IMG/VR virus record: IMGVR_UViG_3300031256_000055
Location: 1-56,710 of that record
Reading direction: 5' to 3' (one strand)
Origin: a virus
Lineage: Duplodnaviria; Caudoviricetes
DNA length: 56,710 bases
Part shown: piece by piece, positions 1 through 56,710 of the stretch
Numbering within the stretch: the first letter of the stretch is position 1
How the letters are laid out: every line of letters begins with the position of its first letter
Made by a program: the position numbers and the translations under genes
Notes under the pieces: model-generated
What the model was told of the DNA's origin: nothing
What the model saw: only the letters and a program-made list of their open reading frames with translations
Database searches by the model: none

Positions 1-180
1 ATGATAGACATGAAACAAATAATAATGAATTGCACAATATGCGGAAAGGAAACTATCCTTACGAAACACAAAAGGTTAAGTTTTTTAAAAACGGGAAGAG
101 GTTATTGCTCAAAAAAATGTTCAAACGCTTACAGAGCGAAAATTTCTTCAATAACCATGTCAAGAACAAACAAGAAATAT
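1..180. repeat. Terminal direct repeat, left copy (circular overlap)
   Basis: 1-180 equals 56531-56710 except C53 vs T56583; the helicase reading frame is continuous across the join. Confidence 0.97.
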
Positions 181-1682
181 GCCAAGGCATTTTCTTTAAG
201 AATGAAAAAAAACAATCCCATGAACAATCCTGTTATAAGAGAAAAAGTAAGCTCAAAATTAAAAGCTATCGGGCATCGTCCTCATATAAGAGGTGGAAAC
301 GGGAAAGGACCTACGATTCATCAATTAGCTTTGGCAAACGCAATAGGCTGGGATATGGAGGTATCCATAAAAACAGGAATGAAAAAGGGGAGCGGGATGC
401 CCTATGTTTACAAAATAGATATTGCAAACGAAATATTAAAAATAGGGGTAGAAGTAGACGGGAATTCTCATGGAACGTTAATAAATCAAGAACGAGACAA
501 AAGGAAAACAGAATTCTTGACTGGATTAGGGTGGAAAATATTGAGATTCAAAAACATAGAGATAGAAAGAAATCTGGAAGAGTGTGTGAATATGATTATG
601 TCTATGATTTAGAAATTGAAGATAATCATAATTATTTTGCAAATAATATACTTGTGCATAACTGCCACCATATAGGAGCGTCAACCTGGCAAAAAATAAG
701 AAGTCATTTCCATAAAGCTAATCTTTATGGAACAACTGCAACCCCTGTAAGGCTGGACGGATATGGTATGGGTAATGATTTTGAAACTATGGTTGTCGGA
801 AAATCGTATGATTATCTTGTTGATAAAGGTTTTTTGTCATATCCGATTTATTATGTCCCAGAGAACCTACAATTAGATTATGACTTAGCTCATATAAAAA
901 AGAACGGCTATGATTATAATAAAAAACAATCCGAATTAATCCTTGATAAACGAGTAATCACCGGAAATGCTATTGATGAATATGCAAAGTTATGTGACAA
1001 AGAACCTGCCTTGGTGTTTTGTGTATCAATCAAACATGCGGAGCACGTAGCGGAGGAATTCAAAAATGCTGGATATCTAACGGATGTTATACACTCAAAA
1101 ATAAAACCTGATAAGGTTGCCGAGACCATCGAAAAATTAAGACGCGGGGAATTACATGTTGTAACCTCTTGTGATAAGGTCGGGGAAGGGACGGATATCC
1201 CGAAATTAAGAGCGGTGATATTATTACGTTATACGGCATCAATAACGGTCAATCATCAGCAAAACGGAAGGGCATCCAGGCCGTATGAGGGGAAAGAAAA
1301 TTCTATACATATTGATCTTGTCGGGAACTGTAAGACCCATGGGCTGATTAACTTTCCGATAAAATGGGAATTAACCAAGGGGAAATTTGAACCGCCCGTA
1401 CAAGGTGTTATAGAATGTGAATTCTGTATGAAATATTATTCCATTAATTTGCGAGCCTGTCCCCACTGTGGAAAGATGAGGATAATAAAAAAGAAGAAAA
1501 GGAAAGATCCGGTCGTAGTTCCCGGGGAATTGAAACGAATTGATTATGTGAAATTGAATGAGGAAGTGCAAAGAGCCGAATCCTTAGCTGATTTTCATAA
1601 AATAGCTAAGGAAGTTGGATACAAGCCGGGATGGGCTTATCATCGATGGAAACATAAACAGCGGGTAAAAGAGAAAGTTTAA
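1..1682 (+). CDS. SF2 DExH helicase, 3' part (intein remainder plus C-extein); precursor 771 aa, spliced product 459 aa
   Basis: Same frame as ORF 30..1682. Motifs VHN|CHH, GTTATPVRLDG, LVFCVSIKHA, GEGTDIP, HQQNGRASR, IDLVGN, C-terminal CxxC..CPHC and GYKPGWA. Confidence 0.95.
   Translation, partial: DRHETNNNELHNMRKGNYPYETQKVKFFKNGKRLLLKKMFKRLQSENFFNNHVKNKQEICQGIFFKNEKKQSHEQSCYKRKSKLKIKSYRASSSYKRWKRERTYDSSISFGKRNRLGYGGIHKNRNEKGERDALCLQNRYCKRNIKNRGRSRREFSWNVNKSRTRQKENRILDWIRVENIEIQKHRDRKKSGRVCEYDYVYDLEIEDNHNYFANNILVHNCHHIGASTWQKIRSHFHKANLYGTTATPVRLDGYGMGNDFETMVVGKSYDYLVDKGFLSYPIYYVPENLQLDYDLAHIKKNGYDYNKKQSELILDKRVITGNAIDEYAKLCDKEPALVFCVSIKHAEHVAEEFKNAGYLTDVIHSKIKPDKVAETIEKLRRGELHVVTSCDKVGEGTDIPKLRAVILLRYTASITVNHQQNGRASRPYEGKENSIHIDLVGNCKTHGLINFPIKWELTKGKFEPPVQGVIECEFCMKYYSINLRACPHCGKMRIIKKKKRKDPVVVPGELKRIDYVKLNEEVQRAESLADFHKIAKEVGYKPGWAYHRWKHKQRVKEKV
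10..612 (+). CDS. DUF559/Vsr-like PD-(D/E)XK endonuclease with N-terminal Cys4 finger and NUMOD3-like segment; putative homing endonuclease in the +1 frame inside the intein
   Basis: CTICGK..YCSKKC, NPMNNPVIREKVS, YKIDIA..IGVEVDGNSH..RDKRKTEFLTGLGWKILRF. Start at 10 preferred because the ATG at 1 overlaps the -10 box. Confidence 0.85.
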   Translation: MKQIIMNCTICGKETILTKHKRLSFLKTGRGYCSKKCSNAYRAKISSITMSRTNKKYAKAFSLRMKKNNPMNNPVIREKVSSKLKAIGHRPHIRGGNGKGPTIHQLALANAIGWDMEVSIKTGMKKGSGMPYVYKIDIANEILKIGVEVDGNSHGTLINQERDKRKTEFLTGLGWKILRFKNIEIERNLEECVNMIMSMI

Positions 1683-1701
1683 ATTTATTTTAAGAAAAAG
1701 C

Positions 1702-1730
1702 TTGACTTGTTTTACCCGAAAGGGTATATT
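1702..1730 (+). promoter_or_regulatory. Sigma70-type promoter with TACCC-N4-GGGTA operator
   Basis: TTGACT-N17-TATATT; TACCCgaaaGGGTA at 1713-1726. Confidence 0.75.
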
Positions 1731-1764
1731 GAGTATAAGAATATTTTATTTAAAGGAATAAACC

Positions 1765-2259
1765 ATGGGACGAAAAGAACGAAAAATAATAAATGCCGAA
1801 CTACTCGAAGGATGTAAAAAAGGTTATCGATGGCGAGCTAATTCCGGGATGGCATGGCAGGGTAAAAAAATAAAACCCCCTGAACATATTTTAAAAATAC
1901 TTTCTTCATGGATGAAAGCCAACGGAATTAAACATAAACAAATAATAATACTTGCGGACCCTCGCCCATTTCACGGAATGCCTTCCGGTTTTTTTGATGT
2001 ATTCGGGTGGGAAAATATGACTGTTTGCGAAATAATAAAAAAACGAGACGATCATTCTCCATGTATGATAGATGAAACATCGAAAAAATCAGATTGTGAA
2101 GGTTGTGATTTAAATAATTCCGTTGCTGTCTTCGTGGGTGTAGAATGTAAAACCACAAACGATAATTTAAAACCGGATCAAATAAAATACAGGGATGCAT
2201 TGAAAAAATCCGGGGGTATATATCATGTAAGGAGGGAAGATGGCTATGTGGAAAAATAA
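1765..2259 (+). CDS. VRR-NUC family nuclease
   Basis: WRANSG, GFFDVFG, FVGVECKT..LKPDQIKY..KSGGIY; adjacent to SF2 helicase. Confidence 0.75.
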   Translation: MGRKERKIINAELLEGCKKGYRWRANSGMAWQGKKIKPPEHILKILSSWMKANGIKHKQIIILADPRPFHGMPSGFFDVFGWENMTVCEIIKKRDDHSPCMIDETSKKSDCEGCDLNNSVAVFVGVECKTTNDNLKPDQIKYRDALKKSGGIYHVRREDGYVEK

Positions 2260-2698
2260 GACGAGAAGTAAGAATAAACAAATAAGATTAAGAAAACATA
2301 AAGACTTCCAAGAAAAACTCGAATGGTTAACCGAGTATTTCAATCAGCAATATCCCGGATGGCAAAGAACAAAAAACGCCGACCACATTAAAATGAGGAT
2401 AAATCGAACGGCCAAAAAATGGACTACCGGGATATACAACAGGAAGATAAAAGCTGTATATAAAAAAGATTTCCCCAAGGATCAATGGCCGTTCAAAAAA
2501 GTTGACCAGGTTATTATAGTACAGACGAAAAAGAAAAATGCCATTGTTAAGATGGTAACCGTTATGATAGGATTAGAGGAGTATGCTTTGTCAGGGCTTG
2601 CGGCTGATTTTTTTAATATTACATTACTGAGTGCAGCAAATTGGCAGGTTCCAGGGATATCAACCGGACCATTTTGGAAGATCGGGGTGGAGTTGTGA
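2240..2698 (+). CDS. Hypothetical basic protein
   Basis: 152-aa ORF, SD GGAGG upstream, coupled to neighbours. Confidence 0.6.
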   Translation: MAMWKNKTRSKNKQIRLRKHKDFQEKLEWLTEYFNQQYPGWQRTKNADHIKMRINRTAKKWTTGIYNRKIKAVYKKDFPKDQWPFKKVDQVIIVQTKKKNAIVKMVTVMIGLEEYALSGLAADFFNITLLSAANWQVPGISTGPFWKIGVEL

Positions 2699-2910
2699 GT
2701 GAATGGATAAGCATAAAAGATAAACTACCAGATAATAATGATCCTATTTTAATTCATCATTTGGGGATAAGAGGTCATAATTTTATTTCTATGGGATGGT
2801 ATAATTTAGAGTATAAAATATTTATTCTTAATATTGGAAGTGAATGTTCTTCTGTTACTCACTGGATGCCGCCACCCGATAAACCAGAGGAGTTTAAAAA
2901 TGAAATATAA
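2695..2910 (+). CDS. DUF551-like phage protein
   Basis: EWISIKDKLP...VTHWMPPPDKPE; GTG start overlapping the previous stop. Confidence 0.75.
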   Translation: MSEWISIKDKLPDNNDPILIHHLGIRGHNFISMGWYNLEYKIFILNIGSECSSVTHWMPPPDKPEEFKNEI

Positions 2911-3100
2911 AATAGCATTGATTATTGTTTTAACGATTATTTATATAGGTTTATTTTGGGGAATTCCTACAATTATATTGTCTGTTGCGAATAACATTAA
3001 AAATTATTTTTTTATAGTTATGTGGCTTCATATTATAGTAGGTGTTTGCCTTGGAATATGTATATTAATTGCATATTTATTATGTAAGGCGGGATATTAA
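2900..3100 (+). CDS. Small two-TM membrane protein
   Basis: Two hydrophobic stretches; GAGGAG SD before ATG 2900. Confidence 0.55.
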   Translation: MKYKIALIIVLTIIYIGLFWGIPTIILSVANNIKNYFFIVMWLHIIVGVCLGICILIAYLLCKAGY

Positions 3101-4243
3101 ATGAACATAAAAAAAATACTTAAAAACATACATTATTTTATCTTGATCCTCATCCCTGCTGGCTGGATATTAAACTGGTATTATTACTATTCCCGGTTTC
3201 AATCGGAGGGGTTTGCCCCGGAGTTACAAATAATGATCCCTGTAATATTGGTTATATTCGCATCGGTTTGTTTTACAACTGGCAATTATCTACATAAAAA
3301 GAAAAATAAAATGTCAATTCTGTTTTTTATAATTTATGGCATCTTAGCTTTTTATTCAATTAACTGCACAACTGCAGGACAATATTGGAGCCAGGTTGTA
3401 AAAAATCAGGAAACCGAAATAAATGAAAATGTAAAAGATAATTCCTTATATCTTGTTGAGCGATATAAAACAAAGATAGCCGAAAAGGAAGAGGAATATA
3501 AAAAGCTTAATGAAATCAAGGATAATTCCATTAATGATTTATCTGATTTATACGGATTTAAAAACACAACAAAAACCGTTGAAGAAATGAAAGATAAAAT
3601 CGAAGCTGATATAAAAGAACTCGAAACTGAACTTGAAAAAATACTTAATCAAAATATGATATCCGTAAAAGAATCCGAAAAAAAGGAAAAGTCAAAAACA
3701 CTATATCAATTCTATGCAGGAAAAGACGGAAACCCAGATATTATCCAATTTATGTTCCAAGTTATGTTGTCGATAATAATTGAGTTAATTGCTCAAATGT
3801 CAATATATATTTTTATGATTATTGAAGATTATAAAAAACGAAAGACACCGGAAATGGAAGTAATCGCCTGTGAATCCGAGAGCGGTGATATTGTAGAGGT
3901 AGAGATTGAGCCCAAATCCGAGACAGAGATTGAACCGGTTGATAATCCCGGTATTTCTGAAAACAAAATAACCCCCGATGAATTGAAATATTTTTCAATT
4001 TTAGCATGGGAGGGAATACACCGGGGATGGTATAAGCATTTGTGTGAGAAAGATATGATTATAGGAAACATGCCCAAATTTAAACAAAATAATTTTACCG
4101 AAGAAAAATATAATAAGATAATTAATTTAGCTCTTCAAAATAAACTTATTAAAGAAGTAGGTAATAATTATGAACAATATAATGAATTTACAACCAATGA
4201 ATACTTTTTCAATAAAATGAAGAGCTTACTAAATTTGACTTAA
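3101..4243 (+). CDS. Membrane protein with three N-terminal TM helices, coiled coil and a fourth TM
   Basis: Hydrophobic segments flank an E/K-rich coiled-coil region. Confidence 0.6.
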   Translation: MNIKKILKNIHYFILILIPAGWILNWYYYYSRFQSEGFAPELQIMIPVILVIFASVCFTTGNYLHKKKNKMSILFFIIYGILAFYSINCTTAGQYWSQVVKNQETEINENVKDNSLYLVERYKTKIAEKEEEYKKLNEIKDNSINDLSDLYGFKNTTKTVEEMKDKIEADIKELETELEKILNQNMISVKESEKKEKSKTLYQFYAGKDGNPDIIQFMFQVMLSIIIELIAQMSIYIFMIIEDYKKRKTPEMEVIACESESGDIVEVEIEPKSETEIEPVDNPGISENKITPDELKYFSILAWEGIHRGWYKHLCEKDMIIGNMPKFKQNNFTEEKYNKIINLALQNKLIKEVGNNYEQYNEFTTNEYFFNKMKSLLNLT

Positions 4244-4263
4244 TAATATAATTTGATTATATT
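4235..4263 (+). promoter_or_regulatory. Sigma70-type promoter for the recombination block
   Basis: TTGACT-N17-TATATT upstream of AAGGAG SD and ATG 4301. Confidence 0.6.
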
Positions 4264-4300
4264 ATTATAAATATTATTTTAACTTAAAGGAGAATAGATT

Positions 4301-4501
4301 ATGGAAGAAAACAAACCAAGGGTAAGACTTAATGTAAAAACAAACACGAAGGGAGAGTGTCAGCTTGATGTTACTGTTGAAACATTCGGACTAGAAGAAA
4401 CTCCTGGAGTAAGAGCATTTAGGATCGTAGATCAAATTGAAGCGTTCAAGAGAGAATTAAAATTGGCAGGCTGTAAAATTGCCGGGGAGGATGGGAAATG
4501 A
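4301..4501 (+). CDS. Hypothetical protein
   Basis: 66 aa, AAGGAG SD, ATGA coupling to next gene. Confidence 0.6.
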   Translation: MEENKPRVRLNVKTNTKGECQLDVTVETFGLEETPGVRAFRIVDQIEAFKRELKLAGCKIAGEDGK

Positions 4502-5634
4502 TAACAAACAGCATATCAAAAGAAGAGGCAATAAAAAAATATGGTAACTGTGGACCCGGGGCAAAGCATATTTTTATAAATTTTGAGGATCTCAAAAAAA
4601 AGAAAGGTATCTATGATATTGAGATCAATGAATTAATATTCGATGCCTCATCTGATAAGACACTTTCCGCCGATTTTACTTTTCTAAAAACAAGCAAGAA
4701 TTTTTATCCTAAACCTCATTTTTTCAGAACCATCGCTGAATTAACAGGTATTCGCGGTGTTGGTTCTGTGAGAATAGAAAAGGAAAAAGATGTGGTAAAT
4801 ATAAATCATTTACTCGCGAATCCAATTGAAGCACCACCCATTGAAAGGAAAATGCATATCGCAACCATAGCATATTCCAAAGCAGAAATTCAATGTAATG
4901 ATGGAACTTGGCGGACTTCGCCTGAATGTACCGGTGAATATAACTTCTGGCAAAAAGCAATAAAAACCTGGGATAACGATGAAAAATATAATAATAAAGA
5001 ATATACTAAGTCGATAGACAGAAGAACTTATTATAACATGTTAGTTGAACATTCTACATCTATAGCGCAAACAAAAAGTTTTAATGCGTGCGTATGTTTC
5101 CTTGTAGGAATACCAAAGGGTTTTACTATCGAAGATTTAAAAAAATCAAAAGGTATTTTTGTTTTTCAAAAAATTATAGAATCTCCTGTATATCAGGCGA
5201 AGATAATGGACGCAAGAATTCAAGGAATTAGAAACGGAAATACTAATCCATTAAAACAGATATCCGGTGAAATCTTCGGAGAGGAGAATATAAACTCGGA
5301 TATAGTGAATGATATCGATGATACCGAAACACCCGAAGACGATAATATGAGAAATGCAAACGAAATGCCTCCACCCCCACCGGAAAATAAAAAGCCGAAC
5401 CCGTTCGCTGATTTTTCAAAAACTGTAAATAATCCGCAGGATACAAGAGAAGAGCATATTAAAATTCTCCGGGGATATTTAAGAAACGATATACTTAAAA
5501 AAACGGAAGGGGCTATATCCAGTATAGCGCAAGTGTTGAATAACCTTGATAGTCATACAGATCAAGATTTAAAAAATCTTATTGATACCTGTTCTGAGGT
5601 TATTCAAAAAGCAAAAGGGGAGGAATTGTTTTGA
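4498..5634 (+). CDS. Hypothetical protein, possibly a strand-annealing/recombination protein
   Basis: 378 aa, acidic/Pro-rich linker before a small C-terminal domain; function inferred only from position before the SbcCD-like gene. Confidence 0.4.
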   Translation: MITNSISKEEAIKKYGNCGPGAKHIFINFEDLKKKKGIYDIEINELIFDASSDKTLSADFTFLKTSKNFYPKPHFFRTIAELTGIRGVGSVRIEKEKDVVNINHLLANPIEAPPIERKMHIATIAYSKAEIQCNDGTWRTSPECTGEYNFWQKAIKTWDNDEKYNNKEYTKSIDRRTYYNMLVEHSTSIAQTKSFNACVCFLVGIPKGFTIEDLKKSKGIFVFQKIIESPVYQAKIMDARIQGIRNGNTNPLKQISGEIFGEENINSDIVNDIDDTETPEDDNMRNANEMPPPPPENKKPNPFADFSKTVNNPQDTREEHIKILRGYLRNDILKKTEGAISSIAQVLNNLDSHTDQDLKNLIDTCSEVIQKAKGEELF

Positions 5635-5982
5635 TGAAAAATAAATCATGTTTTAATTGCAAAAATCAAAATATATGCAAACATAGAGATAGAATTTTTG
5701 ATAAATTTGAATTTATATCATGGATCGAAGATACATCAGGGTTTGTTTCGTTAATTGCAAAGGCCATAGGAGAAAGATGTAAATATTATATTCCTTATTC
5801 AGAACAAGAATTAAAAGAAAGGGGAATAACAGAATGAAAAAAGATATTGACGAAGAAATAGGAATTATCTATCTAAATTTTAAAAATGGTTTAATAAGCA
5901 AAGAAAATGCTTCAATTGAAATATCAAAATTATTAGGGAAAGATATTGATATTGTTGAATATTTTAATAAAGGGGTAACGGA

Positions 5983-8900
5983 ATGAAAATACTTGAACTT
6001 TCCGACCTTCACCTTGACCCGAAATGGATTGAAGCACAAAAACCATGCTTGAATAAGATAATAGAAACCGGAAAGAAAGAAAAACCGGATTTTATTTGTA
6101 TTGCTGGCGATTTTTCTAATAGACCTTTCTATAATTCAGACAAAGATTCTATATCCTTTGTTAGACGATTCGTAAAAGACCTGCTTAAAATTGCCCCTGT
6201 CGTTATGATAACCGGGACACCTGCCCACGATGCCCCTGGAAGCTATGGGATATTTGAGGACTTAGGATGTCATGTAATAAAACCAAACAAGCCGGAAATT
6301 ATAAACGATGTTTTATTCATAGGACTTCCTGAAATCGATAAAATAAGTCTTATGACAAGAAGTAAATTATCTATGGAAGAAGCCAATGCATCTATTATGA
6401 AATCCTTAAATAATTTTATGGATAGATACTGGAAACCGGTCCGGGAAGCAAATAAGGACAAGCCCTGTATATTTATGGGCCATGGCGTTTTTGTTGACGA
6501 TCTTGAAAAATCAAAAAGTAACCCCATAATAAAAAACTCCGACTTTGTGATAGATAATCGAATATTGAAAACTATAAATGCGGACCGGTATATATTCGGT
6601 CATTTCCATACGCCGGAAGAATCGAAGATTTTAAACGGAGGATATGTTGGTTATGCCGGATTTGACAAAACGCCGTGGAATAATACAGGGTTTCAACCAG
6701 GGTTTAATCTGACAAAATTGATGAAAAGGGGAGGCATAGCACAAGGGGAAACATTACCTATCACCGATTATGTGCCAATAGTTACCCGCATTCCCTACCC
6801 CGTTACACGTCGCGAAAAACGAAACATCAAATATAACCCTAATATGAAATTAAACACCCTTGCTCAATGGCATCACTGTGACGTAAGATTAAACATGGAA
6901 ATATCTAAATCGGATTTAAGGAAAATCGATATTGAAGAAATGCAACAAAAGTACGTTGATGATTTCAGTCTTAATTCTTGCCTTATAGTACCTCAACTTA
7001 TCCGCGAAGAATCCGACAGGATAACAGTTGAGCAGGCAGAGGAATTGAATACCGATTGGAAAAAGTATTGCTTCTTCAAGAAATGGGAAAAGCCTGAAGA
7101 CCCGGGCCATAAATCCGTTTACCTAAAATTTACCGAAATGATTGACAACGTTTTATCCCGTTCGATTTCAAAAGAAAAAAAAGATGTTTATCTGTTAGAT
7201 GCAACAATTCACGGGAGTATTTTCTCAAAAGATGCACATAACAAGGATACACTATATTATGATTTCAGTAATGACCCAAAAGGCTTGACGTTGCTTTCCG
7301 GGGATAACGGAAAATGTAAAAGTACATACCTCGGGTTCCTGTTACCTTATCCGTATTTTGTCGGGTTTGATTACAGGACTCTTAAGGAATTTTTCATCCT
7401 GGATGATTCATACATTAAAAAAAACTTTATGGTTAATGGCCAAAGACACCAGCATTTAATTTACATTCCTGAAAAAAAAGGAATAAAATGTTATTGGAAT
7501 GTAGAAACGGAAACCGGGGAATTAAAATCTTTCATGGAAACCGACAAATTATCTGATTTCATGGAAGCCTGTGAGAAATATTATGGTCCTATGGATTCAT
7601 TCATTTCAACTTGCTTTCATGCGCAGGAACCACACCGGATGTCAAAATATGTTTCTTCCCTGGCAAGTTCTTCCTCTACCGAACTACGGAATGCGTATAT
7701 GAAAATAATCGGAATTGACCGGGAAGGCGAGCGGGAATATGCAAAACTTAAAAAGAAAAGTATTGAGTCTGAAATACACGACCTTGAAACACAGAAAAAC
7801 ACTATGAATGATTTCATAGTTGATAATGACACGGTGTATGAAGAAAAGAAAAGGCTTGAATCTGAAATCGAAAAACTTGAAAAGGAAATAAATAAAATCA
7901 GAGTTGAAGAAAAACACGCAGAGCAGGAATTGAAAAATAATACCATAAAAAAAGAAAAACAGGATAAAATAAAAACTGAACTGGAAATCATAAAAGGCAA
8001 CCTGAACAATCTCAATTTTTCTATAATCGAAAAACAAACCAAACTCAAAGAATTTGAATCTATAAATATTGAAGAGCTTAAAAAACAAATTGCCGATAAT
8101 GAAACCGTAAAGGCTCAACTTGATAAAACCCGTGACGACTGGAAAGGATATTCAGAAGCAAAGCAGAAAATTGAAAAAGAAATTGCAGAGATTCAAGAAA
8201 AAATAAATAATAAAAATAATGAATTAAAAGATCATAAAAATAAAATAGAAAATAATAACTTACAGATTAAAAATTATGAAAAAGAAAATGAATTATTAAA
8301 TAAAAAATGTTTTCACTGTGGTAAAAATCCAAATCCCGAAAGCGAACAAAAGATAAATGATAACAGCCATCTTATAGATCAATACAAAGCGTATAACAAA
8401 GGTCATGAAGAACTTATAGCAAAGAAAGAAAAAGAAAGTGCCCAACTCGAAACAGAAATACACAAGTTTGATGAATCAATATATAACGTAACTTTAAATC
8501 TTGAAAATATAACCGATGAAGGAAACAAACTCAAAGCAAAATTATTATCCCTTGAAAAAATCCAGGCTATCAATAATAAACTTGATGAATGCAAGGATTA
8601 TGAATCTCTTAAAAAATCGATATCCGAAATTGAAACCGAGATTAAAAAACTTTCCCAGGAAATCGATGATAAAACAAAAACTTTGAATCCATTCATTACT
8701 ATACAGTACGAAAAATCAAAAACCGAACTCAACAAAGTCACAACGGAATTAAACAATAAAAATAATGAACTTTCAAAACAAACCGGGTTACTTGAGGCAA
8801 TCAAAAATCAGATTGTCAAGATTGAAAAGTATAAAACCGAACTTGAGGTAATTTTAAAAGCCCTGGATGAAAAGGTAATTGACTTAACTGAATGGGAAGG

Positions 8901-9390
8901 ATTATACTTCGACATGGCCGCAAACAAATTCCCGGCGCTGGAACTCGACTTGATCACAAAAGAAATTGATTTTGAGGTGAATAAAACCCTTAATGAAAAA
9001 TTCATTATTGAAACAAAAACACAATACATTAATGATAAGGGTGAATTGATAGACGGTTTTTCAATTAATGTTTATAATCCACAATCCGGAATTGAAAAGG
9101 AATTATTGAAACATTCCCCAGGGCAACGCGCAACATATTTCAATGAACCAATCATGGAAGCATTAAGGAAACGGCGGCAGCAACGGGAAGGCGTTGTTTT
9201 TCACTGGTCAATCTTGGATGAGGCTGATAATCCTATCAAGTCGGAGCACATACTTGACTATTATATGATGATGAATAATGCTATCGGTGACGATCATACG
9301 CGATTCGTTGTGAGTCAGAAATCCGAGGCATATGGGTTGATTAAGAATACTATTGAGATTGACAAGGTGGCTTGTGATAGTCCGGGTTAA
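5983..9390 (+). CDS. Fused SbcD/Mre11 nuclease - SbcC/Rad50 ATPase
   Basis: SDLH, AGDF, PAHD, MGHG, FGHFH phosphoesterase motifs; GDNGKCKST Walker A; coiled coil with CFHC hook; HSPGQ signature; ILDEAD Walker B. Confidence 0.9.
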   Translation: MKILELSDLHLDPKWIEAQKPCLNKIIETGKKEKPDFICIAGDFSNRPFYNSDKDSISFVRRFVKDLLKIAPVVMITGTPAHDAPGSYGIFEDLGCHVIKPNKPEIINDVLFIGLPEIDKISLMTRSKLSMEEANASIMKSLNNFMDRYWKPVREANKDKPCIFMGHGVFVDDLEKSKSNPIIKNSDFVIDNRILKTINADRYIFGHFHTPEESKILNGGYVGYAGFDKTPWNNTGFQPGFNLTKLMKRGGIAQGETLPITDYVPIVTRIPYPVTRREKRNIKYNPNMKLNTLAQWHHCDVRLNMEISKSDLRKIDIEEMQQKYVDDFSLNSCLIVPQLIREESDRITVEQAEELNTDWKKYCFFKKWEKPEDPGHKSVYLKFTEMIDNVLSRSISKEKKDVYLLDATIHGSIFSKDAHNKDTLYYDFSNDPKGLTLLSGDNGKCKSTYLGFLLPYPYFVGFDYRTLKEFFILDDSYIKKNFMVNGQRHQHLIYIPEKKGIKCYWNVETETGELKSFMETDKLSDFMEACEKYYGPMDSFISTCFHAQEPHRMSKYVSSLASSSSTELRNAYMKIIGIDREGEREYAKLKKKSIESEIHDLETQKNTMNDFIVDNDTVYEEKKRLESEIEKLEKEINKIRVEEKHAEQELKNNTIKKEKQDKIKTELEIIKGNLNNLNFSIIEKQTKLKEFESINIEELKKQIADNETVKAQLDKTRDDWKGYSEAKQKIEKEIAEIQEKINNKNNELKDHKNKIENNNLQIKNYEKENELLNKKCFHCGKNPNPESEQKINDNSHLIDQYKAYNKGHEELIAKKEKESAQLETEIHKFDESIYNVTLNLENITDEGNKLKAKLLSLEKIQAINNKLDECKDYESLKKSISEIETEIKKLSQEIDDKTKTLNPFITIQYEKSKTELNKVTTELNNKNNELSKQTGLLEAIKNQIVKIEKYKTELEVILKALDEKVIDLTEWEGLYFDMAANKFPALELDLITKEIDFEVNKTLNEKFIIETKTQYINDKGELIDGFSINVYNPQSGIEKELLKHSPGQRATYFNEPIMEALRKRRQQREGVVFHWSILDEADNPIKSEHILDYYMMMNNAIGDDHTRFVVSQKSEAYGLIKNTIEIDKVACDSPG

Positions 9391-9414
9391 TCTTTCATCT
9401 ATTTTTCTCCTTCG

Positions 9415-9441
9415 AAGGCCGGGTAAAACCGGTCTTTTTTT
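9415..9441 (+). terminator. Intrinsic terminator
   Basis: AAGGCCGG-gtaaaa-CCGGTCTT followed by a T run, after the SbcCD stop. Confidence 0.8.
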
Positions 9442-9745
9442 ATAAATACGTTGCACGAGTATTACCGTGGTGATATTTTGTAGGGCTTATTGATATAATA
9501 ACACCATTGATATTTTTATATAACATTTGTGTAGTAGTTTTAATTCCTTATAGCATAGTTAATTATATGCCAATAGGTGATAATATTCACATCATATAAT
9601 TTATACAAATCAACCGACATGTAACTCCTTATATTATAGACAATTATAATTATACCCGTTTAGGTAATATTTGCTAAAATATAAAATTATTAAAAATAAA
9701 ACTTCGTGACGGCGATCCTCGAAGCACTTTATTATTAAAAAACCC

Positions 9746-9774
9746 TTGACTTTTATGTCCCGTTTAAGTAAATT
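9746..9774 (+). promoter_or_regulatory. Promoter of the HTH gene, probably leaderless
   Basis: TTGACT-N17-TAAATT, ATG 6 nt later, no SD; degenerate operator GTCCCgtttAAGTA. Confidence 0.6.
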
Positions 9775-9780
9775 AAAGAT

Positions 9781-9993
9781 ATGGACACTAAAAATATTGA
9801 ATTCCCGATAGGGGCAAAAAAAGCGGCTGAGTTACTTAATGTTAATCACCGAACTTTAAAATATTGGTGTAGAGACATTGTTATAAAAATGGTAGGAAAT
9901 TCTTATTGTATTTTTGATGAAGATTTTGACATACTCGTTACCTATGCCAAGAGATACCATACTCATCAAAAATACTTATCATCTGTTAAGTAA
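9781..9993 (+). CDS. Small HTH DNA-binding protein (MerR/excisionase-like)
   Basis: IGAKKAAELLNVNHRTLKYWCR helix-turn-helix pattern followed by a wing. Confidence 0.75.
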   Translation: MDTKNIEFPIGAKKAAELLNVNHRTLKYWCRDIVIKMVGNSYCIFDEDFDILVTYAKRYHTHQKYLSSVK

Positions 9994-10041
9994 TCACATG
10001 AAAAAAAAATAAAAAAAATATCGATTTGGGGGTATTTTTAC

Positions 10042-10070
10042 TTGACTTCTTACCCGATTGGGTATATATT
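10042..10070 (+). promoter_or_regulatory. Early promoter with TACCC-N4-GGGTA operator
   Basis: TTGACT-N17-TATATT; TACCCgattGGGTA at 10051-10064. Confidence 0.8.
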
Positions 10071-10125
10071 ATAAGTATAAGATGATTAAATAAAGATCAT
10101 CAATTTTGAGTTAAGGAGAGCAAAG

Positions 10126-10302
10126 ATGAAGACATTAAACATTACAAAGAAACTTAATAATTACAGTAGAAGAATTCATAGACATGAGTCATGGTCATAT
10201 GGAAAACAAAACGAATTGGTACTTACACCACAGGGAGTATTATATCAGGGCTTACAAGCTGCAATTATTCAAAAAAGAACGCAGACTCATGTAGTTTGTT
10301 AA
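10126..10302 (+). CDS. Small hypothetical protein (58 aa, below the ORF-track cutoff)
   Basis: AAGGAG SD then MKTLNITKKLNNYSRR... Confidence 0.55.
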   Translation: MKTLNITKKLNNYSRRIHRHESWSYGKQNELVLTPQGVLYQGLQAAIIQKRTQTHVVC

Positions 10303-10556
10303 TTCCCCCGGAGAGCAATACGTAAGCTCTCCTTCTTTTACCCAGCCTCATTCGTTGAGTGGGGCTGAGCGAAATAAAGGAGATAAGAGTATGAAAGCAG
10401 AAAAGAAGATAAGAGAAGACCTGGTATTAGTCAGATTGATGATAAGAGAAGGAAATATATATTATTACAAGTATTTCCAAAGCAAGAATTCCCCGGAAAC
10501 CGACATAGAGCGGGACCGGAGATATAAATAACTTAATTTATAAGGAGAGTGAAACT

Positions 10557-10886
10557 ATGATAACTAACTATACAGAAAAACAGAAAAACAGAATTAAAAC
10601 ATTTGGTTTCGATTGGTTCGCACAGAACCATAGAAATGAGTATGGAAACAAAATCTATCCTAAAAAAATGAGTTCAAAAAAAGAAGTCGATGATTATGTT
10701 AAGTTCTGGAAAAATTGCGACGGGTGCAAGATCCCCATGTCGATTATTGAAGGACCGGGATTTTATATTGCCATGTCCAACACCGGGACGGCAAATATTC
10801 AAGCTTATTATCTTGCAGACGATTATGACAGAACACAAGTTTACAATGCGTATCATGATTATATGCATATTTGTTGTGGGCAATAA
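10557..10886 (+). CDS. Hypothetical early protein
   Basis: 109 aa, AAGGAG SD. Confidence 0.65.
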   Translation: MITNYTEKQKNRIKTFGFDWFAQNHRNEYGNKIYPKKMSSKKEVDDYVKFWKNCDGCKIPMSIIEGPGFYIAMSNTGTANIQAYYLADDYDRTQVYNAYHDYMHICCGQ

Positions 10887-10940
10887 TAATAATTAAGAAA
10901 ATACCTGGCACCCAGGGTCAAGGGGAAGGAGAGTTAAATT

Positions 10941-11702
10941 ATGGATAAACGATTTTATGTTGATGATAAAAAAAGGAAATTAAAATCAATAGGAAATAAT
11001 ATTGCATTTGATGGTTCGGGTACTTTTTACCAATTTAATGACGAAGATTATTTCGATGGTAACTTTCATCAAAATAATCTTCCATACTTTGTATCTGATT
11101 ATCGCGTTATAGGTCCAAAATCTACCCGTAATCATTATGATGGTCTTGGTTATGAACAAGATAGTTCAGGTCCAACTCGTATTATAAATGAAGATGTTAC
11201 TAAATTTGTAAGGGACTGGTATGAGAAAGCTCATATATATGATATTTGTTTTTTCAATAGAGACGGGGAAATAACAACGGATATTACTGATATTTTTATC
11301 ATTTTCTATCCTGAACATGGAAGTGTTGAGGGGTCCATTCGTGCGCTACGAATGGCTTATAAAATAACTGATACTGATGTTTCAGAAAATTTAAATCTTG
11401 AAACATTAAAGTTATTGGTATTACAAAAACTACTCGAAAAATTAGGGAATTTTTGGTCTGGGATGTGGTGCGGACCGAATCAAGATGATGAATCGTACGG
11501 AAATGCGAGATTATCTTGTGAAAAAAGATATATAGACATTGATATTGTCAATCGTAAAAATGGAATAGTTAATGCTATCTCATTTGATACTGAAAGTGCA
11601 CATGACGTAAAAAATGTCTTTTATGCTTTAACAACAAGTGAAATGTATCTTGAAATATTAAGCAGATGCATAAATAAAAAATTATCAGAATATAATAAAT
11701 AA
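10941..11702 (+). CDS. Hypothetical early protein
   Basis: 253 aa, repeat-associated SD. Confidence 0.65.
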   Translation: MDKRFYVDDKKRKLKSIGNNIAFDGSGTFYQFNDEDYFDGNFHQNNLPYFVSDYRVIGPKSTRNHYDGLGYEQDSSGPTRIINEDVTKFVRDWYEKAHIYDICFFNRDGEITTDITDIFIIFYPEHGSVEGSIRALRMAYKITDTDVSENLNLETLKLLVLQKLLEKLGNFWSGMWCGPNQDDESYGNARLSCEKRYIDIDIVNRKNGIVNAISFDTESAHDVKNVFYALTTSEMYLEILSRCINKKLSEYNK

Positions 11703-11744
11703 ATTATAAACCCAGCGCCCAGGGTTAAGGGTAAGGAGAGAATC

Positions 11745-11930
11745 ATGGAAAAACATTACGAAGTAACATTAGAAATAAAAAAGTATGTACAATTCTCAAT
11801 CGATGGTCCTGATAATATTCAAGATTTAGAAGAAGTATCGAGATGCAGAGCAATAGGGCTTGGGTATAACCCCGACGATATTGTAAGCATTATTGAGGAA
11901 ACCCCAGTGAGGGAAGGAGAAACATTATGA
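11745..11930 (+). CDS. Hypothetical early protein
   Basis: 61 aa, repeat-associated SD. Confidence 0.6.
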   Translation: MEKHYEVTLEIKKYVQFSIDGPDNIQDLEEVSRCRAIGLGYNPDDIVSIIEETPVREGETL

Positions 11931-12118
11931 AGACAAACAATACCAATACAGTGAACAAAGAAGACACAGTACCTTATATGCTTTTCGTCACTACGGAAAC
12001 TAATAAGGCATTCAAAAAAATTATAGAAAATAATGAAGAGGCAAAAGCTACTTGCCAAGAAATTACAGATATAGCAACAAGAACCCGTCAGCGGGTAGCT
12101 GATTGTTTTAGAAAATAA
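11927..12118 (+). CDS. Hypothetical early protein
   Basis: 63 aa, AAGGAG SD, ATGA overlap. Confidence 0.55.
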   Translation: MKTNNTNTVNKEDTVPYMLFVTTETNKAFKKIIENNEEAKATCQEITDIATRTRQRVADCFRK

Positions 12119-12165
12119 AACCCTGGGAGGGGAACTATATAGGCCATGCGACACAGGAGGCAAAT

Positions 12166-12402
12166 ATGAGAGAACTTACAAAAGAGCAATTTTTAGTTCG
12201 GGCAGAAAATATCTGCACTACGATAGGAATGGAAACCGGAAAATACTTTTATATTGAAAAAGTAAATTCCGGACCTAATTATGATATTTTTTGTGGACAA
12301 ACACACATCATACAAAGTGATGATTTTTCATTTATTCTTGGATTTTTAGGAGGCATGTTATATGTTTTTCGCGATGAAGTATTACCCAACACCCAGGGTT
12401 AA
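12166..12402 (+). CDS. Hypothetical early protein
   Basis: 78 aa, AGGAGG SD. Confidence 0.6.
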   Translation: MRELTKEQFLVRAENICTTIGMETGKYFYIEKVNSGPNYDIFCGQTHIIQSDDFSFILGFLGGMLYVFRDEVLPNTQG

Positions 12403-12722
12403 GGGTAAGGAGGCGAACATGCAAATTATGGTTACTATTTTGGTTATTGAGTTTATCATCTGGGGAGGCTTATTGGTTTCTTCGATGAGTGGAAGAAAAC
12501 CTGAAAAAAAATAAAAGGCAGAGGAGAGTGTAAATAATGTACAACACATATTATCTTGTTTTATTCCTTTACTACTTCTCTGGTTATGTCAATGCCTGGA
12601 ATTATTACAAATGGATCATGTCGGAATCATTCATAACTGTCCCGGGAATAATCCGAAAGACCTGGAGATCAACAAAGCATCCCCGAATGAATAAGGGGTG
12701 GAAGGGGTCAAGATAATTATAC

Positions 12723-12750
12723 AAGCCGGATTTAAAACCCGGCTTTTTTT
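12723..12750. terminator. Intrinsic terminator between convergent early and late blocks
   Basis: AAGCCGG-N9-CCGGCTT followed by a T run. Confidence 0.8.
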
Positions 12751-13258
12751 ATTTCAATAAGTATCTACCAAAAAAATAACCTAACGCCAAACATCCAATT
12801 CCAACTATCGATAATTCAATTATTCTATTTTTTTTCAACTTCTGCAAGCTGTCTTTCGCAGTTTTCAAGAGCTTTTTGAATTCTTGAACTTCTATCAATA
12901 AGCTCTCTAATTGCCTCTTGTCTTTCTTTTGTGATTCCGTCAAGTTCTGTATTTGTTTTTCGTAATTCGTCAAGTATTCGTTCAATTTCGTTTCCATATT
13001 TCGATTTAAATTCTGCAAGTTTTCTATTTGTTTCTCGTAGTTCACTAATATATCTATTTCTATTTTTTGATTCTTTGATAATTTCATTAATACCATATTC
13101 AAAAAATACAATTCTTCTTTGGCTTTCTTCAATTGTTCTTTCAAGTTGTTTAATTTTGTCTCTGTTATAACATAGTTTTTTTCCGAAAAAGATATTGATT
13201 GACAGACTAATAATAAGACAAATACATAAAATAACAAATATAATTTTTTTGATTTCAT
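12749..13258 (-). CDS. Spanin-like protein: signal or lipoprotein leader, coiled coil, C-terminal TM
   Basis: MKSKK plus hydrophobic core plus LLVC19; heptad-rich middle; hydrophobic C-terminus; last gene after the endolysin. Confidence 0.5.
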   Translation of the reverse strand: MKSKKLYLLFYVFVLLLVCQSISFSEKNYVITETKLNNLKEQLKKAKEELYFLNMVLMKLSKNQKIEIDILVNYEKQIENLQNLNRNMETKLNEYLTNYEKQIQNLTESQKKDKRQLESLLIEVQEFKKLLKTAKDSLQKLKKNRIIELSIVGIGCLALGYFFGRYLLK

Positions 13259-13265
13259 TTAACAT
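12825..13265 (-). CDS. Inner-membrane spanin-like (Rz-like) protein
   Basis: N-terminal TM then long charged coiled coil; directly follows the endolysin. Confidence 0.5.
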   Translation of the reverse strand: MLNEIKKIIFVILCICLIISLSINIFFGKKLCYNRDKIKQLERTIEESQRRIVFFEYGINEIIKESKNRNRYISELRETNRKLAEFKSKYGNEIERILDELRKTNTELDGITKERQEAIRELIDRSSRIQKALENCERQLAEVEKK

Positions 13266-13276
13266 TTACCTCACCT

Positions 13277-13870
13277 TCAAACCTGATTAGCATTTTTCCA
13301 ATTATAAAGCCATTGCCAATCTATTCTCATATATTTATATCTGGTTTTGCCTTTATATATTTTATTTGAAATGTCCTCAAAAGAACTCAACCTCCACCTT
13401 CTTGTATTTGCATTTGATCTCGGATTCAATCTATAATCACCCCCGGCCCCTTCGGTTGTTATTATATCATAATTCCCGAAAGGAGCATAAGTCATTACAT
13501 GATTATATTTTCCATAAACGATATCTCCTTTTTCATCTTTAAGAAGATTTCCGTTTTTCATTCCGGGGATGTCAACAAGAATTAAATCGCCTTCCTGGAG
13601 GTCTTGTTTTTTTATTTCAAACAGCCACCGTGTATTTAAAAAACTATTGACCGGCCTTCCATACAATTCTATTCCTGTTGTTTCTTCAAGAGCATACATA
13701 ATACCACCGCAACAATCAAAACCAACGGGCTCCCCATTCCTGTCTATATTATTATATTTGTCCCATTTTAGCATTTGACCGCCGCCTAACGCGTATCTTT
13801 CTCCGAGTTGTTTTTCAAGTTGTTTTATAAATTCTTTTTTCCAGTTATCTATAGTGTGTTCTGTTAACAT
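13277..13870 (-). CDS. NlpC/P60-family peptidase, probable endolysin
   Basis: LGERYALGG, GFDCCG, DLQEGDLI, NHVM catalytic Cys/His pattern. Confidence 0.8.
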   Translation of the reverse strand: MLTEHTIDNWKKEFIKQLEKQLGERYALGGGQMLKWDKYNNIDRNGEPVGFDCCGGIMYALEETTGIELYGRPVNSFLNTRWLFEIKKQDLQEGDLILVDIPGMKNGNLLKDEKGDIVYGKYNHVMTYAPFGNYDIITTEGAGGDYRLNPRSNANTRRWRLSSFEDISNKIYKGKTRYKYMRIDWQWLYNWKNANQV

Positions 13871-13883
13871 ATACTATCCTCCT

Positions 13884-14276
13884 TTAAATCCATTTCATAA
13901 TTTTTGCAAAAATCGTAAATGCCACAATTGCAAATAAGGATGTGAACATCCAGAAATAAAATTTATTTATACTGTCTCTTAACGATTTGAAATCTTCCTT
14001 GTCAACCGTATTTCCAATTTTAGAAAATATAATATTCAAGGTATCTTTTACATCGTCAAACCGTGCAATATAATTATTTTTTATTGTTCCGGTATCTTTC
14101 ATTCTTTCTTCACGTTCCCGGTCAATTTCTCTTGCATTAACTTGTTGCATAGAGTCGATACATAATATTTTCGGTTCGATATCGATTATAATTTTTATAG
14201 CCCGTTTTAAATCTTCTTCGTCAACATTCATTTCTTCTTTTAATGCCTGATTTAATTCTTCATTTTTTGTAAACAT
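13884..14276 (-). CDS. Coiled-coil protein with C-terminal TM, possible holin-like lysis protein
   Basis: Single C-terminal hydrophobic helix; lies just upstream of the endolysin. Confidence 0.4.
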   Translation of the reverse strand: MFTKNEELNQALKEEMNVDEEDLKRAIKIIIDIEPKILCIDSMQQVNAREIDREREERMKDTGTIKNNYIARFDDVKDTLNIIFSKIGNTVDKEDFKSLRDSINKFYFWMFTSLFAIVAFTIFAKIMKWI

Positions 14277-14296
14277 ATATTTTTATACCCCCTTGT

Positions 14297-15352
14297 TTAA
14301 TATCCCTGCACTCTCCAATATCCCCCGATATATCTCAATGCAACAGATCCATATGTTGCCATTACTATATCTGCACCATCAAATGTTATAATTTTTTGTG
14401 TCCCTGATCCCTCAAGATGCTCTAATGTCAAAGTATTCGCAGACGGATGCTTGTAGACCCAAATCTCTTGACCCTCTACCCCATTAGCGAAACCACCTAT
14501 AATGATATTACCGCTTGTTGTATCACATAATACATTTGAAATGCCAGTAACATCCACTGAATCAGAACTTGTATCAATAGTTTTTATTTCTGTAAAAGCT
14601 ATACTATTTTTAACACTAAGAAGTCCTGCAAATGACAATCTAAATTTCTCTGTCCTTACATCTCCTTTATACGTATAAAATACAAAAGCTCCTTGATCAT
14701 CAGCTCCATCTCTAACCATTTCGACAAATCCAAGATAATTAGGTACTCCGGCGTCATCTTCAATTGCAAAAGAAATCCCAGTACCAAAGCCATCGATCAT
14801 ATTTTCGCTTGTGGTATGTTTTATTATAATGCCCGGCATAGGAATCCCGATAAAATCCGATGTCCTTTCAAAGACCCCACCTATATCAGGCCAAGCTGCC
14901 ACACTATGCAACCTCCATGAAGGATCAGATGTACCAATACCTAATTTATCCGAAATATAAACTTCAACAAATTGGCTTGTTATACTTTCCCATCCATCGC
15001 TATTATATATGAACATCTGAATATACCCGGCTTCCAAAGTATGATTTATAGGAACACCGGCGGTACCAAGATTTACTGTAATTGAGCTAACGTTAGTATT
15101 TTTTATTAAAACAATATTTCCTTCGATTTTCAATATTTCTAAATTAATATTTATATCCGTTTCGATTTTTATAATTTCCGAAAACGGCAACTCATCACAC
15201 TGACTTGATCCATCCCCCAGCACGGAGCACGGATGCGTTATTCCCGTCAATATTGTATCAAAATATCGTCTTTCCCCTTCCAGAGGTATATCCGTTTTAT
15301 ATGTCGCGTAATCAAATATTTCATGTCTTATTCTACAAAGCTCCTCAGCCAT
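14297..15352 (-). CDS. Tail fibre / receptor-binding protein
   Basis: KLGIGTSDPSWRLH fibre-type motif, beta-rich, last tail gene. Confidence 0.65.
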   Translation of the reverse strand: MAEELCRIRHEIFDYATYKTDIPLEGERRYFDTILTGITHPCSVLGDGSSQCDELPFSEIIKIETDININLEILKIEGNIVLIKNTNVSSITVNLGTAGVPINHTLEAGYIQMFIYNSDGWESITSQFVEVYISDKLGIGTSDPSWRLHSVAAWPDIGGVFERTSDFIGIPMPGIIIKHTTSENMIDGFGTGISFAIEDDAGVPNYLGFVEMVRDGADDQGAFVFYTYKGDVRTEKFRLSFAGLLSVKNSIAFTEIKTIDTSSDSVDVTGISNVLCDTTSGNIIIGGFANGVEGQEIWVYKHPSANTLTLEHLEGSGTQKIITFDGADIVMATYGSVALRYIGGYWRVQGY

Positions 15353-15362
15353 ATGCTCCCTC

Positions 15363-17285
15363 CTATGGTGTATATCCTGTTATACTATCAAATAAATCTG
15401 AATATTCTCTTTGTCTTATTTCAATATCTATAGTTTCATTTTCAAAATCGGGCGTTATTCCAATAATTTGAAATCTTTTATTCCCTAAATATTCCCGGTA
15501 TCCTATTATTATATCAATCAGGGTTTCCCTGATTGCGGTATATAAATCATATGTATCCCTATCGGCGGTATATGTAGTTCCGGTCGTACCTCTTCCAGCT
15601 ACATAAATCGTTCTTTCAACATGTCCGGTTTTTATACCTGGTTTAGATATCTCAGCCATAACGATATCAAATATTTTTAGAGTATAGAATTCTTTTCCGT
15701 ATAACGTTATTATACCGGTTGGTCTTTCTTTCTGCAAATCTTCAAGCAATATCACCGATTTGTCATCGGCAAGGTCTTCTGTTCCAAGTAGACATTCAAC
15801 CTGGAAAGGGGTATCTTTTCTATGCTCCCTAAAAACAGTATTATAATAATCATCATTTTGATATCGCATATAATCATCAGTATAATTATTTTTTTTATAA
15901 TCAACTATTACATGAGTTGCGAAAAAATCCTCATTGTTATTGAATTTTAATTCTCCATTATTTAATATTTCAACTGATTGTATACTCCTTACCGGGGTTC
16001 TGTTCGGATTGTCAAGCCGTAACGTCCTTTTATTATTTTCAAATAGATATTGGAATCCAACAGTTGAACCGTTTTGAATAATTTCGATCCATTCAAAAAG
16101 TTCCTTTTCGTCTTTCATATACAAACTTATATCTTCAAGATATTGCTTTTCATCCTCCCATTCCGTTGTATCATAGTTAGATGAATTGTATATGATTGAC
16201 AAATACTTGTCGTTAAGGTCGGCTATAATATCCCCTGGATTTCCCAAATCAATAAAGGTACCTTCACAAATTACATCAAATATACCTTTTGAGTTGTCAC
16301 CGTCAACATGTATATCTGCAACCGCAAAGGTAACCATTCCGTGTATATAATCTGTTGCTGACGGAACGACTACCACGAAAATATCATCTTCATATTTTTT
16401 GAACACTGGGGCCGGGACCGATTGGATAATGGATGCAAAATAAAAAATCTTTGCCCCTGCATTCTCGGAATTGACACATATTCCAGGAACCGACGGGGGG
16501 GAGTTGTATGCATCCGGTTTTATATCACCGACAATGTCCGGGTCCAAGTCCGGGAATTCCTCAAGCGTGAAGGTATCAGTAGGCGCTTGTTTTGACTGTT
16601 GTTCCCGTTTATCCTTCGTTATTACCTCAACTTCATCAAGGGAAATAATAGTATTCTCAATATAATTATTGGCTATCAAGATCAAATCATCATAGTCGTC
16701 GTCGTCATTACCGCATAATAAATAAATATCATTCCCGGTAAATTCAATATTCGAATCAAACGATCCATCATCCGAACCGTCAACCGGATGATTATTGAAA
16801 ATAACTGACCCGGAATAAAAGGCTTGTCGTCCATAGCGAAGAGGATCTACTTTCAATTTAAAACTCGGGATTGATTTTAATAGCGGTAAATAATTTACAG
16901 AATTAAATGTCCTTACTTTATCATTTGTATATCCGTATACTTTCCCATATTCGATAATACAATCATTAGGGCTTGTGTCGTGATCAAGGTGAATATACAA
17001 TAATTGATTTACAAAATCGAAATAAAAACTTTTTTCATTATCTTCACAGTCATCTATTGAAATTTGGATACTATAAAAATTATTTATATCAACGATAAGT
17101 CCTTTAATATTTAATATTTCTTTATTTGTATTATCATCAGCACCTAACGTTGTTAAAAAGTAAGATGTAAAAGTCGGAAGTGTTGTGATTTTAGCTTTAT
17201 AAACAAAAGGCGATTCTACCATTAATAGATCAGTGTCGAGTTCAAAATATTTTATTAATTCTGCTATTACGAAAAAATCAGCCAT
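15363..17285 (-). CDS. Tail tip / baseplate hub protein
   Basis: 640-aa acidic protein downstream of the tape measure gene. Confidence 0.55.
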   Translation of the reverse strand: MADFFVIAELIKYFELDTDLLMVESPFVYKAKITTLPTFTSYFLTTLGADDNTNKEILNIKGLIVDINNFYSIQISIDDCEDNEKSFYFDFVNQLLYIHLDHDTSPNDCIIEYGKVYGYTNDKVRTFNSVNYLPLLKSIPSFKLKVDPLRYGRQAFYSGSVIFNNHPVDGSDDGSFDSNIEFTGNDIYLLCGNDDDDYDDLILIANNYIENTIISLDEVEVITKDKREQQSKQAPTDTFTLEEFPDLDPDIVGDIKPDAYNSPPSVPGICVNSENAGAKIFYFASIIQSVPAPVFKKYEDDIFVVVVPSATDYIHGMVTFAVADIHVDGDNSKGIFDVICEGTFIDLGNPGDIIADLNDKYLSIIYNSSNYDTTEWEDEKQYLEDISLYMKDEKELFEWIEIIQNGSTVGFQYLFENNKRTLRLDNPNRTPVRSIQSVEILNNGELKFNNNEDFFATHVIVDYKKNNYTDDYMRYQNDDYYNTVFREHRKDTPFQVECLLGTEDLADDKSVILLEDLQKERPTGIITLYGKEFYTLKIFDIVMAEISKPGIKTGHVERTIYVAGRGTTGTTYTADRDTYDLYTAIRETLIDIIIGYREYLGNKRFQIIGITPDFENETIDIEIRQREYSDLFDSITGYTP

Positions 17286-17291
17286 TAGATT

Positions 17292-18059
17292 TTATATCCT
17301 CACCGTATAATTGATATATCCTCTATTTCCAGCTCCATTAAATTCTGCATCATCAAATACTCCACCCGTTCTAACATACATTCTCAATGCCCCTATAACA
17401 TATATTCTCCAAGAACCGTCGTTTTCCGTGAATCCTGGGGCTTCAGAAAAATTGAGAGGATACATCTGTGTTCCAGAATCATTTACTATATTTACGGAAT
17501 TTATACCTATAACATAATTGCCATATTCTAATGATGCATTATGTACTGCTAAAGATGTCATGTCCCATGCCCCAATCTCTGCAATTAAATCAATAATAAT
17601 ATATGAACTGATATCAAACTTATTTATAAGTTTATCAAGATTAAATTTTGTCCAATTGCCACTATCTAACCATAACACGTAAGGTAATAATTGACTACCA
17701 TCTGCATGGTAAAAGCCGTTATATATATAATTCCAGGAATACCCCGTTGTATCATCCGTGAATTCAGCTTCTAACACATCCCCGGACCGCTCAACCTTTA
17801 TATAAACCCTTCCATCTGCCACCCCCGGATCAGTAATAGCATAATCAGAATCTTGAACTTGAAAAATTGCTCCCCCGTGATTTATATAAACATAACGTGT
17901 GATAGCCGGAACTGTTAAGGTATCCCATTCGGTTAATAATAATGATTTATTTAAAAGTACATTTAATAATACACCTATATCAACATTCTGATAATTATAA
18001 TCATTTGTTGATAAAGGAGCCCCCCCGGTTGGTTGTGTAATTAAATTTATAGTTCCCAT
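17292..18059 (-). CDS. Minor tail protein
   Basis: Position in tail module; beta-rich composition. Confidence 0.5.
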   Translation of the reverse strand: MGTINLITQPTGGAPLSTNDYNYQNVDIGVLLNVLLNKSLLLTEWDTLTVPAITRYVYINHGGAIFQVQDSDYAITDPGVADGRVYIKVERSGDVLEAEFTDDTTGYSWNYIYNGFYHADGSQLLPYVLWLDSGNWTKFNLDKLINKFDISSYIIIDLIAEIGAWDMTSLAVHNASLEYGNYVIGINSVNIVNDSGTQMYPLNFSEAPGFTENDGSWRIYVIGALRMYVRTGGVFDDAEFNGAGNRGYINYTVRI

Positions 18060-18781
18060 TATCTACTCTCCCTATAAGTTATTGAGGCGTTATACGTAAA
18101 ATTAGAAGTTCCGCGTTTGCCGAGAGGTATATTTTTTGATTCAATCGTACCATAAAAAACGGGCTGTTCATCGTGAGCATCAGGATATAAATCTATAAAA
18201 TGAGGGATTGAAGTTTGAACAAACGTTGTATAAGCTTGCATTTCACCCCTTTCCGTATTACTTATGTTTGCAAATTGTAAAGGATATCTATTGAAATTTT
18301 GTTTTCTATTCCCGGATGATTGCCCCCCAGAAGATTGGAAACTACTATCATTTATTATTTTTGTGTTTTGCGGTCCTGCGAGAAAATCCGGTAAATCCAG
18401 ATATTCACCTATGGAAATACATCCAATATATAATAATAAAGCCAGACTTGAAACCGTAACAATTGCTTTTCTTACACCTTCTATTTTTGTGAAGTAACCT
18501 ATCGACTCATTATCCTCTATTGTAATAACTTGTGTATCAAGTAATACATCTAACATATCATAAAATGCAATGGACATAGCATTAAGATTGTGATATCCAT
18601 ATGCTACATGGTCAATATCAACATCTTCGTCAAACTCTATTGTAATCACGGAAGAATTCCCAGTTGAATAAAATGGAAGTTCAAGGAAATTATGGGTCAA
18701 ATTTGAAACCGGATTATTCGCATTTTCATTTGTTGCGGTTATTGTTGCGTCTTTTAATTTGTTATCATAACTGACAATCAT
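18059..18781 (-). CDS. Distal-tail-like protein
   Basis: Immediately follows the tape measure gene, 240 aa. Confidence 0.5.
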   Translation of the reverse strand: MIVSYDNKLKDATITATNENANNPVSNLTHNFLELPFYSTGNSSVITIEFDEDVDIDHVAYGYHNLNAMSIAFYDMLDVLLDTQVITIEDNESIGYFTKIEGVRKAIVTVSSLALLLYIGCISIGEYLDLPDFLAGPQNTKIINDSSFQSSGGQSSGNRKQNFNRYPLQFANISNTERGEMQAYTTFVQTSIPHFIDLYPDAHDEQPVFYGTIESKNIPLGKRGTSNFTYNASITYRESR

Positions 18782-18783
18782 AA

Positions 18784-21700
18784 TTAATACGTACTCCTTG
18801 GCTTGAATTCTATTATACCATTATTTTGAGTTTTTGCAACAGCTCTTCCCAACACATCAGACTCCAATTTCATTATAACTGTCACGGCTATTTCGCCATT
18901 TCCTTGGACACTACCACCCCCGGATGCAACCATATTGAATAAGTTTTTCATTTGATCCTCGTTAAAAACCGCCTCGGTACCGTGTAAAATTGCCGGGTAG
19001 CCTGATTTTGGACCGGTAGAAATTCCTCCCGTTTCAAATTGTGGGGGCTGAGGTTTTGCTGCCGCAACCGCCGCGACATTTACACCTTGAGCAACCGCGA
19101 AAGTAATTGCTGGTATATTAGCGGGCCATGGGGCAGCGGCCGTAGCAACCATTATTGCCTGTGCAAGACTTGCCGTAGCCGATGTAAGTTTGATGTACCA
19201 TTCATTCATCGCGGCTTTATATTGCAATTCTGCTTTCTGTTTTTCGTATTTTTCTTCGATATCAAGTCGGTCAAGCGCATTTTGTATTTCAAGTTCTTTG
19301 TCTTTATCCCCGGCTTTCCTTGCGGCTTCGAGTTGAGCCTCTAATCTTTCTCTTTCCGTTTCTTCTGATAATCCTGCCGCTTCAAGCTCTGCCCTCATCT
19401 GTCGGTCAAGTTCATCAATTCTGTTATCAGTTAGTTGAGAAAATAAACTTGTTAATGCGTCGGTTAACTGTTGTGCGGATGATATTATTTCATAAACTAA
19501 ATTTCTAAACTCTTCTTTTTTCTTTTCTGCCTTATCGTCACCTATCGCATCCCAGTATCTATTAATTGCATCAATAGCCGCATTGGTTGCCGTCTCTGAT
19601 GCACCCATATTTTTTACAAGGTCAATAGCTTTTTCTTTTTCAGATTTATTAACGTCTTCCAATTTTTTTTCATAATCTGCTATCAAATCGGAAATATCTT
19701 TTGATATTTTTTGCCGTCTTTCCTGCACTGCAAGATCATCTTTCTCGGATTGTATAAGCTCATCAAGTGCTTCTTTCGTTCTATCATATTCTTCTCTTAT
19801 CTTAATCATTATTGCACTTAAGGGGTCAAGTCCTTCTTCCTTTGCCGCCAGATAAGATTCTTTGAGAAAATCCATTCTCGCCTTTAATACATCTTGCTCA
19901 TCACCAAACAATCTTGCTTCGGTTGTTGCTTCTTCAATTCCTTTGAGATAATCTTTCCAGGATTTTATAATTTCATCTTTTATTGAAGGAACCTTTACAT
20001 CTTTATCAAGTCCAGCAATATCATTTTGTATATCACGTAATGATTTTTCAAGTTCAACTATTTCGTCAAGTTTTGCTTTTGCATCTTTGTATAATTGTTC
20101 CGATTTTGTCGGTTTATCAATACTTTTTTGTAGTTGATTTAATGTTTTGTTTGCATTTGATATTTCCTGTTCAACCCGGATAAATTGATTATCTTCAAAG
20201 ATTTCTCCCTTTGATACATCTCCTTTGACTTCGTTAAAAGTTAATCCAACACTTTTTAATTCATCTTTCATTTCAGAAAGAACCTTATTAAAATTAGCTT
20301 GATATAATGCGAAAGTTTGGAAAGGTCCGTTAGGTTCTTCCTCTTGATCTTGCAATAGTTTGTATTCCGTTCTGAATTTCTCAAGCGTAGCAAGTCTCGC
20401 CTGAGCATTTGCACTTTGAGCAATTAATCTATTTCTATTTTGTTCGGTTGACTTTGCATCAGCTTCGGTTTGTAATATGGTTCTTTTATATAATGATTCA
20501 CTCATCTTTAGTTGAGTCAAACCATTTTGTATTGTTGCTTCTCTTGCAAGTAACATTTGCCGTGCCGCTTCTTTTGATTTTTCACCACTTACTTCTATAG
20601 CGTTTCCATACTCATCGAACTTAGTAACAGCGGATGGCATTATTTTCTCTATTTGGGAAATTACGGTTTTTAATCGTCCTTGTTCCGATTCAGTGAGATT
20701 TGTTTTCTTCGACAAGGCTTCATACTCATCGGTTAATTGATTCAACTTCTTTGCAGTATTCCCTAATTCCCCGGCTTTTTTTATAGCCTCGGAAACTTTC
20801 GCCAACCCTTCACCGGCTTTTTCCATTGGTGTCTGATTACTTTTAAAACCGTCTAATAAAGCGTTAAATATTCCGGTTATTACATTAGTACTTATAGATG
20901 TAAATTTTAAAATTATATTAAATATATTCCCCAGGAATTCCCCTATAGGTTTAGTTGCATCTAAAAAATTAATAAAGGCTTTTATTAAATCTCTCAACCC
21001 GGGTTCAAACTTTTCTACTATCGAAATGGCTACACCTTCCAATTTAGATTTTAGAAAATCCATGCTTCCGGCAAGTGAATCATTTTGTATCTTGTATGCC
21101 TCAGCCGCCGCATTTGTCCCCGTCACATCGTCCGTATACCGTCTTAATGCATCACCACCCTGCTTAATGAGTACTGCCATTTGTGGACCGGCTACCTTAC
21201 CAAATGCATCTATAATATTTGCAGTGGTAGCACCTGAATTACCTAATACGTCTATGATATCAGCGAATGAATTTGTTTCCGGGTTTACTTTTGATAATTC
21301 AATCCCCAACTTTGCAAATATCGTTTTTATATTTTCGGTAGGGCTTGCTAAATCGGCAAGGGCTGATTTCAACGCTCGCCCTGCGGCTTGCCCCTGGAAA
21401 CCGGCGTTATACAATTCCTGTAATATTCCGGTAGTTTCTTCTACCGTATAACCAAACCCAGCCGCAACAGGCCCAACTTGTCGGAATGAGTTTGTTAATT
21501 TTTCCATGGTGGCTTGACTATTACCTATGGCCGCCGCGAAAACGTTTGAAATATTTGTTGCCTCGCTTGCTTTGAGACCGTACTGACTTATAATAGACGC
21601 AACACTTTCCGCGGTTGATGCGAGATCCGATTGAGTTGCGCCTGCTAACTGCAATACACCATCCAGAGCGGCTATCGATTGGCTTGCAGAAAAACCAGCC

Positions 21701-22089
21701 GAACCGAGATAGTATAACGCATCGGCAGCTTGCCGTGCCGTAAAGCGAGTGTTCTCACCGGCATCTTTTGCGGCTTGAGTCATAATCCTTAATTCTTCAC
21801 CGACAGCCCCGGTAACAGATTTAACATTTTGCATTGACTGTTGAAATCCGGAAAAAATCATTATACCTTGTTTTATGCTTGAGAAAAACTTATTGACAAG
21901 TTGAACCGCTCCGAAACCAAAGGCGGTTGAAAAAGAGTTTTTCCAGAACTCGCTGAACCCCTGGGAAGTCTTTTTTGAATCACTTACGAATGAGCTGATT
22001 TTTGCTTTTGCGGTTCTAAAGTCGGCTTCAAGGTTATTGAGACGAATTCGCAAATCTGCATATATGGAGCCTGAACTTATACCAGCCAT
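18784..22089 (-). CDS. Tail tape measure protein (TP901-type core)
   Basis: GSIYADL, TRFTARQAADALYYLGSAG, GQAAGRALK; 1101 aa, Ala-rich and helical. Confidence 0.93.
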   Translation of the reverse strand: MAGISSGSIYADLRIRLNNLEADFRTAKAKISSFVSDSKKTSQGFSEFWKNSFSTAFGFGAVQLVNKFFSSIKQGIMIFSGFQQSMQNVKSVTGAVGEELRIMTQAAKDAGENTRFTARQAADALYYLGSAGFSASQSIAALDGVLQLAGATQSDLASTAESVASIISQYGLKASEATNISNVFAAAIGNSQATMEKLTNSFRQVGPVAAGFGYTVEETTGILQELYNAGFQGQAAGRALKSALADLASPTENIKTIFAKLGIELSKVNPETNSFADIIDVLGNSGATTANIIDAFGKVAGPQMAVLIKQGGDALRRYTDDVTGTNAAAEAYKIQNDSLAGSMDFLKSKLEGVAISIVEKFEPGLRDLIKAFINFLDATKPIGEFLGNIFNIILKFTSISTNVITGIFNALLDGFKSNQTPMEKAGEGLAKVSEAIKKAGELGNTAKKLNQLTDEYEALSKKTNLTESEQGRLKTVISQIEKIMPSAVTKFDEYGNAIEVSGEKSKEAARQMLLAREATIQNGLTQLKMSESLYKRTILQTEADAKSTEQNRNRLIAQSANAQARLATLEKFRTEYKLLQDQEEEPNGPFQTFALYQANFNKVLSEMKDELKSVGLTFNEVKGDVSKGEIFEDNQFIRVEQEISNANKTLNQLQKSIDKPTKSEQLYKDAKAKLDEIVELEKSLRDIQNDIAGLDKDVKVPSIKDEIIKSWKDYLKGIEEATTEARLFGDEQDVLKARMDFLKESYLAAKEEGLDPLSAIMIKIREEYDRTKEALDELIQSEKDDLAVQERRQKISKDISDLIADYEKKLEDVNKSEKEKAIDLVKNMGASETATNAAIDAINRYWDAIGDDKAEKKKEEFRNLVYEIISSAQQLTDALTSLFSQLTDNRIDELDRQMRAELEAAGLSEETERERLEAQLEAARKAGDKDKELEIQNALDRLDIEEKYEKQKAELQYKAAMNEWYIKLTSATASLAQAIMVATAAAPWPANIPAITFAVAQGVNVAAVAAAKPQPPQFETGGISTGPKSGYPAILHGTEAVFNEDQMKNLFNMVASGGGSVQGNGEIAVTVIMKLESDVLGRAVAKTQNNGIIEFKPRSTY

Positions 22090-22836
22090 TTATCCCCACT
22101 TATAATTATTTTTTCTCAAGCCTTGTTCTCTTTTTTTATCTTCAAGATATTGACTCAACAAGTAATCGGAATGTTTATTTATATCGGTTTTTTGAAAATC
22201 GGTTAATATCCCGGATATCATATCCGTTGCCAAACAATTTTTATTATACGCCATAATTGCCGCACTAAGAAGTATATCTCTTGATATCCTTTTTATATCT
22301 GTGATCTGAATTCCTAACGCCCACGCGGATAAAAAATTCATCGTGTCGTCAGGCAACAAAAAGCCCAGATAAAATTCCACCTTTTCGGCTTGCCTTTCAA
22401 GTTTTCTTCGTTTTCGTTTGTCGGGTTCGGAGGTTATTAATTTATTTATTTTTTCCAGTTCCGATTTTTTTTCCGAAATGTTGAAATTCGATTGTGTTAT
22501 TTCGTTAACAATCTCTTCAAAAGTAGGCTTAATAAGGGTTAATTTTATAAGGGCTTCTTGTGCGTTTTTTATTTCGATTAATTCGTCTAATGTTTTTTCT
22601 TTTTTAATATCCTCTTCATCGTCCGGTAAATACAAACAAGATATTTTACCACAACTCTGAATTTGTAACGCATTCAAACAAGTCACATAACACCATATTG
22701 AGTTATTACCGATTACATTGGAGTTGAACGGTACACAAATCCAGTGAAACATTGCCCCCCGGATTGCGGCTATTGGATTATAGCCTACCGGAGGACAATT
22801 ATTTTTTAATTCAAGTTGATTTTCTTGTTGTTTCAT
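22090..22836 (-). CDS. Probable tail assembly chaperone
   Basis: Between the tail tube and tape measure genes. Confidence 0.5.
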   Translation of the reverse strand: MKQQENQLELKNNCPPVGYNPIAAIRGAMFHWICVPFNSNVIGNNSIWCYVTCLNALQIQSCGKISCLYLPDDEEDIKKEKTLDELIEIKNAQEALIKLTLIKPTFEEIVNEITQSNFNISEKKSELEKINKLITSEPDKRKRRKLERQAEKVEFYLGFLLPDDTMNFLSAWALGIQITDIKRISRDILLSAAIMAYNKNCLATDMISGILTDFQKTDINKHSDYLLSQYLEDKKREQGLRKNNYKWG

Positions 22837-22838
22837 TC

Positions 22839-23810
22839 TTAGGTGTCATCCTCCATTGATGCCTGTATACTTTCAACGTCTAACGCATCAAATTCGTCTG
22901 TTGTATAAATCTTGTCAGTATAGAACGGCTGTCGTACCCCAGCTTCATTCGTCCATTCAGTAGCATCGCAATTGTAAGCCGTTTCCTTAAGAGTTTTTGT
23001 TTCATGGGATTCGTCTGCCTCAAGGCCAGTCACTGAATATATTTTTTTCATAAGATATCCGGCTTTCGTTCCTCTTTGGTTTGTACCCTTACCGTATTCA
23101 GGCCCGAAGTAATATATTGAAAAAATAGGGCTTGTGGTAACGGACGATAGAGGGGGTGTATATTCATTCGTAAGGGGAGCCCATGTTCCACCCTGTACAA
23201 CTTCCTTAATATAATAATCATCGTCTGTCATGGTCAATACGGGAGTATACCCCTTCATAATTGCATTAAGGATAACAGAGATTATAGTCCCATCGCCTGA
23301 CTCAGTTTCAATTTCTTCTTTTGCTTTTATGTTTTTCGGCAATGCAACAGTTTTTAGATTATCGAAAGCCTCGAAAAAGACAATTCCATTTCCGCCAAAA
23401 TCTTGACCTTGACCAAAATCCAGAAGTGCCGCGAAAGTCGGATCCGTATCTACGGAAAAAACTTGTAAGAAATCAACCGAGGCCGGTGTGTCATAAACAA
23501 TCAATAGTCTGTCCGTGTAGGTGTCCTGGGATGCCGTGATATTTGTGAATGCCGCATTTGTTATTGCCGTCACCATTTCGGCAACCGTCACCGCTGTCGG
23601 ATCAACGGCTGCGGACCAATCAACGGTATTGATTTCCTCTGTGCCATTATCTATCTTAATCCCCAACCTTGCATTAGTTGCGCCGATAGACGAAAGATCA
23701 ACGGTCCCGTAAAACCCAAGGATACGGCTCGGCGTAGCCGGTGTTCCATCTGGGTTATTTCTGACTATAAACGCGCCTTCAGGCCCGAATACTGTTTTCT
23801 TATTTATCAT
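22839..23810 (-). CDS. Major tail (tube) protein
   Basis: 323 aa, Thr/Asp-rich, canonical position two genes before the tape measure. Confidence 0.65.
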   Translation of the reverse strand: MINKKTVFGPEGAFIVRNNPDGTPATPSRILGFYGTVDLSSIGATNARLGIKIDNGTEEINTVDWSAAVDPTAVTVAEMVTAITNAAFTNITASQDTYTDRLLIVYDTPASVDFLQVFSVDTDPTFAALLDFGQGQDFGGNGIVFFEAFDNLKTVALPKNIKAKEEIETESGDGTIISVILNAIMKGYTPVLTMTDDDYYIKEVVQGGTWAPLTNEYTPPLSSVTTSPIFSIYYFGPEYGKGTNQRGTKAGYLMKKIYSVTGLEADESHETKTLKETAYNCDATEWTNEAGVRQPFYTDKIYTTDEFDALDVESIQASMEDDT

Positions 23811-23816
23811 AATTAT

Positions 23817-24194
23817 TTACCTCCCATAAATCCCAACAGTACTAATCTTTTGCTCTTTTGAAATTGTACCATCGGCATTATTAATTATATCGCTCGGCGC
23901 GCCCTCAAAGCGCACCTCTAAAACTCTTGAATCTCTTGTTGTCAAATCTTCACCGGCTAATAATTCACGTACCTCGTTAAAAATATAATCATCTAAATCG
24001 TTGGTATATCCTGGATTAAAATGCACTATTATTGTATACAGATCAGTCCCCTGATTTTCGCCTTCGATTTGTCGTATGAATTCCGGACCGGATAAAACAA
24101 CATAAGGTGGATTAGGATTTACAATATTATCACCTTTGGGAAAAACATTTGTGATAGACCCGGTTTTTAATATTGTTTCGATTGCTGTAATCAC
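23817..24194 (-). CDS. Tail terminator-like protein
   Basis: 125 aa, PPYVV motif, position before the tube gene. Confidence 0.5.
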   Translation of the reverse strand: MITAIETILKTGSITNVFPKGDNIVNPNPPYVVLSGPEFIRQIEGENQGTDLYTIIVHFNPGYTNDLDDYIFNEVRELLAGEDLTTRDSRVLEVRFEGAPSDIINNADGTISKEQKISTVGIYGR

Positions 24195-24197
24195 TTA

Positions 24198-24563
24198 TCA
24201 TCCACCACCAAATATTTTTTTTACGTCGGCAAAATACCGGCTTGAAAATCTTTTTATAATAGGCCATAAGGCTTGATGTTTTCTATCATTAGCAAGCTCA
24301 AGATATACACCATAATCAACCCCGTGTGAAATGAACCACCCGTAACCATAATAATCTTTGAACGCATTCGCAAACATCCTTGTAGCGGCTTGTGCCGTTT
24401 TGTTATCCCAAAATTTACCCGGAGTATCTACCCCGGGGGGTTGTACTGACAAAAAATAATTTATTGCCTGCACCGCATAATATCGGTTCAAGGCTTCTAA
24501 CATCGCAACACGTCTTGTCAAGAGTTCATATGCCATGTTTGCAATGACTTGTTGATTAGCCAA
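24198..24563 (-). CDS. HK97 gp10-like tail completion protein
   Basis: WDNKTAQA, HGVDYGVYLELAN, LWPII pattern. Confidence 0.6.
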   Translation of the reverse strand: MANQQVIANMAYELLTRRVAMLEALNRYYAVQAINYFLSVQPPGVDTPGKFWDNKTAQAATRMFANAFKDYYGYGWFISHGVDYGVYLELANDRKHQALWPIIKRFSSRYFADVKKIFGGG

Positions 24564-24750
24564 TTTTCACCCATTCCCTTTTCCCAGCCTCTATTAGACG
24601 AATTTGACCCTCAAGGCTTTTGATTATATTTTCTGCCACCTCAATATCAATATAATAAGTCACATTGTCAGGCGTTTTTAAAATTACTAAGTTATCTTTA
24701 TCATCAATCTTTTTACCATCTTCATCAATAACATTGATATCTTTAAGCAT
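24556..24750 (-). CDS. Small hypothetical protein
   Basis: 64 aa, overlaps both neighbours. Confidence 0.5.
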   Translation of the reverse strand: MLKDINVIDEDGKKIDDKDNLVILKTPDNVTYYIDIEVAENIIKSLEGQIRLIEAGKREWVKIG

Positions 24751-25141
24751 ACAACACCGCCTCAGTCAATTCTTTTAACTCGTATTCATAACCTATCAAA
24801 CTGTTATACTTTCGTAATTCACGCCTTTGAATTACCTTTAACTTTATCCCATTATACACGAATTCAAGTCTGTTGTCAACAAGCGTTTCATAGTCGGATA
24901 TCATAAAATAAACGCGCTGTTGTATATAAATCGGCGATCCGTTTTCTATTTTCCGTATAGGCTTTGTCGTAAAACTTATCCGGACATTATTTGTATAAAT
25001 TTTTAATTCCGGTACCGCATCTTTATTCTCGTTATACCGTCCGTGTCCGTTATCAAATAACGGGTATAAATCCCCGGATAATGAAAAAGGATTCAAGGCA
25101 ATTTTCTGTTTGTTTGCCGTCCTCAACATAGCGGCTGACAT
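24743..25141 (-). CDS. Head closure / stopper-like protein
   Basis: Size and position after the adaptor gene. Confidence 0.45.
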   Translation of the reverse strand: MSAAMLRTANKQKIALNPFSLSGDLYPLFDNGHGRYNENKDAVPELKIYTNNVRISFTTKPIRKIENGSPIYIQQRVYFMISDYETLVDNRLEFVYNGIKLKVIQRRELRKYNSLIGYEYELKELTEAVLYA

Positions 25142-25485
25142 TATATATCACCTCCGGCTATAGTCGGTGGAGTGCTTGCAATATATTTCCCGGTTGTATT
25201 ATTTTTCTCGCTTTCATATTCATCCTTGAACATATCACGCATAGACAATAACAAATTCAGTCTATCCCTGACCGGAGCAAGGGCAACAACTTCTTCCCCC
25301 GTATCATCTTTCTCAAGTAATTGTTTTCTCAGCTTTGGGATTAACCGCATAATAAGTTGATAGCTGGCATAATTCACAGAAGATTTAAGGTCAATAAAAT
25401 ATTCTATTTGTGCGTCTGTAAAATCAACACTATCCTCATCGGCTATATTCAATCTTACAAGTTCTATTTCGGCCGCTGTTGCCAT
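25141..25485 (-). CDS. Head-tail adaptor (connector)
   Basis: IELVRLNIAD..FTDAQIEYFI pattern typical of helical adaptors. Confidence 0.65.
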   Translation of the reverse strand: MATAAEIELVRLNIADEDSVDFTDAQIEYFIDLKSSVNYASYQLIMRLIPKLRKQLLEKDDTGEEVVALAPVRDRLNLLLSMRDMFKDEYESEKNNTTGKYIASTPPTIAGGDI

Positions 25486-25486
25486 A

Positions 25487-26107
25487 TTAAACGCCCTTCC
25501 TTATATTCTTTGCTTTCCGTCTCGCACATATACGATAGGCTTTATTCTCATTACGGATGATTTCAACAGCGGGGAAAACTTCTTTTACTTTTTCGATTCC
25601 ATCCGTATTGACTCTGATATCAACAATAAAAACCCCGTTTTTAGATAATAGCTCATTCGCTTTGTCAAGATAAAATGAAACTGGATAATGATAACCGCAC
25701 GACAACAGTGATATAATTATATCCTGCTTGCCTATGTTTGATGGTATATCGTTTCCCGTTTCGCCTTCTATGAATTTATAATTTTCTATCCCGTTAGCCT
25801 TCAATAACTCACCTGCAACGCCGAATGAATTATAAAAAGACCCCTTGGTTTTATATCCATAATGAATATCTTTATCAATCTTGTTTTTATCGACAAGATT
25901 GAATTTTACATTTTTGTAATAATCGTTCAGAAAAACATCTATTGCACATACGCCACACCCGATATCAAGAACGTATTTACATTTTTCTGGAAGAAATGAT
26001 TTAATCTCATTATATTCTCTTTCTATTTCAGAAATAAAAACATTTACATCAGGCATCTTTGTCCGTTGTAGGTTTATAAATGTCAATGCTTGCTCTGGTA
26101 TTTTCAT
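25487..26107 (-). CDS. Class I SAM-dependent methyltransferase
   Basis: VLDIGCG motif I, NLVD, DIIISLLSCGYHY, LSKNGVFI. Confidence 0.85.
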   Translation of the reverse strand: MKIPEQALTFINLQRTKMPDVNVFISEIEREYNEIKSFLPEKCKYVLDIGCGVCAIDVFLNDYYKNVKFNLVDKNKIDKDIHYGYKTKGSFYNSFGVAGELLKANGIENYKFIEGETGNDIPSNIGKQDIIISLLSCGYHYPVSFYLDKANELLSKNGVFIVDIRVNTDGIEKVKEVFPAVEIIRNENKAYRICARRKAKNIRKGV

Positions 26108-26801
26108 ATTTTCTTGCCCTTTCTAATATTGGAATAAGATAATTATGTTTAGGTATCATTTTTTGTCTACCGAAAAATATTTTTCTTAATCCTGATTTTA
26201 TGTGCACCGCTCTTACGTTCCCGGATAAATTACACCAGCAATTTTGTTCAGCATTCCATATGCTACATGGTAATTCAAGTATTTTTATATCACTCTGGAA
26301 TTCCTGCAATGTTGCCGCGAGTGAGGCTTGATCAATTCCCCAATATCTGTTTATTTCGTTAAGGTCAAACCTTTTAGCTATCTCTTTAGTTTTATTACGC
26401 CAATCCTTGAGAAATTTTATCGCCGCGAAGGTTGGCTTGACAAAACAAATACCTGTATTATATTTACACCGATGATCTCTTACCGTGATTGCGATGTCAA
26501 AATCTTCACACCATATATCATTAACCGACTTATAGAACATAATATCACAATCCGACATCAATACATTTTCATATTCTTTTTTACATATATTTATAGCTTC
26601 CGTTATTTTTCTCATGAATGCAAAATAAGTATCCCAGTGATGATTGTTTATTCTATCATCCCCATACTTTTTTTGATTTGGCTCAACATCAAATATTCTT
26701 ATTTCTGAATTCGGCATAAACTCAGATGCTGAATTATAAAATATATTTAATAATTTTCTATATTTAGGTTCACGGTCAAAAAATGTAGAAACAATAATCA
26801 T
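26049..26801 (-). CDS. GT-A fold nucleotide-sugar glycosyltransferase (paralogue 3)
   Basis: LMSDCDIM (DxD), FDIAIT, YNTGICF, GIDQASL, WNA, VHIKS. Confidence 0.85.
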   Translation of the reverse strand: MIIVSTFFDREPKYRKLLNIFYNSASEFMPNSEIRIFDVEPNQKKYGDDRINNHHWDTYFAFMRKITEAINICKKEYENVLMSDCDIMFYKSVNDIWCEDFDIAITVRDHRCKYNTGICFVKPTFAAIKFLKDWRNKTKEIAKRFDLNEINRYWGIDQASLAATLQEFQSDIKILELPCSIWNAEQNCWCNLSGNVRAVHIKSGLRKIFFGRQKMIPKHNYLIPILERARKYENTRASIDIYKPTTDKDA

Positions 26802-27415
26802 AAAGACAAGTCCCCCTTATATAAAAATATTGCGGTCCCTAATTTTTTATTTACATATTTTAATTTAAAACTTTCAGGCTTTGATTCTATAAAATCTTTT
26901 TGAAACTCTAATTTTTTATCATTCGGCCTTGCAAGGTAAAAATAATAATCCATGAGTACAACAATTGTTTTCATAGGAATCCAGGAAGATGAAAATATTT
27001 TTAAAGCCTTAATAAAATTTTCCTCATACTTGCATGCATCATCGATATATAAGTAAATAGGTTTTCCGTTCCATTTGTTTTTTGTAATTTCACCCTTGTG
27101 TAAATATAATTTTATCCCGGGAACATATAACCAATCCATAACTAAAGACAAAATATTTTGTCCTTGTTTTAATTCGACTCCAAACTTTGCGGCTTTATCA
27201 ACTTCATTCCCCTGGATAATAAAATCATCATATCCATGTATTTCTACATCATTCCCAGAGTCTTTTACACCATTAACTAACGCCTTTGTACCAGCCCCGC
27301 ACCAAGTTCCCAACTCAACCGCTGCGCCCCCTGGGGGGATAGCCTTTGCATAATCAAAAAATATTTTATTTAATTTCCCACCGCCCATGGATGGTATTAC
27401 AAAATTATCTTCCAT
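26798..27415 (-). CDS. Class I SAM-dependent methyltransferase (O-methyltransferase-like)
   Basis: AVELGTWCGAGT, IHGYDDF, LYIDDA, VVLMDY. Confidence 0.8.
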   Translation of the reverse strand: MEDNFVIPSMGGGKLNKIFFDYAKAIPPGGAAVELGTWCGAGTKALVNGVKDSGNDVEIHGYDDFIIQGNEVDKAAKFGVELKQGQNILSLVMDWLYVPGIKLYLHKGEITKNKWNGKPIYLYIDDACKYEENFIKALKIFSSSWIPMKTIVVLMDYYFYLARPNDKKLEFQKDFIESKPESFKLKYVNKKLGTAIFLYKGDLSL

Positions 27416-28106
27416 TATTTATATACCACTCTTTCATAGTATTTTTAAAAACTCCTATTGGTTTATTGCCTTGTAAAACAAGTTTTCTGATTTTAGATTT
27501 CATATGTACAAACACAGTGCTATTATCAATATCCTGCAAATCACGGTCAATTGCGTTCCATTCCCTTGTCATATACTTATGCACTTTAGCCCCGTTTATA
27601 CCGGTTTCAAGAATACACCCCATGGCCGCTTGATTTATTCCCGCATATCCTTTCTCTGTCCGCCATTTTTCATGGAAATCTACATCTTTAAACATCCGGT
27701 TGTTAACATCTAACAACTCAGTAAGAAATTCATAGGCTTCTTCCGTGGGACGGGTCATTATGACCCCACCATTTATTTTAGCTTTATATGGTTGCTTGAT
27801 TGCCGTATAAGCTATGTCAAACGGTATATTAAACGCATGTTCACCATTTCTTAATGCTAACATATCACAATCCATAAATATAATATTATCATTTGTTTTA
27901 TTAAAAAACTTAACCCACAAATCAAGTTTAAACGTGTTGTCTAAATATCCCGGAACCCGGTATCTTTCATAAGGCGGGGGTATAGGTTCAACCGATATGA
28001 AATTAACATCCGGCATATGATGTTTAACAGATTTCCGGAAAACTTCAAGTAATATTTTATATTCCGGTCTATCCGGATATTTAAAACATACCGTATAGAT
28101 AGTCAA
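27405..28106 (-). CDS. GT-A fold glycosyltransferase (paralogue 2)
   Basis: IFMDCDML, FDIAYT, INGGVI, GINQAAM, EWNAI, VHMKS. Confidence 0.85.
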   Translation of the reverse strand: MTIYTVCFKYPDRPEYKILLEVFRKSVKHHMPDVNFISVEPIPPPYERYRVPGYLDNTFKLDLWVKFFNKTNDNIIFMDCDMLALRNGEHAFNIPFDIAYTAIKQPYKAKINGGVIMTRPTEEAYEFLTELLDVNNRMFKDVDFHEKWRTEKGYAGINQAAMGCILETGINGAKVHKYMTREWNAIDRDLQDIDNSTVFVHMKSKIRKLVLQGNKPIGVFKNTMKEWYINNGR

Positions 28107-28465
28107 TTTTTTTCTCCTGGATTATCATTATAGTCAACAAAACCACAGCCATTAATTAATGAGTTTTCTATATCCCTATCATTTTTTTTAAAATAAATCC
28201 TGAATTTTTTACCACAAAAAATTTGAGTAATAGTCGAAAATAAAGTAATAACACTAACACCGTCAACGTATGGTACGTCTCCGACTGTTTTTTTATATTC
28301 ATTAATAAATAAATCTAATTCAGGATATTCTTTTTTTAATTCCATCAATTCATCTAATTGATGATCTTTCATTTCATAAATTTTATTAAAATCAGAATAT
28401 GATATATTTAAAATTTTAAATAATTTATTAAACAATTCTTTTAATCTTTCTTCTTTTTTAATCAA
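28103..28465 (-). CDS. Hypothetical protein within the glycosylation cluster
   Basis: 120 aa, 4-nt overlaps with both GT genes. Confidence 0.55.
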   Translation of the reverse strand: MIKKEERLKELFNKLFKILNISYSDFNKIYEMKDHQLDELMELKKEYPELDLFINEYKKTVGDVPYVDGVSVITLFSTITQIFCGKKFRIYFKKNDRDIENSLINGCGFVDYNDNPGEKN

Positions 28466-29199
28466 TTTTTAATACTCCTTTTTCTTAATAATTCTCTTCT
28501 GTAATTTTTCCACATATTTAAAACATAATTCCACTCTGAATTTGATTTTGAATTTTCTATCAAAGCCCTTCGGAGCGGACCTTTAAAATGTATGACTTTC
28601 GTTCCCGAATTAAGATTTACTTTACTCCAATCACAATTTATAGCATTCCATTCTCTGGTAATTAATTTATGCACTTTTAATTCCGGAATATCCTCTGAAT
28701 AATGATCAAGCATATAACCGAATGCAGCTTGATTTATTCCAAGGAATGTTTTACTCCACTTAGCATGGAATTTTCTATTATGTAGCATTATGCCGTCAAT
28801 TTCCAAGAGTTTACGCAAAAACAATTTTGCGTTTTCGGTAGGTTTTGCAAATAAGATTCCCAAATTAAACGGAACCCTTTTTTTACTTGTCGCTTCGGTA
28901 TAGGCTATATCAAAATCAAAATTAAACGCATCTTCAATTGTATTTGTAAATAATAAATCACAATCACAAAAAATAACTTCTTCATTCAATTTTTCAAATT
29001 GACCAATCCAATATTTTAACTTTAAATCATTATAAAAATATCTGTCCGGTCTTCCTGAATTATTAACCGGAACATCTTTTTTTATTTCAATTATTTCTAT
29101 ATCCGGCATATGTTTTTTAGCGGAGAATTTAAAGACATCCATGAGCCTTGAATATATTTTATTTTTATCATTATCAAAACAAACAGTAATTATTTTCAT
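28462..29199 (-). CDS. GT-A fold glycosyltransferase (paralogue 1)
   Basis: IFCDCDLL, FDIAYT, FNLGILF, GINQAAF, EWNAI, IHFKG. Confidence 0.85.
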   Translation of the reverse strand: MKIITVCFDNDKNKIYSRLMDVFKFSAKKHMPDIEIIEIKKDVPVNNSGRPDRYFYNDLKLKYWIGQFEKLNEEVIFCDCDLLFTNTIEDAFNFDFDIAYTEATSKKRVPFNLGILFAKPTENAKLFLRKLLEIDGIMLHNRKFHAKWSKTFLGINQAAFGYMLDHYSEDIPELKVHKLITREWNAINCDWSKVNLNSGTKVIHFKGPLRRALIENSKSNSEWNYVLNMWKNYRRELLRKRSIKN

Positions 29200-29201
29200 A
29201 C

Positions 29202-29235
29202 AAATAAGAGAGCGCCCGAAGGCACCCTCTTTATT
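29202..29235 (-). terminator. Terminator-like hairpin after the major capsid gene
   Basis: Minus strand AAGAGGGTGCC-TTCG-GGCGCTCTCTT-ATTT (UUCG tetraloop). Confidence 0.75.
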
Positions 29236-29254
29236 CCTTTCTCTTTATCTAATT

Positions 29255-30520
29255 CTATGTTTCCTCGTCGGCTATCTGAGGAAGTGTCATTCTTACAATA
29301 TAGCCATGCTCGCTCGTCAAAACCGTCGGATTATCACTGGCGGCCGCCGTGCCACCAAGAAATTGGGTATTCCAAACTGCCGGAGCAAAATACCACGCTT
29401 CCTTGTCGCCCATAATACCGAATGTGTCGCCGGGACCAACAACGTGAGTAAGATCACGCTTAAGGGCCAACCAATAATAATTATCCTTTGGTATGAATAG
29501 ATAAGCCGTATTTATTCCGCACCCGGTATAGGTTATTGTTTCATTCCCGTAATACTGGTATTTAGTGTTATACGGAATGATACGGGAAATCTCATTAATT
29601 GCCAGGAGGTTTTTTATAGTCGATCCAGGCGTAAGCTGACCACCTATACAACGCCCTATATCACGCACGCGAGTTGAATGACAAATCAGGGACAGCCCGG
29701 AAGTTACATTGTGATAATTTTTTGTCTGGAAATCCATTAAGAGACCAAGTTTCTTAATCGCTTCCTGGAAGGTATTATACATTTGCTCTTCAAATGTTGT
29801 ACCATCAGTATCGTCGGCAATAATCTTGTTATCCGGGTAGGCATAAGAAAAGATAGGTGAAAAAACAAGATCATTTTTCTTAATCATATACCCTTCAGCA
29901 ACAGCAGAGGTAACTTTTTGCATTTCAAAAATGTTATTAAACATTGTGTTATACAAGTCAGTCTGAAATCCAACACCCAGGATTTGAAACGTGATTGATT
30001 CAGTATCCCCGGTTTTAATCTGGACCATCGGGACATGTTCACCACGACCGTCTATACTCTTGAATACCGCAACATATTTGAGGAGCCACTGAACACCTAA
30101 CGGATCGGTAAACGCGTCATTCTGAATCACACGGGCAATATAACCGGTTAAATCCGGTTCATCGAGGATCCGTGCGGTAATATCTACTCTCATTGCATCC
30201 CACAGATCGGAAGCGCCGGACGGCATATGTGATACGTTCATTAAGAGTTTGTCAAATGTGTTAATTCCATTCGCTTTACATATTTTCATCCGATATTCAA
30301 TAAGATTTGACATTTTAGCTTCAGCCGCAGAGCCAACATAATTAACCCAGTTTTTACTAATTGTACGCCTAACCTGGCGGCCATTTTGAAGCCGTTCTAT
30401 TTCACCGCCTTCCTGCCTAAGCATACCCAACCCATGGTTGTTATACACTTTTATCGTATGGCTTTTTTCGTTTTCTTTATTATATTTTAACAAAAATTCT
30501 TTATCAATAATCTGTACCAT
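29255..30520 (-). CDS. Major capsid protein
   Basis: 421 aa, GGGAGG SD, follows protease/scaffold and decoration genes, followed by a terminator. Confidence 0.75.
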   Translation of the reverse strand: MVQIIDKEFLLKYNKENEKSHTIKVYNNHGLGMLRQEGGEIERLQNGRQVRRTISKNWVNYVGSAAEAKMSNLIEYRMKICKANGINTFDKLLMNVSHMPSGASDLWDAMRVDITARILDEPDLTGYIARVIQNDAFTDPLGVQWLLKYVAVFKSIDGRGEHVPMVQIKTGDTESITFQILGVGFQTDLYNTMFNNIFEMQKVTSAVAEGYMIKKNDLVFSPIFSYAYPDNKIIADDTDGTTFEEQMYNTFQEAIKKLGLLMDFQTKNYHNVTSGLSLICHSTRVRDIGRCIGGQLTPGSTIKNLLAINEISRIIPYNTKYQYYGNETITYTGCGINTAYLFIPKDNYYWLALKRDLTHVVGPGDTFGIMGDKEAWYFAPAVWNTQFLGGTAAASDNPTVLTSEHGYIVRMTLPQIADEET

Positions 30521-30534
30521 ATTTTAGCCCTCCC

Positions 30535-30936
30535 TTAAGCTACTGAAATTTGAGGCGGTGTAAATTGCACCTTGATATAATCCGCATCATCCTCGACATC
30601 CTCATAGAGATATCCTACGAGATAATCACCGGCAACTCTTACCGCGTGAAATGTAGCACCACCGGGAGTCATGAACACTGCATCGTATTTTTCACCGGCA
30701 GCAAAAGAATCATCAATTTGTGCAATCTGCCACACATCGCCAATTACAGATCGTATATTCCCCGCTTCACCATCTGTTATTCCGTCTTCGTCCGGTACAT
30801 ATCCGCAGACGTTGAACGATACCGCATCGGGATCATTGACCCACATTATAAACTGATATTGTGTAAGGTCTGCCCCCTGGTTGTTTTCATAATTATATGT
30901 CTGACCGTCGTTTCCGGCCCTTTCTAATAGATTCAT
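30535..30936 (-). CDS. Capsid decoration/cement-like protein
   Basis: 133-aa acidic, Gly-rich protein between scaffold and capsid genes. Confidence 0.55.
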   Translation of the reverse strand: MNLLERAGNDGQTYNYENNQGADLTQYQFIMWVNDPDAVSFNVCGYVPDEDGITDGEAGNIRSVIGDVWQIAQIDDSFAAGEKYDAVFMTPGGATFHAVRVAGDYLVGYLYEDVEDDADYIKVQFTPPQISVA

Positions 30937-30961
30937 ATATCACCTCACTCTTTTAATTTTA

Positions 30962-32140
30962 TCATAACTTAACAAACTGATCATTTCCAAGAATCGAATT
31001 ACTTAGTTTATCAGCTCCCGGACCCTCTGTCGAAATCAAATTTGATTCGGAATAAACATCAGCGGCCTGTTTTGACAAACTTAAAACAACCGGGTTCTTT
31101 TTCGCGGTTTCGATTTGCGCTTTCAATTCGTCTATACTTTGTTTGTTTTTTAATACAAGCGGTTCCGCGGCATTCCGGATAAGATTGTCTGTCTCAACCC
31201 CATTGACCTTCTTTTTTTCAGGACCGAATTCTTTAAACATAATTTTTTCACGCTCATTATCATACAACTGTTGTTCAACTTTACCGGCGTTTAATTTCAA
31301 TTCGTTAATTGCCGCAATTGGATTTTCACCCACGATGGTTTTTATTTCATCGATCATTTTAATTGCGTTCATATGAACATCGGTTGCAATCGGTATCTTA
31401 AGCCGATTCGCAAGATCAACAACCGAGACTGTACCGTTTGTTAGTCGATTACCCAGGTTTATAATTATTTCATCAAGTGTTAATGTATTTTCTGGCATAC
31501 TTCTTTCCTCCGTTTTATCTTTATTTATATTATTTTTATCCTGGTTTTTATCCAGGTTTTTATTAACTTTCTGTTCCATCGCTCCCATGTCACGCTCTAC
31601 GGCATCGTTGCGCTCACCTTTCGCGGACCGAATAGCTTTACGGGAAATCACATTTCCTTCCTCATCATAATCGACTGACATTTCAGGCCATGTAACAATC
31701 GAAAAATGAATAACTCCGGTTTTAACAGCCTTGATAAATGTCTCATTCGATGAGCTTTGTCCCATGGGGGGAATGTACATTTTTAATTTTATAGAGTTTC
31801 CTGATATCTCACCACCAACAACGAAAAAATCAGATTCCCCGGTTGCCCACCATTCCCAAGGGTCGGTATGCCCTGACTTTGCCCCTGGAATTGGTGCATC
31901 GTTTAATTTTGCAATATACGATTCCCAAAATTCGCGGGTGTACTCAATACCATTCGCGGGTAATGTATAATCAAGAATTTCCTCGACAACATAATAAGGC
32001 TTTTTATCGCCTGCCGTTAATACTGATAGCGAGGCGTTTGGGATGAGGTTTGGTATTGTTTCTGGTGGGATAGAGAAATTTAAAACAGTTCTGCATAAAA
32101 AAGGGGTATCGGATAGAGTTTTTTTATTAGTTATTATCAA
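30962..32140 (-). CDS. Prohead protease/scaffold-like protein (start revised to TTG 32140)
   Basis: GGGAGG SD 9 nt before the in-frame TTG; ANGIEY, KSGH, HFSI in the N-domain; helical C-terminal half. Confidence 0.6.
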   Translation of the reverse strand: MIITNKKTLSDTPFLCRTVLNFSIPPETIPNLIPNASLSVLTAGDKKPYYVVEEILDYTLPANGIEYTREFWESYIAKLNDAPIPGAKSGHTDPWEWWATGESDFFVVGGEISGNSIKLKMYIPPMGQSSSNETFIKAVKTGVIHFSIVTWPEMSVDYDEEGNVISRKAIRSAKGERNDAVERDMGAMEQKVNKNLDKNQDKNNINKDKTEERSMPENTLTLDEIIINLGNRLTNGTVSVVDLANRLKIPIATDVHMNAIKMIDEIKTIVGENPIAAINELKLNAGKVEQQLYDNEREKIMFKEFGPEKKKVNGVETDNLIRNAAEPLVLKNKQSIDELKAQIETAKKNPVVLSLSKQAADVYSESNLISTEGPGADKLSNSILGNDQFVKL

Positions 32141-32172
32141 AATATAAAGCCTCCCAGCTACTACACTATATA

Positions 32173-32200
32173 AGTATACACTTGTTAAGTAGTTTGTCAA
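32173..32200 (-). promoter_or_regulatory. Promoter of the head-tail-lysis operon
   Basis: Minus strand TTGACA-N16-TATACT; predicted transcription start near 32166. Confidence 0.65.
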
Positions 32201-32240
32201 GAAAAAAATAAAAAAAACTTAATTATTTTTTGAAAAAGAC

Positions 32241-32269
32241 TTGACTTATTACCCAAACGGGAGTATTAT
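32241..32269 (+). promoter_or_regulatory. Early promoter with operator variant, divergent from the head operon
   Basis: TTGACT-N17-TATTAT; TACCCaaacGGGAG. Confidence 0.75.
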
Positions 32270-32316
32270 ATATATAGATAGCGTGAATGAAACACGCAAG
32301 CTTGTAGGAGGGCATT

Positions 32317-32838
32317 ATGATAATTAAAGCAAATGAAATATCTAATTCATATAAAGGTTGGGTAAAGAAAATTACCCCCGACAAAGTTAATTTAAAAAAA
32401 TATAATGGATATTCCCTAATCGGGAATTTTTACAAACCGGATGAGGCTATTGTTATTGATAGCGGAGAATTTTTTGTTATTGATTCAGGGGGCAGACGCC
32501 CTGTAAGAAAATTGTATAGTTCTTCTTCAAAGGAAATAACAAAAAAAATGAGACGTTCTGTTCAAAAGAAAGCTAATTTTTCAGAAGAAATATTGGCAGG
32601 AATTGAAAATTCTATATTATATGATTTTGGTGCATATGTAGTTGCTTTATCTATTATTACAGAAAAAATAAAAACCCCTAAAAAAGAATTCAATCCTCTT
32701 GAAAAATTTACGATTGAACAGCTTATTAAAGAACTTCAAAATAGAGGGCATAATATAAAATTAGACGATAAAGATATTTTCTTAAAAAGTTCTAAACCGG
32801 AAGAAAAAGGCCGATTTGCAGCCTTAGAATTGGAATAA
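32317..32838 (+). CDS. Hypothetical protein
   Basis: 173 aa, AGGAGG SD. Confidence 0.65.
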   Translation: MIIKANEISNSYKGWVKKITPDKVNLKKYNGYSLIGNFYKPDEAIVIDSGEFFVIDSGGRRPVRKLYSSSSKEITKKMRRSVQKKANFSEEILAGIENSILYDFGAYVVALSIITEKIKTPKKEFNPLEKFTIEQLIKELQNRGHNIKLDDKDIFLKSSKPEEKGRFAALELE

Positions 32839-32842
32839 TATT

Positions 32843-33157
32843 ATGAAAATAAAAACATATACAATTGAGAAAAATGTAAGAGATAATATCAAAGTCTGGG
32901 GGGCTATTATAGTCGGATTACACCCTAAATATAATTTTAATCGAGTGTTTTCTTCATATCGATATTTAAATGATTGTAGTTCAAAACACGCTTATTATGA
33001 TTATTATATTGATGTGGAGGAAAATCAAATAATAGAAATAGGCATCAAAAGTCAATATAAAAACAAAAGATTATATTACCATCTTAATAACGGTCAATTT
33101 GTTTGCATTAAACAAGAAGATGTTGTAAGGATTTTAAATGAACAAGAAGTGGCTTAA
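32843..33157 (+). CDS. Hypothetical protein
   Basis: 104 aa, coupled to the next gene. Confidence 0.6.
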   Translation: MKIKTYTIEKNVRDNIKVWGAIIVGLHPKYNFNRVFSSYRYLNDCSSKHAYYDYYIDVEENQIIEIGIKSQYKNKRLYYHLNNGQFVCIKQEDVVRILNEQEVA

Positions 33158-34400
33158 TATAAATGTCTTAGAAGCTGCAAAAGAAAGGATTAAATATATA
33201 TTCGATGAATTTGAATGTATTTATATTTCTTTTTCGGGTGGAAAAGATTCAACGGTTATGCTTCATCTGGTAATGGATGAATGTATAAAGCGTAATAAAA
33301 AGATAGGGTTACTATTTATTGACTGGGAAGCTCAATACAAGTACACAATAGAACACATTAAAAAATGTCTTGAATTGTATAAAGAATATATAGACATATA
33401 TTGGGTGGCGTTACCGTTAAAAACAACCAATTCGGTTTCTCAATTCGAACCTGAATGGATATGCTGGGAAAGGGGGAAAGAAGATATATGGGTAAGAGAA
33501 TTACCAAATAATTGTATATCTGCTTATAATTTTTTTGATTTTTATCATTATGGGATGTTATTTGAAGAATTCATTTTTGAATTTGGTAAATGGTATCAAA
33601 AAAGACAAGCGGGTAATAATGAATACACTAATATTCACACGGCTTGTCTTATAGGAATAAGAACTGACGAAAGCTTTAATCGACTCTTGAAATTAAGAGT
33701 TGAAAAATATAGAACTTTTTATAAAAAGAAAAAATGGATTCTTAAGCAGAAATCGACACAAAGGAATATTTTTTCTGTGCATCCTATTTATGATTGGAAA
33801 ACAAAAGATGTTTGGACTTATACAGGAAAATACGATAAGATTTATAATAAATTATATGATAGGATGCATCAAGCGGGTGTTAAATTATCTCAGCAAAGAA
33901 TATGTGAACCGTATGGGGATGAACAAAAAAAGGGATTATGGTTATTCCATATTATCGAACCCGAAACATGGGGTAAGATAGTTTCCCGAGTTAATGGTGC
34001 TAATAGTGGAGCTTTATATGCTAAAGAGAATGGAAGTATTACAGGTAGAATAAAAATAACAAAGCCAGAAAATCATACATGGGAATCCTTTGCGAGATTT
34101 TTATTAAATTCTATGCCAACAGCAACCAGAGAACATTATGAAAATAAAATATTGATTTATATTAATTATTGTAACAGTCAAAATATTCCTATTCCCTATT
34201 TTCAAGACAAAGATACAGGGACAAAAGATATTCCTTCATGGAGAAGAATATGTAAATGTTTACTTAAAAATGATTATTGGTGTTATATGCTTTCTTTTTC
34301 CGCAAATAGAAGTGAATTGATTGATAAATATTTAAAAATGATGAGACGTAGAAAACAAACGCAAAGATTTCAACAATTAAAAAAAAGACATCAATTATAA
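33138..34400 (+). CDS. PAPS-reductase-family / DUF3440 protein (IbrA-like)
   Basis: ISFSGGKDS PP-loop, FIDWEAQY, IGIRTDESFNR, PIYDW, QRICEPYG, SWRRICKCLLKNDYWC. Confidence 0.88.
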   Translation: MNKKWLNINVLEAAKERIKYIFDEFECIYISFSGGKDSTVMLHLVMDECIKRNKKIGLLFIDWEAQYKYTIEHIKKCLELYKEYIDIYWVALPLKTTNSVSQFEPEWICWERGKEDIWVRELPNNCISAYNFFDFYHYGMLFEEFIFEFGKWYQKRQAGNNEYTNIHTACLIGIRTDESFNRLLKLRVEKYRTFYKKKKWILKQKSTQRNIFSVHPIYDWKTKDVWTYTGKYDKIYNKLYDRMHQAGVKLSQQRICEPYGDEQKKGLWLFHIIEPETWGKIVSRVNGANSGALYAKENGSITGRIKITKPENHTWESFARFLLNSMPTATREHYENKILIYINYCNSQNIPIPYFQDKDTGTKDIPSWRRICKCLLKNDYWCYMLSFSANRSELIDKYLKMMRRRKQTQRFQQLKKRHQL

Positions 34401-34966
34401 TGAAGATAAGAGAGGTTAAAATGGATTTACAAATATTATCTAACGAACAGGCTTTAACAGAATTAAATTTTGTTAAAGATAATCCCGTATCAAAAATATA
34501 TTGGATTCCTATTTATATGATTTCTGCAAATAATTATAACCCTAATTCAGTAGCTAAACCAGAAATGGAATTATTAGAATTGAGTATTAACAAAGATGGA
34601 TATACACAACCAATTGTTGTTTGGAAAATTGATCAGGACAAATTTGAAGTCGTAGACGGATTTCATAGATACTTAATTGGTAAAAATAAATTAAAACTAT
34701 CTCATCTGCCTTGTGTAATAATAAATAAAGATCGTATAGACCGGAATGATAGAATTGCTTCAACAATAAGACATAATAGAGCAAGGGGAAAGCATAAGGT
34801 TGAATCTATGAGTGATATAGTCGTCGAATTATCTCGAAGGAATTGGAGTGATAAAAGAATAGCAAAAGAACTGGGTATGGATCAAGATGAAATTTTGAGA
34901 TTGAAACAGGTTACAGGACTTGCTGATTTATTTAAAGATGAAGAGTTTAGTCAGGCATGGGAATAA
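34400..34966 (+). CDS. ParB/Srx-like nuclease-domain protein (IbrB-like)
   Basis: ANNYNPNSVA, DGYTQPIV, VVDGFHR, ASTIRHNRARGKH, C-terminal HTH, FSQAWE. Confidence 0.88.
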   Translation: MKIREVKMDLQILSNEQALTELNFVKDNPVSKIYWIPIYMISANNYNPNSVAKPEMELLELSINKDGYTQPIVVWKIDQDKFEVVDGFHRYLIGKNKLKLSHLPCVIINKDRIDRNDRIASTIRHNRARGKHKVESMSDIVVELSRRNWSDKRIAKELGMDQDEILRLKQVTGLADLFKDEEFSQAWE

Positions 34967-34995
34967 AAATAATTAAATTATTTTCACTTTACCTA

Positions 34996-35024
34996 TTGAC
35001 TTATTACTCGTTTAGGTATATATT
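34996..35024 (+). promoter_or_regulatory. Early promoter with operator variant
   Basis: TTGACT-N17-TATATT; TACTCgtttAGGTA. Confidence 0.75.
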
Positions 35025-35070
35025 GTATATATAAGGGTTGCAGAAAACAACCTAAACCAAGGAGGCGATT

Positions 35071-35268
35071 ATGATAGACAATACAATAATTAGTGCTATA
35101 GTTGAAGGGCAAATAAGAAAAATTATTGCCCTTTGTGACACAAAAATAGCCCAGGGTGACCGGGTTGAAAACATGCAAAGAATAAAAAAAAGTGCGCAAC
35201 AAGTAGTTGATTCAGGCGATGATGATCTAATGGTTGCATGGTGTCAAAAAATGGGCGTTAAGCTTTAA
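35071..35268 (+). CDS. Hypothetical protein
   Basis: 65 aa, AAGGAGG SD. Confidence 0.65.
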   Translation: MIDNTIISAIVEGQIRKIIALCDTKIAQGDRVENMQRIKKSAQQVVDSGDDDLMVAWCQKMGVKL

Positions 35269-35269
35269 C

Positions 35270-35425
35270 GTTCCGGTGTCGCGAAGCCGGTAAGAGTCGG
35301 GTAATTTCCCGGCGTAACGGTGTGTCGGGTAATCGTGCCAATCCTGACAGTTCACGTGAGACTATACCACGAATCCAAATTAAAACGGTCGGTGTAAAGC
35401 CTCCCAGCTATTACGCCGACCTCGG
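35270..35425 (+). ncRNA. Putative multi-hairpin regulatory RNA with an anti-SD loop
   Basis: GC-rich intergenic island with several stems; last hairpin 35387-35421 exposes CTCCCA and is complementary to the late 5' UTR 32141-32166. Confidence 0.65.
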
Positions 35426-35433
35426 GAGGAAAG

Positions 35434-36907
35434 ATGTTTATTATTATATTGTTTTTACCTGCATATCTATTGTCAGGATATGGTGTCTTTAAAGGATTAA
35501 TTGATAAAAATATATATTCAATAGCTTCCTGGGGTTGTTTGATGATAGTGATATCTATTTTTGTGATAGGAATAGAAATATGCAATTCAATAAACAACAT
35601 AAACAAAAGAACAACAAATTAAGGAGTGACAGCCATGACAACGATTGATAAAATTGCAACCGTAGATTTTTTGAAAGAAATCTACAAAAAAATCAAACCG
35701 TCAAACACCAAAGGGATAACTATATCTCATCCCTTGTTTGTGTTTGATAAGCCGGAAAAGGAAAGTCACCTTGCTAAACTCATCATAAAACTTGAAGAGG
35801 AGATATTCTTTGATGAAAACGGAGAATAACGCCGAGACAATAACCTGCATAATATATATCAATAATGAACCTTTTTTATGTTTTCCGGAATCGAAGGAAG
35901 TTTATAATGAAATGATATATTACAAACTTCCTTATCAGAAAAGGGCAAGATTCAGATTGTCTGAAATACCAAATCTTAAATTCAGGTTTTTAGAAATTAG
36001 AGAATCATTATATAACGGATTCTTTAAAATCAATTGTGAAATGGAGTAAATTATGAAAGATGAAATTGTTTATAAAGAAAAATATCGAAAACCAGGTGTG
36101 AAACATATTAAACCTCCTGTGGTTGATAGCGACATGGAATGCTTTGAGGCTTATACAATCGAAGCGGGGATAATTGAAAGAGACGGGCAACGGCTTGAAT
36201 ATCAAATTATTAAAGCTTTTTTTAAAGAGAAGGATATTAATCATGACAATAAACGATTTTTTAAATATGGATGTAATTGCATTAAGTAATTATATTGATG
36301 ACAAAAAACATTATGATAAAATATCAAAAGATTTGTATCGTTCAACCTGCGAATGTATAGATGCGATAGACGCATTAAGCAATGAAAATTTTCCCGTTAA
36401 TACTGCAGGTAATAGACAGATGAATGTAATCGTAATTGAGATACTCAAAGACTATACCGAACGAATAAAACGAGGTGAAATAAAATGAAGAAATGTATTT
36501 TTTTATATTCCCGAATATACACAATATTAAAAAACACAAAACGTAAAAAAGACAGGATAAAAAATAAAAGACTATTTACATGCAAAAACTTTATGGCAAC
36601 AAACCTGAACGTAAGCAAACCTTTTAAAAATAGGTTTCTACATTGCTTTTTATGTCCGTTCAAAGAAAAGGAGTAACCCATGAACCCATCAGATCAGGAG
36701 TATAATGATATAATGAGACAAACACCCGAGAAACCGCGGTGTAAAGTCTGTGATAATGAATTCGCCGACAGAGACCCGAAAATTAAAACGGTCTTATTAT
36801 TAAATTACGATGCTAAAGATAACGCTCCGATATATGGTGAATTCTATATTTGCCGGGGGTGCATTTACCGTATATCAGCAACGATTGATGTTATGTTACA
36901 AGATTAA
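35434..36907 (+). other. Run of small, translationally coupled hypothetical genes (35434, 35626, about 35813, 36053, about 36243, 36485, 36680)
   Basis: Tightly packed 60-105 aa ORFs, several with SDs; no recognisable motifs. Confidence 0.55.
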
Positions 36908-37914
36908 GCCGCAAGATATACATTACTGTACCATGAGTCAAGATGCGGAACTCCTATACCTTTTCCCCATTCGATTAGATCCTCTACGAATTTATCGCGG
37001 CTCATAATCTTTTGAGTTATATAGCATAAGCAATTCGGATGAGGAAAATCAGGAACACTCCCTTCCTGGTACGGTGAATCCGCCGCAAGATCCGGACAAA
37101 TACAATTTTCATGAGATACACCTCCGGTTAGATTCCATATATATTCCAATATCGCCGGGTTTAATTTTCCTTGCAATTTCGCGGCATCCTGCAGGGATAT
37201 ATACAATTCCGATCTTGCAAGACGCATCGCCCTCCAATCTATATTTTTAGGGATGCGTTTCCTGAATTTGCCGGATCCACTGACAAGATCCCCGTATCGT
37301 TTCATCAATCCCGACTTGCCCTTGTTAGCATATACTGACAAGTCTTTTGCTATATCCAAGACATCCCGCCCCTGGGCCAACCCGGATAAGACAAGATCCT
37401 TGACATTATTTTCCCAATATTTCGCTAACCCTGGCAGGTACGGTTGTTGATCGGTCCCGGGAAACCCCCATATTTTATCAGAAAATTTATACCCGTCATC
37501 CCATATCCTGTTATATGTTAATTCTATAAGATCAATATTTATTTGGGTATACAATCCTTCGATAACATCAAACTTGATTTTTTCTATATCAGCGGCCCGT
37601 AATGCATCAGAAATATATTTTATATGCGGTTTGCTTGTCTCTGTTATAGATTTATTTATTGTGTCAATTATTGATATTTCAACCTGAGCGGCTATATGCG
37701 CACCGGTATCCCTTAATGATTTTTCAAGGGCTTTAAGGGAATCGGCGGTTAATGATTTTCCACTACTTTTTATTTTAAGTGTTTTTATTTTTTCGGCGAC
37801 TTCATCCGCAGCCTTAATATATATATATGCTATCTCACGACGGATTGTACGTGTTATGCGTTTTATAGATTCCTGTGATTTTTTTTGTGCTTTGTAAAAA
37901 TCGGCTTGTGTCAA
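36904..37914 (-). CDS. Minor head morphogenesis protein (Mu gpF / SPP1 gp7-like)
   Basis: FSDKIW, AMRLARSEL, CICPDLA, PHPNCLC. Confidence 0.8.
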   Translation of the reverse strand: MTQADFYKAQKKSQESIKRITRTIRREIAYIYIKAADEVAEKIKTLKIKSSGKSLTADSLKALEKSLRDTGAHIAAQVEISIIDTINKSITETSKPHIKYISDALRAADIEKIKFDVIEGLYTQINIDLIELTYNRIWDDGYKFSDKIWGFPGTDQQPYLPGLAKYWENNVKDLVLSGLAQGRDVLDIAKDLSVYANKGKSGLMKRYGDLVSGSGKFRKRIPKNIDWRAMRLARSELYISLQDAAKLQGKLNPAILEYIWNLTGGVSHENCICPDLAADSPYQEGSVPDFPHPNCLCYITQKIMSRDKFVEDLIEWGKGIGVPHLDSWYSNVYLAA

Positions 37915-38181
37915 TTATGGTTAACCTCAAATGTCATGTTTAAGGTTCTATTATTTAGTTTATCCGGATAAAATAAAGTTAACATCCCGTATGAATAATA
38001 AACCGGGGCATTATATAGATAGATGGCTTTACCGACTTTTATTATTTTTTTCATTAAGTTTTCCTCTTAATTTTTTTTGAACATTTTTGACAAATAGTTT
38101 TTCCTTTTAATATAAATCTAACATAAGAATTCCTTCCACATTCATCACAAGTGCCTCTACCAGTTATATATTTTATTTTTT

Positions 38182-38871
38182 TCATAGATTCCCCTGGAAA
38201 ATTAAATCTTGCATTTCATCTTGTGGGAATAAATTGGTTTGTGATATATGGTTTTTATACCGGTCCTCTTGAGCTTGCCAGTAATCCGGGTCATTTTCGG
38301 TGCCGATAAAATCAAACCCCATGTCATAACAGGCGATACGGGAAGAACCGGAACCCACGTGTGAATCAAAGATTTTCCATTCGGATTGAGTGTAGTTTTT
38401 AAGGAGCCATTTATATAAGGCAATGGGTTTTTGATGCCTATGGATTCTTATTTCTTTATTTCTCATATTTCCCTGCAGCATACCAGCCCATCTATATTTA
38501 AAAATCCTTGTTGCTATATTAAAAGAAGTCCATGCAAGTTCACAATCCGCATAATCAGTATTTCCATTTTCTTTATCCCAGATTATCATGCATGAGGTAT
38601 CATATAAATCATTTATAAAATAATTGCCACCCCATATTATTTGATTTTTTGATATTCTAAAAAGTTCTTTAAAATAATTTGAGTCTGGTCTTTTACATTC
38701 ATAAGGTTTGTATTTTTTAGCAAATGCTTTTTTACCCCTGGTTTCATTTTTCGATGTTTCCTCTCCATTCCCATACGGCGGATCCACAACCGCCAAATCA
38801 AAAAACTTATCCGGTACCGTCGACATATACTCCATATTGTCGACGCAGTACACTTCATTTTTAATACTCAA
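38182..38871 (-). CDS. DNA amino-methyltransferase (N6-A/N4-C, beta class)
   Basis: DLAVVDPPYG, IIWGGNYF, HRHQKPIALY, FDSHVGSGS. Confidence 0.92.
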   Translation of the reverse strand: MSIKNEVYCVDNMEYMSTVPDKFFDLAVVDPPYGNGEETSKNETRGKKAFAKKYKPYECKRPDSNYFKELFRISKNQIIWGGNYFINDLYDTSCMIIWDKENGNTDYADCELAWTSFNIATRIFKYRWAGMLQGNMRNKEIRIHRHQKPIALYKWLLKNYTQSEWKIFDSHVGSGSSRIACYDMGFDFIGTENDPDYWQAQEDRYKNHISQTNLFPQDEMQDLIFQGNL

Positions 38872-40367
38872 TTTTCACTCCTCTTGTCTGTATTTTCATC
38901 ATCCTGGTTATCATCATTACCGTTCCCCGTTCCGTCATTTTTCATATCATAATACGCCTGGTCAAGATAAGACGATAACTCACCATCAGCTTTTATAGCA
39001 GCTTCAAAATCTTCGTAAGATATTTCGACCTTATCCTTTAGCAATTCCTTAAGTATATTATATGCCGTGCGCCGTGAAACCGCCTTACTATTCAATAACT
39101 GCATTATCGAATCTGAATAATTTTTAAAAATTACACTTCGTTCTGTTTCGGTTAGACTGTCAATATCATTCCAGGGAATATTTATTTTTTCAGGCGGTGT
39201 CATGTTATACGCTAACCCTATCAATCCAAGTGTTGCAGTTATTAATTCATGATAGGGGTTATAATATTGAGCCTGTAATTTCCCGATATAAGCTATGAAT
39301 GAACTTTTTTGAGTTTCCGGCGATGAGGCATTCCCAACCATCTGCAATCCCCATAGCATTTCAGGAATACCGGTAGTCTGACATATACCCCAATAATCAA
39401 TGTTTAATATTTTTTCAAAATTTTCGATAACGTGTTGAGGGACAATAATTTCTGTTTTTTCAACACCTGTTTTATTAATCACAAAATTTTTATTCGATAT
39501 CGAAACCTGTGATAAATCATCATACCCATTATTAGAAAGCCATGTGTCAACGTCGGATGTTTCCTGTATTTGCTTCGCAGTGGTACTTAAACCATTTTCA
39601 TGAGTTACTTTGTTAACCTGCGCATATGCCTTAATCAAGGGTATTATTTTCTCAATTTCGGAATGGCCTTCAAAATCACCTTCTATTTTCCGATTGCAAA
39701 ACAATACCGGTAATATCCCGGTTGGGTTTTTCCTGATTACGCTTTGATTGATTCCCCTGGGAAGTATCCCGTACCTTGTAACAATTATTTTACTTTTCGT
39801 ATAGGTGGTTTTTTCTTTAAAATTATACAACGTCTTATCATCCATCGTGTAGAACTGATAATAAACCGTCGTGACAAACCCGAAATACTGTTTTGTTGAT
39901 GGATCTATTAAGACATCGGATATATCTTTTGATTTGATGAACCTCCATTTTACTCGCCCGGTCGACGCTTCAAACCACGGGAAAACAGCCAGGGTTCCTA
40001 TGAGATTTGCAAGCAATTGAATGTTTTGTTTTATAATTACAAACTTTTCGTTATAGTATTCTAATTGCTCATCCCAGAATTCATCCTGGTTATCCTCAAA
40101 TTCAAAATGAGGAAAACCCATAAAATTAAGAGGGATGTCAATAACCGGAGCACAAAGAAAAGCCCCGAGTTTATATCCTGGTTCAGTGTTATTATATAAG
40201 TTGATAAGCAAATCATAATTGGCGGTTTCCGGAAATGTCAAATCTATCCTGGCATTATCAGATCTTCCAACGGTCCCGCGGTTAACCGCGGATGAAGAAG
40301 AAAACAAACTTGAATATAAATTGCTTAATGAAGCCGCAACACCATTCCACCAATCAGAAAAACCCAT
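38868..40367 (-). CDS. Portal protein
   Basis: 499 aa between terL and the minor head gene; ILPVLFCN..FEGHSEI, TGIPEMLWG; acidic tail. Confidence 0.75.
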   Translation of the reverse strand: MGFSDWWNGVAASLSNLYSSLFSSSSAVNRGTVGRSDNARIDLTFPETANYDLLINLYNNTEPGYKLGAFLCAPVIDIPLNFMGFPHFEFEDNQDEFWDEQLEYYNEKFVIIKQNIQLLANLIGTLAVFPWFEASTGRVKWRFIKSKDISDVLIDPSTKQYFGFVTTVYYQFYTMDDKTLYNFKEKTTYTKSKIIVTRYGILPRGINQSVIRKNPTGILPVLFCNRKIEGDFEGHSEIEKIIPLIKAYAQVNKVTHENGLSTTAKQIQETSDVDTWLSNNGYDDLSQVSISNKNFVINKTGVEKTEIIVPQHVIENFEKILNIDYWGICQTTGIPEMLWGLQMVGNASSPETQKSSFIAYIGKLQAQYYNPYHELITATLGLIGLAYNMTPPEKINIPWNDIDSLTETERSVIFKNYSDSIMQLLNSKAVSRRTAYNILKELLKDKVEISYEDFEAAIKADGELSSYLDQAYYDMKNDGTGNGNDDNQDDENTDKRSEN

Positions 40368-40385
40368 ATACTACCTCCCGAGACT

Positions 40386-40754
40386 TTAAATAGTGTTATT
40401 ATAGTCTATTAACTCTTGTTTTGTCAAGTATTTTCTGTGTTTGTTTTTTATCTTACAAATTCTATGCTCTTCAACACTTCCGGGCGATTTTTTCCACCCG
40501 GGCATAAAAAAAATTATATCACATTTCAACATCCAGGAAATGCAATCATCAAGAATAGCTTCCCTGCCCTCAATTGTGTAGTCGGCCCCCTCTAAATACA
40601 TAAAATTAGTATGAGGACAAAAAACTGTATATCCCTTGCTTCTCAAATAAGCTGCCGCTTTCATAGCCTCCTGGATATTTTCTCTTATGGTTTTTTTGTC
40701 CCCCGAATAAGGCCCTGCAACATAAGCAAATATTTTTTCTTTCGTTTTGTTCAT
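40386..40754 (-). CDS. DUF4406/DUF1937-like (nucleoside deoxyribosyltransferase-fold) protein
   Basis: AYVAGPYSG, VFCPH, CDIIFFMPGWKKSPGSVEE. Confidence 0.75.
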   Translation of the reverse strand: MNKTKEKIFAYVAGPYSGDKKTIRENIQEAMKAAAYLRSKGYTVFCPHTNFMYLEGADYTIEGREAILDDCISWMLKCDIIFFMPGWKKSPGSVEEHRICKIKNKHRKYLTKQELIDYNNTI

Positions 40755-42136
40755 ACATCCAACCTCCCAGCATTACGCCTGATATTTTTTCTTACCTTCT
40801 CTCGCATCTTTTCCCGGTTTTCCGACGACACAATAAGACTATTCCCTGACACATAACAAGCCAATACAACCGCGTCACCTTCATCCGGGGACCGACCATA
40901 CAAATCCTTAAAATCTTCTTTTTTCTGTATTTTTTTTCGGATCTTCGTATCATATCCATACGTCCGGGCCGTCAAATCTTGCACTAAGTCTGTTGAATTA
41001 GAATCTCTGGGGATTTCAAGATATTGCATCATTTCGGCGGTTTCAAAATACATTTCCGTTGCTACATTCGCATATTCCTTGTCATCTTTTGCGGTTCCAC
41101 CGAAGTTTATAGGGTTCACATTTTTAAACCCCCATAATTTTAATTGATCTATCATACCACCGGCCCCTAATCCCCCGTTATCTATATTTATGATAGAGAA
41201 TTTATTATCTGCCTTGGCCGCAACCTCTCTGGCTGTCACTATAGGAGCTTCGTGTTTTATCCTAAAAAGTTTTTTCATCTTATATCCACGTCTCTCATAA
41301 GCAATAGAAAAATCATCGCCAAACCTTGCAACGTCTACACCTATTACCTGTTTCCCGGATGCCTTGACAATCCTATTCATAGCAAGATCAACAAGATCAC
41401 GTCTCATTATAGCTTTTTCAACCTGAGCTATGGGTTCATTCATATAGATATGTAAATATTTGTCATAATTATTTTTACGCATGATTTCCATTTCAAGGCG
41501 TAGTACATCAGGAAACCACGGATTGTCTATATAATTACATTCGATGAATAGGGTTGATGGATCATCTTTACACATGTTGTATTGTTTCATCACCGGGTCA
41601 ACCTCAAAATATTTGTTCCATATCATCCATATTTCGGAGTCAGGCGCGCGGATGGTATGAATAGCCATATCCCAGGACACTTCCGGTACCGCTTCCCCTT
41701 CATCGACTATCAGATAGTTGAAATTAGAATATCCCTTGATTGATCGTGCAGCCCGTAAATCACGCAACCCTTTGAATTTAAAAATACTGCCGGTTTTTAT
41801 ATTAACAATTTTTTCGTTTTGTATATCCCAATTCGGATATCCCATATACCGTATCATTTCTGCAATTTCTGAGTGCAAGGAATCCGCTATTGAATCCAGG
41901 ATTTCCCTTGCCCACAAAACCTTGATTCGTCTAATCGAAGCAATACGTATCATTATCCGCACAACAGATTGTGTTTTCCCGGACCCCCTCCCACCAGTTA
42001 TAAATTTCTTACGGTAAGGTTCCCACAAGGGCATGAGCTTAGGCGGGATTTGATCAAGCTCTTGCTGTCTCAATAATTGCAAGAGCCTAATATTATCGTG
42101 TGTGTCTATTGTTTTTTTATATACTGGTTTTATCAA
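40751..42136 (-). CDS. terL: Terminase large subunit (PBSX/SPP1-like)
   Basis: GGRGSGKT, FKFKGL, IVDEGE, NYIDNPWF, GVDVARFGDD, SPDEGDA. Confidence 0.93.
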   Translation of the reverse strand: MIKPVYKKTIDTHDNIRLLQLLRQQELDQIPPKLMPLWEPYRKKFITGGRGSGKTQSVVRIMIRIASIRRIKVLWAREILDSIADSLHSEIAEMIRYMGYPNWDIQNEKIVNIKTGSIFKFKGLRDLRAARSIKGYSNFNYLIVDEGEAVPEVSWDMAIHTIRAPDSEIWMIWNKYFEVDPVMKQYNMCKDDPSTLFIECNYIDNPWFPDVLRLEMEIMRKNNYDKYLHIYMNEPIAQVEKAIMRRDLVDLAMNRIVKASGKQVIGVDVARFGDDFSIAYERRGYKMKKLFRIKHEAPIVTAREVAAKADNKFSIINIDNGGLGAGGMIDQLKLWGFKNVNPINFGGTAKDDKEYANVATEMYFETAEMMQYLEIPRDSNSTDLVQDLTARTYGYDTKIRKKIQKKEDFKDLYGRSPDEGDAVVLACYVSGNSLIVSSENREKMREKVRKNIRRNAGRLDV

Positions 42137-42355
42137 TATCTCATTCCAATATTTTAATTTATTCCATTCCTGTTTCTACAATTTATTTTTATTTCACAAT
42201 TAAAGCACCCCGGTTGATTTATGCAAAATTCATTAAAAGAATCTCTAAATAATTTATCAAACATAAGCGCCCACACAATATGACTTTTTTTGCTGGGTAA
42301 ATTATTATAATATATAATATAATTTAAAAAATCTTCTACAAAGTCTATGAATGTT

Positions 42356-42709
42356 TTAATTATTATTTGCATTATGTAAAGGATCCTTTTTTCTTAATTC
42401 CTGCAATAAAATCCCTGTTTTCAACTCTAAAAAAGATTTATCCCCACAATACGAATCATTAAGTTTTAAAATTTCCTCCCGTCGGTAAAATACACTTTTC
42501 CCTTCAACCAACCTTTCCCAGGCTGTCAAGATCCCGGAAAATGTGTCCCATTCGTCGATGTCATTACATAAGGACCATCCGCAATAGCCATTATTTATCA
42601 AAATAACGCCTATCTTTCTACGGGTTTCATCCCGGACATAAATCAACCGGTCAACCTCTGCCGGTAAGTTCTCAAACTCGTCTACAAAACATTTCGGTAG
42701 TTTACTCAT
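42356..42709 (-). CDS. Hypothetical protein
   Basis: 117 aa, AAGGAG SD. Confidence 0.6.
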   Translation of the reverse strand: MSKLPKCFVDEFENLPAEVDRLIYVRDETRRKIGVILINNGYCGWSLCNDIDEWDTFSGILTAWERLVEGKSVFYRREEILKLNDSYCGDKSFLELKTGILLQELRKKDPLHNANNN

Positions 42710-42918
42710 TACTACAACTCCTTTTCTTTAGTAAGTATTTTAAAAATAATTATCTATATAGACTATTATTTTTTATCTATATTTTTTTTAATTGCTTCTT
42801 CTATACAATTCAAAAGCGCTGCATTTCTTTTATAATTATGATTTAAATTAAGATAATCTATAATATAACTTAATGATTCCTTTGCTGCCTTTTCTATTTG
42901 TTGATTATTCATGAAAAT

Positions 42919-43212
42919 TTACTCCTTTTCTTTCCTAAACTGTCTAATATAATTCACCAACGGCAACGCCGTGATCGGTGTACGATGTTTCAAGCTATAT
43001 GCAAGATACACAATCTCGCCTAAAAATTCAACCAAAATTAAAACTTTTGTATTTGACTGGATTTTGTAATCAATAATATCCCCACTTTCAATCTTTTTTA
43101 TGAGATTCTTTATATCTCGCCTGTTACATAATAATTCATATCTATGCCATAATCGGCTTTTAAAATGAGCTTTTTTGAATCGTTTAACATCAATATAACG
43201 CTCATTCTTCAT
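42919..43212 (-). CDS. Small basic hypothetical protein
   Basis: 97 aa, overlaps the terS-like stop. Confidence 0.55.
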   Translation of the reverse strand: MKNERYIDVKRFKKAHFKSRLWHRYELLCNRRDIKNLIKKIESGDIIDYKIQSNTKVLILVEFLGEIVYLAYSLKHRTPITALPLVNYIRQFRKEKE

Positions 43213-43810
43213 TTTTATTTTCCGGTATGTCTATGGGTGGGGCTATGGCTAAAACCTTATTACTTGATATATATTCTTGAATTTCAGCTATCCTTTCTGC
43301 ATCGGTCATTTCGTATATAGGCTTTTTCCCGGTGGCATCTTCATTTAGATCCGTGTCATGAATCCTGAACACTTTCTCGACAAACTCACGGGCTTTATCA
43401 CGGTCACATAATTTTATCTTGATCTGTTTTCTCCCGAGTCTATCATAACTTGTTTCTATTGATTCAATACAATATGCGAAATCATCCAGGGCTTTTAATG
43501 TAGTTGCCCCCTTCGGTAGATTTAACTCACCATCAGGCGTTATAATATCACCTGGATTAAAACAAGTTCGGATCAACCATATTTTTATCAACCGGTCTTT
43601 AACAGTCTCGCGCCTAACGCCTGTCATATACTCGCCATAGCGGATAAGTGCTTGACGGCCCTTTTGAGATTTCAAAAATCTGGAAGGATATATAGACGTT
43701 TTATATCCGCCGATGCCCGGGAAGATACGATAATCGTTATCTACATAATCAATTATCGTTTGTTGCTGTTTATCGTTTAATCCCTGGGTCCAGTAATCGT
43801 CAAAAAGCAT
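43202..43810 (-). CDS. terS: Terminase small subunit (probable)
   Basis: LNDKQQ, FNPGDII..DG, IKIKLCDRDKA, MTDAER; upstream of terL. Confidence 0.65.
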   Translation of the reverse strand: MLFDDYWTQGLNDKQQQTIIDYVDNDYRIFPGIGGYKTSIYPSRFLKSQKGRQALIRYGEYMTGVRRETVKDRLIKIWLIRTCFNPGDIITPDGELNLPKGATTLKALDDFAYCIESIETSYDRLGRKQIKIKLCDRDKAREFVEKVFRIHDTDLNEDATGKKPIYEMTDAERIAEIQEYISSNKVLAIAPPIDIPENKNEE

Positions 43811-44344
43811 TTTTTATTTATCATCCTCTTTTGTTTTGTTTAGCTTATCCCCGCAAGCACTTAATCCCTTACTATCCATCTGCTTTAGATATTTCATACA
43901 GTTTTCATCATACAGCTTAGCATTGCAAACAAACCGAGCCGCACATTCTTTTCCAGTAGGGGTCAAACAATCAGCTTCCATATATATCGTCCTCGTCTAT
44001 ATTTAATTCAGCCATTCCTTTTTTAGTAATTATTAATTCATCGTTTTTTAGTTTTAAATAAATGCCATATTCCATGATTTTATACATCATAAACAACCCG
44101 GCTAAAAAACAAACTATTGCCGTTATTATTGTTATAATCATTTTTCATTCTCCTTGTTCCTTTTGATATCCAAAAAGAATATCATCAATTATACAATCTC
44201 CCATATACATATGACCTAATTCTTTAAAAGAAAAAGGAGGAATTCCTCTTTCTTTTAGCTTATTAACGCATTCCTCAAGGATATTATAATAATTTTTCCC
44301 ATGTTTAGGGCTACCACTTCCGGCCATTTTTTCATTTACTGCTT

Positions 44345-44755
44345 TCATATCCTCATCTTCCTCGCTTTCTTAAATAACTTATCGTCTATAGTCGCGGCGC
44401 ACTTAATTACCTGTGAAGCTAACCACTGCCTTCCCTCTGCGACCGAACTAACAACCGTCGAATCTTTCAGAGACGAAAAGCAAAATATCTCGCCTTCCCG
44501 TACTTCAAACATAATACCGAGAAATATACCGAAGTATGTAACTTTTTTTGATTTACATATTTTTGATAATGCAATTACTTCATCGGAATAAAATAATTCA
44601 TATCCCCTGCGCTTCCGTTTAGGTTTATACTTTTGGCGCTGTTCAATTTCACACTCCTTACATTTCGGTCGATATCCACCCATACCGGATTTATAGAATT
44701 CATGAATGGGTTTTGTTTCATTACACTTTGAACAGGTTTTTGTTTTTTCTTCCAT
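44345..44755 (-). CDS. Cys4 zinc-finger protein
   Basis: KTCSKCNETKPIHEFYK..RPKCKEC; no catalytic HNH motif seen. Confidence 0.6.
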   Translation of the reverse strand: MEEKTKTCSKCNETKPIHEFYKSGMGGYRPKCKECEIEQRQKYKPKRKRRGYELFYSDEVIALSKICKSKKVTYFGIFLGIMFEVREGEIFCFSSLKDSTVVSSVAEGRQWLASQVIKCAATIDDKLFKKARKMRI

Positions 44756-44758
44756 GGG

Positions 44759-45505
44759 CTATATGTCCCAATTTTCAGGATCATTTTTAAAATTAACATC
44801 ACATATATTTTTCAAAAAACAAAAAGTGCAATCAAGTCTATCGCTACAATATTTTTTAATTTTATTAAGTATTTTTTTTGCTTCTTTTAAATTTAATATT
44901 TCCCGGGATACATCGGTTGGCTGTATATTTTCCCCCGACTTCCCGGGAACTTCTTCAAGCCATTCGGGGAGCCAGAAAAATCCATAATCAAAATAGTTTC
45001 CTTCCCCCTCCGTGCTATTTGAATTTATTTTTTTACCGCAATAATCAAACATTTTATTAGAAAAACCACAATTATCAATTTCTCTGTGTACATATCCTGT
45101 AATATATTCTATATACCCATTACTCTTAAGCCACTTCACTATCTCGTCTTTCGATTTTACGTAAAGCCCTGGCTCGCGGGTGTCGGGGTGAATAACAGAA
45201 AAAACCGTTTTATCTTTACCCGATGCGATATCAATACCAACAAATGTTTTTTGCAGTTTATTAACCAAATCGTCAAAATCTTTTTTTAATTCTGTGATCT
45301 GTTTTTTAAAATCAACAATATCACAATGCTGCTTAGTAAAATTCCTGGTATTATCATCAACAAAAGTACTGAGTATTCCTCTTGATGATTCAAGGGTTTT
45401 TATCCGGGATTCGAGTTCCTTTAAAATCCAAGCTTGCCATTTGTCAAAATTATTATCAATATTACAGTGGACAAAATTAATTTTTTCTTCACTCATGTTC
45501 ATCAC
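44759..45505 (-). CDS. Hypothetical protein with coiled coil and C-terminal Cys4 module
   Basis: 248 aa; IKKYC..CTFC..C..PENWDI. Confidence 0.6.
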   Translation of the reverse strand: MMNMSEEKINFVHCNIDNNFDKWQAWILKELESRIKTLESSRGILSTFVDDNTRNFTKQHCDIVDFKKQITELKKDFDDLVNKLQKTFVGIDIASGKDKTVFSVIHPDTREPGLYVKSKDEIVKWLKSNGYIEYITGYVHREIDNCGFSNKMFDYCGKKINSNSTEGEGNYFDYGFFWLPEWLEEVPGKSGENIQPTDVSREILNLKEAKKILNKIKKYCSDRLDCTFCFLKNICDVNFKNDPENWDI

Positions 45506-45537
45506 TCCTTATAAATTAAATTAAACATATATAAGAT

Positions 45538-45566
45538 ACTATACCAAACTCAGAAATAAAAGTCAA
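45538..45566 (-). promoter_or_regulatory. Leftward promoter
   Basis: Minus strand TTGACT-N17-TATAGT upstream of 45505. Confidence 0.65.
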
Positions 45567-45569
45567 GTA

Positions 45570-46085
45570 AAATCTTTATTTGTGACCCTTTGTGACAATA
45601 AATTACAATTACAACCATTTGTCAAAAATAACTTGTTATACCATAAGGAATTAACTTGATATAGAAAAAGTTTTGACAAAAAAAATATTGAGTCTGTCAA
45701 AAATAACTTGTTATACCATAAGAAATTAAATAAATATTTGGGAGTTTTGACATTTTGACAAGTTCTGCACACATATATATATGTATTAATATATTTTATA
45801 TAAATTTATATAAAATTCTCTATGCGTATATATATAAATTTTAAATTTAATAAATTTTTTATTAAAGAGGGATTAATTGCTTATACCATAAGAAATTATT
45901 TTTGACATCGAATTGTCAAGGCGTGTCAAAACTTTTTGGAAAGTGAGTTAACTTGTTATATTATAAAGAATTAGTTTTGACACGAGTTTTGACAAAATGA
46001 TTTATTTTTTGTCAAAAAACCTAATTTAATTTAGAAAATAATTTATTTATATTTATTATTTGATTATTTTTATTATTTTTAATAA
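45570..46085. repeat. Non-coding iteron-like repeat region with AT-rich core; candidate replication origin
   Basis: 35-bp repeat TGTCAAAAATAACTTGTTATACCATAAGRAATTAA at 45620 and 45695, partial copies near 45876 and 45950, many TTGACA/TGTCAA, nearly pure AT 45775-45865. Confidence 0.65.
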
Positions 46086-46090
46086 AATAC

Positions 46091-46119
46091 TTGACATTTT
46101 TATTATTATTTGATATAAT
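46091..46119 (+). promoter_or_regulatory. Consensus sigma70 rightward promoter
   Basis: TTGACA-N17-TATAAT then AAGGAGG. Confidence 0.8.
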
Positions 46120-46147
46120 AAATATAAAATAAAGGAGGTTGAGTGAG

Positions 46148-46315
46148 GTGGATAAAATTACTACAATAAAACTTAACAATCAAATATGGATCGAATTAAA
46201 AAAGAAAGCACTGGATAAACAAATTAAATTTAATGAGCTCTTAAATATTATTTGCAAAGAATACCTTGAGAAAAATGCCGGTATTAATAATAATGAGAAA
46301 GTAGGGTTGGTATAA
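46148..46315 (+). CDS. Ribbon-helix-helix-like small regulator (55 aa, not in ORF track)
   Basis: MDKITTIKLNNQIWIELKKKALDKQIKFNELLNIICKEYLEK: alternating beta strand plus two helices; GTG start after SD. Confidence 0.65.
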   Translation: MDKITTIKLNNQIWIELKKKALDKQIKFNELLNIICKEYLEKNAGINNNEKVGLV

Positions 46316-46321
46316 ACATAA

Positions 46322-46456
46322 GGGGTTATGGTGTAATTGGTAACATGATAATGGCCATACAAGAAGATGAGCCCGCAGATACAAGATGTTAGGTTGGATA
46401 ATCGGATAGCTCTTCTTGGAATTTTTATTATACAGGTTCGAATCCTGTCAGCCCCA
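46322..46456 (+). ncRNA. tRNA-like RNA (135 nt) with about 60 nt inserted in the anticodon arm
   Basis: Acceptor GGGGTTA/CAGCCCC-A, D arm GTGT-AATTGGTA-ACAT, T arm ACAGG-TTCGAAT-CCTGT. Confidence 0.75.
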
Positions 46457-46484
46457 TTTTATTATTTTATGGAAAGGAGTATAA

Positions 46485-46727
46485 ATGATAACAGAAAAAC
46501 AAATTATGAATATTATAAAAAATAAAGCTGAATTGATATCAGGTGTAATAGTGACCGATGAAGATAGAAAACTTGCAAAGATATTAAGGTCTCATTATGT
46601 TAATGAAAAGCCGGAAATATGGCAAAAAATATACAAAGAATTATCTTCAATAAGTTTTGAGCATGCTTCATTAGAAGCGAGTGCGGTATTATTGGCTATG
46701 CATAGAAAGCGGGAGGTAAAGCCATGA
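46485..46727 (+). CDS. Hypothetical protein
   Basis: 80 aa, AAGGAG SD. Confidence 0.6.
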   Translation: MITEKQIMNIIKNKAELISGVIVTDEDRKLAKILRSHYVNEKPEIWQKIYKELSSISFEHASLEASAVLLAMHRKREVKP

Positions 46728-46889
46728 AATGTAAAAACAGATTTTGCTATATGTTTTCAGAAAAGGAAAAAGGGAATTGTAAAGTATTTTATCCATATCA
46801 AATGGAGAATTGTCCAACAAAGAAAGAATTTGACCAGTTTGTCCTGGTAAACGGGATAGGTGAAATAGAGACAGGGGAGGAAATAAGCG

Positions 46890-47543
46890 ATGAACGGTAA
46901 AAAAGAGTTTGCTGATAAATTATTATCCGAACCATCATATAAAAGACGGTTGAGGATGATTAAGGAAATATGTATAAATGGATTTTGTGATGAATGTATT
47001 TTTTATAGTGGTCCATTTTGCAAAGCAAGAAATCTTAACAAGAAAGCTTTCCCCCAAAGGCCCAGTCTATGGGAAATAGAAGACTTACAAGAAAATCCAG
47101 AACCCGAGAAAACAGAAGTCAAGATGACTCGTAAGCGATTGAAGAAACTGTGGAAGATTAAAAGGCATTGCGAAAAACAAAACGATTGTTCTTATTGTGG
47201 GTATTTTAGCAATAAAACAAATATTAGATCGTTACCTGTATGTTATTTTTTTAACGAATATGCTAATAAAATGACCGTTCCTGTTTTTTGGAATCTCCCT
47301 CCACTCCCTAAAAAGAAAAGATTTAAAGATAGGTTTGTGTTAGGCGAGAAAATCGATAAAAAATTAAACAAGGGTATCGTGAAGGCGTTATATATAAAAG
47401 GTTATTATTCAATAACATGCAATGTATGGGATTATGACAAAAAAAATAAAAATGAAGAAGAAATTATAAGTATAACTTCAGATTGTCGCTATATATCAGA
47501 AAGCGGGTTTGATTTTATGCACGCCGAACCGGTGGAAAGGTAA
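46890..47543 (+). CDS. Protein with two tandem Cys4-PxxW modules
   Basis: IKEIC..CDEC..C..PSLWEI and IKRHC..CSYC..C..PVFWNL. Confidence 0.6.
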   Translation: MNGKKEFADKLLSEPSYKRRLRMIKEICINGFCDECIFYSGPFCKARNLNKKAFPQRPSLWEIEDLQENPEPEKTEVKMTRKRLKKLWKIKRHCEKQNDCSYCGYFSNKTNIRSLPVCYFFNEYANKMTVPVFWNLPPLPKKKRFKDRFVLGEKIDKKLNKGIVKALYIKGYYSITCNVWDYDKKNKNEEEIISITSDCRYISESGFDFMHAEPVER

Positions 47544-47708
47544 TAATGAAAAGAAATAAATCTCAAGATTTAGAATATTATAAAAATATTTTAAAGAAAA
47601 ACGAAAAAACAGAGAAAGAGGCTAAATCTAAAAGATGGTATACAGAAGATGATCCAGCACGGATAAAAATCATAAGAATTTTTAATTAATATAAATAAGG
47701 AGCATTAA

Positions 47709-47984
47709 ATGGAATCAATAACCAGACAACAGAGAATTAAAAGAAACACATTAGTTATTATTGCGGCTATATTATCAATAATATTTTTTATTATGTGTAC
47801 AATATTATTTTTATATTTATCACTTAAAAATAGTGTATGGTATAAAACACCTATAGACGGCAATGAATTGGAATGGAGCATAAACGTTGTATTATGCACT
47901 GTTTATTGGGCATTATTTATAATTGATATATTTTTAGTTATTTTTGAACCCATCGTTATTATAACAACATGGTGGATAAAATGA
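47709..47984 (+). CDS. Small two-TM membrane protein
   Basis: Two hydrophobic helices, AAGGAG SD. Confidence 0.6.
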   Translation: MESITRQQRIKRNTLVIIAAILSIIFFIMCTILFLYLSLKNSVWYKTPIDGNELEWSINVVLCTVYWALFIIDIFLVIFEPIVIITTWWIK

Positions 47985-48210
47985 ACGAATATACATTCTC
48001 CACTCCGGATCATAAACATAAAATAACTGTCCGGACAAAATATTACAAAGATGCAGAGGATCAAATGAAAGCCATTAAAAAACGGTGAGGTATTACTGGG
48101 ATTATGAACTGCACAGGCTGGATTGATAATATAGAGATTGAAGAGGAAAAAAATAAACCTGGACAGTTGGATTTATTTTAATTATATTAAATAGATAAGG
48201 AGATTGAGAA

Positions 48211-48609
48211 ATGAAATTAAGAACGCAGGAAGAATTGTTAAAATATCATAAAGAGAATAATGGGCTAATATACGCTATGACAGATATTGATATTATATGC
48301 TTTATGGATTTTGATATAGTCAAACCTTTTTTGAAAGAAGGAACGACAAAAAATACATGGGACAACGGCAGAGAAACTTATACGTTAGAAAACGTTATGA
48401 AAGAAATGAAAGATTATTTAAAATTTGCATTTGAAAAAGCAAATGGCAAGAGGGGACTTTCAGCGGCCAGATCTTTACAGCATTACAAAAATTGGTTTTT
48501 TCTAATTGGCGAAGATGAAATGTGTAAAAATATAAATATAGGGGAATATAATTATGGTTTGTCAAAATTAGAGGAAATCAAGAAATGGTTAGAGGAGATT
48601 AAATCATGA
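48211..48609 (+). CDS. Hypothetical protein
   Basis: 132 aa, AAGGAG SD. Confidence 0.65.
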   Translation: MKLRTQEELLKYHKENNGLIYAMTDIDIICFMDFDIVKPFLKEGTTKNTWDNGRETYTLENVMKEMKDYLKFAFEKANGKRGLSAARSLQHYKNWFFLIGEDEMCKNINIGEYNYGLSKLEEIKKWLEEIKS

Positions 48610-48965
48610 AGAAAGCATATATTAAAATTCACAAAAAAAGGTTATTTCACATAAGTATTATATTGATTTTGTTTTTATTTATAATAATTGGAAGTTTTTA
48701 TTTATGTACAATAGCTAAAAATAAAGTTGGTATATTATTTCTTTTAGCTATTGTTTTTAATGCTGGATGGTATTTACATGAATATAGAATGTGGGTTGAC
48801 AAAAAATATCCTGAAAAAGAAGAGTGTTGTGGAAATTGTTTTTTCCATTACATAGATCCTTATGAGATTCATCGATGTAATGAAAAAAATATGTATAAAC
48901 CATATGTTGATGACCTTGATTATGTATGTAATTATTATAAGAATAAGGATAAACAAGATGAATAA
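48606..48965 (+). CDS. Membrane protein with C-terminal Cys cluster
   Basis: Two TM helices then CCGNC..C..C. Confidence 0.55.
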   Translation: MKKAYIKIHKKRLFHISIILILFLFIIIGSFYLCTIAKNKVGILFLLAIVFNAGWYLHEYRMWVDKKYPEKEECCGNCFFHYIDPYEIHRCNEKNMYKPYVDDLDYVCNYYKNKDKQDE

Positions 48966-49143
48966 AATCGAAATAGATAATAAGATAAAAGAACTTAAAG
49001 AACAACTCTCAGAGGTGGAAGGAACCGAAACGGAAATATACACCCGTATCGTTGGATATTATCGCCCGGTAAAAAACTGGAATAAAGGGCAGGCTGCTCA
49101 ACGATCGCATAGGGTTAATTTTGATATAAAGAAAACAGTTTAA
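48958..49143 (+). CDS. Stand-alone NrdD-type glycyl-radical domain (61 aa)
   Basis: TEIYTRIVGYYRPVKNWNKG matches the class III RNR C-terminal RxxGY motif; ATG 48958 after AAGGA. Confidence 0.85.
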   Translation: MNKIEIDNKIKELKEQLSEVEGTETEIYTRIVGYYRPVKNWNKGQAAQRSHRVNFDIKKTV

Positions 49144-49278
49144 CCCCGTACGTTGTGCGGATAATATATTTTACGATACTCTTTTCCAAGGAGGCTGGTA
49201 TATAAAAATACGTTTGTAGTAGTAGATAAGGTAATCGGTCCGGAGTAGTAGCCGGGCCGGGGTTATAAGGAGGGTTAA

Positions 49279-49500
49279 ATGAAAACAATAGATATTAAGA
49301 TTAGTGAATTGTGTGATGAGATAGATTACTGGAAAGAAAGGTGTTTTGATGCCAGGGAAGAACTTGAAAATATCAAAGCTAAATATCATAAACAAACCAT
49401 AAATTCTATCAAACATAATGAACATATGATGGGTAATTTTTTAAAATTGGCTTTAACTTCGGATTTAACTAAATTACAAAAAGCCTTTAAGGAGGAATAA
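49279..49500 (+). CDS. Small coiled-coil hypothetical protein
   Basis: 73 aa, AAGGAGG SD. Confidence 0.6.
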   Translation: MKTIDIKISELCDEIDYWKERCFDAREELENIKAKYHKQTINSIKHNEHMMGNFLKLALTSDLTKLQKAFKEE

Positions 49501-49890
49501 ATGGACTTCAAAAACGATTTAAATCATGTGATATTAACCGGGCGATTGACCAGAGACCCGGAATTAAAGTATACGAATTCCGGTATGGCTACATGTCAAT
49601 TCGACATAGCGGTTAACAAGAAGTACAAAAAAGATAATGAAGAAATAAAAAAGGTGTTATACGTTACCATAAAAACCTGGGGAAAATCCGCCGAAAATTT
49701 CAACCAATATAAAAAGAAAGGTGATATAATCCGGGTTATAGGTGAACTTGATTGCTCAATCTGGAAAGACGACCAGGATAAAAACCACCGGAAAGATTTT
49801 GTGAATGCGGTAACGATTGAATACGGATACTCCGATAAAAAACAGGATGGATCCGGAGTTGATATATCGGATGATGATATACCATTTTAA
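49501..49890 (+). CDS. ssb: Single-stranded DNA-binding protein
   Basis: LNHVILTGRLTRDPELKYT..FDIAVN..KKGD..; C-terminal DDDIPF. Confidence 0.95.
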   Translation: MDFKNDLNHVILTGRLTRDPELKYTNSGMATCQFDIAVNKKYKKDNEEIKKVLYVTIKTWGKSAENFNQYKKKGDIIRVIGELDCSIWKDDQDKNHRKDFVNAVTIEYGYSDKKQDGSGVDISDDDIPF

Positions 49891-50020
49891 CCCCAGGTTA
49901 ACCTAAGGTAAAACTAAGGTTTGTTATGCTTGACTTTATGAAGTTATTTTATTATGTTTGTTGTAATGAAAACAGACCGGATTAAATTGACCGGCGGAAA
50001 GCATTAGGAGAGACGCAGGT

Positions 50021-50078
50021 TTGAAACTGCATGAGGGGGGAGTTCGATGGCATGATCCTTTAACCCCTCATTTTTTTT
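50021..50078 (+). terminator. Terminator-like hairpin
   Basis: ATGAGGGG...CCCCTCAT followed by a T run. Confidence 0.6.
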
Positions 50079-50187
50079 ATTCAGCCACGTGAATAACGGT
50101 TATTATTGGGTTTTTGTGGGGTTTAACCCGGGTTCGTGGCTGGCTCGGGGCCCTGCAAAAACCTTTTTTATTGTAAGGAGTGAATTG

Positions 50188-50673
50188 TTGAATATTGATT
50201 CTGATTTTTTGAAAACAAAACTTTTATTTTATTGGCGATTTAAACGCGGATATTATTATTGTGCAACGGAAGTGAATACAGGGAAAGAAATTGCAGATGT
50301 GATGTTATGTAATGATAAGGAAATAATTGAAATTGAGGTAAAAATAACATTCAGTGATTTTATAGCTGATTTTAAAAAACCTAAACATTATATACATCAA
50401 GCAAACAAAAGAGAATATCATTATTTAAAATCAAACAAATTCTTCTTTTGTGTTCATCCTGATATATCAGATAGATGTAAAACATATTTAGATGAAAATA
50501 ATTATCAATATGGATTAATTACTTTTAGAGGAAAATTGATTATATTAAAATCATGTAGAAAATTAAAAAAAATAGATACCCGTGAATTTAATTTTGTAAA
50601 AAATGAAATAATTAGAAGGGCTACGAGTGAATTAGTAAATCTAAGGGAGGCAAAAACATGTCAGCTGAAATAA
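50188..50673 (+). CDS. MmcB-like PD-(D/E)XK nuclease (start revised to TTG 50188)
   Basis: ATEV..IADV..IEIEVKITFSDFIADFKK..NKFFFCV..YGLI; AAGGAG SD 7 nt before TTG. Confidence 0.7.
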   Translation: MNIDSDFLKTKLLFYWRFKRGYYYCATEVNTGKEIADVMLCNDKEIIEIEVKITFSDFIADFKKPKHYIHQANKREYHYLKSNKFFFCVHPDISDRCKTYLDENNYQYGLITFRGKLIILKSCRKLKKIDTREFNFVKNEIIRRATSELVNLREAKTCQLK

Positions 50674-50818
50674 TAGAAATGATAAATGAATTGCGATCCC
50701 GAATTGATTCATTACAACAAGCCTTGATTGAAGAACGCAAATTAAGTTTCGACTTAGCTAAAGAAATTGAACGGCTCAACCGGATTATAGCAGAAAATAA
50801 TGACAAGGATGATGGAAA

Positions 50819-53372
50819 ATGAATTTAAATAAAGAAGAAAAACATATATTATTACATACTTTGGGATTATCAAATATCAGGTGGTACGATAAAGATAAAA
50901 TAAAAAATCCATACCGGAATAGATTTTACACCTCAGAAAATACAACAGATTACCCGATTATAAAAAGCTTAATTGATAAAGATTTAATGCAAGATACGGG
51001 GAAAGGGTGTGGAAATAATGACCAATCGAATTGTCGGTATTTTTTTGCTACTTTGAAAGGAATTGAAACTGCTCAAAGAATAGTGCTTGAGTCTATACCT
51101 AAACTATCCAGGTCAAAAAAAAGATATCAATTATATTTACACATGGAAGTAGATGAACCTTTTATAAACTGGTTAAAAAATCCGTATTGGGATGATTGTC
51201 GAAAACGGAACGGAGTGTGAAATGAAAATCTCTAAAAATATAAGGATAGCACAAGAAATTATTATTTGCTGCAAATGTAAAAAAGGAATTCATATTGGTG
51301 AAGCGTACTGGGTTCATGGCAAGCTATCACTACATATTTTATGCAAACAAAAAAACAGTGATTATCAATATAAATCCGGCGATAAAGTCAAGGTTGAGAT
51401 TTTCCCTGGGAATTGGATTTCAGGGGTTTTCCAGTCTTACGTTCCGGTATCGCTTAAGGAAAATCATTATTATAATATAAGTCTTAATCTCGGGGATGGG
51501 AAGTATAAGATTCAATCATCCCCCGAGAAAGTGAAGAAGGTAAAATGAAAGAAGTTGAATGTCTTAATTGTTCAAATAGAATAAAGAAAACACAAGGTTA
51601 TTTCTCAACTCTTATTGAGTGGTGCTCAAGAGCAAGAAGGCCTATTACTGACTTGGGGGAATGTCCTTTAAAGAAAAAGGATATTAAATCAATTATAAAA
51701 TATAATATTCAGAATGCTAAAAATTTTTTAATGGAAACTTCTTCCTTGCCTATGGGGATGAAAACCCATGATATAATATCCAATAGAGCAAAATTAGAAT
51801 ATTGCTTAAAAAAGTTTAGAATTTCTAAAGTTAAAAGTTTGAACGATGATAATTTTAAAGAAATATTACGTTATGTAATTTTAATAAAATCTTTCTATTT
51901 TGATATTATGAAAACAAAAGGAAGGTAAACCTATGATAACAGATAAAACCCGTGAAAAATGGGATGAAAAAATTGATAGTATTTTTACTTGTTTAGTTGC
52001 TGGAAACATTTCTTGTACAGATTGGGAAATAGAATTTATTGATTCGATTTTCGAGAAACGAGAAAAGGGAATTGATTTATCATATCGACAATCTAAAACA
52101 TTAAATAAAATATTTGGAAAAATTAAGTAAGGAGAAAAAGCTGTGAAAACAAAATATAAATATATCGAAATGCAAAAAATGGAAACTATTGATAAAAATA
52201 GAAAAACTGATATTTATATAATTAAAAATATAAAATCACAATCAGGAATTGGAAAAATAAAATGGAATCCAGGTTGGCGTCAATATTGTTTTTTCCCGGA
52301 TAATGAAACTGTTTTTTCACAAGGATGTCTTGATGATATAGGAGATTTTTTATGGCAATTAAAACAAGAAAAATCAAGTAAGGAGAAAGGCGATGGATAA
52401 TTGTGTAAAAAAATTTGATGATATATGTAATTTGTTAAAATCAATTTCTACTGTTACCATATGGCCATTCATATGTATAAGAGATATATGTTTTGAAATT
52501 AAATGTATTCCAAATATTGTTTTTAAAATAACATATTATAAAAATATTTCTACATTATATTTATACACAAAAGACAAAAAATCTATCATTAATAAAATAT
52601 ATCACTTAGAATTCAAATTTAACAAAATGGAATTAAGTTCTACATGGCCCAATAGTCATAAATTAGATTTAATGTTATATAGAGAAGACAATCTTGTTTC
52701 TGTTATTGGTGTTGAATTATAACTAAAACGATAAGGAGAAAACCGATGTATAAAATGCCTAAATTAGCAATAATTACAATTTTAATTTTATTGATAGGCT
52801 TGAATTTTTGTGTAGTATATTTAATTTGGATTGTTTCACAAAGGAATCAAATCTTAACCATCGATCAAGACCAATATATTATAATATTTTTTATTATTTC
52901 AATTTTTTCGTTTGTTTCAGGCATCCTGTTTTTAGCCGGTCAAAAATCCTGGACCATGGAAAACTTGTGTAGTCGGATAGAAAACTCCCGGACTATAAAC
53001 AATTGTATCCTATTACTTGATCAACGTAAAAAGGAAATTGACGATGGTATACCTGACTTTGTAGAAGTCAAAATTGTTACGCCCTCAAAAAATAAACTAT
53101 AAAGGAGTAGACCCATGGAAAATATAAATAATAATTTAATCTGTTTATTAAAGGCTTACCCGAATGCTAAAATATACACCCTAACTCATGCTGAGGTTGT
53201 GTGTGATGATTATGGGTATTGGCAAGGGAAAATTGAAAAAGTTTATTATGGTAAATTCTGGAATGATGATTGTAATTTATTTTTGAACGAGAAAGATGCC
53301 TTGAATTATCAGGAAGAATATAATTATAAAATGGAAGAAATTGTAGGCATTATAATTTTAATCAATAATTAA
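50819..53372 (+). other. Run of small hypothetical genes (50819, about 51222, 51545, 51933, 52143, 52393, 52746 two-TM, 53115)
   Basis: Closely packed ORFs, most with AAGGAG-type SDs; no confident family. Confidence 0.55.
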
Positions 53373-53383
53373 AACAGGAAACC

Positions 53384-55678
53384 ATGAAATATAAGCCGAT
53401 AATAAATCCAAAACTTCCACCATTCAAGGATGAAGACTATAAAAAACTCGGGGAATTTAAAAAAGCATATAAGTATACAAACGAATTGGGCGAATGGATT
53501 TATTGTACTGCTTGTTACTTGTTAGATGGTAAACGTAATTATCATAAATTTATATACAACGAAAAAGAAAATGAATGGTCCCGGGAAGTTAATATAAAAA
53601 ATAATGTATTGTATAATCTGGATAAAATATACAAATATCATGGTCGTGATATAGTAATGGTCGATGAAGAATCCAGTATTTCAATATTAGAAGAATCTAA
53701 CCCTGATGATTTTATTTTTACCACTTACACCGGAACACCGGCAGACATAGAAACGACCGATTTAAAACCGTTATTGAATCGTGAAGTTTTTTATTGGTCT
53801 GGGTCATGGATGATCTCAAAGGCTATAAGAAAGTACATAAAATTAAAAATGAAACATTTCATTATTGTCGAACCATTGATTGATCGGCAGGGATGGAATA
53901 TAACCGATGATTTAAAAGCGATTGGGTTTGAGCCAGAGCAAATAAAGAAATACATATACAATATACAAGATACCATCGAAGATAATGAAGAGTTAAAAGA
54001 AAAAGATAAAAAGAAAACAATTGAAGAGATGGAATTTCCGTTTCAATTGTTAGGGTATGGTCAAGGGTATATGTACATTCTCCCTGGGGAAACAGGACAA
54101 ATATTAAAAATTAAACAGGGGACGTTAAATATGAACCATTTAAAAGCTATAGCGCCTTTGGAATTCTGGCAACAATATGCGGGTTTCCCTTGTAAAACAG
54201 GTGTGCGTGTTGCCTGGGATATAGCTATTGACGATGTTATACGCAAATGTTACGCTATGGGACCATTCGACAAACAAAAGATACGGGGCCGGGGTGCTTG
54301 GCTTAATGAAGAAAATAATAATTTGATTATTCATACCGGTAAATATTTGATAGAACAGAATAAAAAAGTCGATGTGAGAAAGTATCAAATGAATGGATAC
54401 GTTTATGAGCGACTCCCGGAATTAAAATTATCAATAAAAAATGAAATGATAGAAGAAGCTGACCTAAAATTGATAATTGAATGTTTTGGGTATCTGGCGA
54501 TTGAAACAAAACTACAATTAAACTTGCTTATAGGATGGTGCGTGTTAGCTCCGTTTTGTGGTGCGTTAACTTGGCGGCCTCACATATGGGTAACGGGTGG
54601 AGCCGGGACGGGTAAATCTACTATTATTCAAAAAATCATATGGAAAATGCTTGGACCCTTCAAAGTATGCCCGAAAGGTGACAGTAGCGCCGCTGGAATT
54701 TTCCAGTATCAAACTAATGATTCATTGGCAATATGCTATGATGAGGCAGAAGCGAGTACAAATAAAATAGATAATATAAGGGCTATCCTGGATATAGCCA
54801 GGGCAGCGTCAAGTTCCGGGGGTGAAGAAAAATTATTAAAAGGAACATCCGATCAAACTGGTAAAGTATATGAGACAAACTCTATGTTTTGTCTTGGATC
54901 GGTTCATACCTTGTTGACTCAAAAAAGCGATACCCGGAGATTTTCTGTAATAAATTTAGAGAAGAATAATAGAATAGCCTGGAAGGATTTATCACCGAAA
55001 ATATTAAAAGCTTTCTCCACGGAAAATTGCGAAAAAATAAGATCATATATATATCATAATTGGCATATTGTAATTAAAAATATCGAAAATTTTAGTAATG
55101 CAGCCGGAACATATCTCAACGAAATGGGGTTAGGAGATCAAATAGGGACATTACTTGCCGGGTCTGCATCCTTGCTTAATATGAAAGAATATGATTATGA
55201 AACCTGCTATGAAATATGTAAAAAATATTTAGAAGATTTCAATACTGAAAGTGACCAGGTAACCGACGAATTAGAATGTCTAATAAAAATAATGACATCA
55301 AAAATAAGATATATAAATAATGCAGACCGGAACGAAGAAACCACCTTATTGAATCTTATAAATATGGCCGCTGGAAAAGCTGAGTATGAAACCGTTAACG
55401 GTAGGGCAAAACGGGAATTGTATAAATATGGTATCAACTATAGCGAAAAAAATGAAATGATATACATTGCAATAAATTATCAATGGATAAAGGATATATT
55501 AAAAAATACACCTTGGGTGCACAACTATCATAAAATATTGATGAGACTTGATATAGTGGAAGATAAAACCGTTACGAGTGGGTTTGGGTCATATTATAAT
55601 GGTAGAGCTATCGCTATCAAGGCGGAATATATTTTTAGATTGTCTGATGATCAAATATTTATGGAAGCGGGGTTTTGA
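53384..55678 (+). CDS. Primase-helicase-like replication protein (degenerate TOPRIM-like N-domain plus P-loop ATPase)
   Basis: YKYTNELG..LYNL N-region; IRGRGAW; WRPHIWVTGGAGTGKST Walker A; ICYDEAE Walker B; DTRRF. Confidence 0.75.
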   Translation: MKYKPIINPKLPPFKDEDYKKLGEFKKAYKYTNELGEWIYCTACYLLDGKRNYHKFIYNEKENEWSREVNIKNNVLYNLDKIYKYHGRDIVMVDEESSISILEESNPDDFIFTTYTGTPADIETTDLKPLLNREVFYWSGSWMISKAIRKYIKLKMKHFIIVEPLIDRQGWNITDDLKAIGFEPEQIKKYIYNIQDTIEDNEELKEKDKKKTIEEMEFPFQLLGYGQGYMYILPGETGQILKIKQGTLNMNHLKAIAPLEFWQQYAGFPCKTGVRVAWDIAIDDVIRKCYAMGPFDKQKIRGRGAWLNEENNNLIIHTGKYLIEQNKKVDVRKYQMNGYVYERLPELKLSIKNEMIEEADLKLIIECFGYLAIETKLQLNLLIGWCVLAPFCGALTWRPHIWVTGGAGTGKSTIIQKIIWKMLGPFKVCPKGDSSAAGIFQYQTNDSLAICYDEAEASTNKIDNIRAILDIARAASSSGGEEKLLKGTSDQTGKVYETNSMFCLGSVHTLLTQKSDTRRFSVINLEKNNRIAWKDLSPKILKAFSTENCEKIRSYIYHNWHIVIKNIENFSNAAGTYLNEMGLGDQIGTLLAGSASLLNMKEYDYETCYEICKKYLEDFNTESDQVTDELECLIKIMTSKIRYINNADRNEETTLLNLINMAAGKAEYETVNGRAKRELYKYGINYSEKNEMIYIAINYQWIKDILKNTPWVHNYHKILMRLDIVEDKTVTSGFGSYYNGRAIAIKAEYIFRLSDDQIFMEAGF

Positions 55679-55681
55679 GGT

Positions 55682-55900
55682 ATGGAGCAAGAACTATTCC
55701 CAGAAACCGAATATATAAATCAAGATATCCTTCGTTCATATTGGTGGTGGCGTAAAATATTTGGACATGAAAATTCTATAGACATGATGTGTCATGTTGC
55801 TTCCCGTAAAAATGCCAAAGAATGGATACAAGTAATAAAAAGCCAGTGCAAGATTATATATGATAAGAATATAAAATACAAACGGGTAAAAAAGAAATGA
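55682..55900 (+). CDS. Hypothetical protein
   Basis: 72 aa between the primase-helicase and the SF2 helicase. Confidence 0.55.
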   Translation: MEQELFPETEYINQDILRSYWWWRKIFGHENSIDMMCHVASRKNAKEWIQVIKSQCKIIYDKNIKYKRVKKK

Positions 55901-56710
55901 TATACGAACCACGTGACTATCAATATAAAGATATAGCGAAAATACGAGATACGTACAAAGCCGGATCAAAGGCGACTATTTACGTGTCTCATACGGGAAG
56001 CGGTAAAACTATAGTTTTTTCATATATCACCGAACGGCTATATCAGAATAAACAAAAAATATTAATCTGTACTCATCGTGATAATATACTGCAAGAAACA
56101 TCAAAAAAGTTAACGGCTATAGGATTGAAACACGGTATTATTGCCCCCGGGTATCCTTTGGTTAGATATCAAATACAACTTGCAAGTATTCAGACATTAG
56201 TTAGACGGTTGAATCAATGGAACTTCGACTGGTTTGACTGGATGATCTTCGATGAGTGTTTTGTAAAAGGCACAAAAATATTAACTGAAAATGGAAATAA
56301 AAATATAGAAAATATAAAACCAGAGGAGACGGTTTATACTGTAAATGAAAAAACAAAGCAAATTGAAATAAAAAAAGTTAAGAGACTAATAAAAAAGAAA
56401 AGAATAAAAAATCTTGTAAAAATAAATAATATCTTATGTACTGAAAATCACAAAATATATACACAAAGAGGCTGGATTGAAGCAAAAAATATAAAAAAAG
56501 GTGTTGACATGGTGGCTACCATCATGTATAATGATAGACATGAAACAAATAATAATGAATTGCACAATATGCGGAAAGGAAATTATCCTTACGAAACACA
56601 AAAGGTTAAGTTTTTTAAAAACGGGAAGAGGTTATTGCTCAAAAAAATGTTCAAACGCTTACAGAGCGAAAATTTCTTCAATAACCATGTCAAGAACAAA
56701 CAAGAAATAT
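55897..56710 (+). CDS. SF2 DExH helicase, 5' part (N-extein plus intein N-terminal domain); continues across the join to 1682
   Basis: ATG 55897 overlaps the upstream stop (ATGA). Hand translation gives Q-motif PRDYQ, Walker A HTGSGKT, ASIQTL and MIFDE|CFVKGT. Missing from the ORF track because it runs off the end. Confidence 0.95.
   Translation, partial: MIYEPRDYQYKDIAKIRDTYKAGSKATIYVSHTGSGKTIVFSYITERLYQNKQKILICTHRDNILQETSKKLTAIGLKHGIIAPGYPLVRYQIQLASIQTLVRRLNQWNFDWFDWMIFDECFVKGTKILTENGNKNIENIKPEETVYTVNEKTKQIEIKKVKRLIKKKRIKNLVKINNILCTENHKIYTQRGWIEAKNIKKGVDMVATIMYNDRHETNNNELHNMRKGNYPYETQKVKFFKNGKRLLLKKMFKRLQSENFFNNHVKNKQEI
56504..56532 (+). promoter_or_regulatory. Consensus sigma70 promoter inside the intein, pointing at the endonuclease ORF
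   Basis: TTGACA 56504-09, 17-nt spacer, TATAAT 56527-32; 7 nt later the ATG at 56540 (= position 10). Confidence 0.85.
56531..56710. repeat. Terminal direct repeat, right copy; unit genome length 56,530 bp
   Basis: Direct base comparison with 1-180. Confidence 0.97.

Follow-up and report, generated by a model that had tools for sequence, protein, structure and literature searches.

Inteins are commonly taught as an in-frame fusion of a splicing domain and a homing endonuclease. Out-of-frame intein endonucleases were nevertheless already reported in 2025-26, in other nuclease families, and the layout described here is a variant of that arrangement. Gosselin, Arsenault and Gogarten (bioRxiv 10.1101/2025.01.02.630785) presented actinobacteriophage inteins with the homing endonuclease outside the intein frame, explained them by a free-standing endonuclease gene having invaded an intein, and adduced evidence of continued transfer. 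As in the window (the whole stretch of phage DNA analysed here, 56,710 nucleotides), the endonuclease is encoded inside a contiguous intein in another frame. The preliminary description of this DNA had mentioned such actinobacteriophage cases, rightly as this preprint attests; since they have already been described, the architecture is rare in print rather than unprecedented. Several differences emerge from the account of Gosselin et al.: their same-strand out-of-frame enzyme is Endonuclease VII-like and lies in 'frame 3', whereas that of the window is Vsr-like and lies in +1; their VSR-like (possibly EDxHD) endonucleases, a type described there as otherwise known only with split inteins, are antisense, whereas that of the window lies on the same strand; and their hosts encode DNA polymerase, minor capsid, terminase and thymidylate synthase, as against helicase motif II in the window.

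Phillips, DeSimone and Gogarten (bioRxiv 10.64898/2026.09.14.751524), crediting Gorbalenya 1998, reported a cyanobacterial dnaX intein with an out-of-frame endonuclease, in which, as in the window, an overlapping same-strand ORF lies within a contiguous intein. According to that preprint, the endonuclease frame has a low dN/dS and the intein frame a high one, alleles with a mini-intein occur alongside empty ones (as they do here), and secondary invasion of a mini-intein was proposed. The dnaX enzyme, however, is a LAGLIDADG protein encoded by a +2 ORF on a bacterial chromosome, while that considered here is Vsr-like/EDxHD, lies in +1 and is carried by phages; a further difference from the dnaX intein as presented there is that about 90 nt encode conserved structure in both frames here.

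The fractured genes of Dassa et al. (2009, PMC2677866) resemble the window in having a Vsr-like endonuclease gene on the same strand between the intein halves of phage DNA-metabolism genes, and the endonuclease gene was stated to bring its control elements along. Its 3' end overlaps the C-intein by 6-69 bp in the cases given by Dassa et al., compared with about 90 nt in the window. Those cases have a stop after the N-intein, 27-51 nt of non-coding DNA and a C-intein with its own start, whereas the intein frame of the window is uninterrupted, with no stop from C1 to the closing His-Asn, and is kept so by selection. The window represents the contiguous state that the model, as drawn in that paper, contains only as 'in-frame' integration. 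For the nuclease itself, the closest described protein is I-Bth0305I (Taylor et al. 2011, PMC3239194; PDB 3R3P), the prototype of the EDxHD homing endonucleases, which likewise joins an N-terminal DNA-binding region to a C-terminal Vsr-like catalytic domain; it is reported from a group I intron in recA and carries NUMOD2/HTH motifs, unlike the window protein with its Cys4 module and no detectable NUMOD, and the two are about 17% identical over the aligned domain. The hidden ShiLan-type HNH endonuclease of phage methylase genes (Arsenault et al. 2025, PMC11855218) is also an out-of-frame ORF over a stop-free host frame; that insertion, described as free of any splicing domain, is regarded there as a tolerated loop, whereas the ORF of the window is flanked by complete Hint blocks, and here the catalytic DEAH box is interrupted by the insertion, which must therefore be removed. 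No earlier description of this specific helicase element was found in the open literature, supplements excepted, and on out-of-frame inteins and fractured genes more generally that literature yielded only the works cited here.

The window begins and ends within the gene in question. Its last 180 nt equal its first 180 nt save for one mismatch (Table 1), from which the phage record is taken to be circularly closed with a unit of 56,530 nt, and an independent contig (sequencing run X1) spans the record junction, carrying T at the mismatch position. Across the junction the helicase gene is continuous (55897..56530 + 1..1682), and the joined ORF encodes a 771-aa DEAH-type helicase precursor in which an intein of 312 aa (CFVKGT...ILVHN) is inserted in motif II between MIFDE and CHH, at DE↓CHH (the arrow marking the junction); the predicted spliced helicase has 459 aa. 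The preliminary description had joined the ends in the same manner, and its lengths (771 aa giving 459 + 312 aa) were confirmed on the joined translation. An alternative genetic code was considered and dropped, as table 11 reads all genes normally and the TAG of the nuclease ORF aligns with the ends of its homologues. Genes of this kind are annotated as 'helicase', 'coil containing protein' or 'hypothetical protein', the nuclease gene being overlooked.

Table 1. Features of the helicase-intein locus, in positions of the window.
Feature	Position	Strand	Remarks
N-extein, DEAH-type helicase	55897..56256	+	aa 1-120, ends ...WMIFDE; Pfam ResIII E 6.9e-14, PHROG 16 'DNA helicase'
Intein N-terminal splicing region	56257..56520	+	intein aa 1-88; C1 56257-56259; ends GVDMVAT
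Sigma-70-type promoter match	56504..56532	+	TTGACA-17 nt-TATAAT, 12/12 consensus; within the final codons of Hint N, immediately 5' of the nuclease ORF
Terminal direct repeat	56531..56710	.	equals window 1-180 save position 53 C / 56583 T
Intein-frame 'linker'	3..518, continuing from 56521-56530	+	about 175 aa, 28% K/R; passenger of the nuclease gene
Homing-endonuclease ORF (predicted), +1 relative to the intein	10..612	+	starts ATG 1, 10, 25; stop TAG 610-612
Dual-coding stretch	519..609	+	frame 1: nuclease C-terminal strand and helices (GWKILRFKNIEIERNLEECVNMIMSMI); frame 3: conserved Hint strands
Intein C-terminal splicing region	519..662	+	DWIRVENIEIQK...VYDLEIEDNHNYFANNILVHN, final His-Asn; Intein_splicing profile positions 129-155
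C-extein, helicase	663..1682	+	starts CHHIGAS; stop 1680-1682; Pfam Helicase_C E 6.6e-14, PHROG 16 E 5e-50

The inserted segment has the ends of a class-1 intein, DE↓CFVKGT ... VHN↓CHH, with Cys at intein position 1 and at extein +1, and a DE↓CH junction with class-1 end residues is present in 47 of the 57 distinct relatives. T62-x-x-H65 (56440-56451; CTENH, intein aa 61-65) and the terminal stretch ending His-Asn (VYDLEIEDNHNYFANNILVHN) correspond to intein block B and blocks F/G, respectively. The N piece, aa 121-224 of the precursor, matches Hint_2, Intein_splicing, PT-HINT and Vint in Pfam. Against the cut-off of 35.8 bits for Intein_splicing (PF14890), the two halves score 25.0 (N) and 15.7-17.5 bits (C), falling below it because the record ends split the gene; contiguous homologous inteins exceed it as a single stretch (L023, 61.2; L007, 46.3; L001, 39.9 bits). 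HintN and HintC profiles built here match the relatives in the extein frame. An AlphaFold2 model of the contiguous homologue L001, made from a five-row alignment (mean pLDDT 38.7), gave a moderately confident N-terminal Hint part with the C-terminal part undocked, and so weighs neither way on cis-splicing around a 190-aa insert. Intein-less homologues (L017-L020) are contiguous at the insertion site (IIVDEAHHA), and those nearest to the window helicase are 34-40% identical to it. Nucleotide conservation at the insertion site was not seen beyond the demands of the DE↓CH codons, nor was a target-site motif.

The ORF nested in +1 encodes 195-203 aa; the protein begins with a Cys4 module, continues through a helical middle part and ends in a Vsr-like/EDxHD nuclease domain. 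It matches Pfam DUF559 (PF04480) at E 8.9e-12 (45.3 bits against a cut-off of 20.6), and its family profile matches PDB 3hrl at 1e-6 and 3r3p (I-Bth0305I) at 1e-3. The AlphaFold2 model of the nuclease (mean pLDDT 71; 78-91 in the nuclease domain) retrieved 3r3p as the best Foldseek match (probability 1.00, TM 0.58 on target), followed by 1vsr and 3hrl. The putative catalytic set of the EDxHD type, E143, D145, H149 and D158, shows no variation in alignment A1 and is kept in 13 loci. Of the composition given in the preliminary description (Cys4/NUMOD3-like/DUF559), the DUF559 part is borne out by the profile match and the Cys4 motif is visible in the N-terminus, where helices are predicted and zf-FCS matches weakly (E 0.069), while the NUMOD3-like part did not stand, the Pfam search of the ORF yielding no NUMOD-type DNA-binding motif at E <= 1. 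Also as described there, the stop falls in block F, within VYD↓LEIED, and profile searches of both frames place the Hint halves in the helicase frame and the DUF559/Vsr-type domain in +1. On its sequence, the protein is a Vsr-like/EDxHD homing endonuclease of the I-Bth0305I kind, with cleavage as its predicted activity.

Over the nuclease gene, the intein frame contains no stop, as against 18.4 expected given the nuclease protein and phage codon usage (P(0) = 5e-12) or 16.0 with extein codon usage instead (P(0) = 1e-10), the expectation having been obtained by an exact dynamic-programming calculation over synonymous codings of the nuclease protein; the third reading frame of the region has 35 stops. 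The avoidance can be followed codon by codon: T-ending nuclease codons occur at 0 of 49 positions in the window where the following AA, AG or GA would create a stop, compared with 43 of 99 elsewhere, and, pooled over 57 distinct loci, at 0/2488 stop-creating positions versus 2164/5827 elsewhere. Intein-frame stops are likewise absent from 12 of the 13 loci examined first. The open intein frame is held by selection through codon choice and not by chance, as the preliminary description had supposed. The peptide so kept open had been called motif-free, in agreement with the lack of any significant Pfam match to the linker in the intein frame; in L001 the corresponding stretch was modelled by AlphaFold2 at a pLDDT of 21-43. 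Linker hydrophobicity lies within 2 sd of stop-free synonymous nulls in 9/9 loci. Its charge differs from the null, but not always to the same side: K/R are in excess in the window, whereas the loci of the Vibrio and Pseudomonas phages are poorer in K/R and richer in D/E; given such deviations without a consistent direction, a further constraint on the passenger peptide besides stop avoidance is possible.

Substitutions among relatives show which protein is conserved. The nuclease frame is better conserved than the linker frame in 78/78 pairs, close pairs diverge almost solely at nuclease codon position 3 (0.01/0.00/0.129 over the three positions), and site entropies over the 57 distinct sequences single out the nuclease frame as conserved in all five segments; the opposite, conservation of the linker frame among homologues, had been named beforehand as the observation that would speak against the proposal. 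Frame conservation was judged by substitution positions and entropies, and these patterns indicate that purifying selection acts on the nuclease frame and is relaxed in the overlapping intein frame. The final 90 nt or so of the nuclease ORF overlap the Hint C coding region (519-662), and within this dual-coding stretch all three codon positions are less variable, the intein-frame entropy being 1.98 versus 2.5-2.9. In relatives the overlap measures 58-169 nt, mostly 82-124 (70/80 IMG/VR loci with a HintC-profile match).

The +1 layout with a stop-free intein frame was found in all eight isolate-phage loci fetched, as an offset relative to the annotated CDS, in 70 of 80 IMG/VR loci (67 by profile and three by eye; the 80 were sampled from 166 relatives) and in 21 of 26 full-length loci on the genome contigs of MAGs. 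The isolate phages bearing it infect Vibrio, Pseudomonas and Corynebacterium, with Vibrio lentus phage 1.088.O and Corynebacterium glutamicum phage phi673 among them. Other states also occur: L071-L073 are truly fractured, with a stop directly after Hint N and a C-intein that begins MFKRVESVEIY, Hint N is fused in frame to the nuclease in L074, and the nuclease domain lies wholly in frame in the distant relative L005. Among Vibrio-phage helicases with exteins 85-88% identical, one and the same site holds no intein (phage PS17B.1, QDECHH with nothing inserted), a mini-intein of 150 aa (phages K459 and 268E42.1) or an overprinted intein of 356 aa, and Hint N is just 41% identical between the latter two. 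The window nuclease is 45-51% identical to its relatives as against 24-36% for the exteins, an excess that speaks for mobility, as do the intein-less, mini and overprinted alleles at one site, but that could in part reflect stronger constraint rather than transfer.

Separate production of the nuclease, likewise put forward in the preliminary description, is supported by a perfect promoter match in the window and by Shine-Dalgarno-like motifs in relatives. The window contains four perfect promoter sites versus 0.12 expected, and the one at 56504-56532 is a putative promoter by its sequence; its bases at 56531-56532 are identical to window 1-2. SD-like motifs precede the nuclease ORF in 35 of 57 relatives, compared with 12% per start triplet in controls; none precedes the window's own.

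Taken together, the locus is probably a mobile class-1 intein in helicase motif II, with a free-standing Vsr-like/EDxHD gene nested in +1 at the canonical endonuclease insertion point. That both frames are translated, and that splicing, cleavage and homing take place, is what we infer from the sequences; the course of events would be as follows. The helicase mRNA would be translated straight through the intein frame, the overlap of about 175 aa being a non-conserved, probably disordered passenger in which selection merely forbids stops. Hint N and Hint C would then fold and splice in cis via C1, T-x-x-H and His-Asn followed by Cys+1, yielding the 459-aa helicase with DECHH and the excised 312-aa intein. 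The nuclease would be made separately, in the window from its own consensus promoter and probably on a leaderless or short-leader mRNA, and in most relatives from an internal ribosome-binding site. In mixed infections its targets would be DE(A/C)H alleles free of the intein, whose repair after cleavage would copy in the intein together with the nuclease gene.

The open frame might instead be incidental if the locus were a fractured gene in function, its helicase halves being separate polypeptides spliced in trans, with translation of the C half beginning internally, close to the Hint-C strands. Both its nuclease family and the 3' overlap with the C-intein do match the cases of Dassa et al. (2009, PMC2677866), genuinely fractured relatives are known in L071-L073, and PHROGs 16259 and 9690 resemble, respectively, an N-half that stops at the intein and a C-half that begins there. 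This is nonetheless judged very improbable: since the window lacks a stop behind Hint N, ribosomes must continue, and stops are absent from the window and from 70/80 IMG/VR loci where 2-27 would be expected, whereas L071-L073 have accumulated 15-25, the number expected. Even less credence is given to recoding, in which ribosomes, having read Hint N, would change to the nuclease frame and return to the intein frame ahead of Hint C, thereby making a canonical in-frame intein-endonuclease. That both ORFs lie on the same strand would suit such a scheme, as would the in-frame fusion in L074 and the fully in-frame nuclease domain in L005, but with two programmed shifts there would be no need to avoid stops over some 200 intein-frame codons, and that avoidance is absolute; the overlap of the last 90 nt or so of the nuclease with the Hint-C strands means that no single polypeptide holds both, and the nuclease ORF is preceded by start codons that have either SD-like motifs or a promoter.

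Homing endonucleases commonly decay after fixation, and the window nuclease might be such a relic, unexpressed or inactive, within an intein that would persist, in effect, as a mini-intein carrying a long loop. Its ORF is without an SD-like motif, and contigs of four runs revealed neither an intein-less allele of the window phage nor a loose end at 662/663. The ORF is intact, however, with the invariant E, D, H and D and the Cys4 residues present, the perfect promoter match lies directly upstream, and substitution patterns across the family show purifying selection on the nuclease frame, which leaves decay improbable. As the record is a metagenome assembly, compensating indels could in principle have shifted a normal in-frame endonuclease out of frame, and reads with indels restoring the frame had been named as a reason to abandon the proposal. 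No such indels are present in contigs of the four runs, including that of a 92%-identical strain, the +1 offset is common to 79 independently assembled loci, all eight isolate-phage records among them, and the 3' overlap is not removable by any indel; an artefact of assembly or sequencing is scarcely conceivable.

Beyond the nested free-standing gene preferred above, a bolder reading may be offered, which we regard as possible but on balance doubtful. An obligately dual-coding cassette, made up of the endonuclease gene plus the initial strands of Hint C, would be the real unit of spread, homing both into empty DE(A/C)H sites and into resident mini-inteins, of which the 150-aa one of K459 and 268E42.1 is an example, and converting the latter to endonuclease-bearing inteins. 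The contiguous stop-free state would be its usual stable outcome, with the fractured (L071-L073), half-fused (L074) and in-frame (L005) forms as derivatives. If this were true, the family would be a living series for the gain of endonucleases by inteins and the origin of split inteins.

The element may supply compact new inteins that tolerate inserts of about 200 aa, and its empty, mini, overprinted, fractured and in-frame alleles allow direct experiments on the entry of endonucleases into inteins. To the few recent reports that place an intein endonuclease in another frame or on the other strand, the present locus adds a large and phylogenetically wide family, one that joins the 2009 'fractured gene' model to contiguous inteins and in which the out-of-frame state is the norm, held by measurable selection.

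The window, a single virus record of 56,710 nt, is a complete phage record: its ends share a terminal direct repeat (see the table), and a contig of sequencing run X1 bridges the end junction. The record is labelled 'linear' despite its self-closing ends, and the one mismatch within the repeat, for which the X1 contig carries T, is Thr/Ile in the nuclease frame (frame 1, +1 relative to the helicase or "intein" frame) and synonymous in the intein frame. Translated across the junction, one gene encodes a helicase interrupted by an insert that has Cys1, a T-x-x-H motif (CTENH) and, at its end, VYDLEIEDNHNYFANNILVHN with Cys as the next residue. The N piece of the insert matches Hint_2, Intein_splicing, PT-HINT and Vint in Pfam and the C piece the final 27 positions of Intein_splicing; some 200 residues in between, from profile position ~111 to ~129, match no family. 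Each half falls below the Intein_splicing cut-off of 35.8 bits because the record ends cut the gene; contiguous homologous inteins exceed it as one stretch (61.2, 46.3 and 39.9 bits). Intein-less homologues read ...IIVDEAHHA... at the junction, and the insertion therefore splits motif II, the DEAH box, directly after E.

Features of the window and of related loci (window positions unless a locus is named; a slash marks an intein boundary)
Feature	Position	Description
Terminal direct repeat	1-180 = 56531-56710	180 nt; single mismatch (53 C, 56583 T)
Joined helicase gene	55897..56530 + 1..1682	771 aa
Helicase N-part		Pfam ResIII; ends WMIFDE
Intein insert		312 aa; starts CFVKGT, ends ILVHN
Helicase C-part		Helicase_C; starts CHHIGAS
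Nuclease frame (frame 1)	1..612	open over 203 codons; ATGs at 1, 10, 25
Perfect TTGACA-17-TATAAT	56504-56532	inside last Hint-N codons, 7 nt before ATG 10
Palindrome	56510-56526	ATGGTGGCTACCAT, in promoter spacer
Other perfect TTGACA-N16-18-TATAAT	24851-24879 (-)	
Other perfect TTGACA-N16-18-TATAAT	40398-40427 (-)	
Other perfect TTGACA-N16-18-TATAAT	46091-46119 (+)	gap between divergent gene blocks
Split inteins, L071, L072, L073	about 2250-3210	
Frame-joined locus, L074	2249-3138	
In-frame relative, L005	2416-3582	CFIDGQ...FVVHN/C
Two-intein helicase, L184 (Vibrio phage PS65A.1)	301-3432	
PS65A.1 intein one		canonical in-frame LAGLIDADG-type; Walker A, GGGK/C...THN/T
PS65A.1 intein two		150-aa mini-intein; DE/CHH
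Vibrio empty allele		PS17B.1 (L181); reads QDECHH
Vibrio mini-intein		150 aa; K459, 268E42.1, PS65A.1
Vibrio overprinted intein		356 aa; helicases related to phage 1.088.O

The frame 1 ORF scored 45.3 bits against DUF559 (Pfam cut-off 20.6), and a profile of five family members matched the PDB entries 3hrl (1e-6) and 3r3p (1e-3), the latter being the catalytic domain of I-Bth0305I, a homing endonuclease (Taylor et al. 2011, PMC3239194). An AlphaFold2 model of the window nuclease (mean pLDDT 71; 78-91 in the nuclease domain) placed 3r3p at the top of a Foldseek search, followed by Vsr and 3hrl, with weak E-values (1e-3 to 4e-2) at probabilities of 0.96-1.00. Core E, D, H and D residues and four N-terminal cysteines are invariant in the nuclease. 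The endonuclease overprinted within an intein, as proposed in the preliminary description, was confirmed by the joined 771-aa gene, the DUF559 match and the lack of any intein-frame stop; its NUMOD-like component was not borne out, no NUMOD family being detected in the ORF by Pfam search.

A stop in the intein frame requires a nuclease codon ending in T followed by one starting with AA, AG or GA. For this nuclease protein and the codon usage of the phage, 18.4 such stops would be expected in the window (P(none) 5e-12), or 16.0 with extein codon usage (P(none) 1e-10); codons before AA, AG or GA end in T at 0 of the 49 positions where T is possible, compared with 43 of 99 elsewhere, and the third frame holds 35 stops. 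The doubly open frame in the window is not due to chance. When 57 sequences of <90% identity were pooled, T-ending codons occupied 0/2488 risky positions vs 2164/5827 elsewhere, and one related locus, L004, carried a single intein-frame stop where 23 were expected. In charge, the passenger peptide deviates from a stop-free synonymous null, K/R being higher in the window (0.28 vs 0.20); in the linker test of the window and L007-L011, the Vibrio, Pseudomonas and Corynebacterium phage loci showed lower K/R and higher D/E by 2.5-4 sd.

In each of the 78 pairs among 13 loci, similarity was greater between the nuclease-frame translations than between the intein-frame ones; together with the avoidance of stops (0/49), this supports the earlier interpretation of a separate nuclease gene inside an intein whose frame is kept open for splicing. 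Close pairs differ almost only at the third nuclease codon position (positions 1/2/3: 0.01/0.00/0.129 for L010 vs L014; 0.02/0.015/0.098 for L009 vs L012). Over the 57 distinct sequences, nucleotide entropy at these positions was 1.22/1.10/1.58, and amino-acid entropy was lower in the nuclease frame than in the intein frame in all five segments. Within the final ~28 nuclease codons, every position varies less (0.99/0.83/1.23) and intein-frame entropy drops from 2.5-2.9 to 1.98, the same bases encoding nuclease GWK[IV]LRF.N.E[IV]... and the Hint strands [IV]RVE.IEI.K. The window's nuclease/Hint C overlap comes to about 90 nt, and that of relatives to 58-169 nt; no indel could carry a single polypeptide through both overlapping frames.

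A tblastn search of 50,697 phage records with the window nuclease (E <= 1e-3) matched 41, with at least 80% coverage in 40: 37 Vibrio phages, Corynebacterium phage phi673 (two records), Pseudomonas phage MR14 and a Leptolyngbya phage, whose match is an annotated free-standing homing endonuclease. In all eight records examined, the match lay within a CDS annotated as helicase, hypothetical or 'coil containing', in the +1 frame relative to that CDS, which was itself free of stops. A profile scan of IMG/VR yielded 166 relatives, the best 80 of which were classified with purpose-built Hint-N, Hint-C and nuclease profiles. Among these 80, 67 have Hint N and Hint C in one frame and the nuclease at +1, with 0 stops vs 2-27 expected, and L082, L083 and L089 share this layout by eye with a divergent Hint C, giving 70/80; five others had no Hint match, and L026 is truncated by a contig end. 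Three more of the 80 (L071-L073), with 15-25 stops, are true split-intein 'fractured genes': a stop directly follows Hint N, the nuclease is at +1 and the C-intein begins with Met (MFKRVESVEIY...). Their insertion site differs, being DESHS/C or DEHHR/C ... VHN/CGAFPKP. The last of the 80, L074, joins Hint N in frame to the nuclease; half of its Cys4 module is absent, the joined reading ends at the nuclease stop, and Hint C and the C-extein occupy another frame. L074 either derives from a frameshift in nature or reflects an error of assembly.

Genome contigs (one genome per prokaryotic species) held 26 full-length relatives, 21 at +1 with zero stops, two with Hint N only and three without Hint. 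An intein of a different host protein holds, wholly in frame, a more distant relative of the nuclease (L005, 29% identity). L077 and L084 are two copies of the overprinted element, each in its own gene, on one IMG/VR phage contig, and a weak second Hint match lies upstream in the same frame in L033 and L039 (about 1.3 kb) and L096 (about 0.8 kb), possibly representing a second intein.

The window nuclease shares 45-51% identity with relatives in which extein identity is 24-36%. Several helicase subfamilies carry the element at DE/CH (47 of 57 distinct loci), and it also occurs in DnaX/clamp-loader-like genes (L002, L003). Sites in the latter genes lie two residues apart (L002/L095, LLDEAH/C...N/CLTKPS; L003, LLDE/C...N/CHMLTKPS), which looks like extein switching via the common Walker-B DE(A/C)H motif. 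Vibrio phage helicases with exteins 85-88% identical to that of phage 1.088.O show three states at one site, empty, mini-intein and overprinted intein, the Hint N of the latter two being only 41% identical; this presence/absence pattern is that which would be expected of a homing element. The empty junction in PS17B.1 is DECHH, not DEAHH, and may either mark where an intein was lost precisely or be a naturally occurring DECH box giving a ready +1 Cys. PS65A.1 carries two inteins in the same helicase. The only other member seen of the lineage to which the window belongs is a 92%-identical strain, which also has the element and shows no indels.

Four perfect promoter consensus sites occur in the window vs 0.12 expected, and two of the three other than that preceding the nuclease lie just upstream of gene starts in the ORF list; the phage seems to rely on sigma-70 promoters of consensus type. 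No SD-like motif precedes the window nuclease ORF. Among distinct loci, 35/57 have such a motif ahead of a start lying no more than 20 codons from the first CxxC, vs 12% of start-like triplets in extein controls, and in several Vibrio and Pseudomonas phages its GAGG encodes Asp-Glu-Val of the Hint 'GD.V' strand. These promoter and SD-like sites are consensus matches of putative function. Elements similar to the spacer palindrome, GATGGTTA.CATCAT, lie immediately upstream of the nuclease start in L038, L045 and L048; the palindrome may act as an operator or, as in the cases described by Dassa et al. (2009, PMC2677866), as a hairpin masking the RBS.

The fractured genes of the same report share nuclease family, strand, position and 3' overlap with the window's, although their intein is split by a stop and spacer. 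Contiguous actinophage inteins with out-of-frame endonuclease genes (LAGLIDADG and VSR-like on the antisense strand, Endonuclease VII-like in 'frame 3' of the same strand) were described by Gosselin et al. (2025 preprint, 10.1101/2025.01.02.630785), according to whom VSR-like enzymes were otherwise known solely with split inteins. Phillips et al. (2026 preprint, 10.64898/2026.09.14.751524) reported a +2-frame LAGLIDADG gene in a cyanobacterial dnaX intein, under the same frame-specific selection as here, and Arsenault et al. (2025, PMC11855218) out-of-frame HNH genes hidden in insertions that lack splicing domains. In the main texts of openly accessible literature, no published account was found of the window helicase intein or of a contiguous intein carrying a Vsr-like/EDxHD gene at +1 on the same strand. 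Splicing of the intein, translation of the nuclease as a separate protein and cleavage by it are predicted. The kind of arrangement is already known; as far as checked, this family is new, as are its abundance, the strength with which it avoids stops and its dual-coding tail.

Follow-up and report, generated by a model that had tools for sequence, protein, structure and literature searches.

We identified a structured, GC-rich element in an uncultivated phage whose last stem-loop is complementary to the entire predicted 5' untranslated region (UTR) of p392, a putative prohead protease gene on a divergent transcript. The two sites recur together in related phages and differ between lineages in a matched fashion. 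With moderate confidence, we hold that the element supplies a trans-acting RNA directed against the ribosome-binding site (RBS) of the protease-scaffold gene, which would limit or delay its translation.

Genome context and the target gene

The window, that is, the whole stretch of DNA analysed here, comprises a complete virus record from IMG/VR (56,710 bp), obtained from a salt-marsh metagenome, and carries a 180-bp terminal direct repeat. Sixty ORFs were scanned against PHROG and Pfam (Table 1). Structural genes occupy the minus strand in two blocks, which are separated by a cassette of opposite direction. No integrase, repressor, sigma factor or late activator was recognised among the 60 ORFs by PHROGs or Pfam, in agreement with the initial annotation of this DNA, which had seen neither a phage sigma factor nor a late activator. 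ARAGORN found 0 genes in the window.

The product of p392 has no Pfam or PHROG match. Its AlphaFold model (12 homologues) has a pLDDT of 75, and Foldseek matches the N-terminal part (~1-185) to T4 gp21 (5jbl; E 4.8e-4, probability 1.00, TM 0.55 normalised to target). The C-terminal half is helical in the model. His91 and Ser147 are invariant in the alignment of 12 homologues. On the strength of the model, we read p392 as the fusion of a prohead protease with a scaffold-like domain. The initial annotation had called it the first head gene. The prohead-protease fold bears out a head gene, and "first" does not stand, as the terminase, portal and head-morphogenesis genes form a separate operon; p392 heads the second structural operon.

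Table 1 Features of the 56,710-bp window discussed in the text, in positional order.
Feature	Position	Strand	Description
Structural block 2	32140 down to ~12.7 kb	-	Capsid/tail operon
Tape measure protein	18784-22089	-	Structural block 2
Target gene p392	30962-32140	-	TTG start; first gene of capsid/tail operon
Site A, proposed target	32141-32166	-	Predicted 5' UTR of p392 with Shine-Dalgarno GGGAGG
Promoter-like site, target operon	32173-32200	-	TTGACA-16-TATACT; 11/12 consensus positions
Cassette between two structural blocks	32241-36907	+	Small ORFs, IbrA-like and ParB/IbrB-like genes
Divergent promoter-like site	32241-32269	+	Back to back with target's promoter
IbrA-like PAPS-reductase protein	33138-34400	+	Cassette
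ParB/IbrB-like protein	34400-34966	+	Cassette
Nearest upstream promoter-like site on element's strand	34996-35024	+	TTGACT-17-TATATT
Structured GC-rich element, ~165 nt	35269-35433	+	H1, H2, motif M2, variable hairpin, anti-RBS hairpin
Conserved motif M2	~35318-35352	+	Inside structured element
Anti-RBS hairpin, site B	35387-35421	+	GGTCGGTGTAAAGC-CTCCCA-GCTATTACGCCGACC; 14-bp stem, one bulge, 6-nt apical loop
Segment complementary to target mRNA	35391-35416	+	26 nt: 21 Watson-Crick + 5 G-U pairs
Downstream ORF p62	35434-35622	+	Small hydrophobic protein
Structural block 1, separate operon	36904-45505	-	Terminase, portal, methyltransferase, head-morphogenesis genes
Head-morphogenesis protein	36904-37914	-	Structural block 1
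Portal	38868-40367	-	Structural block 1
Second-best predicted pairing site	40748-40780	-	RBS of 122-aa nucleoside deoxyribosyltransferase-like gene (40754); -37.3 kcal/mol
Large terminase	40751-42136	-	Structural block 1
Replication genes	~45.9 kb across record ends to ~12 kb	+	Helicase, primase, SSB, SbcC-like protein

A predicted RNA hairpin complementary to the p392 ribosome-binding site

The anti-RBS hairpin is the last stem-loop, at the 3' end of the element, and in the RNAfold prediction a 14-bp stem carries CTCCCA as its apical loop. Positions 35391-35416 align with 32141-32166 without gaps, 21/26 bases being identical, around an exact 16-mer core (35395-35410 and 32145-32160). The five differences on the plus strand are A>G (3) and C>T (2), and each becomes a G-U pair against the minus-strand RNA. 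Pairing is predicted to stop at 32140, where the in-frame TTG start begins, and at 32167, and the promoter-like site at 32200-32173 (-) puts the predicted transcription start near 32166. By these coordinates and this promoter-like site, the predicted duplex spans the full predicted 5' UTR and its Shine-Dalgarno, up to the base preceding the TTG. The initial annotation had described the hairpin, the 21/26 match with its 16-nt core and five G-U-compatible differences, and the extent of the duplex, and our recalculation confirmed all of these. The hairpin has extended complementarity to the RBS of an mRNA encoded elsewhere, as antisense RNAs of the trans class do.

The predicted energy of the hairpin-target duplex is -46.1 kcal/mol. 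Cofolding the whole element with the mRNA leader gives -86.8 vs -66.4 kcal/mol for the two monomers, so that the dimer is favoured by ~20 kcal/mol. The hairpin's own fold amounts to -19 to -23 kcal/mol, and the hairpin must therefore open for the full duplex to form.

The 16-mer has exactly 2 copies in the window at up to 3 mismatches vs 0.24 expected, a number reached in 3/100 shuffles; a repeated 16-mer with at least 8 G+C is also found in 3/100 shuffles. Among 612 maximal direct repeats of at least 12 nt, the hairpin/site A repeat alone contains GGAGG or CCTCC. A duplex scan of the hairpin against 11,332 scan windows on both strands ranked 32121-32180 (-) first, the hairpin's own locus set aside, and the expectation that 32141-32166 would be the top target genome-wide was thus borne out. 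The match in this single genome, taken alone, is only moderately beyond chance. The second-best site of the scan (40748-40780) was rejected as a conserved target: in the close relative L008, which is ~90% identical to the window over 35268 to 45328, 2/2 substitutions there break the pairing with an unchanged hairpin. Duplex scans with H1, H2, M2 and H3 gave no outstanding further target.

Conservation of the two sites in related phages

Several searches for relatives returned little. A blastn search of 34900-35700 against phage GenBank gave no match, and a single-protein scan of IMG/VR with p392 gave no relative. Exact copies of the 16-mer were found in 8 IMG/VR loci, with L008 the only related one among them. 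Among 33 loci anchored on IbrA, all have IbrA in common and 31 also ParB, and the element was found in none. A pattern for the M2 motif retrieved 3 viral contigs, all already known, and 15 genome matches, mostly from high-GC or unrelated taxa, which were taken as chance; the two low-GC candidates examined (L098, L109) lie inside apparent coding sequence. Two hairpin patterns returned known contigs only.

With p392 as the query, 29 homologues were obtained. With an alignment of 12 p392 homologues, 39 metagenome loci and 12 viral loci were obtained, and no homologue was found in the prokaryote genome contigs searched with the same alignment. We examined 26 of the 51 loci fetched, plus the window; the rest were duplicates of a contig, had no upstream region or an unclear start codon. 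Some entries are the same contig (L045 and L085; L082 and L094; L084 and L095). Eight loci form a close clade (p392 42-96% identical in protein), in which the TTG start is common to all 8 lineages and the leader stretch TAGTAGCTGGGAGGCT is identical in 7/8, the exception being L083.

Six lineages offer at least 2 kb upstream of the p392 homologue and could be assessed: the window, L074, L045, L082, L083 and L084. In all six, the RBS region has a repeat upstream, on the same DNA strand, in each case inside a GC-rich hairpin within an operon of opposite direction (Table 2). Every exact core is longer than in all 300 shuffles of its own upstream region (6/6). Protein identity of p392 among these lineages amounts to only 42-53%, and each lineage has different genes between the sites. 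In duplex scans, with the hairpin's own locus set aside, first rank goes to the target in the window, L045, L074 and L083; other sites outrank it in L082 and L084, where the pairing is a 15-16-nt core only.

Table 2 Paired sites in the six assessable lineages.
Lineage	Exact core (nt)	Spacing (nt)	Longest cognate paired run (nt)	Cognate duplex energy (kcal/mol)
Window	16	3250	26	-46.1
L074	19	285	22	-41.1
L045	18	603	22	-41.4
L082	15	613	16	-37.1
L083	23	470	23	-40.2
L084	15	2730	15	-33.8

Two further close loci, L043 and L044, have 825-900 nt upstream only and show no second copy within that stretch. The L044 contig ends in what appears to be the first stem-loop of the element. The case of L043 (p392 96% identical) is covered by an overlap with L008, since the first 127 nt of L043 are identical to the end of L008; the two contigs probably represent one phage type in which the sites lie ~1 kb apart and which lacks the IbrA/IbrB cassette. 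Among 19 distant homologue loci (~30-35% identity), no repeat spanning the Shine-Dalgarno was found. One distant locus, L049, has a 20-nt repeat of the promoter-proximal leader.

Covariation of the hairpin and its proposed target

The initial annotation had proposed that both sites should covary in related phages, and this proved positive in 6/6 assessable lineages. The flank after GGCT is the same in both sites (TTTAT in the window, ATTCT in L074, ATC in L045). L083 has the Shine-Dalgarno TGGAGG where the others have GGGAGG, together with different flanks, and carries an identical 23 nt in both sites, with about 6 matched substitutions. Non-cognate combinations within the GGGAGG group give paired runs of mostly 15-19 nt, the L045 hairpin with the L074 leader reaching 22, and those involving L083 give 6-9 nt, against the cognate runs in Table 2.

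The cognate energy is the best in its row for 4/6 lineages, L082 and L084 being the exceptions, and 14/720 partner permutations reach the cognate score in a sample of only six lineages, two of which (L074 and L045) are alike. Within the duplexes, 7/7 differences keep a G-U pair (5 in the window, 1 in L074, 1 in L045), a count that is inflated because the duplex ends were set where pairing stops, i.e., at incompatible differences. The outer stem of the hairpin exists in three unrelated, self-complementary versions around the constant loop CTCC[C/A]A, which argues for a folded RNA. Gene conversion, with repeated copying of one site onto the other, would give matched changes too. The pairing appears to be kept by matched changes in related genomes, and the comparative evidence makes a strong case for a conserved pair.

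Borders and predicted transcription of the element

The element lies between the ORF at 35071-35268 and p62, and its minimum free energy (MFE) is -58.8 kcal/mol (z -2.2). In H2, both partners of some pairs are changed (5 of the 11 predicted in H1 and H2 together); the stem of M2 is conserved. The Shine-Dalgarno of p62, GGGAGG at 35424-35429, begins 2 nt past the hairpin; a pseudoknot between this sequence and the loop was dropped from consideration, as a 2-nt linker across a 14-bp stem would be sterically unlikely. Rfam gave 0 hits in the window at gathering score, chance-level matches only at permissive E-values in 35150-35550 (E 1.9-7.5), and in 7 related loci only a tRNA (L045) and a Hammerhead_II (L084), both outside the element. 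A known riboswitch or other curated cis-regulatory RNA was rejected, there being no covariance-model match and the downstream ORFs being unrelated in 4/6 lineages. A type I toxin-antitoxin reading of the hydrophobic p62 was likewise set aside, the downstream ORF not being conserved.

Similarity between L008 and the window begins exactly at 35269, and the sequence upstream of this 35268/35269 border is unrelated. The same border is seen in contigs from DNA of two other salt-marsh runs (X2, X3), which cover 31803 to ~32300 and resume at 35268, the cassette between being missing. At 35434, where the next ORF has its start codon, one X3 contig parts from the window once more. Both borders are thus sharp, which marks the element as a mosaic module; mosaic junctions occur near 32301-32320, at 35268 and at 35434, and none falls at the repeats. 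The anti-RBS hairpin is identical in L008, with substitutions sitting just outside it. Among the changes listed for the variant strains, none lies inside the hairpin or site A; beside the hairpin, 35379 is deleted and 35381, 35383, 35422 and 35423 are substituted.

The promoter that the initial annotation had placed at 34996, upstream of the RNA, is present as a promoter-like site; together with the genes upstream of 35268, however, it belongs to a lineage-specific insertion outside the conserved unit. It has CTTGACTTATTAC in common with 32240, and no plus-strand terminator is predicted between it and 35434. In L074, the homologue of the promoter-like site at 32241-32269 is predicted to drive the element directly. 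TTGACA boxes are equally placed in the relatives, where palindromes overlap the target promoter. All three promoters resemble common host sigma-70-type sites. No RNA run was among the sequencing runs found to contain this stretch. The early/late switch put forward in the initial annotation would be a conjecture, possible at most, because all three promoter-like sites look host-type.

The hairpin in the window is followed by TCGGGAGGAAAG, is absent from the terminator scan list and lacks the T run directly 3' of the stem that marks an intrinsic terminator. As no terminator follows it, the RNA would continue into the next ORF and is, by its sequence context, not a discrete small RNA. Of the trans antisense RNA claimed initially, the complementarity is real and specific, and the free-standing RNA has given way to a part of an operon. 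In all six lineages the hairpin stands 11-36 nt before the ATG of a same-strand ORF, with a Shine-Dalgarno-like sequence between; it follows a same-strand ORF in 5/6 and a promoter in L074. The ORF after the hairpin is unrelated in 4/6 lineages, only those of L074 and L083 being alike (35% identity). A T run follows the hairpin only in L082 (7 T) and L084 (8 T), where it would end a discrete RNA, and in none of the other 4/6. A minus-strand terminator reading of the hairpin was also rejected, since a T run on that side occurs in at most 3/6 lineages and is not conserved.

Proposed mechanism and alternative explanations

We hypothesize that the element is transcribed on the plus strand, in the operon opposite to the capsid/tail operon, and that its last hairpin exposes the C-rich loop CTCCCA, which together with adjoining stem bases is complementary to the p392 5' UTR. 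In the cell, the loop would contact the Shine-Dalgarno first and pairing would then spread into the duplex. The 26-bp duplex, from about +1 to the base before the TTG, would exclude the ribosome, and it is long enough that RNase III may act on it as a substrate. Synthesis of the protease-scaffold protein would thereby be lowered or delayed relative to the rest of the operon. The ORF downstream of the hairpin varies and the intervening genes differ, so that the RBS of the protease gene is the only constant partner, which argues for action in trans.

The pairing may be real and run in reverse or both ways: the 5' UTR of the abundant late mRNA would bind the hairpin in the plus-strand transcript and prompt cleavage or alter how the downstream ORF is translated, shutting down the opposite operon late in infection. 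The same complementarity and covariation fit such a scheme, as does the position of the hairpin just ahead of the RBS of the next ORF in 6/6 lineages (11-36 nt before the ATG), and a duplex of 22-26 bp would allow cleavage of both strands. However, that ORF is unrelated in 4/6 lineages and is replaced in a variant strain in which the hairpin is kept, so it is again the protease RBS that is constant, and the duplex covers the Shine-Dalgarno of the target rather than that of the downstream ORF. We regard reversed or two-way control as unlikely.

Alternatively, the hairpin could work in cis only, as an anti-Shine-Dalgarno for the next ORF, an RNA stabiliser, a terminator or an attenuator, its likeness to the protease RBS being a by-product. 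A constant position just 5' of an ORF start would be expected of such an RNA, the loop in the window could pair with the adjacent GGGAGG, and the T runs after the hairpins of L082 and L084 (7 and 8 T) are in the style of intrinsic terminators. For pairing in cis, though, CCTCC suffices, yet the match to the protease 5' UTR, and the covariation with it, extends over 5-9 more bases on either side. Moreover, the downstream Shine-Dalgarno sequences differ between lineages and that of L045 is weak, no T run lies past the hairpin in 4/6 lineages, and the MFE fold leaves the downstream Shine-Dalgarno unpaired with the loop. A purely cis-acting hairpin seems to us quite improbable.

Both sites might instead be operators for one protein, either a DNA-binding regulator or, if site B is sense-transcribed, a translational repressor of the same RNA hairpin. 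The sites do form direct repeats with an inner AGC/GCT dyad, the 5' UTR at site A can itself fold into a weak hairpin with the Shine-Dalgarno near its loop, and palindromes overlap the target promoter in relatives. This explanation must contend with an outer stem at site B whose pairing survives in three unrelated sequences, a sign of a folded RNA rather than a double-stranded DNA site, with matched changes that would need a co-evolving protein in each lineage, and with 7/7 differences of the kind that preserves antisense pairing; the scan of 60 ORFs revealed no candidate regulator. We hold it to be very improbable. A last possibility, the repeat being a non-functional scar left by recombination or duplication where a variable cassette ends, is barely credible: the sites do flank the most variable stretch of these genomes, with cassette content different in every lineage, but the mosaic junctions (near 32301-32320, 35268, 35434) are not at the repeats, and a scar should erode with time, yet 6/6 lineages retain the pair at only 42-53% protein identity and within a conserved hairpin.

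Comparison with known antisense RNAs

Among known systems, the trans-acting anti-RBS RNA proposed here appears closest to the c4 RNA of phages P1 and P7 and to small RNAs with C-rich loops. The c4 RNA is cut from the leader of the transcript that carries its own target. As described in the literature, c4 (immI) is a phage RNA encoded away from its target, with short complementary stretches in loops that cover the target RBS and differ in matched fashion between related phages (PMC12197685). The element resembles c4 in not overlapping its target, in presenting its complementarity in a loop, in covering an RBS and in differing between relatives in a matched way. Unlike c4, which by the same account controls an antirepressor and hence immunity, it would target a capsid protease gene on a divergent transcript; it also has one long continuous pairing region and bears no likeness to c4 in sequence or structure (no Rfam family at threshold in the window and 7 related loci). 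Membership of the P1/P7 c4 family was rejected, as there is no homology and the target, on the opposite strand, is a prohead protease homologue.

The cis-encoded phage antisense RNAs include P22 sar, lambda OOP and aQ, and STnc6030 of the BTP1 prophage, which, as outlined in that source, pair with a phage mRNA and block translation or promote RNase III decay, the target of STnc6030 being a structural gene (tailspike) (PMC12197685). The proposed target here is likewise structural. RNAs of the sar/OOP type, in the same outline, are fully complementary to their target and transcribed opposite it, whereas the sites described here lie 285-3250 nt apart and form a partial duplex, including G-U pairs, that only covariation can maintain. 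Assignment to the cis-encoded class was rejected with sites 3250 nt apart (285-2730 in relatives) and an identity of 21/26.

In Staphylococcus aureus RNAIII, the C-rich loop of a stable hairpin contacts the Shine-Dalgarno of its targets, and the hairpin is also a terminator. SprX (PMC4005690) and 6C (PMC6486639) are described as further Gram-positive small RNAs with C-rich loops. As in all three, a C-rich apical loop faces the G-rich Shine-Dalgarno of the target, and, as in RNAIII, the hairpin is also terminator-like in L082 and L084. Those RNAs belong to hosts or prophages and use short seeds on several targets, whereas the RNA in our phages would have one conserved target, pairs over 15-26 bp into the stem and belongs to a larger modular element within a phage operon.

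Implications

Sigma factors, activators and antiterminators are the usual explanation for the control of late and structural genes in phages. Regulation at the RNA level, by a non-overlapping antisense hairpin that acts on a capsid-assembly gene, is, to our knowledge, rare. A prohead protease is an enzyme needed in small, well-timed amounts, and, if the proposed mechanism holds, it can be a target of riboregulation. In the literature searched, no phage RNA directed against a prohead protease or scaffold gene came to light; RNAs catalogued only in supplements would escape such a search. The remainder of the element (H1, H2 and M2) is an undescribed structured RNA without an Rfam family, and the natural covariation over six lineages supplies specificity variants.

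A broader reading, which we consider rather unlikely, is that the element is a mobile, retargetable riboregulator module. In such a module, H1, H2 and M2 would form a conserved scaffold that recruits a factor of the host or the phage, joined to a guide hairpin that each lineage has fitted to the RBS of its own capsid protease gene. The module would pass between genomic contexts with sharp mosaic borders, and the matched pairs, which differ between lineages (L083 from the rest, for instance), could also define specificity groups. If this were true, the RNA of one phage would block capsid maturation of a co-infecting close relative and not that of a distant one, giving an RNA-based mutual exclusion that would resemble P1/P7 heteroimmunity but be aimed at a structural gene.

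IbrA/IbrB cassette

The cassette that encodes an IbrA-like PAPS reductase is absent in close relatives, both in contigs from two other salt-marsh sequencing runs (X2 and X3) and in the phage type probably represented jointly by contigs L043 and L008. Its junctions lie near 32301–32320 and at 35268. Judged from this absence and these junctions, the cassette looks like a moron-type insertion within the structural region.

Coordinates of features in the window and in loci of related phages (L-numbers)
Feature	Sequence	Position	Content
Cassette	Window	32317–35268	p173, p104, IbrA-like PAPS reductase, ParB/IbrB-like protein, p65
CTTGACTTNTTAC promoter type, third copy	Window	10041 (region 10041–10400)	
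Hairpin-rich leader	Window	10296–10376	
Homologous leader preceding element	L043; L008	92–173; 9724–9759	
Stem-loop after promoter-like site	Window	32270–32300, 35025–35052	4–6 bp, A-rich loop
Same	L074; L045	~2080–2066; ~9790–9773	
RBS, 122-aa deoxyribosyltransferase-like gene	Window	40748–40780 (−)	
Type II hammerhead match	L084	9172–9235 (−)	
Cys-rich-repeat ORF	L074	859–1392 (−)	CSDC/CRYC units
Regulatory region	Window	45500–46000	
28-nt direct repeats	Window	45620, 45695	
18-nt repeat	Window	45711, 45881	
GC-rich 21-nt direct repeat, CCCAGGGTTAAGGGTAAGGAG	Window	11718–11738, 12392–12412	
Terminal direct repeat	Window	1–180, 56531–56710	180 bp

Second predicted pairing site of the candidate anti-RBS hairpin

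The complement of the anti-RBS hairpin that ends the structured RNA element shares 17 nt, as the blocks GGCGTAAT and GCTGGGAGG, with the RBS of the deoxyribosyltransferase-like gene, the hairpin having one extra base between the two blocks. A chance origin of this sharing is unlikely; it is not kept in L008.

Promoter copies, leaders and features in related phages

The leader found in the region of the third promoter copy is rich in hairpins and ~90% homologous to the leader 5′ of the element in L043 and L008. Downstream of each plus-strand promoter-like site comes a short stem-loop with an A-rich loop, which may act as a 5′ stabiliser or bind a protein. In L084, the hammerhead ribozyme match scores 44.4 bits, where the gathering score is 37; it is on the same strand as the element, in the interval from that locus's counterpart of the proposed target site (site A) to its counterpart of the hairpin (site B). 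The L074 ORF, with its long tandem Cys-rich repeat, lies in the cassette adjoining the element.

Repeats and genome ends

Divergent structural and replication genes are separated by a regulatory region that holds two 28-nt direct repeats, a further 18-nt repeat and numerous TTTTGACA boxes, possibly serving as iterons, operators or stacked promoters. The CCCAGGGTTAAGGGTAAGGAG repeat is located where plus- and minus-strand gene blocks meet. The terminal direct repeat, whose two copies differ by one mismatch near position 53, indicates a genome of ~56.5 kb that is circularly assembled or terminally redundant.

Follow-up and report, generated by a model that had tools for sequence, protein, structure and literature searches.

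The window analysed here, a single contig of 56,710 bases that constitutes the whole assembly, is the low-GC (34%) genome of an uncultivated phage from a salt-marsh metagenome. Its minus-strand late genes run in the order terL, the terminase large subunit gene (42136 to 40751; PF04466, E = 3.4e-25), a 122-aa DUF4406 / nucleoside 2-deoxyribosyltransferase-like gene (40754 to 40386; PF14359, E = 3.3e-10; phrog_355, E = 2.2e-22), the portal gene (40367 to 38868), a DNA methyltransferase gene, and a head-morphogenesis gene (37914 to 36904). A plus-strand block (32317-36907) comprising a PAPS-reductase/DUF3440 gene, a ParB-like gene, and small ORFs comes after the head-morphogenesis gene, and minus-strand late genes start again at about 32140, past this block. 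The PAPS-reductase/DUF3440 and ParB-like genes form a pair at 33138-34966 (+), antiparallel to the late genes and upstream of the structured RNA described below; the pair may resemble IbrA/IbrB-type regulators.

Two junctions in the first late segment are relevant here. The terL stop codon (TGA, 40753-40751) overlaps the DUF4406 start codon (ATG, 40754-40752) in an ATGA (40754-40751), and a Shine-Dalgarno (SD) sequence GGGAGG lies 8 nt upstream, within terL, an arrangement that makes the two genes a translationally coupled pair. The portal gene is preceded by a promoter-like TTGACA-18-TATAAT matching 12 of 12 consensus positions (40398-40427, minus strand), located in the 3' end of the DUF4406 gene and upstream of the portal SD and ATG (40367). 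Comparable promoter-like sites lie ahead of portal in the relatives L001, L041, and L043, which suggests that several strong transcription units make up the late region. The DUF4406 gene is found between terL and portal in all relatives examined.

Ahead of the plus-strand small-ORF block, the window contains a hairpin, hereafter hairpin A (35387-35421, plus strand), whose 14-pair stem has one bulge and ends in an AGC/GCU top; the loop (35401-35406) reads CUCCCA. Its predicted fold of -21.5 kcal/mol (z = -2.95) was equalled by 1 of 200 shuffled sequences. Directly 3' of the hairpin are an SD (GGGAGG, 35424-35429) and the ATG at 35434, at which the small-ORF block starts. The structured leader on its 5' side (35270-35386, plus strand) contains two hairpins, the first of which (CCGGU..ACCGG) has UAAGA after it, and a candidate pseudoknot around ACGGUGUGUCGGGUAA..CCUGACAG. 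These leader modules are common to relatives, the leader RNA being located at 35270-35433 (+) in the window, 1895-2075 (-) in L033, 9335-9475 (-) in L041, 7215-7385 (-) in L043, 9345-9470 (-) in L004, and 9480-9600 (-) in L042. The candidate H-type pseudoknot module (ACGGUGUGUCGGGUAACCGUGCCAAUCCUGACAG) is present in the window, L001, L033, L041, and L043 and not in L004 or L042; its first stem, read by eye from the alignment, is ACGGU/ACCGU in four sequences and CAGGU/ACCUG in L043. Two promoter-like sites, at 34996-35024 and 35075-35102, fit a plus-strand orientation of the putative hairpin RNA. Just upstream of the structured RNA in L041, on the same strand, is a small gene with a helix-turn-helix-like sequence (..TAKLLKLSERTIRKHCKLLGV.., about 9480-9700, minus strand), at the position of which the window has an unrelated 65-aa ORF (35071-35268).

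Database comparisons did not link this RNA to a described family. A cmscan of the whole window against Rfam gave no match at gathering scores, and a scan of 34900-35500 at E values up to 10 returned only mir-2816 and sau-63, both at chance level; the hairpin and leader belong neither to the Rfam C4 antisense RNA family nor to any other Rfam family. INPHARED phage records yielded no blastn match to 34900-35700. Scanning viral contigs for the pseudoknot module recovered three stretches, all in already known contigs, and scanning them for the pattern AGTAGCTGGGAGGC recovered 51, with two copies only in three known contigs. A search for a second near-copy at the other 48 loci revealed no hairpin-UTR pair, and these look like chance matches in contigs that are unrelated and for the most part GC-rich. 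A comparison of exact 12-mer SD repeats across 91 loci likewise uncovered no additional hairpin/UTR pairs. The comparison of hairpins between lineages is based on single-sequence folds, as an ungapped consensus fold of the six hairpins was in poor register and retained only 8 pairs.

The first-pass annotation of this DNA had proposed that the terL 3' end carries a target of hairpin A, namely that 40761-40779 matches 35398-35417 with one bulge and one G-U pair. Re-reading both plus-strand sequences (AGCCTCCCAGCTATTACGCC at 35398-35417 and AACCTCCCAGCATTACGCC at 40761-40779) bears this out: 18 of 19 positions are identical, the remaining one is a G-U pair between G35399 and U40762 of the mRNA (a G/A difference in DNA), and a single hairpin base, T35409, is left unpaired. 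On the minus strand this stretch, which we call site C (40761-40779), reads GGCGUAAUGCUGGGAGGUU as mRNA and is the complement of the hairpin A loop and 3' arm. Site C encodes part of the C-terminal tail ...IRRNAGRLDV of terL and lies within its last codons R-R-N-A-G-R-L, with an 8-nt spacer between the site C mRNA and the DUF4406 ATG. Coordinates also confirm the proposed overlap with the GGGAGG SD (40768-40763) in the end codons of terL. The gene served by this SD, gene 40754 of the annotation, is the DUF4406 gene (40754 to 40386) and not portal. The portal SD itself is not complementary to hairpin A and pairs with it poorly (-15.9 kcal/mol; net -3.2).

Within this genome, the match at site C is not chance-like. 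When both strands were scanned with RNAduplex in 45-nt windows (7556 in all; mean -7.0, sd 3.75), site C scored -34.3 kcal/mol, surpassed only by the hairpin's own antisense (-41.3) and by a second site at 32155, site B (-36.8), with the next unrelated window at -23.0. Hybridization energy relative to other SD regions, the comparison on which the first-pass annotation had staked its proposal, places site C far above the 17 other GGGAGG sites, whose duplexes range from -13.1 to -20.5. Decoy 20-mers that kept the CCTCCC core and had shuffled flanks were run against 175 SD-like targets, and only 1 of 1500 reached -34.3 (best-of-genome mean -23.6, sd 2.1), which corresponds to a chance probability of about 1e-3 for a match this good. 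When the unfolding of both hairpin and target was counted in a cofold calculation, site C remained the second-best trans site in the genome, with a smaller margin: -11.1, with site B at -19.0 and the remaining 17 GGGAGG sites between -7.8 and 0.0. An extended SD, with complementarity to the 16S rRNA tail continuing past GGAGG, was considered as an explanation and provisionally set aside.

Site B (32141-32166, minus strand) comprises the 5' UTR and SD of a prohead-protease/scaffold-like gene and forms a contiguous 26-bp complement to hairpin A that includes 5 G-U pairs. The gene has a probable TTG start at 32140, conserved in relatives. Directly upstream of site B, a promoter-like TTGACA-16-TATACT (32173-32200, minus strand) can be read from the sequence, its TTGACA being kept in relatives, and the predicted transcript start falls at about the first paired base of site B. 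The encoded protein had no sequence match in Pfam, PHROG, or PDB, and a PDB profile search gave nothing below E = 0.9. In an AlphaFold model (mean pLDDT 75.4), the C-terminal half is helical and scaffold-like, and the best Foldseek match of the N-terminal domain is T4 gp21 (5jbl_A; E = 4.8e-4, probability 1.00, target TM 0.55). By its fold, this gene is probably a prohead protease of the T4 gp21 / herpesvirus-protease type.

Relatives of the site B gene, taken from metagenome and viral contigs, indicate that its 5' UTR and the hairpin have evolved together. The UTR core TAGCTGGGAGGCT and the TTG start are kept at the nucleotide level in L003, L004, L033, L041, and L043, with proteins that are only 42-53% identical (best tblastn segment), and L042 carries the core variant AAGCTTGGAGGCT. 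Six lineages have both copies (the window, L004, L033, L041, L042, and L043), and in all six the second copy, 0.3-3.2 kb upstream of the one in the UTR, occupies the loop and both arms of a hairpin with a GC stem. Four of these relatives (L004, L041, L042, and L043) share the order terL, DUF4406, (methyltransferase), portal, head morphogenesis, hairpin, and site B gene. Hairpin stems differ in sequence among lineages and all fold, and lineage-specific flanks match between the two copies, with AAGCTTGGAGGCTGTACTT in both copies of L042 and GCTATTCTTT in both copies of L033. Contiguous complementarity between hairpin and site B spans 26, 22, 22, 16, 23, and 15 bp in the six lineages. With loop-centred 20-mers from five relatives, the hairpin's own antisense always ranked first and site B second (-28.4 to -32.4), and the third-ranked site reached only -21.0 to -27.7. 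Stronger duplexes than that of site B in L041 (-43.7 at 7961, and others), obtained with a 35-nt query, were rejected: they rest on the GC-rich stem arms and vanish with the loop-centred query. We found no hairpin copy in the 807 nt upstream searched in L003 or the 880 nt in L002, and more distant relatives (at most 35% identity) have ordinary SDs and no hairpin/UTR pair. Complementarity has thus been held through lineage-specific changes on both partners in all six lineages, as is characteristic of a conserved antisense target, and these sequence comparisons suggest that hairpin A is very probably a real, conserved antisense element with site B as its target.

An alternative is that the repeated motif acts in the same sense, for instance as the operator of a translational repressor, as a site for another RNA- or DNA-binding protein, or as a ribosome decoy, with site C as a partial third copy. 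The three DNA copies are direct repeats, so that mimic and antisense are indistinguishable by sequence identity alone; in addition, the core TAGCTGGGAGGC is nearly invariant in five of six lineages, beyond what pairing needs, and, of the transitions that separate the hairpin copy from the site B copy, 18 are compatible with G-U pairing on the proposed strands and 12 are not, a weak bias. In the window, however, 6 of 7 such transitions are G-U compatible, and in each lineage the copy in the hairpin reproduces the SD-to-start spacer peculiar to that lineage's site B, something a protein-binding site would have no use for. Downstream of the hairpin come an SD and ATG (window, L001, L004, L033, and L042) or a U-run (L041 and L043), all of them, like the neighbouring genes, on the strand complementary to site B, and this strand is therefore probably the transcribed one. 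No third copy exists in relatives. We therefore consider a same-sense element improbable. The SD of a 421-aa capsid-like gene (30523-30550, minus strand; CAGTAGCTtaaGGGAGGgCT) is also a partial copy of this motif, into which 3 nt are inserted. As a candidate target this copy (30534) was rejected: its duplex is ordinary (-19.7), L003, L041, and L042 have plain SDs there, and the motif is absent in relatives.

The antisense reading of hairpin A at site B does not extend to site C across lineages. When each locus was tested with its own hairpin (35-nt query), the terL/DUF4406 junctions of L004, L041, L042, and L043 behaved as ordinary SDs, with duplexes of -15.9, -22.8, -20.0, and -16.4 compared to -37.3 in the window. 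No equivalent of site C is present in any of the five other lineages, and site C accordingly lacks the conservation that identifies site B as a target. The first-pass view of the hairpin as an antisense regulator is thus plausible for site B, where complementarity is conserved and lineage-specific, and is not supported for site C as a second control point.

Closer to the window, L001 is the sole relative that was read at the nucleotide level over site C; a terL protein scan of viral contigs returned L001 only, and a scan of genome contigs with the head-morphogenesis alignment gave 46 pattern matches, none of which was confirmed. The terL protein of L001 is 99% identical to that of the window, and the DNA is about 90% identical over 4.6 kb, starting upstream of terL and reaching the methyltransferase gene. 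L001 carries an identical hairpin and yet reads GGCAUAAUGCCGGGAGG at the site, with two uncompensated A-C mismatches that bring the duplex to -23.8, equal to the decoy mean, and the net energy to -3.8. Between window and L001, 70 of 1386 terL positions differ (5.1%), as do 3 of the last 30 nt, and 24% of all 30-nt terL windows have at least three differences. The first-pass annotation had pointed to conservation at the terL 3' end as a check on its proposal, and the outcome runs against it, 2 of the 19 paired positions being different, compared to 5.1% gene-wide. Five amino acids differ between the two terL proteins, two of them in the last 8 codons. Site C evolves at or above the terL average rate, with no extra conservation.

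Variation at a single codon illustrates how the pairing is completed in the window. Residue 454 of terL, whose codon contains the pairing base G40776, is Arg in two of the seven members of the terL cluster (the window and one Logan contig), His in four, and Gln in one; the cluster representative is 96% identical to the window. The Logan contig with Arg454 may come from the same population as the window. It is the window codon CGT (Arg) that completes pairing, and five of the seven cluster members have CAT or CAR instead. If His were ancestral, a non-synonymous A-to-G change at the CAT codon would have improved pairing in the window and would fit selection for pairing, but outgroups have R, K, Q, or S at this residue and leave the polarity ambiguous. 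Hairpin A (35387-35421) is unchanged in the X2 and X4 run contigs among the differences listed, whereas the flanking positions 35379, 35381, 35383, 35422, and 35423 differ. Since the hairpin is invariant while its flanks are not, it did not track site C.

The similarity at site C can be followed through the coding sequence of terL. Its tails are homologous codon by codon (IRRNAGRLDV in the window, IRSNRRRFIT in L004, and IAKIKRRFIS in L041), and in every lineage arginine-type codons of the tail also serve as the SD for the gene that overlaps terL downstream. In the window clade, the codons GCN GGG AGG (A-G-R, where relatives have R-R-R or K-R-R) give GCUGGGAGG, which is the site B core, and the window variant adds CGT and GCT. 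Two further transitions in this variant complete an 8-bp match to the hairpin 3' arm. Because the terL tails align codon by codon, we conclude that site C arose by point changes in place. The competing possibility, in which about 20 nt were copied between the hairpin/site B region and the end of terL by recombination or template switching and have no function, would account for the sharp stop of similarity at both ends of the 19-20 nt and would suit a mosaic region in which the methyltransferase gene and small ORFs differ between window and L001. Codon-by-codon alignment of the tail argues against such a transfer, and the H, Q, and R variants at residue 454 hint at point-mutational intermediates, which renders it highly improbable. 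Taken together, a same-sense protein or decoy motif and a short-patch transfer remain quite unlikely.

The reading that competes more directly with a fortuitous match takes site C for a real second target gained recently, at which the DUF4406 ribosome-binding site would be blocked or the duplex cleaved, tying the terminase transcript to the head-operon switch. A duplex reached by a single decoy in 1500 makes coincidence uncomfortable, the net energy stands behind that of site B alone, and two positions of the hairpin 3' arm that form G-U pairs with site B become Watson-Crick with site C; the window-specific CGT codon, moreover, is the one that completes pairing. Against this, site C is missing in five of five other lineages, is degraded in L001 despite an identical hairpin, and shows no excess conservation. 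It also lies in a translated ORF, where the ATGA overlap suggests that ribosomes finishing terL would read through site C and unwind the duplex, and site C does not precede a morphogenesis gene, portal having its own promoter and SD. A young target of this kind appears unlikely. It is a little more doubtful still that the hairpin RNA has been caught in the act of gaining a second target, with two changes in the terL tail (one of them His to Arg) extending a fortuitous SD match to a 19-bp duplex and the terminase/DUF4406 transcript thereby also coming under control. On balance we lean toward the view that site C is pairing-competent but private to this variant, without maintained function.

A working model can be outlined for the hairpin itself. 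Hairpin RNA would be a structured plus-strand RNA ahead of the small-ORF block from 35434, and would be transcribed, act in trans, and repress. Its CUCCCA loop would kiss the UGGGAG of a target SD, with pairing then spreading into both arms and occluding the ribosome-binding site. The proposed conserved target is the site B gene, the first gene behind a strong late promoter. If abundant, the hairpin RNA could also bind site C. Because the net gain is modest, the pairing region is translated as part of terL, and nothing but the DUF4406 gene stands behind it, an effect at site C would most likely be incidental or evolutionarily very young. Even with pairing, no effect on the other half of the morphogenesis region is expected, since the DUF4406 gene is behind the SD and portal has its own promoter and SD. 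The first-pass suggestion that one RNA could throttle both halves of the split morphogenesis region is therefore not supported: none of the five other lineages has the site, L001 has it in degraded form, the DUF4406 gene is not a morphogenesis gene, and portal is served by its own promoter.

Of the known phage antisense RNAs, c4 has multiple target sites, and sar is encoded opposite its own target; hairpin A, by contrast, lies 3.2 kb away from site B and 5.3 kb away from site C. The review PMC12197685 describes c4 of phages P1 and P7 as a trans-acting, phage-encoded RNA whose loop-displayed complements bind around the ribosome-binding site and block translation, and the same source presents sar of phage P22 as a small antisense RNA that pairs with mRNA and blocks translation initiation. 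By analogy, c4 of P1/P7 would be the closest known counterpart in mechanism. The hairpin described here differs from it in targeting a late structural operon (prohead protease) rather than an antirepressor, in lying ahead of a divergent operon rather than upstream of its own target, in having no Rfam match, and in that its second site, site C, is not conserved. In Firmicutes, the C-rich-loop sRNAs RsaE/RoxS and RNAIII use an unpaired UCCC loop to bind several mRNA SDs and stop the initiation complex from forming (PMC2790875). The CUCCCA loop of hairpin A resembles these, and one RNA with several SD targets is already a known kind; however, the Firmicute sRNAs are chromosomal and multi-target with a short seed, whereas pairing here extends over 15-26 bp, into both stem arms, at a single conserved target. 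As in SD-sequestering leaders, hairpin A places the anti-SD CCUCCC 18 nt ahead of GGGAGG (35424-35429), the SD of the next gene, so that a cis role is possible, but the minimum-energy fold leaves this SD free, and a cis role would leave the lineage-specific complement to site B unexplained.

These observations point to a family of structured phage RNAs that is small, has not been described before, and is missing from Rfam, and in which loop and arms co-vary with the 5' UTR of the head operon. If confirmed, this would represent c4-like antisense control of late structural genes in uncultivated, low-GC salt-marsh phages, and a post-transcriptional layer on late-gene timing. The near-identical variants that differ at site C would then provide natural mutants for target specificity. 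Site C, for its part, illustrates that even a complementarity that stands out within its genome (about 1 in 1000 by decoys) may not survive a single comparative test, and it does not on this ground qualify as a second regulatory target. Local mosaicism is also visible in this phage, which is otherwise 90-95% identical among close relatives. Segments 36047-36485, 38041-38182, and 38433-38792 are missing or replaced in close relatives (the X2 run contig and L001); they cover small ORFs, the spacer ahead of the methyltransferase gene, and part of the methyltransferase gene, the protein of which is 64% identical among close relatives, compared to 93-99% for neighbouring genes.
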